Shown: positions 1 to 15,851 of the stretch, in pieces
How positions within the stretch are numbered: the first letter of the stretch is position 1
How the letters are laid out: each line of letters opens with the position of its first letter
Origin: an uncultured Thermoplasmata archaeon
GTDB taxonomy: Archaea; Thermoplasmatota; Thermoplasmata; GCA-020350865
Direction of reading: 5' to 3'
NCBI GenBank assembly: GCA_965371185.1
Contig: CBDUXN010000071.1
Coordinates: forward strand, 1 to 15,851
DNA: 15,851 bases
Translations under genes and position numbers: made by a program
Notes under the pieces: model-generated
What the model saw: only the letters and a program-made list of their open reading frames with translations
What the model was told of the DNA's origin: nothing
The model's database searches: none

Positions 1-197
1 CCGGCATCATAGTTGTTAATCGTAGTACCACCTGTGTGACCACCATAAGCAGCGCCGCCCAACGCCGTGATTATCACGTCGTCTATTGAGCGGTTGAACG
101 CCATTACAGCGTTCTGGGCATAAGTTGAATCGGGGTCGATAAGCATTTTGAGCCTATCAACGTTGTCAATCAAATCAGCCCAGTTGTAGTCTGCCAT
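1..197 (-). CDS. Hypothetical protein, 5' portion only (the ORF runs off the left edge of the window)
   Basis: Minus-strand ATG at 197-195 opens a stop-free frame of ~65 codons to position 1 (MADYNWADLIDNVDRLKMLIDPDSTYAQNAVMAFNRSIDDVIITALGGAAYGGHTGGTTINNYDAG...). It is absent from the supplied ORF track, presumably because it is incomplete. Composition looks protein-like, and the G+C is clearly higher than in the neighbouring AT-rich genes. I recognise no family. Confidence 0.4.
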   Translation of the reverse strand, partial: MADYNWADLIDNVDRLKMLIDPDSTYAQNAVMAFNRSIDDVIITALGGAAYGGHTGGTTINNYDA

Positions 198-216
198 TGA
201 CAGTTTTCGTCTACTG

Positions 217-243
217 TGAGGAGTGTCAATCTGAGGAGTGTCA
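217..243. repeat. Perfect 12-bp direct repeat TGAGGAGTGTCA x2 (217-228 and 232-243) in a 62-bp intergenic spacer
   Basis: Read directly: ctgTGAGGAGTGTCAatcTGAGGAGTGTCAcc. On the minus strand it reads TGACACTCCTCA gat TGACACTCCTCA, about 20-45 nt upstream of the ATG at 197. It is a candidate protein-binding site or promoter element for the downstream minus-strand gene. Confidence 0.45.
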
Positions 244-259
244 CCGTGTCGGTCGGCAA

Positions 260-3037
260 TCAAAGACGCTTCGGTAGCGCCGATTCGCTCGACGTACAAG
301 GTATCGCCGGTGACATCTTCCATTCTACAAACTTATTCCCAAGTTTTTCCACATTATCCTTGGAAATTTTTATTTTCATTTTCTTCGTAATTTTTAAGGA
401 TTCGTCCTTCAGTAAATTAAGCTCACTCAAATCAATATCAATTTTTACTGACTCCTCCTCTTCTTTCTTTTCAACTAATATTGTTTCTACGATACTATTG
501 ATATTCTTAAGCGTTTTCTTATTTTCCTCTCCCAGATCAATCATAATTTTGTGTTCTTCTTTCTCCCTTGCTCGGAATAGTATTGATAAAACAATTGTAA
601 CTAAAATGCTAACTATTGTTAGAGCTATCGCTAAAACATCCAATGGAAAGGTAGGTTCAACTTTATTTTGAACGTCCACAGTGATCATTCTCTCCTCTGA
701 GTACTTTGTTCCATCCCAAGCTCTAAGAGATATTATATGATATCCATTTTCAAGAGCCGTTGTATCTAAATCCACCAACCAGTCAGAAGTACCTGTAATT
801 GTTTGCCAAACACCGTAGTCTATCTTGATCTCTATTCTCACTATGGTTCCCTCAAAATCACTTGCATTACCGGTAACTCTAACTGTTCCTGAGATGGTAT
901 CTCCATTCTTCAAAGAAAATGCAGATACAAGAGGGGGGTTGTTTATTACTGTGGTAGTAAAATTGTAGTCGGAGCTAATGGTAGGTCCATTATTATTGAC
1001 ATCCACTGAGTTTATTCGGAAATGGTAAGTCGTTTCGGGGGTCAAACCAACGATAGTTGTATTATGAAATGTGACATGCGTATTATCGTAATTTATTGAC
1101 CCATAATAATCGGTTAGACCGTAATCAACCACACTTGTACTTGGTTCATCAGTCACCCATGATATAATTGCACTAGTATCGGAAACTGAAACAGAACCAT
1201 TAATTATATCAGGAGGCTCTAAATCCCCCACTGAGTCCGTTGTAAATGAATAATTCTCATTTAATGTGAGAACATTACCACTGGGATCTGTTGAGGATAT
1301 TTGATAATAATAAAGTGTTCCAGGATTCAGATTAGTTAAGGTGACCGCATGGTCTATCACATGAGAAGAAACCATTTTTATAGTTCCAAATAGGTCTGTA
1401 GTTCCATAATTGACAGCACTATCGCTTAATTCATGGGTTTTCCAGATTATTGTGGCCGAGTTATTTGTCTCATATGAAATCGGTCCAGAAGTAATTTCTG
1501 GAGGATCTTTATCTGCAACAATATTTGTTTCAAAGGTAAAGTCAGAACTTACAGTTGGGCTGTTTTTATATATATCTGTCGAAGAAACACGGTAATGATA
1601 AATTGTGCCTGGAGATAAACCGGTTAATACAATAGAATGGCTGGTCACAAGTTCTGTGTCACTCACGACTTTATTATAACTCGTCGTGTTGCCATATTCA
1701 ACTAGACTATCGCTCAGTTTATCGGTTGTCCACACAATCACCGCAGTTATATCAGTTTTAGATATTACAGAGGGGCTCAAAATTATGCGCGGTTTATGTA
1801 CTACCTTCATTGATACCGTATTGTTCCAGCTACTCGATCCTTCAACATGATGGGAAGCATTTACTCTGTAATAATAGATGCCATCAGATTTATTAGTAAT
1901 ATTGAAGTGGTTATTATACCCATAATAAACGGTGGAGGGTGTTGTAAACTCGGGATTGTCGTCTTCTTCGAGTGTATTTACTATCCTATAGGGATCAAAA
2001 TTAACAATATCGTCTAAACGTTCACCTCCCAAAGGAGAATAACGATATCCACCGAATATATAAGCATATTTGCCATTCCAAATAGCAGATGTATCCGCTC
2101 TAGGCGAAAAAGTTGCTGTTTTAGATACTGTATTATTCAACGGGTCAAATTTCAGAATATCCTTGGATAGATAATATGGATAATTTTGCGGATAGTTTGA
2201 TCCACCGAAAATATAAGCATATTGACCAGTCCAAACCGCTGAAGTCAAACCGATTGGTGAAGGTAAATGAGTATCGAGAACAGTCACATCTTCAGTAATG
2301 GGATCAAACCTTATAATCTCATCATAGTGATAATGGGTTCCATTATATTTGCGGTGACCTCCGAAAATATAGGCATATTGTCCGTCCCAAAATGCAGATG
2401 TACTATCTCTACCAGTGGGAAGAGAAACATTTAGCTTTGTAACATTTTCAGTCTTTGGATCGAATCTAATGATCTCATTAGAACCACTCCCACCAAAAAT
2501 GTAGGCAAATTGACCATTCCAAACCGCAGAGGTACGTTCTCTACCCGAAGGGAGGGTAACATTGAGTTTGGTAGCGGTATCGTTTACTGGATCGAATCTT
2601 ATAATGTCATCACGAAGGACTGGCGACCCCCACGGTGCCCATCCTCCGAATATATATGCGTACTGTCCATCCCAAATCGCTGAGGTCCCCTCTCTGCCTG
2701 GATTAAGACGAGCCGTGAGTGTGATTACAGTTTCATTAAAAGGGTCGAATCGGACGATGGCCTCCCCATTACCCTGCCCCCCAAAAATATAAGCAAACTT
2801 ACCATCCCAGATGGCAGAAGTTGTATCTACAGCTATTGGTAAGCTGGTATTGAGCGTTTCAACTGGATGTGAAGACACATCACTCCATTCAATGGAGTAG
2901 TTACCGTCGTTATCAACATCCCCGGGATCATATAATGTTGGGCTTGGTGGCTGAGCATGTGTGTTTACACTCTCTAAATTCAAATGCAATACTATCAGAA
3001 GGAAAGCGAAACACACCAGCGCAGTTTTTATTCTCAT
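260..3037 (-). CDS. Cell-surface protein: signal peptide, ~7-blade Kelch-type beta-propeller, 3 FN3/purple-acid-phosphatase-N-like modules, C-terminal TM anchor and a K/E-rich cytoplasmic tail
   Basis: The track ORF is 260..3049, but the 3049 start is TTG. I prefer ATG at 3037 (MRIKTALV...), which has GGAGGAT 5 nt upstream on the minus strand. A signal peptide is present (hydrophobic core CFAFLLIVLHL, ...THA|Q). The motif TSA(I/V)W(D/N)G(Q/K)(Y/F)AYIFGG recurs about 7 times at ~50-aa spacing, which is a Kelch blade signature. Three ~100-aa modules follow with DxxPPxI...TsAxIxWxTdExSdSxVxYG...LtgLxPgTxYhYRVxStD..GN, the FN3/Pur_ac_phosph_N-like pattern. One TM helix (LDVLAIALTIVSILVTIVLSILF) is followed by a ~110-aa charged tail. 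N-x-S/T sequons are very frequent. Confidence 0.85.
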   Translation of the reverse strand: MRIKTALVCFAFLLIVLHLNLESVNTHAQPPSPTLYDPGDVDNDGNYSIEWSDVSSHPVETLNTSLPIAVDTTSAIWDGKFAYIFGGQGNGEAIVRFDPFNETVITLTARLNPGREGTSAIWDGQYAYIFGGWAPWGSPVLRDDIIRFDPVNDTATKLNVTLPSGRERTSAVWNGQFAYIFGGSGSNEIIRFDPKTENVTKLNVSLPTGRDSTSAFWDGQYAYIFGGHRKYNGTHYHYDEIIRFDPITEDVTVLDTHLPSPIGLTSAVWTGQYAYIFGGSNYPQNYPYYLSKDILKFDPLNNTVSKTATFSPRADTSAIWNGKYAYIFGGYRYSPLGGERLDDIVNFDPYRIVNTLEEDDNPEFTTPSTVYYGYNNHFNITNKSDGIYYYRVNASHHVEGSSSWNNTVSMKVVHKPRIILSPSVISKTDITAVIVWTTDKLSDSLVEYGNTTSYNKVVSDTELVTSHSIVLTGLSPGTIYHYRVSSTDIYKNSPTVSSDFTFETNIVADKDPPEITSGPISYETNNSATIIWKTHELSDSAVNYGTTDLFGTIKMVSSHVIDHAVTLTNLNPGTLYYYQISSTDPSGNVLTLNENYSFTTDSVGDLEPPDIINGSVSVSDTSAIISWVTDEPSTSVVDYGLTDYYGSINYDNTHVTFHNTTIVGLTPETTYHFRINSVDVNNNGPTISSDYNFTTTVINNPPLVSAFSLKNGDTISGTVRVTGNASDFEGTIVRIEIKIDYGVWQTITGTSDWLVDLDTTALENGYHIISLRAWDGTKYSEERMITVDVQNKVEPTFPLDVLAIALTIVSILVTIVLSILFRAREKEEHKIMIDLGEENKKTLKNINSIVETILVEKKEEEESVKIDIDLSELNLLKDESLKITKKMKIKISKDNVEKLGNKFVEWKMSPAIPCTSSESALPKRL

Positions 3038-3286
3038 ATTATCCTCCAAAGATGGATTAACACTTCATCTTACCTTTAGCAACCCTCTCCAATTTGCCAA
3101 TGCAATGTAGCGATAAAAACCTTGCGATAGAGGAGGCTAAACCTCTTCCACCTCGAGTAATAACCTCCAAACTTCTATCAGCCTTTTGGATCATCGAAAC
3201 GACTCCATTTAATCAAATATATCGAATTCTCAATTCGCTCAGCTACTCAATGGTTTTTGGCCATCTGTTTTTCAAAGGATATTGGC

Positions 3287-4282
3287 CTATGAAGCAATTA
3301 TGCAGGTTTGGGGCTCTCTAAGAGTTGACGTGGTCTTAAGTAGCTGCAGTATGCCCTTATACTCTTCATGTTGTCGTATACCCTCATGCCTAACATGCGT
3401 TCCCTGAATGTAAAGTCCAGGACCCTTATGTCTATCCTTTTCACTCTTCAGGTCTATATCCCTTAAACCTCGTCCTATCCTGTACCTTATAAATATAAGA
3501 TCTTGGATGATTTGGGTTATATCCTTTACTTTAACGAGATCTCCATCCCAGTCCTTTAAAACATCGTAATACTTATCCTCGATCTTCTTGAGGAGTTTTC
3601 TCAGGTCTTCCCGTATTCCTTCTGGCTCCGCACCCGAGAAAACAACCACAAGGAAAACCAATTCGCCGTGTTCAATTAAAATTCTTGTGTTTCCGTATAC
3701 CAGTGTTTCCAGGCCTGTTTCTGCACTTTCTTCGTCCCCGAAGGCATCTTTCACAAAGGCTTGTACAGCGCTCAGCATCGATCCAACTATATGCTCATCC
3801 AGTGTATTCGCACCGTGGCGTGCAGCATGTGATACAACATTCCCGGCATCATTTATCAGGAACGCCTCCCGGATCGTAACATACTTCTGGGAATCATCAA
3901 CCAAGGAGGGGATAGTAATATCAGAAAAAGTGCTAACAAACGGTCGATAAGGGTCAGAAACCTCAAGTAAATTGGCAGTTTTAAAGGTTTCCAATCTTGA
4001 ATGCAGGCTCTTTATGCCAGTTCCCTTATCCGAAAACTCCTTTGTAAACCCATTATTGTGGGGTCGTAGACAATCCGCTATTATTTCATTTTGATTTTTA
4101 TTGGCTATCTTCTTTATGACTTCTATTTTCTGCCTTTCTTGAAAATCAGAGAATGAGCAAATCGGGCTTTCTCCCCTGCCAATTAGAAGCTTTACCAGGC
4201 TATCCCCCTTTACCTGGCCAACAGAATTTCCATTAGGAAGATGCAGCAGCTTCCTAAGGTCTTTCTGTTGTTTTTTCACCAT
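3287..4282 (-). CDS. Hypothetical protein with a central Roadblock/LC7 (MglB-like) domain
   Basis: A 331-aa ORF with an ATG start (atggtgaaaaaacaacag on the minus strand). The segment KYVTIREAFLINDAGNVVSHAARHGANTLDEHIVGSMLSAVQAFVKDAFG...TLVYGNTRILIEHGELVFLVVVFSGAEP follows the Roadblock/LC7 pattern: a beta-strand (D/G-rich, 'vvs'), then a helix ('aamaaal'), then a second beta pair ('llvvvad'). I recognise nothing in the N- or C-terminal extensions. Confidence 0.7.
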   Translation of the reverse strand: MVKKQQKDLRKLLHLPNGNSVGQVKGDSLVKLLIGRGESPICSFSDFQERQKIEVIKKIANKNQNEIIADCLRPHNNGFTKEFSDKGTGIKSLHSRLETFKTANLLEVSDPYRPFVSTFSDITIPSLVDDSQKYVTIREAFLINDAGNVVSHAARHGANTLDEHIVGSMLSAVQAFVKDAFGDEESAETGLETLVYGNTRILIEHGELVFLVVVFSGAEPEGIREDLRKLLKKIEDKYYDVLKDWDGDLVKVKDITQIIQDLIFIRYRIGRGLRDIDLKSEKDRHKGPGLYIQGTHVRHEGIRQHEEYKGILQLLKTTSTLREPQTCIIAS

Positions 4283-4409
4283 ATCACCACTTAAGTGTAT
4301 ATGTGTTAAAGTATTTAAAGCTTGTGTTTAAGTGGTTAAGTGTTTAACCACATAAGCGGATAACCCCAAACTATTTAAAGCATAAAATCAATATAGGATT
4401 GGTGAACCA
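4283..4409. promoter_or_regulatory. Divergent intergenic control region between the Roadblock gene and the RHH operon, with a perfect 8-bp inverted repeat and TTAAGTG direct repeats
   Basis: GTGGTTAAgtgtTTAACCAC (about 4331-4350) is a perfect 8-bp inverted repeat with a 4-bp spacer. The heptamer TTAAGTG occurs three times (acTTAAGTGta, gtTTAAGTGgTTAAGTGtt). The 9-mer TATTTAAAG occurs twice (~4311 and ~4371). These are AT-rich, TATA-like stretches on both strands. RHH proteins typically bind such repeat arrays. Confidence 0.4.
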
Positions 4410-4760
4410 GTGGGTAGATTAGACCTAATTATTCCTGACGATATTGAAAGAGAACTGAGAATCGAATTGATAAACAGATTTGGCGGCAAAAAAGGTGATC
4501 TGTCAAGAGCTGTTGCAGAAGCCATAGAAATGTGGATCAATAGCCCACCATTACAGGAGTCTACAATAGAGGATTTAAAAAAGACTGCCATGAATTTAGA
4601 GCTTCTTCCTAGTGAAAGAGAAAAAGCCACTAAAATGTTAAGCGGATTGGGTAAAGCCGCTCTCCCAGCACTTAATGAAATATCCAAGAATCAAGGCCTT
4701 TTACCATCACAAAGAGAGATGGCATTGGATGAGATCGATCGGATCTTAAAGGGGGTCTAG
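4410..4760 (+). CDS. Ribbon-helix-helix (CopG/Arc/MetJ-like) DNA-binding protein with a C-terminal helical extension
   Basis: The start is GTG at 4410; no in-frame ATG lies between the upstream TAA at 4383 and this codon, and GGTGA sits 4 nt upstream. The N-terminus GRLDLIIPDDIERELRIELINRFGGKKGDLSRAVAEAIEMWI fits the RHH pattern of a beta-strand with alternating hydrophobics followed by helix-turn-helix. The C-terminal ~60 aa hold an internal repeat (LLPSEREKA..., LLPSQREMA...). Confidence 0.7.
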   Translation: MGRLDLIIPDDIERELRIELINRFGGKKGDLSRAVAEAIEMWINSPPLQESTIEDLKKTAMNLELLPSEREKATKMLSGLGKAALPALNEISKNQGLLPSQREMALDEIDRILKGV

Positions 4761-4764
4761 ATAA

Positions 4765-4830
4765 AGAGCTATAAAAAAATTTACACAAAATTTAATTAGG
4801 CTGAAAGTAGTAAAGAATGGAGGTGATTGA
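4765..4830 (+). promoter_or_regulatory. Putative BRE/TATA promoter and SD-containing leader for the coiled-coil/SPFH operon
   Basis: agagCTATAAAAAAATTT (4766-4783) lies ~50 nt upstream of the ATG at 4831 and is purine-rich immediately upstream, which is BRE-like. A strong SD, GGAGGTGA, sits 5-6 nt before the ATG. Confidence 0.35.
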
Positions 4831-5361
4831 ATGTTTGAAGGGGTTGTAGCCACAAGCGCAATAAAAGGTGTTGCTTCATCGATTGCATCGATAGGTAGAA
4901 AGTATTCGGGTTATAAACTCGATAAGAGGAAAGAGGATGATCTCGCTGTGCGAAAGAAATTGATGGATGAGATAGGCAAATCTCGAGGCCATCTAATGAA
5001 TATCGTTGAGGAATCGCACAGCAAGAAGGATGACGATACAACCAACACAGCAAAAAAGACAATCGATGAGCTGGATCTTCTTTTAAACGATATCAATTTG
5101 TCAGAAACAGGGCATAAATATCCCTTTTTTTCGGAACAAAAATCGATCAATAAGAAGTCCCTGGAAGAATTAATCGAGCACGATAAAAAATTAATCAGCA
5201 GTATCGAGAATATTACCGAAGCGAGCAAGAAGCTGGAACTCGCCATAATAGATAGAGAGGATAGAGATACTGCTTGGGAGTTGAAAAGGATCAGACAGTA
5301 TGTAACAACATGTAGAGACGAATATAAGAACAGAAGGGACTGTTTAAGGAGGGTGAAATAA
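4831..5361 (+). CDS. Small charged coiled-coil protein with an N-terminal Gly/Ala/Ser-rich amphipathic segment (hypothetical)
   Basis: 176 aa. It has an ATG start with a strong SD, and its stop overlaps the next start (TAATG at 5359-5363). The N-terminus is MFEGVVATSAIKGVASSIASIG. The remainder is highly charged with heptad-like periodicity. Confidence 0.7.
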   Translation: MFEGVVATSAIKGVASSIASIGRKYSGYKLDKRKEDDLAVRKKLMDEIGKSRGHLMNIVEESHSKKDDDTTNTAKKTIDELDLLLNDINLSETGHKYPFFSEQKSINKKSLEELIEHDKKLISSIENITEASKKLELAIIDREDRDTAWELKRIRQYVTTCRDEYKNRRDCLRRVK

Positions 5362-6704
5362 TGGCAATACACTGGAAGAATTTTATGGGTAAAAATCCTG
5401 CGAATGTACTGGCTATGAAGATACCGAAAGGCCAAATCAAAGGTTTTTTCAAGAAGGAGGTAATAATCGAACCTGGGGAAGCTGCAGTTTTAATTAAGGA
5501 CGGAAGAATAGAGGAGGAACTTACACAGACTAAACTTAAGAACTTTGGGGGCGGATTCGGGGGATGGCTGGAAAGAGTTACAGGGAAAGGCGAGGACGAA
5601 TTATTATTGTTCGTAGACACAAATACAATGGATTTGGAACTCCCAGTGAAAGCAACTTCGAAAGATCACACCGAAATAAATGGCACCTGTACGGTTAGAT
5701 GCCAGGTGAATGTTAGTGAGGCCATAAAAATAATAGGAGCGATGGAAGGTAAAGATACCTTAACTAAGACTCAATTGCAGAATAGGATACAATCTGAGAT
5801 GGCCACTGCAGTTTTATCAAATAAGATCGCGAATTACTCTGCCGATGAATTTCATGGAAATATCAATATCATCAAGGATATAGAGACCTCAGCATCAATT
5901 GAAATGCGAAAAACCTTTGAGTTGTGGGGTCTGAAGCTCATCAAAATGTACACAAATTGGGATAAAAACGCGTTTGATGAATTGATGGAATATCGGAATG
6001 CATGGGAGCTTTATGATGCGAGAAAGGACGTCAAGTACGAGGGCGAAATCAAAGAGATGGAAAAAAACCATGGTATATTAAAAAAGCGTGCAGAACAGGC
6101 ACATGACCAGAGATTAGCAGGGGAATTGAATGAGATCGATGTCAAGCGTTTGTGGGAGGACTATGCCCAGGAAGTGGATAAGCGCAGAAGAATGCACGAG
6201 ATCATGCTTCAGAAAGAGGAAAAAAAGGTTCAAATTGAAATTGACGATATGGAGTTAAAGCAGGATAATAAAGAAATTGAAGAGGCCATCAAATGGAAAG
6301 ATAAGTTGCAGAGACAAAAGATGGAAAAACAGAAACAAGAGGTTGATCAGCAGATAAAAATGTATCAAGGTATGCAGCTTGAGTCAAAAAAGGTGGACGC
6401 AAGCATTGAGAAAGAAAGGATCAGAATGGAACCTGAAAAGGCAAAGTCTAACTTAGAAATTTACGAGAAAGCTCAGGAAATAGAGAAAAAACATCAATTA
6501 GAGATGGTAGAGCAGATGGCCAAACTCACTCAGGCTGCTAAACCCGATGTACCGCAAACATTGGTGCAGGGGGGAAGTCCGACACCTGTGGTTAGCGTTC
6601 AAACCCAGGAACCTCAGAAAGACGAGGTCAAATGTCCGAGCTGCGATGCTAATATTCAGGCGGGGATGACTTTCTGCCCGTCCTGTGGGACGAAAATAGA
6701 ATAG
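5361..6704 (+). CDS. SPFH (band-7/flotillin-like) domain protein with a long E/K/Q-rich coiled-coil and a C-terminal CxxC...CxxC zinc ribbon; no TM segment
   Basis: 447 aa. AGGAGGGTGA lies upstream of the ATG, which overlaps the upstream stop (translational coupling). Residues ~33-200 match the SPFH domain pattern: IIEPGEAAVLIKDGRI, then FVDTNTMDLELPVKATSKDHTEINGTCTVRCQV, then LTKTQLQNRIQSEMATAVLSNKIANYSADEF...IETSASIEMRKTFELWGLKLIKMYTNW. Compare stomatin/HflK, e.g. 'AWGIKVERVEIKDV'. A ~200-aa EKQ-rich coiled coil follows, like a flotillin. The C-terminus is CPSCDANIQAGMTFCPSCGTKIE. Confidence 0.85.
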   Translation: MAIHWKNFMGKNPANVLAMKIPKGQIKGFFKKEVIIEPGEAAVLIKDGRIEEELTQTKLKNFGGGFGGWLERVTGKGEDELLLFVDTNTMDLELPVKATSKDHTEINGTCTVRCQVNVSEAIKIIGAMEGKDTLTKTQLQNRIQSEMATAVLSNKIANYSADEFHGNINIIKDIETSASIEMRKTFELWGLKLIKMYTNWDKNAFDELMEYRNAWELYDARKDVKYEGEIKEMEKNHGILKKRAEQAHDQRLAGELNEIDVKRLWEDYAQEVDKRRRMHEIMLQKEEKKVQIEIDDMELKQDNKEIEEAIKWKDKLQRQKMEKQKQEVDQQIKMYQGMQLESKKVDASIEKERIRMEPEKAKSNLEIYEKAQEIEKKHQLEMVEQMAKLTQAAKPDVPQTLVQGGSPTPVVSVQTQEPQKDEVKCPSCDANIQAGMTFCPSCGTKIE

Positions 6705-6980
6705 AATATAGTAGAGTGATAATCTTCCTAATTTCAGTGAATAAAATTCATTAAAATTTGGTGAGAATGGAAGAGAAAGCTGGAACATGGTGAATAAGGA
6801 ATATAAATAAAGTTGGTAAGGTGGGGATAGGGCCAAAAGTAATGAAGGGGAAATATCAAAGTATATTCATTACCACTTCGTTCTAGATGAGGTGGTTTAT
6901 ATGATTCCTGCAAAAAGAAAAGCCTGATAACAATCCGCATGAGAGTTAGGGCGGCCGATAGAAAAGGTAGGATGTAAAAC

Positions 6981-9900
6981 ATGAAAGGAAAGGTAATTGT
7001 TCTTATGATTATCGTTGGAATGATAGCACTGGCGATTATTGTAGCTGGACCTTCTCAAGCAGAGAATTATGGACTGGAAGAGACCCTTATTGGGCATTCT
7101 AATTATGTACATAGTGTTTCGTGGAATCCTAACGGAACCCTATTGGCTTCTGGAGCTAACGATCATGAAATTAAAATATGGGATACAAGTACTTGGCAGA
7201 TTACACGTACACTAACAGGGCATACTGATAAAGTATTTAGCGTCTCTTGGAATCCTAATGGGACTCTATTAGCCTCTGGTTCTGCCGACCATACAATCAA
7301 GATATGGAATACGAGCACTTGGGAAAACCTACAAACACTGATAGGGCATTCGGGCGTTGTTACGAGCGTTACATGGAGTCCTGATGGAAAACAGTTGGCC
7401 TCAGGGTCCTATGACTATAAAATCAAAATCTGGAATACGAGTACTTGGCAGAACACAGACACGCTAACTGCGCATGAGTGGTATTCTTCCCTGGTGGCTT
7501 GCGTTTCATGGAGCCCTGATGTAAGCCTCATGGCCTCTGGCGGATCGGGCAATGAACTTAGGATATGGAACACGAGCACCTGGGGACTTGTCAAAACGGT
7601 AGATACGCAAACTTGGCCTGGTGGAACCGTAAGGAGCGTTTCGTGGAGCCCCGATGGAAGCCAATTAGCTTCTGTACCTCCCAACGAAAACTCCTTCAAG
7701 ATATGGAATACCACTACATGGGATAACACTCAAACAATCATAGGGCATACAGCCCAGGTGAGTAGCCTCTCATGGAACCCTAATGGGAACCGCCTGGCCT
7801 CTGGATCCGACGATAATACAATCAGGATATGGAATACGAGCACATGGACGAATTTACAGACAACGGCATATCCTACCGACGTGTTATGTATCTCGTGGAG
7901 CCCCAATGGGACTCGTCTAGCTTCCGGATTTAGAACCAACAATATTACGATATTAGGTATCGATTCCGACGCAGACGGCATAGCAGACGTAAAAGACACC
8001 TTTCCAGCCGATTCCACGCAGTGGATTGACACAGATGGTGATGGATACGGGGATAATTCGACAGGTAACAATCCCGACTTAATCCCGGATGATCCAACGC
8101 AATGGAATGATTCCGATGGAGATGGGTATGGGGATAACCAGACTGGGAATAACCCTGACATATATCCAAATGATAACACGCAATGGATTGACACAGATGG
8201 TGATGGATACGGGGATAATTCGACTGGTAATAATCCCGACTTGTTCCCAGCGGACTTTTCTCAATGGAACGACTCTGATGGAGATGGATATGGGGATAAC
8301 CAGACAGGGAACAGCCCTGATGCATTTCCAAATGATAACACGCAATGGATTGACACAGATGGCGACGGATATGGAGATAATTCGACTGGTAACAATCCTG
8401 ACTTGTTCCTAGCGGACTTAACTCAATGGAACGACTCTGATGGAGATGGATATGGGGATAACCAGACAGGGAATAGCCCTGATGCATTTCCATTCGATCG
8501 TACACAATGTAATGATACGGACGATGATGGATATGGCGATAATCCAAACGGGAACCAACCCGATCATATGCTGACGGTTTGGGGTAATTCAACCATAGAT
8601 TATTTCGGTTGTCCAGATGATGACGGTGATGGCCATTCAAACCTAACAGATTCTTTTCCTTTTGACCCGGCCGCAAGTTTCGATTCCGATGGAGATAGCT
8701 ACCCTGACGAATGGAACCTTGGAAAGACCGCTTCTGACTCCACCACTGGTCTTAATCTCGATGTCTTCCCCAATGATCCCGGCGAATGGGGAGATATCGA
8801 TGGCGATGGCATTGGTGACAACTCCGACTTTCTCCCACAACTTCATAATTTAATATTTTATGGTATCATAGTTATTATCATTATTATACTATTATTTTTA
8901 GTATCTTTGATAGGTATAAAAAATATAGTAGAATCGAGGAGCTATACCTCCAATTTCATCAGTTGGATTGCTAGTTTAAAGGTTATGAAAGATGAAAAGC
9001 CACCAAAAGAGCTATTGAGAACTCTTGAGCCACTATTTGAAAAATACAATGAACTTTCAAATGATAAATCTATTCCACAAAAAATAGACAACTTGAATGG
9101 TGAGTTTTATAAACTTGAGGATATCTCAGCAAACTATGAAGGTATGTCAAAAAGAAGGACAAAAGCAGGCAAACAGGCTAAAGGGCGTAAAAAGGAGATT
9201 GACGAGAACATCATCGCTCTCAAAGATGAAATTTGGCGTTTAAACAAGTTAAATGGTGAGAGAGAACAAAATATTTTGGAATTGGAGGATAAGGCTAGGG
9301 ATATTATCTTGGCCTGGAGAGCGGGTAAAACCATTAGCAGTGAAACCGCTATAGATAAAGCCGAGAGAAGACAAAAAGAGATCAACGCATCTGTTTCAGG
9401 AATATTGGAGCGAGTTAAAACTATCACAAAAATAGCAGACATTAAAGAGTCTGAAGAAATTACCGTTGATGTTACAAGGATAATGACTATCGTGGGTGAA
9501 AAAGTAAAGTTTGGTGTTAAAGTACAGAATGATTATGATTTTACTATCAACGACATTGACGTTCGGATTAGCACACCAAGAAAGGCTCTTGATATAATTG
9601 AACCTCATTCAAATGGTATTGCTCATATCAATAATTTATCTCCTGGTGAATCGCAAACTATTATTTTCATGTTAAAACCTTTAAGGTGCGTCGATACAAA
9701 AATCACAGGAGTTGTGGAGTTTAAAGATCCGAGAGGTGAATTGCAGGTTAAAAAAATCAGACCAAAGGCCACTGGGTTGGTATGCCCGTTTATAGAGCCC
9801 TATATAATAACTTCAGGCGATTATGTAAAAATGACAGAAACTTTGGAATCCACTCAAACCGGCTTTACCATAAAAGGCATAACAGTAGACTATATTCGGG

Positions 9901-10334
9901 ATAAATTGCTTGATCATACGGAATATATGCACGATGTAGATATCAAGAAGTTTAGTTTTGATGGTGTTGAGAGTTATATGATTTGGCAGAGTGGAAAATC
10001 CAAAGTACAAAATTTAATTTATCTATTAACAACAGTCATTACCAAGGATAAGGAATTAGACATTGTGAACACAGCTTTTTCAGCCTACTGTAGCCAAGAT
10101 CATGGTTTGCCATCATTTCTTGGTGAGGTTGTAGATACCTTAAAAGCGAATGTAAAAGCTGAAAAGGGAGCAATGGAAATCTCTAGTATCAATATAAATC
10201 AAGCGATAAATATGGTGGATTGTGTTGTGAATAGGAGTAGTATTGGAGGCGGAGGTTCTGGGAATATATGCATTGATATGAAGGATAGCATCGTTCATAA
10301 GAGCAGAATATCTGGTTCTGATGATTTAGAATAG
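6981..10334 (+). CDS. Type-I membrane protein: signal peptide, extracellular 7-blade WD40 propeller, ~9 TSP3-like Ca-binding repeats, TM helix, coiled-coil, and a conserved C-terminal cytoplasmic module shared with the 10700 gene
   Basis: 1117 aa with an ATG start. The signal peptide is MKGKVIVLMIIVGMIALAIIVAGPSQA|EN. Seven repeats of the WD40 type are present: GH...VxSVSWNPNGTLLASGSxDxTIKIWNTSTW. The canonical WD dipeptide is replaced in each blade by W-N-T-S-T-W, i.e. an N-glycosylation sequon per blade. The Ca-binding repeats have the form DTDGDGYGDNSTGNNPDLFPxDxTQWNDSDGDGYGDNQTGNSPDAFPND (DxDxDG motif). The TM helix is LIFYGIIVIIIIILLFLVSLIGI (~nt 8850-8920). This is followed by a ~190-aa coiled-coil and then the shared module at ~nt 9480-10260. 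Confidence 0.9.
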   Translation: MKGKVIVLMIIVGMIALAIIVAGPSQAENYGLEETLIGHSNYVHSVSWNPNGTLLASGANDHEIKIWDTSTWQITRTLTGHTDKVFSVSWNPNGTLLASGSADHTIKIWNTSTWENLQTLIGHSGVVTSVTWSPDGKQLASGSYDYKIKIWNTSTWQNTDTLTAHEWYSSLVACVSWSPDVSLMASGGSGNELRIWNTSTWGLVKTVDTQTWPGGTVRSVSWSPDGSQLASVPPNENSFKIWNTTTWDNTQTIIGHTAQVSSLSWNPNGNRLASGSDDNTIRIWNTSTWTNLQTTAYPTDVLCISWSPNGTRLASGFRTNNITILGIDSDADGIADVKDTFPADSTQWIDTDGDGYGDNSTGNNPDLIPDDPTQWNDSDGDGYGDNQTGNNPDIYPNDNTQWIDTDGDGYGDNSTGNNPDLFPADFSQWNDSDGDGYGDNQTGNSPDAFPNDNTQWIDTDGDGYGDNSTGNNPDLFLADLTQWNDSDGDGYGDNQTGNSPDAFPFDRTQCNDTDDDGYGDNPNGNQPDHMLTVWGNSTIDYFGCPDDDGDGHSNLTDSFPFDPAASFDSDGDSYPDEWNLGKTASDSTTGLNLDVFPNDPGEWGDIDGDGIGDNSDFLPQLHNLIFYGIIVIIIIILLFLVSLIGIKNIVESRSYTSNFISWIASLKVMKDEKPPKELLRTLEPLFEKYNELSNDKSIPQKIDNLNGEFYKLEDISANYEGMSKRRTKAGKQAKGRKKEIDENIIALKDEIWRLNKLNGEREQNILELEDKARDIILAWRAGKTISSETAIDKAERRQKEINASVSGILERVKTITKIADIKESEEITVDVTRIMTIVGEKVKFGVKVQNDYDFTINDIDVRISTPRKALDIIEPHSNGIAHINNLSPGESQTIIFMLKPLRCVDTKITGVVEFKDPRGELQVKKIRPKATGLVCPFIEPYIITSGDYVKMTETLESTQTGFTIKGITVDYIRDKLLDHTEYMHDVDIKKFSFDGVESYMIWQSGKSKVQNLIYLLTTVITKDKELDIVNTAFSAYCSQDHGLPSFLGEVVDTLKANVKAEKGAMEISSININQAINMVDCVVNRSSIGGGGSGNICIDMKDSIVHKSRISGSDDLE
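7975..8570 (+). repeat. Intragenic tandem array of ~3.5 copies of a 162-bp unit (two 81-bp half-units) encoding the TSP3-like Ca-binding repeats
   Basis: Unit-A copies start at ~8016, 8178 and 8340: cacgca(g/a)tggattgacacagatggtgatggatacggggataattcgac.ggtaa.aatcc.gactt. Unit-B copies start at ~8099, 8262 and 8424: caatggaa.ga.tc.gatggagatgg.tatggggataaccagac.ggga...ccctga. The period is exactly 162 bp, and copies 2 and 3 differ at only a few positions. The array decays from ~8500. Confidence 0.8.
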
Positions 10335-10471
10335 GGGGGAAGATCTGATACTCGATACAATGTAGTCCAAAGAATAGCAATTTGACAATAAAAAAATAAA
10401 AATTTTCTAAAGCAAATCCATTATATATCCTGAGTTCATGATAAACAAACCTTTAACGCCACCTCATCCCC

Positions 10472-10572
10472 ATCACAATTCTTATAATACCCAAACCCTT
10501 TTGGGGATTAAACCCAAAATCTATTGCAGAGGAATATCACGGAAAAAGGAGGTTAACATTACCGTGGAAGAC
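10472..10572 (+). promoter_or_regulatory. Copy A of a duplicated ~100-bp promoter/5'UTR/start segment (BRE-TATA TTATAATA, palindrome CCCAAACCCTTTTGGGG, SD AAAGGAGG, decayed start accGTGgaagac)
   Basis: About 85% identical to 12389-12490 (copy B), with a perfect 39-bp core ATCACAATTCTTATAATACCCAAACCCTTTTGGGGATTA. In copy A the position homologous to the carboxyltransferase ATG is GTG, followed by 4 codons and TAG. It is probably the promoter driving the 540-aa gene, through a ~200-nt leader. Confidence 0.5.
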
Positions 10573-10699
10573 ATAATATAGGAGCTATGGGGAAAGGATT
10601 TAGTATGTAGGTTGATTGGAGAGAAGGATGAGTACACGTTTGTTTGAATTTCGGCGAGACATGAAAGAAGGTTAAAAAGTTATGTGATGGAAGGGTAAT

Positions 10700-12322
10700 A
10701 TGGAAGATCAAAAAATAACAAATCTACGGATTTTAATATTCTTCGGGATATTTTTAATGATAATAGGTTTAATAGGACCATGGTATAGTTATAGTTACGA
10801 ACCAGAGGAGTATGATAGTTATTATGATAAATATGAGTTCAACGGTTTCTACACCTATTATCACTATGAGGATTACTATGTTGTGGAGAATAGCTTTAAT
10901 GAAATAACGCCCATGTCTTTGCTAATTTCATGGCCTTTCCTTTTATGCATATACTTATCTCTTTTCTCTGTAATAACATTTAGATTTAAATTTCCTCTTT
11001 TAATTCCAATAGTCACAACTTCGGAAATTTGCTCCTATATTATTCTCTTGGCAATTATTGGTCAAATAAACAGGATCGGATGGGGGATACCTTTCCTATT
11101 TATTGGAAACGCGTTTGTTTTTATAGGATTACCAGGCTTAAGAGATAAATTAAAAGAAACAATAATGGGTTCACTTGGATCGACTTCAGAAAATACTATT
11201 TCACTGGTTCAAGTTGCAGAAAAAACCGGGTTCAGTAAGGTTGCGGTCAAAGATATGGTAAAATATCTTCTAACAAAGGACAAGATTGGAGGACATCTGG
11301 ACGGCCCTAATTTGATGTATTACAAGATATCGCCCTTTGTCTCACCTGTTTCTAGTGGACCCCAAATCCAATCTATTCCCCTTACTGAGGAGGTGGAACA
11401 AAAAGTAATGGAAGAAGATATCTCCCAACCACCAGTAACCTCTGAAGAAACAGAGAGGGAAGAAGATATCTCCACACAAATAACACCTGATGAAGAAACT
11501 ATTCCTCCAACTGAAAATATCGGCATAAAGAGCGCAATATCCTATAAAGGCGCAAAAGTGGTATATAAGGTAAAAGTTGAGAATAATTCTAAGGAACCTA
11601 TTGCAAGGATCAGGGCCAAACTCTATCTTTCTGATAATGTTTTTATCCTTGATAAGGATGAAAAAGGATTGGATCTCCTACAACCAGAAGAGTCCGCAAC
11701 GGTTACATTTAACCTTCGACCAAAAGGTGAATGTGGAAATGTGGGTATATCTGGAAAAGTGGTCTATTATGATTATAAGATAAAAGAATACAAAGAGCTG
11801 AAAATTGAGTCCAAAACAACCGCAATTATCTGCCCTATGATGAAGGTTGTTCAAACAGATGAGGATAGTTGGCGGGACAATGTCAGCAGAATGATCAAGG
11901 TTGAAGAAACAACTGAGGAAATCCCGATCGAGGCGAAAGCCCTTTTTGATGTGGTGGTAGATGTGGTCAGGGATATCAACTGCTATATGCTGGAACCTAA
12001 AATTACAGATGCCTCTGGAATGTTTCGTGGAGTGGGAAGATTCTATTGTGAGGGTGTAAAAGGTCTTAAGTATGCCATTCATGTCGAGGTTATAGGGGGT
12101 AAAACCAAATCTAAATTGATATTAAAAGCCTTTGCAGAAAATGAAGAATCACTAATAGGTTTCTATCACTGCATTTTGGATGAGATTGAAAAGAGAACCA
12201 AGATTAAGGAGTATATACATGATGCTCTAATTGTACATGGGGATTATGTAACTGGCGAGAAGATTGAGGTGAGGGATAGTGTGGTTAGTAGGTCGAGTAT
12301 AAAAGGGGACAAAAAGGATTAG
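10700..12322 (+). CDS. Membrane-tethered winged-helix protein: 4 TM helices, cytoplasmic wHTH, acidic linker, and the C-terminal module shared with the 6981 gene
   Basis: 540 aa with an ATG start. The four TM helices are ILIFFGIFLMIIGLIGPWYSY, MSLLISWPFLLCIYLSLFSVITF, LLIPIVTTSEICSYIILLAIIGQI and GWGIPFLFIGNAFVFIGLPGL. Loop 1 is acid/aromatic-rich and probably outside. Positive residues follow TM2 and TM4, placing N- and C-termini inside. The wHTH-like segment is TISLVQVAEKTGFSKVAVKDMVKYLLTKDKIGGHLDG. An E/T/P-rich acidic linker precedes the ~260-aa C-module (nt ~11535-12300), which is homologous to the C-terminus of the 1117-aa protein. Confidence 0.85.
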   Translation: MEDQKITNLRILIFFGIFLMIIGLIGPWYSYSYEPEEYDSYYDKYEFNGFYTYYHYEDYYVVENSFNEITPMSLLISWPFLLCIYLSLFSVITFRFKFPLLIPIVTTSEICSYIILLAIIGQINRIGWGIPFLFIGNAFVFIGLPGLRDKLKETIMGSLGSTSENTISLVQVAEKTGFSKVAVKDMVKYLLTKDKIGGHLDGPNLMYYKISPFVSPVSSGPQIQSIPLTEEVEQKVMEEDISQPPVTSEETEREEDISTQITPDEETIPPTENIGIKSAISYKGAKVVYKVKVENNSKEPIARIRAKLYLSDNVFILDKDEKGLDLLQPEESATVTFNLRPKGECGNVGISGKVVYYDYKIKEYKELKIESKTTAIICPMMKVVQTDEDSWRDNVSRMIKVEETTEEIPIEAKALFDVVVDVVRDINCYMLEPKITDASGMFRGVGRFYCEGVKGLKYAIHVEVIGGKTKSKLILKAFAENEESLIGFYHCILDEIEKRTKIKEYIHDALIVHGDYVTGEKIEVRDSVVSRSSIKGDKKD

Positions 12323-12347
12323 AAGTAGATGCTAAAACGATTGCTGA

Positions 12348-12381
12348 TCTTTTATTTCGTAATGGGTGTGATAGATTTTTG
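12348..12381 (+). terminator. Candidate oligo-T terminator downstream of the 540-aa gene
   Basis: T-tracts cTTTTaTTTcg (12350-12357) and aTTTTTg (12376-12380) lie 25-55 nt after the TAG at 12320-12322. Archaeal intrinsic termination uses T-runs. The signal is weak. Confidence 0.25.
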
Positions 12382-12388
12382 ACTGTTT

Positions 12389-12475
12389 ATCACAATTCTT
12401 ATAATACCCAAACCCTTTTGGGGATTAGGCCCAAAATCGGTTGCTCGATAATATCACATGAAAAGGAGGCATACC
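12389..12475 (+). promoter_or_regulatory. Copy B: promoter and 5'UTR of the carboxyltransferase operon (TATA TTATAATA 12399-12406, palindrome 12407-12423, SD AAGGAGG 12463-12469)
   Basis: The A/T box is preceded by the conserved ATCACAATTC (BRE-like position). The predicted TSS is ~12428, about 25 nt from the TATA centre. The SD lies 6 nt before the ATG at 12476. A bacterial-style TTGACT sits only 15 nt upstream of TATAAT and is not conserved in copy A, so I favour an archaeal-type promoter. Confidence 0.5.
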
Positions 12476-14026
12476 ATGACCATGGAAGACAAGATCCAGG
12501 AGCTGAGGGAAAAGAAAGAGCAGGCCAGGCTTGGCGGGGGAAAAGAACGAATAGAAAAGCAGCACTCGCAGGGCAAACTCACAGCCAGGGAGAGAGTAGA
12601 GAAGGTCCTGGACGATGGAAGCTTCATCGAGCTGGATGCCTTTGCGCTGCACGAATGCACTGATTTCGGGATGGATAAGAAGCGCATTCTCGGGGACGGG
12701 GTTGTTACAGGCTACGGTACCATCGACAGCCGCCTTGTTTACATATTCTCCCAGGATTTCACGGTTTTTGGCGGCTCTCTGGGATGGCGATTCGCCGAAA
12801 AGATTTGCAAGATCATGGACCTGGCGATGAGGAACGGTGCACCGGTCATAGGTATCAACGATTCTGGCGGCGCAAGGATCCAGGAAGGCGTTGTGAGCCT
12901 TGGAGGGTACGCGGAAATTTTCTTCAGGAATGTTATAGCCTCCGGAGTGGTGCCTCAGATCTCTGCAATAATGGGGCCGTGCGCTGGCGGTGCGGTGTAT
13001 TCACCTGCAATGACGGATTTCATACTCATGGTCAAAGAGACCAGTAACATGTTCATCACAGGGCCGGAAGTAATAAAAACTGTGACTAACGAAGAGGTTA
13101 CTTTCGAGGAGCTGGGCGGTGCCATGACCCACAACACGAAAAGCGGCGTTGCACACTTCGCATGCGAGGACGAGGAGGACTGTGCCAGGATGATAAAAAA
13201 GCTGCTCAGTTATATACCCTCCAACAACCTGGACGATCCGCCATATATGGAGACAAACGACGATCCGAACAGGAAGGACATGGAGCTGGTCAACATCGTT
13301 CCCGACGATCCAAATAAACCGTACGATATCAAGGACGTCATCCTAAGGGTTGTGGACAACAGGGATTTCTTTGAGGTGCACCCGTACTGGGCAAAGAACA
13401 TAGTGGTTGGATTTGCAAGGCTTGACGGTCATCCAGTGGGCGTGGTGGGAAACCAGCCCAATTTTCTTGCAGGCACGCTTGACATAAATTCCTCAACAAA
13501 AGGCGCCCGCTTCGTCAGGTTCTGCGATGCATTCAACATCCCCTTGCTGACCTTCGTTGACGTTCCAGGCTTTCTGCCGGGCACGGCCCAGGAGTACGGC
13601 GGCATCATAAGGAACGGCGCGAAACTGCTGTACGCTTACTGCGAGGCAACCGTTCCGAAAATCACGGTCATTACCAGGAAAGCCTACGGCGGGGCGTACG
13701 ATGTCATGTGCTCGAAGCATATCCGGGCAGATATTAATTTTGCGTGGCCCTCTTCCGAAATAGCTGTCATGGGCCCTGACGGCGCTGTGAACATCGTGTT
13801 CAGAAAGGAAATAGAGAAGGCTGAGGACAAGAAAAAGAGAAAGGAGGAACTGGTCGCTGAATACAGGAAAAAATTTGCAAATCCCTATATAGCAGCAGAG
13901 AAGGGGTATATAGACGATATCATCGAGCCGCAGGAGACGAGACCGAGGGTGATAAATGCTCTGCATACCCTATTGAACAAACGAGAACCGCGCCCTGCAA
14001 AAAAGCACGGCAACATACCGCTGTAA
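12476..14026 (+). CDS. Acyl-CoA carboxyltransferase of the propionyl-CoA carboxylase beta / methylmalonyl-CoA decarboxylase alpha / transcarboxylase 12S family
   Basis: The track ORF starts at 12458, but that ATG overlaps the SD. I prefer ATG 12476 ([13 protein letters not shown]...), 6 nt after AAGGAGG. The N-terminus is [41 protein letters not shown]. Further diagnostic segments are [42 protein letters not shown], the oxyanion and CoA-binding regions, and [25 protein letters not shown]. These are all characteristic of PccB/MmdA-type carboxyltransferases. The ORF is ~517 aa, the typical length. Confidence 0.9.
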
Positions 14027-14049
14027 CCTTTACATCGGGGGAGAAATAA

Positions 14050-15546
14050 TTGGAGAAAAAGCCGATCCAAATCACTGACACCGCCCTCAGGGACGCCCAT
14101 CAGTCCCTGCTCGCCACGAGAATGCGCACGGAGGACATGCTGCCAATTGCTGAGAAGATGGACTCCATCGGCTACTGGTCTGTGGAGATGTGGGGCGGCG
14201 CGACATTCGATTCATGCCTAAGGTTCCTAAAGCAGGACCCCTGGGAGAGAATAAGGCTTTTAAAAGAGGCCATGCCAAATACGAAGCTCCAGATGCTGCT
14301 TAGGGGGCAGAACATCGTTGGATACAAGCATTACCCTGATGATGTTGTGGAGAAGTTCGTGGAAACTGCCCACAAGAACGGCATCGATGTTTTCAGAATA
14401 TTCGATGCACTTAACGACGTCAGGAACATGAAAACCGCCTTGGAATCCACAAAGAAAGCAGGGGCGATTGCAGAATGCTGCGTGTGCTATACCATAAGTC
14501 CAGTGCACACAAACGATGTTTTTGTGAACATGGCAACGGAACTGGAAGGCATGGGCTCTGATATGCTGTGCATAAAGGATATGGCAGGCCTGCTCTCGCC
14601 AGGTCATGCCTTCGAGCTGGTCACCAAATTGAAGGAAAACATCTCGATCCCAATACACATGCACTGCCACGACACCAGCGGCATGGCTTCGGCTGCTTAT
14701 CTCAAGGGGATAGAGGCTGGAGCAGAAATCATCGACACGGCGATATCAAGCCTCTCAAAGGGCACATCACAACCTCCAACAGAGACCATGGTTGCCATGC
14801 TGGGAGACACGATCTACGATACAGGCTTAGATTTGGAATTACTCGGAGAGGTAGCAGACCATTTCACTAATGTAAGAAAAAAATATCGCATCTATGAGAG
14901 CAAGTTCACTGGAATTGATACGGATGTTCTTCAGTTTCAGATACCGGGAGGGATGATGTCCAACCTTGTGAAGCAACTGCGGGACCAAAATGCAGAGGAT
15001 AAACTGCCAGAGGTCCTTAAAGAAGTGCCCATTGTCAGGAAGGAGCTCGGTTATCCCCCTTTGGTAACGCCCTCCAGCCAGATCGTGGGAACCCAGGCGA
15101 CACTGAATGTGCTCCTCAAGGAGAGATACAAGATGATACCAAAGGAGACAAAGAATCTTATCAAGGGGCTTTACGGCAGACCCGCGGCTCCAATAGACGA
15201 GAATGTGAAGAAAATGGTGATAGGGGATGAGGAGCCAATGACATCCCGACCCGCAGATTCATTGGAGCCTGAATTGGAGCGGTTGAAAAAGGAGCTGGGC
15301 AGCGACAACATCGAGGATGTACTCAGCTACGCGCTCTTTCCACAGGTTGCAAAAAGGTTCTTTGAAGAGAGGGACGGCAAGGTCATCGACGAAGCAGAGG
15401 TTGCAGCAATAGCTGCTGCTCTCGCCTCCAGGTTCTTGAAGACCGAGGATAGAGGGATCTCTCGAAAAATCGAGCGCGGGAATGAGCCCAGCGCATGGGG
15501 CATGGCGGGGAGGCTTGAATTGATGAATGCAAGGGGAAGGATATGA
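14050..15546 (+). CDS. Pyruvate/oxaloacetate carboxyltransferase subunit (PycB / OadA / transcarboxylase 5S type), lacking a fused biotinyl domain
   Basis: The start is TTG at 14050: an in-frame TAA lies immediately upstream at 14047-14049, the next ATG is 24 codons into the conserved region, and GGGGGAG sits 7 nt upstream. The N-terminus is IQITDTALRDAHQSLLATRMRTEDML. Further segments are GYWSVEMWGGATFD, the HMGL-like TIM-barrel motifs (HMHCHDTSGMA) and a conserved C-terminal region. 498 aa. The stop overlaps the next ATG (ATGA at 15543-15546). Confidence 0.9.
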   Translation: MEKKPIQITDTALRDAHQSLLATRMRTEDMLPIAEKMDSIGYWSVEMWGGATFDSCLRFLKQDPWERIRLLKEAMPNTKLQMLLRGQNIVGYKHYPDDVVEKFVETAHKNGIDVFRIFDALNDVRNMKTALESTKKAGAIAECCVCYTISPVHTNDVFVNMATELEGMGSDMLCIKDMAGLLSPGHAFELVTKLKENISIPIHMHCHDTSGMASAAYLKGIEAGAEIIDTAISSLSKGTSQPPTETMVAMLGDTIYDTGLDLELLGEVADHFTNVRKKYRIYESKFTGIDTDVLQFQIPGGMMSNLVKQLRDQNAEDKLPEVLKEVPIVRKELGYPPLVTPSSQIVGTQATLNVLLKERYKMIPKETKNLIKGLYGRPAAPIDENVKKMVIGDEEPMTSRPADSLEPELERLKKELGSDNIEDVLSYALFPQVAKRFFEERDGKVIDEAEVAAIAAALASRFLKTEDRGISRKIERGNEPSAWGMAGRLELMNARGRI

Positions 15547-15851
15547 GAAGGTTCATGCTGAACATCATCGGCAACAACTATGATATAGAAATCGAGAGAA
15601 AGGATGGCAGAAGGCTCTATGTCTCTGTAAACGGTAAGAGATACGAAGCCTCCCTTGAGCAGGACTCGGGCAAGACCATGCTCATAGCGGTGGATGGCGG
15701 GCTTTACAATGTAGTGTTGGAAGGCGAACCAAGCACTGGTAAAATAAATGCAAGTGTGAACAACAGGGTTCGTATGGTAGAGCATATGGATTTTTTGAGC
15801 AGAGGCGTTGCTCCCAGAGAACATATTCCATTGGAACCCAAGGATGATGTT
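15543..15851 (+). CDS. Probable biotin carboxyl carrier (1.3S-like) subunit, N-terminal part (continues beyond the window)
   Basis: The ATG at 15543 is coupled to the upstream stop (ATGA), and the frame is open to the window end (103 codons): MRRFMLNIIGNNYDIEIERKDGRRLYVSVNGKRYEASLEQ...GLYNVVLEGE. The N-terminal 'NGxxYxVxVE'-type hairpin resembles the N-termini of 1.3S/BCCP subunits. Position after a 12S-5S pair supports the call. The biotinyl-lysine motif (A/E-M-K-M) would lie beyond the window. Confidence 0.5.
   Translation, partial: MRRFMLNIIGNNYDIEIERKDGRRLYVSVNGKRYEASLEQDSGKTMLIAVDGGLYNVVLEGEPSTGKINASVNNRVRMVEHMDFLSRGVAPREHIPLEPKDDV

Follow-up and report, generated by a model that had tools for sequence, protein, structure and literature searches.

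An archaeal SPFH protein, arCOG15283, has been described as "SPFH family protein, ESCRT system component" in the Meth_adaptin ESCRT loci (Makarova 2024, PMC10936438). Its members include Methanosalsum zhilinae WP_013898576 and EHR76414, a marine group II Thermoplasmata protein is among them, and the ESCRT systems of Thermoplasmata are described in the same work as minimal, consisting of Vps4, ESCRT-III and arCOG07400 (PMC10936438). In Bacillus subtilis, the cytosolic SPFH protein YdjI/SamI, which has a band-7 domain and a C-terminal zinc ribbon (PMC11237479), depends on the membrane proteins YdjG/H for recruitment and in turn localises PspA (PMC8581546; bioRxiv 10.64898/2026.02.06.704340).

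Here we analyzed a contig of 15,851 nucleotides from an uncultured Thermoplasmata archaeon (the window), which encodes an SPFH protein of 447 aa and, immediately upstream, a small helical protein of 176 aa. Our preferred reading, with a probability of roughly 0.55, is that the two form a scaffold at the membrane face and its dedicated adaptor, accessory to ESCRT-type remodelling.

The gene pair and the SPFH protein

Both open reading frames are exactly as first noted (Table 1). The TAATG overlap at their junction was also read as predicted, indicating at the level of sequence that the two genes are translationally coupled, and a GGAGG-type Shine-Dalgarno motif precedes both start codons. Since homologues were found with E-values down to 1e-148 for the 447-aa protein and 1e-77 for the 176-aa protein, these are real genes rather than chance ORFs; a profile of the 176-aa family matched its members down to about 1e-83.

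Table 1. Features of the gene pair and its surroundings (positions in the window).
Feature	Position	Strand	Basis
RHH-like ORF, 116 aa, upstream of the pair	4410..4760	+	Pfam RHH_6 E=3.1e-5, 24.9 bits, under the 27-bit cut-off
Gene for the 176-aa four-helix-bundle (4HB) partner	4831..5361	+	ORF, AF2 model, family profile
N-terminal residues 1-24 (MFEGVVATSAIKGVASSIASIGRK), G/A/S-rich, weakly amphipathic	4831..4902	+	Eisenberg muH, KD19
Signature Y-x-G-Y-x4-R-K-E-D-D-L-A-V-R, residues 25-41, start of helix 1	4903..4953	+	49-sequence alignment
Signature G-H-K-Y-P-F-F-S, residues 94-101, end of helix 2 into the helix 2/3 loop	5110..5133	+	Alignment
TAATG stop/start overlap	5359..5363	+	Read from sequence: TAA 5359-5361 shares A5361 with ATG 5361-5363
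Gene for the 447-aa TM-less SPFH - coiled-coil - zinc-ribbon protein	5361..6704	+	ORF, homologues, AF2 model, Foldseek
SPFH (band-7) domain, residues ~1-200	5361..5960	+	Foldseek PDB, Band_7 in family members
Coiled-coil region, residues 204-392	5970..6536	+	DSSP on AF2 model; full-length alignment to flotillin, MVP
Conserved P-Q-T-L-V-Q-G motif, residues 398-404, between coiled coil and zinc ribbon	6552..6572	+	15-sequence alignment
C-terminal zinc ribbon C425-x2-C428-x10-C439-x2-C442	6624..6698	+	Pfam, alignment, sequence
~265-aa cytoplasmic module (Ig-like + alpha/beta + DSVVxRS), residues 827-1092 of the 1117-aa protein	9459..10256	+	Homology
~265-aa module again, residues 273-538 of the 540-aa membrane protein (gene 10700-12322)	11516..12313	+	phmmer

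The AF2 model of the 447-aa protein (pLDDT 74.8) matched prohibitin, HflK/C, stomatin, flotillin and major vault protein in Foldseek, with PDB E-values of 2.8e-11 for prohibitin (8rrh), 8e-10 for HflK/C (7vhq) and 1.8e-9 for stomatin (9z7u). Isolated stomatin SPFH domains matched the model at TMt 0.7-0.76 (mouse stomatin SPFH, 4fvj, 0.76). The predicted SPFH alpha/beta fold places the protein in the SPFH/band-7 superfamily. Pfam and NCBIfam scans of its own sequence returned the zinc ribbon only, with no Pfam match to Band_7 (PF01145) at E<=1; across the family, Band_7 matched 13 of 15 members (best E=4.6e-7; the precomputed matches are flagged as weak). Band_7_1 (PF13421) had no match in the 447-aa protein at E<=1 and was absent among the families matched by the 15 homologues; it was matched weakly by a bacterial neighbour in L017 and by P0206. 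PDB sequence searches with the 176-aa and 447-aa proteins as single queries gave nothing useful.

The predicted coiled coil spans about 190 aa, as a single helix of ~135 residues (204-338), a break and a second helix (359-392), and the model aligns over its full length to flotillin (9bq2, 9l3g) and to major vault protein. Between coiled coil and zinc ribbon, the 15-sequence alignment has the consensus AAKQxxPxTLVQG, with K394 and T400 at least 90% conserved. The zinc ribbon was identified by Pfam as Zn_ribbon_3 (E=7.3e-8, residues 422-446) and Zn_Ribbon_1 (5.8e-6), and its four Cys are at least 90% conserved across the family alignment; some relatives have two or three zinc ribbons (P0012, P0015 and a 546-aa protein of L007). 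No TM segment was found in the 447-aa protein, the maximum Kyte-Doolittle 19-mer being 0.83. The fold match, this hydropathy maximum, the long helix and the Cys residues together bear out the original prediction of a TM-less SPFH protein with a flotillin-like coiled coil and a C-x2-C-x10-C-x2-C ribbon. The further suggestion that such an architecture was undescribed does not hold, as SPFH, coiled coil and zinc ribbon are the layout of arCOG15283 (PMC10936438), and YdjI already joins band-7 to a zinc ribbon (PMC11237479). The 447-aa SPFH protein itself is not a new kind.

The long coiled-coil "wall" helix and C-terminal cap are shared with HflK/C, flotillin-1/2, stomatin, prohibitin and QmcA-YbbJ, the SPFH families that include the top structural matches. 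Cage-forming SPFH families have an N-terminal TM segment, hairpin or acylation, whereas the 447-aa protein has no TM anchor, and its zinc-ribbon terminus is absent from the HflK/C, flotillin, stomatin, prohibitin and QmcA families. Prokaryotic SPFH genes typically have a small operon partner (NfeD/YbbJ), as in the window; however, the partner in QmcA-YbbJ is an NfeD OB-fold membrane protein, and that of the window is a soluble or amphipathic 4HB protein.

The four-helix-bundle partner

The AF2 model of the 176-aa protein (pLDDT 80.7, pTM 0.74) is all-helical, with helices at residues 33-64, 68-96, 108-140 and 147-174. The protein had no Pfam, NCBIfam, PADLOC or PDB sequence match, and its family, with 68 clusters at 90% identity and 398 representatives at 50% identity (E<=1e-3), appears to be previously undescribed. 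Two signatures stand out in the alignment of 49 sequences. At the start of helix 1, Y28, E35, D36 and D37 are invariant and Y25, K34, L38 and A39 at least 90% conserved, and this motif is kept in bacterial and DUF4178-fused relatives (P0214, P0225); in the second signature, G94 is invariant and H95, Y97, F99 and F100 are at least 90% conserved.

The G/A/S-rich N-terminus first noted in this partner is amphipathic-like (Eisenberg muH 0.52, mean H 0.13), with KD19 of 1.28, below the TM range, and AF2 pLDDT below 50. Residues 1-24 are a candidate membrane-binding helix. Most archaeal 4HB members have a hydrophobic or amphipathic N-terminus of 15-25 aa; it is Lys-rich in the marine clade and almost absent in a few members.

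The 176-aa protein had been likened to PspA, Vipp1 and ESCRT-III. As a divergent member of that superfamily it would form polymers on membranes and be positioned by the SPFH protein, much as YdjI positions PspA in B. subtilis. The two do resemble each other in being helical and charged, with a possible N-terminal amphipathic helix and an association with SPFH genes, and SPFH-PspA linkage is known in bacteria (PMC8581546). However, neither PspA_IM30 (PF04012) nor Snf7 (PF03357) was among the Pfam matches listed for the 49 4HB members (E<=10). Aligned with hhalign, the 4HB profile reached a probability of 0.4% with E. coli PspA and of 1.2% with the Snf7-like proteins of related operons, in a comparison of low power for very remote homology, as a control of single-sequence Snf7-like proteins against PspA was likewise negative. 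A search of PDB sequences with the 4HB profile gave zero matches, and Foldseek against the PDB gave nothing at E<=1e-3 and listed neither ESCRT-III nor PspA among its best 50 matches. In another structural comparison CHMP3 and Shrub aligned over only 75-79 residues (ranks 28 and 49), and the structural matches overall are generic, at the level of helical hairpins. The folds differ as well: the 4HB has four equal helices of 28-33 residues each, and ESCRT-III a long alpha1-alpha2 hairpin followed by short alpha3 to alpha5. The alpha0-like N-terminal segment varies within the 4HB family, has low pLDDT and is not specific to the superfamily. Finally, bona fide Snf7-like genes already sit beside the 4HB gene in related operons. 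We consider the PspA/ESCRT-III reading already largely refuted and very improbable.

Two other resemblances were considered. T3SS_needle_F matches in 10 of 49 4HB members (best E=3e-4) were rejected as a helical-hairpin or composition artefact without support from structural searches. The best natural structural analogue is the cytosolic domain of Chlamydia IncA (PDB 6e6a), with 7-15% identity and a non-significant Foldseek E of ~0.15, a resemblance that we read as analogy of fold; IncA is a bacterial inclusion-membrane fusion protein, unlike the archaeal 4HB protein.

Conservation of the pair and its variants

The conserved two-gene module predicted around the TM-less SPFH protein was recovered in other genomes: about 20 of 21 informative contigs encode both 4HB and SPFH proteins, with 4HB identities of 32-73%, and many uncultured archaea have the pair. 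The closest relatives of the 447-aa protein come from Thermoplasmata/Thermoplasmatota MAGs, and a contig scan with one narrow peptide pattern returned five loci, all from Thermoplasmatota or uncultured archaea. The two genes are adjacent in the window and in L001, L004/5/6/14/31, L009, L010/11, L013, L015, L016, L021, L022-L026, L032, L033 and L039. Junctions in relatives are tight, with gaps of 0 nt (L007), 2 nt (L001, L039) or 13-16 nt (L004, L009, L010). Gene order is reversed in L012/L027, and probably also in L036/37, and the SPFH gene is on the opposite strand in L028. SPFH homologues without an adjoining 4HB gene were found in L002 (P0011) and in the bacterial L008 (P0015); the 460-aa gene upstream of P0015 was discarded as an equivalent of the bacterial protein P0172 described below (BLASTP E=2.8, no 4HB-family match). 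The original prediction had named absence of profile similarity together with absence of conserved pairing as evidence against it; we found the former and not the latter.

The 4HB also occurs in larger proteins. P0206 is a fusion of a Band_7_1 SPFH domain to a 4HB, and other fusions join the 4HB to DUF4178. The bacterial proteins P0172, P0194 and P0158 carry a signal peptide, a CsgG/LpoB-like domain, PKD or SH3 domains, a TM segment and a C-terminal 4HB. In bacteria, the 4HB forms the cytoplasmic end of a protein that spans the membrane once and whose gene adjoins one for an SPFH-coiled-coil-zinc-ribbon protein; directly after P0172, this is a 624-aa protein with a double zinc ribbon, an SPFH domain, a coiled coil and a zinc ribbon.

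ESCRT genes in related operons

In five contigs (L021, L022, L023, L024 and L026), the pair is followed by genes for a Lys-rich coiled-coil protein of 318 to ~530 aa, one or more Snf7-like proteins (Pfam Snf7 up to 32.7 bits, against a cut-off of 27.3 bits) and a terminal Vps4-like protein (MIT-like, AAA E=1e-41, AAA_lid_3). These contigs come from no fewer than two divergent lineages: L021 is one, and the near-identical contigs of the L022-L026 group form the other. At the P0059 locus, an AAA gene and a 186-aa gene are nearby. No ESCRT-III or Vps4 genes were found in the window (the whole 15.9-kb contig), within 8 kb on either side of the pair in the closest relative L001, or in the marine clade (L004, L010, L013, L015, L016), so the ESCRT link may be lineage-specific. 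The 4HB of the window is 44-46% identical to the ESCRT-linked copies versus 32-36% to the marine copies without ESCRT genes. The idea of a membrane-remodelling module thus stands in part, through the ESCRT-III genes that neighbour the pair in relatives, and not through homology of the 176-aa protein to PspA or ESCRT-III, which was not detectable.

Comparison with described systems

Compared by published description, the 447-aa protein and arCOG15283 (428 aa) are alike in size and share an archaeal SPFH domain, a coiled coil and a C-terminal zinc ribbon. In relatives, the gene is found together with those for ESCRT-III, Vps4 and a coiled-coil protein, an arrangement also present in M. zhilinae, whose partner protein is coiled-coil + wHTH. 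The differences are the lack of ESCRT-III and Vps4 in the window and the small 4HB gene tightly coupled upstream of its SPFH gene; the table in PMC10936438 shows no such neighbour for the M. zhilinae SPFH gene. The cluster accessions MDP6156112 and MDP7266303 were not among the listed arCOG15283 members. The 4HB-SPFH-ESCRT-III-Vps4 operons of the relatives do not fit the description of Thermoplasmata systems as minimal (PMC10936438).

With YdjI/SamI (pspA-ydjGHI), the window protein shares a TM-less cytosolic SPFH protein, a C-terminal zinc ribbon and a link to the ESCRT-III superfamily. Recruitment of YdjI/SamI needs separately encoded membrane proteins, which resembles the logic proposed here of an adaptor bringing an SPFH scaffold near ESCRT-III or PspA. 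The components differ: YdjI is assigned to Band_7_1 (PF13421), and relatives of the window protein match Band_7 (PF01145) instead; the adaptors are unrelated, YdjG having two zinc ribbons, an NTF2-like domain and a TM segment and YdjH a TPM domain, where the window has the 4HB; and the remodeller is PspA for YdjI, but Snf7/Vps4 in the relatives of the window pair. To our knowledge, YdjI has not been described as having a coiled coil of ~190 aa.

Neighbouring genes

The pair had been placed under an RHH regulator. Searched with phmmer, the RHH gene had no homologue in any related locus, so it is not conserved with the pair, and both this gene and a 331-aa gene were dismissed as members of the module, having no homologue at any other locus. 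Downstream, the gene at 6981-10334 encodes a 1117-aa WD40/TSP3-repeat/TM protein (WD40 Pfam match), which shares a cytoplasmic module of ~265 aa with a 540-aa membrane protein (Table 1). Homologues of this module occur in proteins beside the pair in L001 and L022/L023/L026 and beside the partner-less SPFH gene in L002, where two proteins flanking P0011 match the module of the 540-aa protein (phmmer E=4e-72 and 3e-65). A further likeness to the Meth_adaptin loci is that an Ig-like + alpha/beta module is common to two neighbouring proteins. The module matches CARDB (Ig-like) weakly (E=9e-4 to 2e-3); an adaptin-appendage identity (arCOG15284; Ig-like sandwich followed by a TBP-like platform) had no PDB or Pfam support by sequence. 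The module of the 1117-aa protein is a possible further component of the system.

Discussion

By analogy with HflK/C, flotillin, stomatin and prohibitin, the 447-aa protein, which has no anchor of its own, would use its coiled coil to assemble into a ring- or dome-shaped oligomer on the membrane, with the PxTLVQG segment and zinc ribbon presumably at the apex. The 4HB protein would be made in fixed stoichiometric coupling with it. Because of the fusion P0206 and the invariant adjacency of the two genes, the 4HB most likely binds the SPFH protein directly, and it may hold the scaffold to the membrane or control it there, by means of the amphipathic N-terminus in archaeal versions and of a true TM segment in bacterial ones. 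The module would belong to the archaeal ESCRT-associated SPFH systems; since relatives have the pair at the front of an operon that also encodes a coiled-coil protein, ESCRT-III and Vps4, it would probably serve, perhaps in this genome too, to label or arrange a patch of membrane on which ESCRT-III/Vps4-type remodelling takes place, be it budding of vesicles, sorting or repair. The two adjoining membrane proteins with the shared cytoplasmic module may be cargo or receptor adaptors.

The pair could instead act on its own, without ESCRT-III, as a scaffold for membrane stress or microdomains after the manner of YdjI/SamI or flotillin, the ESCRT adjacency being a secondary, lineage-specific recruitment. 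ESCRT genes are absent from the vicinity of the pair at most loci, the window and its closest relative among them, bacterial versions (L017, L020) lie in non-ESCRT contexts, and DUF4178, one of the fusion partners of the 4HB, is a domain of PspA-CesT polyamine operons (PMC11237479). This reading has to account, however, for the full operon with ESCRT-III and Vps4 in at least two divergent lineages, for the greater identity of the window 4HB to ESCRT-linked copies and for the ESCRT linkage of the published arCOG15283 members (PMC10936438); moreover, ESCRT genes may sit elsewhere in this genome. We regard it as possible, though on balance doubtful. A different division of labour, in which the 4HB caps the SPFH protein, either to chaperone its assembly or to inhibit it (it might, for instance, keep hold of the coiled coil or zinc ribbon until a signal comes), and membrane contact is made by the SPFH domain or by neighbouring membrane proteins, seems improbable to us. 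It is suggested by the marine clade and the few other members that are still paired without a hydrophobic N-terminus, by the invariant surface motifs RKEDDLAxR and GHKYPFFS, which suggest a specific protein-protein interface, and by the recurrence of module-bearing membrane proteins beside the pair, but in bacterial homologues the 4HB directly follows a TM segment, and most archaeal members have kept the hydrophobic or amphipathic N-terminus.

A part in anti-virus defence or in the cargo of mobile elements deserves very little credence. SPFH proteins do accompany some defence systems, transposase genes are near the pair in L001 and L022, the neighbourhood differs between lineages, and TIR_2/Prok-RING and PIN genes are near the fusion protein in L020. 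Nevertheless, PADLOC gave no significant match for either protein, the sole match lying in the coiled coil (a phospholipase effector, E=0.16), which led us to set the defence reading aside; no nuclease, NTPase or toxin effector is consistently adjacent, and the recurring neighbours are surface or membrane proteins and ESCRT genes.

Under the preferred reading of a scaffold with its adaptor, the pair bears on a general need: anchor-less SPFH proteins require a membrane recruiter, which in bacteria is understood for B. subtilis YdjI/SamI only. Here, an unannotated but conserved 4HB family is the constant genomic companion of one class of anchor-less SPFH proteins, and its fused and TM-tethered variants make the 4HB-SPFH interaction a directly testable hypothesis. 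The recently proposed archaeal SPFH-ESCRT connection is extended to Thermoplasmatota operons with ESCRT-III and Vps4, which bears on how ESCRT-III is targeted in organisms without ESCRT-I/II. A bolder generalisation, which we offer as a speculation and think rather unlikely, is that the 4HB is a widespread, unrecognised archaeal and bacterial family (~400 clusters at 50% identity; free, TM-fused or SPFH-fused) serving as a universal membrane adaptor for anchor-less SPFH-coiled-coil-zinc-ribbon cages, and that the Thermoplasmatota pair is an upstream organiser, akin to ESCRT-0/I/II, siting ESCRT-III/Vps4 budding or repair. If true, the pair would represent a prokaryotic precursor of the flotillin/ESCRT interplay, and the ESCRT systems of Thermoplasmata would not be merely "minimal".

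Architecture of the gene pair and its surroundings

The original prediction described two overlapping ORFs, the second encoding an SPFH protein with a coiled coil, a zinc ribbon and no membrane anchor, and our analysis confirmed each of these features (see table). The last A of the TAA stop codon of the first gene (5359–5361) is the first base of the ATG of the second (5361–5363), and GGAGG-type ribosome-binding sites lie upstream of both starts. An A/T-rich, TATA-like stretch around 4770–4783 (CTATAAAAAAATTT), identified by eye only, is a possible sign of a separate promoter serving the pair, downstream of an RHH-like ORF. We did not find counterparts of the RHH gene, nor of the 331-aa gene transcribed divergently from it, in other related loci; the 331-aa orphan has no family match and, judged by eye alone, looks roadblock/longin-like in its middle part.

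The 447-aa protein itself matched only zinc-ribbon models in Pfam (residues 422–446; Zn_ribbon_3, E=7e-8), with no Band_7, no NCBIfam and no meaningful PADLOC match, and a PDB sequence search added nothing. We identified 15 homologues, nearly all from uncultured archaea and one from a Verrucomicrobia MAG, several with weak Band_7 matches; scanned one by one, 13 of the 15 matched Band_7 (best E=4.6e-7). The AF2 model built from the alignment of the 15 homologues (pLDDT 74.8) consists of an alpha/beta domain (1–200), two helices (204–338 and 359–392), a disordered linker and a small ribbon. A Foldseek search of PDB with this model retrieved prohibitin (E=2.8e-11), HflK/C, stomatin, QmcA, major vault protein and flotillin-1/2, the last aligned over 370–427 columns. 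These results together confirm an SPFH protein with a flotillin-like coiled coil and a C-x2-C-x10-C-x2-C ribbon. Kyte-Doolittle hydropathy did not exceed 0.83 in any 19-residue window, and the protein therefore lacks a TM anchor. The motif AAKQxxPxTLVQG is conserved in the family directly before the zinc ribbon, and the ribbon is doubled or tripled in some members. A soda-lake sediment contig (L028) carries four successive ORFs matching the SPFH profile (E 3e-131 to 6e-6) beside its partner gene, which suggests a local paralogue expansion.

The window, a whole contig of 15,851 bp, has as its best-matching relative the Thermoplasmata archaeon MAG CP070726.1 (70–73% amino-acid identity). At the locus of the closest relative (L001), the annotation gives a partial SPFH gene (306 aa) that runs into APH-like sequence, and the adjoining protein has a stretch of X; both likely reflect assembly gaps, not genuine truncation. 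At the end of the window, GC rises from ~0.34–0.39 to ~0.50–0.52 at two metabolic genes, which may reflect their strong conservation, horizontal transfer or a chimeric contig.

Features of the window and of related loci (L-numbers)
Contig	Positions	Strand	Feature
Window	3287-4282	-	331-aa orphan
Window	4410-4760		RHH-like ORF; Pfam RHH_6, E=3e-5, slightly below cut-off
Window	4831-5361	+	176-aa protein (4HB), ORF
Window	5361-6704	+	447-aa protein (SPFH), ORF
Window	6981-10334		WD40, TSP3-like calcium-binding repeats, TM segment, coiled coil, module (9459-10256)
Window	8015-8554		Tandem DNA repeat, period 81/162, ~6 copies, 68-88% matches
Window	10700-12322		TM region, module (11516-12313)
Window	12300-15851		GC jump
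Window	12458-14026		Carboxyltransferase; Carboxyl_trans, E=2e-207
Window	14050-15546		PYC_OADA/HMGL-like gene
L001	2484-4661	-	Module-bearing gene; stretch of X
L001	8531-9958		Partial SPFH gene
L002	3245-5800	-	Module-bearing gene, flanking SPFH gene
L002	9008-10639	-	Module-bearing gene, flanking SPFH gene
L021	3290-8392		Operon: 4HB, SPFH, Lys-rich protein, Snf7-like, Vps4-like
L022	2581-7989	-	Module-bearing giant gene, divergently transcribed
L022	12551-16357		Operon: 4HB, SPFH, Lys-rich protein, Snf7-like, Vps4-like
L023	0-5093	-	Module-bearing giant gene, divergently transcribed
L023	8369-12172		Operon: 4HB, SPFH, Lys-rich protein, Snf7-like, Vps4-like
L024	4388-8343		Operon: 4HB, SPFH, Lys-rich protein, Snf7-like, Vps4-like
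L026	3901-9288	-	Module-bearing giant gene, divergently transcribed
L026	12498-16298		Operon: 4HB, SPFH, Lys-rich protein, Snf7-like, Vps4-like
L028	643-5328	-	Four SPFH-profile ORFs

A predicted four-helix-bundle family with no model in the libraries searched

The 176-aa partner had no match in Pfam, NCBIfam, PADLOC or the PDB sequences, and a first homologue search returned five relatives. A profile built from seven upstream-gene products extended the family to 68 clusters, and an exhaustive profile search to 398 representatives at 50% identity (E<=1e-3). AF2 predicts a confident four-helix bundle (4HB; pLDDT 80.7, pTM 0.74) with helices at 33–64, 68–96, 108–140 and 147–174, and low confidence for residues 1–24. 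Two signatures stand out in the alignment of 49 members: Y-x-G-Y-x4-RKEDDLA(V/I)R at the start of helix 1, and GHKYPFFS at the junction of helices 2 and 3. The N-terminal segment of the window protein is amphipathic-like (muH 0.52) and below TM grade (KD19 1.28). A similar segment of 15–25 residues is present in most archaeal members; in the marine clade a Lys-rich tail replaces it, and a few members have almost none.

The suggestion that this small protein resembles PspA or ESCRT-III found no support. The Pfam matches listed for the 49 members included neither PspA_IM30 nor Snf7, the 4HB profile search of PDB sequences was empty, and hhalign probabilities were 0.4% for E. coli PspA and 1.2% for the Snf7-like proteins of related operons. 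The control comparison of Snf7-like proteins with PspA was likewise negative, which leaves room for an extremely remote homology. Membership of the PspA/ESCRT-III superfamily has no supporting evidence, and the helix geometry is unlike that of ESCRT-III. Weak matches to T3SS_needle_F (10/49 members, best E=3e-4) and Phasin (7/49) probably reflect helical-hairpin composition.

Conservation of the pair and fusion variants

The pairing described in the original prediction is conserved: both genes are present on ~20 of the 21 informative contigs, with 32–73% identity between 4HB proteins across loci. The 4HB gene lies directly upstream of the SPFH gene in the window, L001, the L004 and L010 groups, L009, L013, L015, L016, L021, L022–L026, L032, L033 and L039; the spacing is -1 to 16 nt at most of these loci and reaches ~55 nt in L022/L023. 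In L012/L027, and probably also L036/37, the SPFH gene comes first and ~660 nt separate the two; in L028 the SPFH gene is nearby on the opposite strand. L029 is the only locus where the 4HB gene lacks a strong SPFH neighbour. Conversely, we found no adjoining 4HB gene for the SPFH homologues P0011 (L002) and the bacterial P0015 (L008).

The 4HB also occurs in fusions (P0172, P0194, P0158, P0206, P0214, P0225, P0141 and P0152; loci L017, L020). In the bacterial proteins P0172, P0194 and P0158 it forms the cytoplasmic domain at the C-terminus of a protein with one membrane pass, which also has a signal peptide and, outside the membrane, a CsgG/LpoB-like domain and PKD or SH3 domains. Directly after P0172 lies a 624-aa protein composed of a double zinc ribbon, an SPFH domain (Band_7 E=4e-4, Band_7_1 1.6e-3), a long coiled coil and a zinc ribbon. 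In P0206 the 4HB is joined to a Band_7_1 SPFH domain; further fusions are TPR+4HB, ZnR+4HB and 4HB+DUF4178, the last domain being found in PspA-CesT operons (PMC11237479). Together with the translational coupling, these fused and membrane-spanning variants argue that the 4HB would contact the SPFH protein and would normally be held at the membrane. A Cys-rich protein of 93 aa, also encoded in L020, resembles the C-terminus of a 460-aa gene upstream of P0015 in L008.

Linkage to ESCRT genes

Downstream of the pair, contig L021 encodes a Lys-rich protein of 318 aa, four Snf7-like paralogues (Pfam Snf7 scores of up to 32.7 bits, cut-off 27.3) and a 388-aa Vps4-like protein that combines an MIT-like N-terminus with a single AAA domain (E=3.5e-41) and AAA_lid_3. 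Metagenome contigs L022, L023, L024 and L026 share the order 4HB, SPFH, 318-aa homologue, one Snf7-like gene and Vps4-like gene. Across these operons the Lys-rich third protein ranges from 318 to ~530 aa, and the Snf7-like genes from 1 to 4. All of these contigs (L021–L024, L026) come from uncultured archaea. In the P0059 lineage, an AAA/AAA_lid_3 gene and a 186-aa gene are apparently nearby.

The two genes downstream of the pair have in common a ~265-aa cytoplasmic module that combines Ig-like (weak CARDB match) and alpha/beta parts with a DSVVxRS repeat or tail at its end, and has an invariant C...VCP. The module recurs beside the pair or an SPFH homologue in L001, L002, L022, L023 and L026, in large membrane or surface proteins otherwise unlike each other. 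Meth_adaptin ESCRT loci comprise Vps4, ESCRT-III, a coiled-coil + wHTH protein, two adaptin-appendage proteins and ProX (Makarova et al. 2024, PMC10936438). The two module proteins of the window recall these two appendage proteins, as well as the WD40/PQQ-propeller "adaptin-like" proteins of Halo_adaptin loci; by this analogy the module may correspond to the adaptin-appendage proteins of both locus types, and sequence searches for such a likeness gave no match. The tandem DNA repeat in the first gene encodes the DTDGDGYGDN thrombospondin-type-3-like calcium-binding repeats of its 1117-aa WD40 product.

A putative accessory to ESCRT-type remodelling

We found no ESCRT genes near the pair in the window, in L001 (+/-8 kb) or in marine loci; the window 4HB is 44–46% identical to ESCRT-linked copies versus 32–36% to marine ones. 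Of the proposed membrane-remodelling module, what stands is its conservation and, in relatives, the ESCRT connection; the PspA/ESCRT-III nature of the small protein and the novelty of the architecture do not. The best-supported mechanism, to which we assign a probability of about 0.55, is an anchor-less SPFH scaffold whose recruitment or regulation would fall to a dedicated 4HB adaptor, the two being accessory to ESCRT-III/Vps4-type remodelling. In the main alternative, the pair would act by itself as a stress or microdomain scaffold. Work from the Bramkamp lab on Bacillus subtilis showed that the membrane proteins YdjG/H recruit the cytosolic YdjI/SamI, which localises PspA (PMC8581546).

The combination of SPFH domain, coiled coil and zinc ribbon, which the original prediction did not recognise, is already known from the archaeal ESCRT component arCOG15283, whose members include a marine group II Thermoplasmata sequence (PMC10936438). 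A PSP survey reports YdjI as band-7 plus C-terminal zinc ribbon (PMC11237479). In M. zhilinae, unlike in the window, no 4HB is listed beside the SPFH gene. We found no description of the 4HB partner and no model for it in Pfam, NCBIfam or PADLOC, and every database name for its members is "hypothetical protein". Thermoplasmata ESCRT systems have been called minimal (PMC10936438); the operons of the ESCRT-linked contigs are richer. What appears to be new is a broadly distributed 4HB partner family of an already known class of SPFH proteins, together with the layouts of putative Thermoplasmatota ESCRT operons.

What the first reader, a model, noticed from the sequence alone, without database searches (positions are those of the whole stretch)
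9480..12300. A ~260-aa cytoplasmic module of unknown function is shared by a surface WD40/Ca-binding receptor-like protein and an adjacent membrane-tethered winged-helix protein
The C-terminus of the 1117-aa protein (nt ~9480-10260) and the C-terminus of the 540-aa protein (nt ~11535-12300) align over their whole length at roughly 25% identity. Compare EKVKFGVKVQNDYDFTINDIDVRIS...LSPGESQTIIFMLKPLRC...ITGVVEFKD...KKIRPKATGLVCPFIEP with AKVVYKVKVENNSKEPIARIRAKLYL...LQPEESATVTFNLRPKGEC...ISGKVVYYD...LKIESKTTAIICPMMKV. Conserved anchors are V.VKV.N, L.PGES.T..F.L.P, I.G.V.(F/Y).D and K.T...CP. A second conserved alpha/beta region follows: ...AFSAYCSQDHGLPSFLGEVVDTLK versus ...KAFAENEESLIGFYHCILDEIEKR. 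The first half has the alternating-hydrophobic pattern of a CARDB/Ig-like beta-sandwich, but by topology it sits in the cytoplasm in both proteins. One partner carries a large extracellular sensor-like ectodomain and the other a DNA-binding wHTH. Adjacent genes sharing a private cytoplasmic module suggests hetero-oligomerisation. On that reading this is a two-protein transmembrane signalling device, with an extracellular ligand or Ca2+ sensor coupled to a membrane-anchored transcription factor. I do not recognise the module as any named domain.
Basis: seen in the sequence. Interest (0 to 1): 0.75.

Follow-up and report, generated by a model that had tools for sequence, protein, structure and literature searches.

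The report
Archaeal adaptin-appendage-like module pair
The ~260-residue cytoplasmic module shared by the two neighbouring membrane proteins is real, but it is not unknown: it is the archaeal look-alike of the "ear" (appendage) domain of eukaryotic clathrin-adaptor and COPI coat proteins, described in 2024 as part of an ESCRT-linked membrane-sorting gene cluster, and these two proteins are new members with unusual outer domains.

Summary
The C-termini of the 1117-aa protein (aa ~827-1090) and the 540-aa protein (aa ~272-539) are homologous over the whole module. BLASTP detects only the first half (E 1e-7). Profile-profile comparison gives 99.85 % probability, E 7e-31, over 250 columns.

The 540-aa protein's module is 51 % identical to WP_048205090.1. 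Makarova et al. [quoted passage not shown] Their "Meth_adaptin" loci contain two appendage proteins, an SPFH-coiled-coil-Zn-ribbon protein, ESCRT-III and Vps4.

The window has the SPFH gene directly upstream of the pair. It has no Vps4 or ESCRT-III. The closest related contig has both next to the same pair.

The signalling and transcription-factor reading is not supported. The proteins are better read as membrane-anchored adaptor or cargo-receptor subunits.

New here:
- the WD40/Ca-repeat ectodomain fusion
- two conserved co-located subfamilies
- a portable tail motif, DSVVQRSxIG

The parts
4831..5361 (+). 176-aa helical protein whose stop overlaps the start of the SPFH gene. It is conserved upstream of the SPFH gene in the loci that lack an adjacent Vps4/ESCRT-III pair.
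   Evidence: BLASTP homologs in L002 (37 % id, E 3e-26), L057 and L037, each upstream of the SPFH-like gene. No Pfam or NCBIfam family. No similarity to the ESCRT-III-like proteins of L024 or L070.
5361..6704 (+). 447-aa SPFH-like protein with a coiled coil and a C-terminal Zn ribbon, of the same kind as arCOG15283 of Makarova et al. 2024.
   Evidence: Zn ribbon: Pfam PF13248, E 7e-8. Full-length BLASTP homologs lie in 36 related loci, nearly always directly upstream of the B-type appendage gene. The L024 homolog carries Pfam Band_7/SPFH (E 4.6e-7) plus a Zn ribbon. The window protein itself gets no direct SPFH hit.
6981..10334 (+). 1117-aa type-I membrane protein ('protA'): signal peptide, WD40 propeller, Ca-binding-type Asp-rich repeats, TM, charged helical linker, A-type appendage-like module, and a tail with two motifs.
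7077..7970 (+). WD40 beta-propeller (aa ~33-330), predicted to be extracellular.
   Evidence: Pfam WD40, E 1.2e-62, plus many propeller families. It lies between the signal peptide and the TM.
7983..8840 (+). Repeated DxDGDGYGDN (thrombospondin-type-3-like) Asp-rich repeats. The DNA is a tandem array of 81/162-nt units.
   Evidence: Sequence inspection. Tandem Repeats Finder: 8015-8554, period 162, 3 copies, 88 % matches. The Ca-binding function is inferred from the motif only.
8862..8918 (+). Transmembrane helix of protA (aa 628-646).
   Evidence: Kyte-Doolittle window score 3.44. The N-flank is acidic and the C-flank is K/R-rich.
8919..9458 (+). Charged helical juxtamembrane linker (aa 647-826).
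   Evidence: 32 % identical to aa 251-370 of P0003 (E 7.5e-12). Aligned with the L070 ortholog from aa 655.
9459..9800 (+). protA appendage-like module, Ig-like beta-sandwich subdomain (aa 827-940).
9813..10157 (+). protA appendage-like module, platform (TBP/helix-grip-like) subdomain (aa 945-1059).
10218..10310 (+). Two copies of the tail motif in the low-confidence C-terminal tail of protA: DCVVNRSSI (aa 1080) and DSIVHKSRI (aa 1102).
   Evidence: Regex scan. A-type relatives also carry two copies. pLDDT is below 50 from model residue 260.
10543..10644 (+). Decayed 3' relic of a coiled-coil/winged-helix gene in the protA-protB spacer. It reads KKEVNITVEDII*ELWGKDLVCRLIGEKDEYTFV*.
   Evidence: tblastn of the L070 509-aa coiled-coil/wH protein: 76 % identity over 17 aa at 10594-10644, E 0.002. 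Translation, coordinates. The match is short, so this is a lead rather than a proven pseudogene.
10700..12322 (+). 540-aa polytopic membrane protein ('protB'): four TMs, a short possible winged-helix-like segment, an acidic linker, a B-type appendage-like module, and a tail motif.
10724..11131 (+). Four predicted TM helices of protB (aa 9-27, 74-92, 102-120, 126-144), with a Tyr/acid-rich first loop.
   Evidence: Kyte-Doolittle scan and sequence.
11192..11329 (+). Not verified.
   Evidence: No Pfam or NCBIfam hit. PDB phmmer gives only SloR, E 0.7. No homolog among 260 family proteins and 70 loci.
11519..11848 (+). protB appendage-like module, Ig-like beta-sandwich subdomain (aa 274-383).
   Evidence: AF2 model m6fcb0dcf1d80: strands at residues 4-113, pLDDT 76-95. 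Sub-threshold Pfam CARDB hit (19.9 bits against a cut-off of 22.7).
11861..12214 (+). protB appendage-like module, platform subdomain (aa 388-505).
12275..12301 (+). Tail motif DSVVSRSSI (aa 526-534) in the disordered C-terminal tail of protB.
   Evidence: Regex scan. Family consensus [IV]-K-D-S-[VI]-[VI]-Q-R-S-N-I-G. pLDDT below 50 for model residues 238-270.

Best explanation
The shared module is the archaeal adaptin/COPI appendage-like region: an Ig-like beta-sandwich followed by a TBP/helix-grip-like platform. This family is catalogued as arCOG15284, a component of the 'Meth_adaptin' ESCRT-associated systems of Methanosarcinales and some other archaea.

The window encodes one member of each of two conserved subfamilies. 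ProtA is A-type and protB is B-type. Both are anchored in the membrane with the module in the cytoplasm. They lie directly downstream of the system's SPFH-coiled-coil-Zn-ribbon scaffold gene.

Inferred mechanism (not shown): each protein couples something on the outside or within the membrane to a cytoplasmic interaction hub, the appendage. For protA the outer part is a WD40 propeller plus Ca-binding-type repeats. For protB it is a four-TM bundle with a Tyr/acid-rich loop. Like adaptin ears, the appendage would recruit partners through short linear motifs. This would deliver the membrane protein, or whatever it binds, to an SPFH-delimited membrane patch that ESCRT-III and Vps4 remodel into vesicles or otherwise sort.

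The conserved DSVVQRSxIG motif in the disordered tails is the best candidate for the linear motif that links the components. The two paralogous modules may bind different partners or each other.
For: Shown:
1. The whole module is homologous between the two proteins.
2. Both AF2 models (pLDDT 82.6 and 78.2) have the same sandwich-plus-platform architecture.
4. Foldseek ranks a COPI appendage (9qpq_H, E 1.4e-9, 241 columns) and alpha-adaptin ears (E ~1e-7, 231-243 columns) first.
5. P0051, which matches protB at E 3.6e-73 with 51 % identity in the module, is WP_048205090.1. Table S1 of Makarova et al. [quoted passage not shown]
6. The same paper reports HHpred probability 98 to AP-2 beta (2IV8_A) and beta-COP (5NZR_B) for other members. 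It describes loci with two appendage proteins, SPFH-coiled-coil-Zn ribbon, ESCRT-III and Vps4.
7. In 69 related loci an SPFH homolog is present in 41 (a BLAST label that includes at least one non-SPFH protein, L018 7568-8932), a Vps4-like AAA protein in 23 and an ESCRT-III-like protein in 28. A-type and B-type occur together in 10.
8. The closest related contig, L070, has A-type (39 % identical to protA), B-type (86 % identical to protB's module), coiled-coil/wH, motif-bearing proteins, ESCRT-III and MIT-AAA Vps4 in one row.
9. Family members carry very diverse ectodomains: PEGA, S-layer, ProX/OpuAC, PQQ and Kelch propellers, and LamG. One carries a MIT domain.
Against: - The window itself contains no Vps4 or ESCRT-III. 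Only a short relic of the coiled-coil/wH gene is present. The system may therefore be incomplete, split or decaying here.
- No sequence-level (HMMER) match links the module to eukaryotic adaptins. The only hint is a weak Coatamer_beta_C hit in one homolog (E 0.004).
- No binding partner, oligomeric state or cellular function has been measured for any family member. The literature search found no experimental paper.
- The SPFH assignment for the window's 447-aa protein is transitive, through homologs.
Confidence: 0.8

Rival explanations
1. ProtA is an extracellular ligand or Ca2+ sensor. It signals through hetero-dimerisation of the shared cytoplasmic module to protB, a membrane-tethered winged-helix transcription factor.
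For: Two divergent copies of the module are adjacent here and in the closest relative. A-type and B-type co-occur in 10 of 69 loci. ProtB aa ~165-210 has a helix-turn-helix-like pattern on inspection, with a non-significant match to the SloR HTH (E 0.7). Winged-helix proteins are conserved components of these loci.
Against: The putative wHTH has no Pfam or NCBIfam support. It is not conserved in any relative. The ortholog with an 86 % identical module has a single TM and no such segment. In the related systems the winged helices are interpreted as ESCRT-II-like protein-interaction domains. The conserved neighbours are SPFH, ESCRT-III and Vps4, not regulators. The module's fold is that of a protein-interaction hub of vesicle coats.
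Confidence: 0.05
2. The module is a generic Ig-like plus helix-grip (Bet v 1/START/DUF3568-like) ligand- or lipid-binding unit that resembles adaptin ears only by convergence. The proteins sense or bind a small hydrophobic molecule or lipid at the inner face of the membrane, independently of ESCRT.
Confidence: 0.1
3. The pair is a decaying remnant. After the ESCRT part of the locus was lost, the two genes are non-functional or have been put to an unrelated surface function, and the shared module is simply inherited baggage.
For: Vps4, ESCRT-III and an intact coiled-coil/wH gene are missing from the window. A short relic of the latter lies between the two genes. Synteny with L070 breaks at the end of protB, where GC content jumps from ~0.38 to ~0.51.
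Against: Both ORFs are intact and long. They keep all the invariant family residues and the tail motifs. The SPFH gene and the 176-aa partner gene are intact upstream. Three other loci (L002, L037, L057) show the same arrangement, with the 176-aa gene and no Vps4 within 10 kb, which suggests a working variant. ESCRT genes may lie elsewhere in the genome.
Confidence: 0.05

Closest known systems
[quoted passage not shown] 2024, mBio 15:e00335-24)
   Same: The two-subdomain module is the same, and there is direct sequence membership: protB's module is 51 % identical to the listed member WP_048205090.1. There are two appendage paralogs per locus. The SPFH-coiled-coil-Zn-ribbon neighbour is present. 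The module is attached by a TM linker to varied outer domains.
   Different: - The window has no Vps4, ESCRT-III or ProX, and only a relic of the coiled-coil/wH gene.
- A 176-aa helical gene sits where the divergent Vps4/ESCRT-III pair usually lies.
- ProtA carries a WD40 propeller plus Asp-rich Ca-type repeats. ProtB has a four-TM N-terminus. Neither is described for this clade.
- Neither protein has the C-terminal Zn ribbon that most members carry.
- The closest relatives are MAGs, one of them labelled Thermoplasmata (L002), rather than cultured Methanosarcinales.
Appendage ('ear') domains of AP-2 alpha/beta2, AP-4 beta and COPI beta/gamma
   Same: An Ig-like sandwich followed by a five-stranded, three-helix platform. 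The module sits at the C-terminus after a flexible or helical linker. It is cytoplasmic and belongs to membrane-trafficking machinery. In eukaryotes these domains are hubs that bind short linear motifs.
   Different: There is no HEAT/alpha-solenoid trunk in the window proteins, which are integral membrane proteins instead. HMMER detects no sequence similarity. The relative orientation of the subdomains differs (high global rmsd). The known motif-binding residues were not examined. No clathrin or coat partners are known.
Halo_adaptin proteins of haloarchaea (same paper)
   Same: A beta-propeller (WD40/PQQ-like) is combined with adaptin-like Ig domains in an ESCRT-linked locus.
   Different: Those proteins are reported with several Ig-like domains and no TBP-like platform, and their Vps4 lacks MIT. 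The window proteins have the full sandwich-plus-platform module.
CARDB (PF07705) and TRAP-beta Ig-like domains
   Same: The first subdomain is an Ig-like sandwich. There is a weak CARDB hit, and Foldseek finds TRAP-beta (E ~3e-5).
   Different: The CARDB score is below Pfam's cut-off. CARDB domains are typically extracellular, whereas this one is cytoplasmic and always followed by the platform.

Membership tests
arCOG15284 archaeal adaptin-appendage-like proteins (Meth_adaptin) | Significant sequence similarity to listed members | tested here: met
   ProtB against P0051 (= WP_048205090.1, listed in Table S1): E 3.6e-73, 51 % identity over the module. ProtA joins through its own subfamily (27-31 % identity, E 1e-25 to 1e-36) and through profile-profile comparison (probability 99.85 %).
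arCOG15284 archaeal adaptin-appendage-like proteins (Meth_adaptin) | Ig-like sandwich followed by a TBP-like platform, matching adaptin/COPI appendages | tested here: met
arCOG15284 archaeal adaptin-appendage-like proteins (Meth_adaptin) | Neighbouring SPFH-coiled-coil-Zn-ribbon gene (arCOG15283) | tested here: met
   The 447-aa gene at 5361-6704 has a Zn ribbon. It is a full-length homolog of the Band_7-positive proteins that sit upstream of B-type genes in the related loci.
arCOG15284 archaeal adaptin-appendage-like proteins (Meth_adaptin) | Vps4 (MIT-AAA) and ESCRT-III encoded in the same locus | tested here: not met
   No AAA or Snf7 hit in any window ORF. tblastn with Vps4 and ESCRT-III from L024 and L070 finds nothing. 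Both are present in the closest relative L070, and Vps4 is present in 23 of 69 loci. The 15.8-kb window may simply not include them.
Eukaryotic adaptin / COPI large subunits | C-terminal appendage fold | tested here: met
Eukaryotic adaptin / COPI large subunits | N-terminal HEAT/alpha-solenoid trunk joined to the appendage by a hinge | tested here: not met
   ProtA has WD40 and Asp-rich repeats plus a TM. ProtB has four TMs. One distant family member, P0049, does carry HEAT/Adaptin_N-type hits.
Eukaryotic adaptin / COPI large subunits | Sequence-profile match to the Pfam appendage families (Alpha_adaptinC2, B2-adapt-app_C, COP-gamma_platf, Coatamer_beta_C) | tested here: not met
   No such hit for the window proteins even at E 10. 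The family profile against PDB sequences finds no adaptin. The only hint is Coatamer_beta_C at E 0.004, below cut-off, in the L024 homolog.
Eukaryotic adaptin / COPI large subunits | Conserved linear-motif binding sites on the platform and sandwich | not tested
CARDB (PF07705) | Score above Pfam's gathering threshold | tested here: not met
   19.9 bits against a cut-off of 22.7 for protB's module. No hit for protA's module.
Membrane-tethered wHTH transcription factor | Recognisable DNA-binding winged helix-turn-helix | tested here: inconclusive
   No Pfam or NCBIfam hit. PDB phmmer gives only SloR at E 0.7. The segment is not conserved in relatives. No structure prediction was run on this segment.

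The most novel reading that the evidence does not exclude
The conserved tail motif [IV]-K-D-S-[VI]-[VI]-Q-R-S-N-I-G, often followed by a Zn ribbon, may be a portable sorting or recruitment signal read by the appendage domain, or by the Vps4 MIT domain or SPFH.

The motif sits on the appendage proteins themselves. It also sits on otherwise unrelated proteins of the same loci: HEAT-repeat proteins, and single-pass membrane proteins with LamG-like or Ig-like ectodomains.

If this reading is right, these euryarchaeal systems use an adaptor-ear/linear-motif recognition code analogous to DPF/FxDxF recognition by AP-2 ears. ProtA and protB would be self-tagged cargo receptors.
Probability: 0.25. Interest if true: 0.8.

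Novelty: new member of a known kind. Interest (0 to 1): 0.42.

Why it matters
Adaptin-ear-like domains linked to ESCRT and SPFH genes in Euryarchaeota bear on how eukaryotic vesicle-coat and sorting machinery arose. Makarova et al. argue that such domains go back to the last archaeal common ancestor. No member has been studied experimentally.

This window adds four things:
- a member with a large WD40/Ca-repeat ectodomain
- evidence that two distinct appendage subfamilies travel together
- a locus variant without an adjacent Vps4/ESCRT-III pair
- a candidate linear motif that gives a concrete, testable handle on what the archaeal 'ears' bind

The main point of the original finding, an unknown shared module, is already explained in the literature.

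Tried and rejected
- A word-indexed homolog search with protA's module alone found nothing. Relatives appeared only after an alignment was seeded from locus ORFs.
- Exact-sequence contig look-ups for protB, P0003 and protA failed, so the source organism stays unidentified. Cluster look-up gave no name for it.
- The AFDB Foldseek library was unavailable.
- HMMER of the family profile against PDB sequences gave no adaptin. The link to adaptins is structural and HHpred-level only.
- I tested whether the 176-aa protein is the missing ESCRT-III. It has no similarity to the ESCRT-III-like proteins of L024 or L070 and no family hit, so I rejected this for lack of evidence.
- I tested whether the 331-aa gene at 3287-4282(-) or the RHH gene belongs to the system. 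Neither has homologs in the related loci, so I treat them as unrelated neighbours.
- I considered an extracellular CARDB adhesin reading and rejected it, on topology and on the cytosolic fusion partners.
- The second half of the module could not be shown to be homologous by HMM against sequence alone (E 0.009). That conclusion rests on profile-profile comparison and the structure models.

Full report
**What is in the window**

The + strand carries a run of genes:
- a 176-aa helical protein (4831-5361)
- a 447-aa protein with a C-terminal Zn ribbon (5361-6704)
- the 1117-aa protein (6981-10334, 'protA')
- the 540-aa protein (10700-12322, 'protB')
- two carboxylase subunits (12458-14026 and 14050-15546)

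ProtA has a signal-peptide-like N-terminus, a WD40 propeller (Pfam WD40, E 1e-62) and a tandem array of DxDGDGYGDN repeats. It then has one TM helix (aa 628-646), a long charged linker and the C-terminal module.

**Checking the observation**

BLASTP of the two C-termini aligns only 103 residues, at 30 % identity and E 1e-7.

ProtB's module has many relatives. There were 63 hits at 40-59 % identity (one at 86 %), every one matching through the C-terminal ~265 residues. An HMM of those modules matches protA at aa 829-1090 across HMM positions 4-266 (E 1e-12).

ProtA's module has its own subfamily, which I call A-type. Locus ORFs match it over its full length at 27-31 % identity, with E 1e-25 to 1e-36, and 74 database proteins belong to the subfamily. 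An A-type HMM built without protA matches protB at aa 286-537 (E 6.6e-12).

The second half on its own is too diverged for an HMM-against-sequence search (E 0.009). Profile-profile comparison of A-type against B-type gives probability 99.85 %, E 7e-31, over 250 columns at 24 % identity. The observation, including 'roughly 25 % identity over the whole length', is therefore confirmed.

Cytoplasmic placement follows from the flanking charges and from the TM count. It also follows from the cytosolic partners fused to the module in relatives: Zn ribbons, HEAT repeats, DnaJ_C and MIT. No dedicated topology predictor was available.

**What the module is**

AlphaFold2 with family alignments gave confident models: protB's module at pLDDT 82.6 and protA's at 78.2. 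Both have the same order of elements. An eight- or nine-stranded sandwich comes first. Then comes helix-strand-helix-four strands-helix, which makes a five-stranded sheet with three helices. A disordered tail follows.

| Target | protB module | protA module |
|---|---|---|

Foldseek on the protA model ranks a COPI appendage first (E 1.4e-9, 241 columns). Seven alpha-adaptin ear entries follow (E ~1e-7 to 1e-6, 231-243 columns), and then TRAP-beta.

Other Ig-like domains match only the first subdomain. Bet v 1 and DUF3568 helix-grip proteins match only the second. Only appendages match both subdomains in order.

**This is already published**

Makarova et al. 2024 (mBio 15:e00335-24; preprint PMC11188069) define 'Meth_adaptin' ESCRT systems. 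The components are:
- Vps4
- ESCRT-III
- an SPFH protein with a coiled coil and a Zn ribbon
- ProX
- a protein with a coiled coil and a C-terminal wHTH

They report HHpred probability 98 to AP-2 beta (2IV8_A) and beta-COP (5NZR_B).

The link to this window is direct. P0051, a strong hit of protB, is WP_048205090.1 of Methanococcoides methylutens. [quoted passage not shown]

A representative Methanolobus locus, L024, reproduces their layout:
- a divergent appendage protein with a Zn ribbon (-)
- an AAA/Vps4 protein (-)
- a 204-aa helical protein (-)
- SPFH with a Zn ribbon (+)
- a B-type appendage protein with a Zn ribbon (+)

**Context census**

A scan of one genome per species returned 69 loci. 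They are mostly Methanosarcinales, plus MAGs under broader labels, one labelled Thermoplasmata and one Pacearchaeota. Within +-10 kb:

| Feature | Loci out of 69 |
|---|---|
| SPFH homolog (BLAST label), almost always immediately upstream of the B-type gene on the same strand | 41 |
| Vps4-like AAA protein | 23 |
| ESCRT-III-like protein | 28 |
| A-type gene (10 of them together with a B-type gene) | 11 |
| Several B-type copies | 8 |
| Homolog of the 176-aa gene (L002, L037, L057), none with a Vps4 in range | 3 |

The SPFH label is BLAST-based. At least one protein so labelled, L018 7568-8932, turned out on inspection to be an Ig-like/TM/coiled-coil protein.

The coiled-coil/wH protein has homologs in at least 23 loci. 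It lies next to Vps4, or directly upstream of the A-type gene.

The closest relative is contig L070 (GCA_016840305.1). It carries, in one row:
- an A-type ortholog, 39 % identical to protA aa 655-1090
- a B-type ortholog whose module is 86 % identical to protB's
- a coiled-coil/wH protein
- two motif-bearing proteins
- ESCRT-III, 52 % identical to the L024 204-aa protein
- a MIT-AAA Vps4

An exhaustive HMMER search of 1.84 billion cluster representatives found 1066 clusters at E <= 1e-3 and 234 at E <= 1e-30. That profile also covered some N-terminal flanking positions, so the weakest hits may not all be module-based. Long members carry PQQ or Kelch propellers, or S-layer, PEGA, CarboxypepD_reg or LamG domains. 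One carries PQQ, MIT, the module and a Zn ribbon.

**How the window differs**

The window has the SPFH gene and the A-type/B-type pair, but no Vps4 or ESCRT-III.

Between protA and protB, a frame reads KKEVNITVEDII*ELWGKDLVCRLIGEKDEYTFV*. This matches the C-terminus of the L070 coiled-coil/wH protein at 76 % over 17 aa (E 0.002). It suggests a decayed relic of that gene.

Downstream of protB, synteny with L070 ends and GC content jumps from about 0.38 to 0.51.

Neither window protein has the C-terminal Zn ribbon that 77 of 103 motif-bearing ORFs carry.

**Mechanism**

Shown:
- the fold
- family membership
- the conserved linkage to SPFH, ESCRT-III, Vps4 and the coiled-coil/wH protein
- the extreme diversity of ectodomains attached through a TM to the module

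Inferred:
- Each family member is a membrane-anchored adaptor or cargo receptor.
- The cytoplasmic 'ear' recruits partners, bringing the protein, or its extracellular ligand, into an SPFH-delimited patch that ESCRT-III and Vps4 remodel.

This follows the published proposal that cargo is bound by protein-protein interactions in these systems.

ProtB's putative wHTH has no family support and is not conserved. If it really is a winged helix, it more likely resembles the ESCRT-II-like interaction winged helices of these systems than a DNA-binding domain.

**The tail motif**

The tail after the module carries [IV]-K-D-S-[VI]-[VI]-Q-R-S-N-I-G. ProtB has one copy and protA has two.

In the related loci the pattern occurs 122 times, against 4.75 expected from shuffles. 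It is present in 85 of 107 module ORFs. It is also present in about a dozen non-module proteins of the same loci, usually just before a Zn ribbon. Those proteins include:
- HEAT-repeat proteins
- single-pass membrane proteins with large ectodomains
- a small Zn-finger protein
- in L070, a Zn-ribbon protein with three copies

A term search of the 2024 paper found no mention of such a motif. Adaptin ears work by binding short linear motifs in disordered regions, so this motif is the obvious candidate ligand. That idea is untested.

**Verdict**

The identity of the module is settled with high confidence, and it is already in the literature.

The signalling and transcription-factor interpretation is not supported. 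The idea that the two proteins work together is plausible.

Novelty is limited to new fusion architectures, the A-type/B-type subfamily pairing, a locus variant without adjacent Vps4, and the tail motif.

Noticed in passing
window 12275-12301, 10218-10244 and 10284-10310; related loci L006 6205-7077, L014 1738-2625, L031 11583-12881, L034 5823-7130, L011 12802-13308, L018 7568-8932, L057 12548-13840; L070 4643-6508 and 6545-7342: A short linear motif, [IV]-K-D-S-[VI]-[VI]-Q-R-S-N-I-G, usually followed within about 30 residues by a Zn ribbon, ends most appendage proteins. It also ends unrelated proteins in the same loci: HEAT-repeat proteins, single-pass membrane proteins with big ectodomains, and small Zn-finger proteins. 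It occurs 122 times against 4.75 expected by shuffling. A term search of the 2024 paper's main text found no mention of it.
   Followed up: partly
window 10543-10644 (spacer between the two genes): A frame reads KKEVNITVEDII*ELWGKDLVCRLIGEKDEYTFV*. It resembles the C-terminal winged helix of the coiled-coil/wH protein encoded next to the orthologous pair in L070 (76 % over 17 aa, E 0.002). It is probably a decayed gene relic.
   Followed up: partly
window ~12300-12460 and onward: GC content jumps from 0.34-0.39 (9-12 kb) to 0.50-0.52 (12.5-15.5 kb) exactly where synteny with the closest relative ends and the carboxyltransferase/PYC_OADA genes begin. This could be a recombination boundary, or a chimeric assembly join.
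   Followed up: no
window 4831-5361; L002 9049-9570; L057 5442-5954; L037 417-983: A 176-aa helical protein with no family assignment sits immediately upstream of the SPFH-like gene. It is found only in the loci that have no Vps4/ESCRT-III pair within 10 kb. The L057 homolog weakly matches NCBIfam LIMLP_15305 (E 5e-9). It might be a functional replacement or a marker of a distinct subtype.
   Followed up: partly
window 8015-8554: The Asp-rich Ca-binding-type repeats of protA are encoded by a young-looking tandem DNA array (162-nt unit, 3 copies, 88 % identical). This suggests recent repeat expansion in the ectodomain.
   Followed up: no
window 260-3049 (-): A 929-aa Kelch-propeller/FN3/purple-acid-phosphatase-N protein lies upstream on the other strand. 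Kelch propellers also occur fused to the appendage module in a distant family member (P0228). The second B-type protein of L002 shares a 145-aa segment with this protein (33 % identity, E 9e-8).
   Followed up: no
P0049 (619 aa) and P0177 (935 aa), relatives from the database: P0049 combines HEAT/Adaptin_N-type repeats with the appendage module, an adaptin-large-subunit-like layout. P0177 combines a PQQ propeller, a MIT domain, the module and a Zn ribbon, which is a direct domain-fusion link to ESCRT-III-binding MIT.
   Followed up: no
window 3287-4282 (-) and 4410-4760 (+): A 331-aa protein with no family hit and a 116-aa ribbon-helix-helix protein (Pfam RHH_6, E 3e-5, just below cut-off) lie between the Kelch gene and the system. 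Neither has homologs in the 70 related loci.
   Followed up: partly

Follow-up and report, generated by a model that had tools for sequence, protein, structure and literature searches.

A gene for a 540-aa membrane protein in an uncultured Thermoplasmata archaeon lies between two copies of the same promoter-like segment, which raises the questions of how this arrangement arose and which copy serves which gene. The window analysed was a whole contig of 15 851 nt, and its features are collected in Table 1. By MAFFT alignment and repeat search it was found that copy A (10472–10586) and copy B (12389–12504) form a direct repeat of ∼115 bp. The alignment itself paired 10472–10596 with 12389–12514, with a single 1-nt indel close to the Shine-Dalgarno site (SD); the homology derived from the carboxyltransferase (CT) gene stops at ∼10586 in copy A, and the apparent extension to 10596 reflects a likeness to the gene stump that follows. 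The core (10472–10510 versus 12389–12427) was identical at 39/39 positions, whereas the 76 nt 3′ of it contained 20 differences including indels (∼26% divergence; 0/39 versus 20/76, Fisher p = 1.4e-4), and identity dropped abruptly from 100% to 74% at 10510/12427. A 27-nt pattern from the block occurred twice in the window with 0.00 occurrences expected from shuffles, and a search tolerating 3 mismatches still gave no more than these two copies of the block in the window. The direct repeat with a perfect 39-bp core described by the first-pass annotation was thus borne out, and the alignment likewise confirmed that the TATA box, the palindrome, the SD and the first codons lie inside it.

Table 1. 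Features of the repeated promoter segment and its surroundings
Feature	Position	Strand	Basis
1117-aa upstream neighbour: WD40, Ca-binding-type repeats, TM, coiled coil, C-terminal appendage-like domain	6981..10334	+	Pfam WD40; hhalign
Copy A: pseudo-copy of CT promoter, 5′UTR, SD and first ∼10 codons	10472..10586	+	aligned to copy B and to CT promoters of L010, L016, L017
39-bp core of copy A: BRE/TATA block ATCACAATTCTTATAAT and dyad between TATA box and expected transcription start	10472..10510	+	identical to 12389–12427
Dyad CCCAAA-CCCT-TTTGGG and third half-site CCCAAAA (10513–10519), candidate operator	10490..10519	+	sequence reading
Retained SD of copy A, AAAGGAGG	10545..10552	+	sequence reading, alignment
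Former CT start codon, now ATT	10558..10560	+	aligns with ATG 12476–12478 and ATG of L010, L016, L017
In-frame TAG at CT codon 8 (copy B: CAG)	10579..10581	+	alignments to copy B and orthologs
Stump: last ∼21 codons and stop of a homolog of the L001 gene for a 509-aa coiled-coil protein	10583..10647	+	blastn 54/66 identical, E 4e-11; tblastn 76% over 17 aa
Junction microhomology AGCTATGGGGAAAGGA	10583..10598	+	resembles CT codons 9–14 (AGCTGAGGGAAAAGAA) and donor gene (AGCTATGAGGAGAGAA)
52-nt spacer ahead of 540-aa gene; TATA-like TTAAAAAG at 10673–10680, ∼27 nt before ATG, possible own leaderless promoter	10648..10699	+	sequence reading
540-aa gene: ∼4 TM helices, helical (winged-helix-like, low-confidence) region, acidic linker, C-terminal adaptin/COPI-appendage-like domain (aa ∼275–510)	10700..12322	+	homologs, structure model, Foldseek
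66-nt spacer 3′ of 540-aa gene; T-run TTTTATTT at 12350–12357, plausible archaeal terminator	12323..12388	+	sequence reading
Copy B: working CT promoter, 5′UTR, SD, start ATG and first ∼10 codons	12389..12504	+	contiguous with intact 516-aa CT; orthologous promoters in L010–13, L016, L017/18
SD of copy B, AAAGGAGG	12462–12469	+	sequence reading, alignment
Carboxyltransferase (PF01039), 516 aa	12476..14026	+	Pfam E 1.7e-207; orthologs 86–89% identical
OadA/5S-like subunit (HMGL-like and PYC_OADA), operon gene 2	14050..15546	+	Pfam

The CT start was fixed at the ATG at 12476, giving a protein that begins with MTMEDK, is 516 aa long and agrees with the database protein; CT orthologs show GGAGGCAT-N2–3-ATGACC at the start. 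The CT–OadA gene order was also found in relatives, where a biotin-carrier gene follows. In L010–13, L016 and L017/18, CT likewise follows the same BRE/TATA 17-mer, the dyad, GGAGGCAT and ATGACCGTGGAAGA. When the syntenic loci of these three related lineages were compared, a check that the first-pass annotation had put forward, the promoter block was present once per locus, directly 5′ of CT, and the 540-aa gene was absent between the two. The 17-mer showed no variation among the related CT promoters, and ATCACAATTCTTATAAT, which lies ∼70 nt 5′ of the ATG, is unchanged across 4 lineages; the 17-mer is far better kept than the coding sequence, the nucleotide identity of which is 76–78%. In copy A the TATA-like TTATAATA occupies 10482–10489, and the dyad follows at 10490–10505; the dyad is partly kept in orthologs as CCAAA-N5-TTTGG and is degenerate in L017. 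An ATCAC(A) word recurs just 5′ of the SD. With a BRE/TATA element and an SD-led start at a plausible distance, both conserved in orthologs, the block has the features of a predicted archaeal core promoter. Judged from this context, copy B is the native promoter, SD and start of the CT operon.

Given that CT starts with the ATG at 12476, it is the ATT at 10558–10560 that represents its decayed counterpart in copy A. The first-pass annotation had taken GTG at 10564 for the decayed start. This candidate was rejected: in the ortholog alignment it is the ancestral Val-3 codon, and it was copy B that changed there, from GTG to ATG, while the start itself went from ATG to ATT at 10558. The ATT, the TAG and the SD-proximal changes of copy A fall where copy B, L010 and L016 agree, and the private changes of copy A at such sites number ∼7. 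At 11–12 of the 20 positions that differ between the copies, GC in copy B is matched by AT in copy A. By these alignments copy A is a dead gene start.

The two copies resemble each other more than either resembles the orthologs, both in the core (39/39 identical between A and B versus 31/39 with the orthologs) and in the UTR (69% versus 27–60%); on the core and the UTR, they are sister copies. The 29-nt coding part was uninformative in this comparison. The earlier view that the block is a true duplication and not a convergent motif was upheld, with homology running through the UTR into ∼10 codons and A and B closest to each other. It was also considered that the block might belong to a dispersed promoter/operator family that marks a regulon, with copy A as an independent member. 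The far better preservation of the 17-mer than of the coding sequence would agree with this, as would the dyad that separates the TATA box from the expected start and the word recurring before the SD. However, the homology does not end with the promoter but continues through UTR, SD, start codon and ∼10 CT codons, and the motif was found once per related locus, at CT only. Moreover, a metagenome scan gave one locus, which was an orthologous CT promoter, a viral scan gave none, and the window held the two copies only with 3 mismatches allowed. On the loci and sequence sets scanned, a dispersed family is considered very improbable.

The sequence joined to copy A is a stump of 65 nt from a different gene, which lies between the repeats together with the 540-aa gene. 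The repeats accordingly bracket more than the exactly one gene named by the first-pass annotation. The stump reads SYGER, a 1-nt deletion, and then LVCRLIGEKDEYTFV and the stop. Its differences from the L001 gene were distributed as 2/2/7 over the codon positions, showing a third-position bias. This is coding-type divergence with little neutral decay, compared with 15–26% decay in copy A (p ∼0.04), which makes it uneasy to date the stump and copy A to a single event. The junction consists of AGCT (10583–10586) and a purine-rich near-match, GRGGARAGRA, common to CT codons 9–14 and the donor. No similarity was found between the 52-nt spacer and the L001 spacers.

Because 10583–10647 is the stump of a coiled-coil gene, the puzzling long leader of the 540-aa gene is gene debris, and the earlier suggestion that it might be regulatory was not sustained. 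A riboswitch or structured regulatory RNA was rejected on the same ground and because the fold of 10505–10715 was no better than that of shuffles (z = +0.96; z = +1.58 for the UTR of copy B) and Rfam gave 0 matches for the leader at E ≤ 1. An ATGGAAG(A) microhomology at three starts reading MED had also been proposed. The first of these sites was found at 10687, not 10684, and reads M-E-G-stop, not MED; since the + strand of the window has 8 occurrences of ATGGAAG, it is an ordinary purine-rich word and not a meaningful microhomology.

Taken together, the alignments establish the duplication and its limits, the stump, the junction microhomology and the single-copy state in relatives, and it appears fairly probable that the ∼115-bp CT segment was copied by illegitimate, microhomology-mediated recombination, by which copy A was welded to the gene stump and became the likely promoter of the 540-aa gene. 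The duplicated segment comprises the BRE/TATA element with the dyad, a ∼45-nt 5′UTR with the SD, and the start codon with ∼10 codons of CT. It might have been copied by a template switch, by break repair or by filling of a deletion junction from a nearby template. Copy B would have stayed joined to the intact CT–OadA operon as its working promoter and start, and copy A would have been fused at AGCT to the end of a coiled-coil gene that once stood directly 5′ of the 540-aa gene.

Direct repeats that flank a discrete segment could also mark a mobile or integrated element with the 540-aa gene as its cargo, as target-site duplications or as att sites. No transposase or integrase was found between the repeats, where the one ORF matched nothing in Pfam, and no terminal inverted repeats were found at the ends of the segment. 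In addition, target-site duplications are typically far shorter than 115 bp, a truncated chromosomal gene stands at the start of the segment, viral contigs gave no match, and identity outside the core is only 74%, which speaks against att repeats. We regard such an element as extremely unlikely; as read from the sequence, illegitimate, microhomology-mediated recombination is the probable source, and not a mobile element.

The direction of the event was approached through the 540-aa protein and its neighbours. The ORF is intact. Homologs cover its C-terminal half only and often carry Zn ribbons; the N-terminal 234 aa matched only themselves among 1.84 billion representatives. In the structure model aa 275–510 had pLDDT >90, and Foldseek aligned ∼240 columns to the appendages of gamma-COP, beta-COP and AP2 alpha/beta2 with E of 6e-11 to 1e-6; TM-scores were low (0.3–0.5), probably because the orientation of the subdomains differs. 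By its model and these matches the domain fits the appendage family, in which a TBP-like platform subdomain comes after an Ig-like beta-sandwich. The appendage domain of the 1117-aa neighbour is paralogous to the 540-aa family (hhalign probability 96.6%, E 5e-10), and that protein is 39% identical to the product of the first gene of L001. The 1117-aa/540-aa pair mirrors the gene 1/P0002 pair of L001, which adjoins ESCRT-III-like and Vps4-like genes. No ESCRT-III or Vps4 genes were found in the window, although they are present in this related locus. The window also encodes a 447-aa coiled-coil protein with a C-terminal Zn ribbon (Pfam) and a putative SPFH fold, the model of which is poor.

ESCRT loci of the Meth_adaptin type have been described with a layout of "two appendage proteins" (Makarova et al. 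2024, PMC10936438). The present locus resembles these systems in part, in that two appendage proteins lie side by side and the closest homolog is found amid ESCRT-III-like and Vps4-like genes. It differs from them in the orphan N-terminal half of the 540-aa protein, in the window without ESCRT-III/Vps4, and in the metabolic operon that the gene abuts. Since the adjoining gene is a paralogous appendage gene, mirroring the L001 pair and the Meth_adaptin layout, a native 540-aa gene is mildly favoured. Our assessment leans slightly towards the gene having been there already, with the promoter copy pasted in where a deletion had taken away most of the gene 5′ of it.

In the opposite direction, the ancestral order would have been WD40 gene, promoter and CT, and a ∼1.8-kb fragment from another appendage-protein cluster (stump, spacer, 540-aa gene and 66 nt) would have been inserted at CT codon ∼10. 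A staggered or template-switch event would have duplicated the 115-bp target, rescuing CT expression and leaving copy A in front of the insert. The classic repeat-insert-repeat geometry, the microhomology at one junction and the relatives with the promoter directly 5′ of CT and no 540-aa gene are in line with this order of events, and one relative has an upstream WD40 gene, though on the opposite strand and non-orthologous. The flank of copy A, ATCCCC, is faintly like ATCCCTC of L010 and L016, but this likeness is not significant (p 0.15–0.24), and the 5′ flanks of neither copy showed significant similarity to the ortholog flanks. Furthermore, landing beside a paralogous appendage-domain gene and so recreating the L001 pairing needs a coincidence, and no enzymatic source is known here for a target duplication as long as 115 bp. 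Such an insertion is considered rather unlikely. Of the proposal that the gene captured the CT promoter region, what stands is that the 540-aa gene now lies behind a copy of the CT promoter; insertion as the direction is mildly disfavoured by the neighbourhood.

A different concern arose from base composition. GC3 was 0.31–0.46 in the seven upstream genes and 0.62–0.64 in CT and OadA, with the jump exactly at copy B, whereas in relatives the GC3 of the CT operon matches that of its neighbours. This suggests that the right-hand part may differ in origin, having arrived by horizontal transfer or been joined on in a chimeric contig. Everything to the right of the copy B core, which means the UTR and the CT operon, would then come from a GC-richer lineage, joined at the core either in vivo, by horizontal transfer and homologous recombination, or as a metagenome assembly chimera, and the divergence past the core would be between lineages instead of decay after duplication. 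The abrupt switch in identity at the end of the core and the little-decayed stump would be in accordance with this, and the core is the longest stretch kept between lineages. Even so, the duplication persists, with copy A complete and another core present 3′ of the 540-aa gene, and the ∼7 private changes of copy A still require real decay time. We consider both the foreign right-hand part and the between-lineage divergence unlikely.

A further point is whether copy A still works. The heterogeneous conservation of the segment, with an unchanged core, is consistent with a promoter in continued use. As its promoter core is still letter-perfect, copy A most likely fires and drives the 540-aa gene through a ∼190-nt debris leader; both the activity and the start position are predictions. 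The 540-aa gene would then share promoter and operator with the CT operon. It may instead be transcribed leaderless from the TATA-like element in its own spacer. A core perfect over 39 bp beside 26% divergence also exceeds what promoter selection would easily give, because orthologs differ at 8/39 positions there. Such a core could arise without copy A being functional, either by gene conversion or if a breakpoint of recombination or assembly fell at the core. Archaeal repressor operators are known that overlap the TATA box or lie just 3′ of it, as in the case of MDR1, Phr and TrmB-type sites. The dyad resembles them in lying 3′ of the TATA box, ahead of the expected start, and in being kept in orthologous promoters; in contrast to them, it is a candidate operator, and it is degenerate in L017.

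Known rearrangements provide two parallels. In the long-term evolution experiment with E. coli, the rnk-citT module is reportedly a promoter capture by duplication, attributed to Blount et al. in 2012. In both cases an active promoter was copied in front of another gene, a truncated gene start marks the junction and the original unit stayed intact; here, however, the copy is ∼115 bp long and 1.9 kb away instead of in head-to-tail tandem, and the promoter is an archaeal TATA/BRE promoter known from sequence. Microhomology-mediated template switching (FoSTeS/MMBIR) and templated insertions at deletion junctions are established in bacteria and eukaryotes. The present junction likewise lies in imperfect microhomology and joins a short stretch from a template ∼2 kb away to a truncated gene. 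Unlike those cases, the second junction has no microhomology recognisable in the present-day sequence, and the mechanism is a proposal. It could further be imagined that the arrangement is a natural, fixed promoter capture, in which a microhomology-mediated template switch pasted the promoter/operator of CT, a central-carbon transcarboxylase operon, before the ESCRT-linked 540-aa gene, rescued its expression after its partner was deleted and created a two-unit mini-regulon through the dyad; we hold this fuller scenario to be improbable.

The arrangement is best described as the ordinary scar of a rearrangement, from which the 540-aa gene probably obtains a promoter; neither a new class of element nor a new mechanism is opened by it. 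For annotation, the long "leader" is explained as debris and the true CT start codon is fixed, and the compositional break is flagged for MAG curators as possible chimerism. The locus offers a readable case of illegitimate recombination rewiring archaeal transcription, with a core promoter copy, a dead start, a stump and a microhomology all lying inside 180 bp. Should copy A be active, a eukaryote-like adaptin-appendage membrane protein would be co-expressed with a carboxylase operon.

Positions 10472–10596 and 12389–12514 of the window, which is an entire contig of 15,851 bp, could be aligned with a single 1-nt indel. The first 39 nt (10472–10510 and 12389–12427) were identical at 39/39 positions, whereas the next 76 nt contained 20 differences (Fisher p = 1.4e-4), and a 27-nt pattern from the block occurred twice in the window against 0.00 occurrences expected by chance. 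The direct repeat rightly spotted in the first-pass annotation was thus confirmed. Its interpretation fared unevenly: a true duplication and a dead gene start in the upstream copy (copy A) held, while the codon named, the ATGGAAG microhomology and the regulatory role of the leader did not. No match to the repeated block was found in the viral-contig scan. The metagenome scan with the verified pattern returned a single locus (L016), an orthologous promoter of the carboxyltransferase (CT) gene; this collection was not exhaustive, as the JGI contigs of the related loci L010–13 were absent from its results. In both core and UTR, copy A and the downstream copy B were closest to each other, ahead of any ortholog, which indicates a lineage-specific duplication.

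Copy B leads directly into the intact CT gene (516 aa, PF01039, E 1.7e-207 in Pfam), whose database protein begins at ATG 12476, six nt past GGAGG. The next gene is OadA/5S-like and is followed in relatives by a biotin-carrier gene, so the operon is of the transcarboxylase or decarboxylase type. Comparison with syntenic loci, proposed in the first pass as a check on the duplication, bore it out: in L010–13, L017/18 and the metagenome match L016, with CT 86–88% identical, the same promoter was found once, immediately 5' of CT, with ATCACAATTCTTATAAT, CCAAAAACCCTTTGGGG, AAAAGGAGGCAT and ATGACCGTGGAAGAG in this order. No 540-aa gene lies between promoter and CT in these loci, and their upstream neighbours are all different. 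The 17-nt BRE/TATA block ATCACAATTCTTATAAT was unchanged even in lineages whose CT genes share just 76–78% DNA identity. This invariance, together with the single promoter before CT in relatives, identifies copy B as the native, conserved promoter, leader and start of CT. The CT promoter is better conserved than the CT gene, hinting at a dedicated regulator. An ATCAC(A) word was also observed ∼63 nt downstream of the 17-nt block, just ahead of the SD, in the window and L016. In L014/15, which have the closest CT (89% identical), the upstream region is unrelated (L014 2645–2841, and L015) and a Hef helicase gene is the neighbour. Each related locus has different genes upstream of CT, which marks the CT promoter region as a site of repeated rearrangement.

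The ancestral states of the two copies were polarised with the orthologs as outgroups. It was found that the ancestral CT start was ATG ACC GTG GAA GA, and that copy B had changed GTG to ATG. In copy A the true start ATG had become ATT (10558–10560), the bases right after the SD were altered, and codon 8 had become TAG (10579–10581). The start of copy A is therefore dead, as had been claimed, but the GTG was wrongly named as the decayed codon. At 11–12 of the 20 differences, copy B carried G/C and copy A carried A/T, as expected if copy A decayed toward the AT-rich composition of its surroundings. Two 13-nt stretches (10573–10585, ATAATATAGGAGC; 11031–11043, GCTCCTATATTAT) form a perfect inverted match, which covers exactly the four clustered changes seen in copy A alone (10574, 10575, 10578 and 10579), including the one that makes the TAG. 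The pattern resembles the product of a quasi-palindrome template switch, or may be due to chance (∼0.04–0.1 expected).

The ∼130-nt stretch between copy A and the 540-aa gene had been taken to imply a leader of ∼200 nt, perhaps regulatory. The leader was found to be gene debris: positions 10583–10647, the stump, matched the 3' end (final ∼21 codons plus stop) of a 509-aa coiled-coil gene in the related ESCRT-type cluster L001 (GCA_016840305.1) at 82% identity (54/66, E 4e-11), a match upheld by tblastn. L001 also carries an ESCRT-III-like gene (weak Snf7 match) and a Vps4-like AAA gene. The stump reads SYGER, a 1-nt deletion, then LVCRLIGEKDEYTFV and a stop. A regulatory RNA was rejected, since the leader had no Rfam match and folded no better than shuffles, and the stump explains its sequence. 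The CT-derived and stump-derived parts join at AGCT (10583–10586), in a purine-rich stretch alike in both parents (AGCTGAGGGAAAAGAA in CT, AGCTATGAGGAGAGAA in the donor), which forms an imperfect microhomology junction. The CT-derived repeat proper ends inside this junction and is ∼115 bp long. The ATGGAAG word earlier proposed as microhomology occurs eight times in the window, none at the junction. Differences between the stump and L001 (10600–10647 against 4434–4481) fell mostly at third codon positions (2/2/7), as they do in the functional appendage domain (27/12/84), and the frame was kept after the one 1-nt deletion. The stump has therefore undergone little neutral decay and seems to have become a pseudogene more recently than the neighbouring copy A decayed, in mild tension (p ∼0.04) with a single event for both.

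The 540-aa protein was predicted to contain ∼4 TM helices, a low-confidence helical region, an acidic linker and a C-terminal domain modelled with pLDDT >90. In Foldseek the C-terminal domain matched the appendage ('ear') domains of gamma-COP, beta-COP and AP2 alpha/beta2 (E 6e-11 to 1e-6, ∼240 columns). The archaeal appendage-like family is already known: such proteins, often with Zn ribbons, were described beside ESCRT-III and Vps4 (Makarova et al. 2024, PMC10936438). Its members are numerous in Methanosarcinales and vary greatly at the N-terminus (Zn ribbon, PEGA, HEAT). An exhaustive search of 1.84 billion representative proteins with the N-terminal 234 aa (10700–11401) returned only the protein itself. 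At the DNA level, homology to P0002 of L001, the closest relative, sets in only at the appendage domain, suggesting domain shuffling by recombination. Homologs are archaeal, from Methanosarcinales for the 540-aa protein and, among the named CT matches, from Thermoplasmata or Methanomassiliicoccales; Arf/Roc-type GTPases, Hef and WD40 giants are present in syntenic relatives.

Coordinates of the repeat and of neighbouring features (window positions unless a locus is named)
Feature	Position	Remark
Copy A	10472–10586	
Copy B	12389–12504	
17-nt BRE/TATA block	10472–10488, 12389–12405; L010 5916–5932; L016 4217–4233; L017 1631–1647	invariant
540-aa gene	10700–12322	
Appendage-like domain (Ig sandwich + TBP-like platform)	11520–12230	aa ∼275–510 of the 540-aa protein; predicted model
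Paralogous appendage domain	9450–10334; L001 3–1556	end of the 1117-aa WD40 protein / L001 first gene
L001 genes carrying DSV[VI]x[RK]SxI	L001 1–1556, 1609–2940, 4643–6508, 6545–7342	
447-aa protein	5361–6704	beta-rich N-domain, ∼130-residue helix, C-terminal Zn ribbon
176-aa helical ORF	4831–5361	family unassigned; one-base overlap with the 447-aa gene

The upstream 1117-aa protein, consisting of WD40, 27-aa Asp-rich tandem repeats (81-nt period, 8001–8563), TM, coiled coil and appendage, ends in a domain of the same kind (hhalign probability 96.6%) and shares 39% identity with the gene that comes first in L001. The adjoining appendage pair in the window thus mirrors the pair of gene 1 and P0002 in L001. 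The 1117-aa protein also recalls the WD40 + Ig 'adaptin-like' proteins that have been reported from haloarchaeal ESCRT loci. A tail motif, DSV[VI]x[RK]SxI, ends the appendage proteins (10284–10310 and 12275–12300); it also closes a 265-aa membrane protein, is found in three copies close to the N-terminus of an L001 Zn-ribbon protein, and may act in all of them as a peptide for interaction or sorting. The architecture of the 447-aa protein corresponds to published descriptions of the SPFH/coiled-coil/Zn-ribbon component in Meth_adaptin loci. Its SPFH fold is putative: none was detected by Pfam, NCBIfam or PDB sequence searches, and the single-sequence model was poor.

A mobile element was rejected as the source of the bracketed segment. 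Its one ORF has no Pfam or NCBIfam domain, no terminal inverted repeats were found at its ends, it starts with a truncated chromosomal gene, and there was no viral-contig match. Two histories were considered. Insertion of stump and gene at about codon 10 of CT, where duplication of a 115-bp target preserved CT expression, is regarded as rather unlikely. Since the appendage genes are paired, it seems somewhat probable instead that the 540-aa gene and the partner gene upstream of it belonged to the original locus, followed by CT; a deletion would have taken most of the partner gene, and the CT promoter, 1.8 kb away, would have served as template for the 115-bp copy that filled the junction. The core-anchored flank comparison did not separate the two (p 0.15–0.76), the local flank comparison was also not significant, and the gene neighbourhoods of P0005 and P0071, where no appendage gene adjoined CT, did not inform the choice. 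Whichever history applies, the microhomology at the junction speaks for template switching or microhomology-mediated joining.

A sharp compositional break was observed at copy B (∼12389–12500), with GC3 of 0.31–0.46 in all seven upstream genes and 0.62–0.64 in both CT and OadA; the operon and its neighbours have similar GC3 in four related loci. The right arm may therefore stem from horizontal transfer, from recombination at the conserved core or from an assembly chimera. If so, the dating would be altered, and the existence of the duplication would be untouched.

The letter-perfect core beside 26% divergence suggests that the copy A promoter is still used; homogenisation of the core by gene conversion is an alternative. 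If used, copy A would transcribe the 540-aa gene through a debris leader of ∼190 nt, in which an SD is kept and a GTG mini-ORF of five codons may be present; alternatively, the gene could be leaderless, from its own promoter TTAAAAAG at 10673–10680. The dyad CCCAAA-N4-TTTGGG, located between the TATA box and the presumed transcription start and partly retained in orthologs, is a candidate operator that would be common to both units. A scan for sigma-70 promoters and intrinsic terminators, bacterial models irrelevant to an archaeon, gave background level. The whole arrangement is a rearrangement scar of an already known kind, with promoter capture a plausible outcome.
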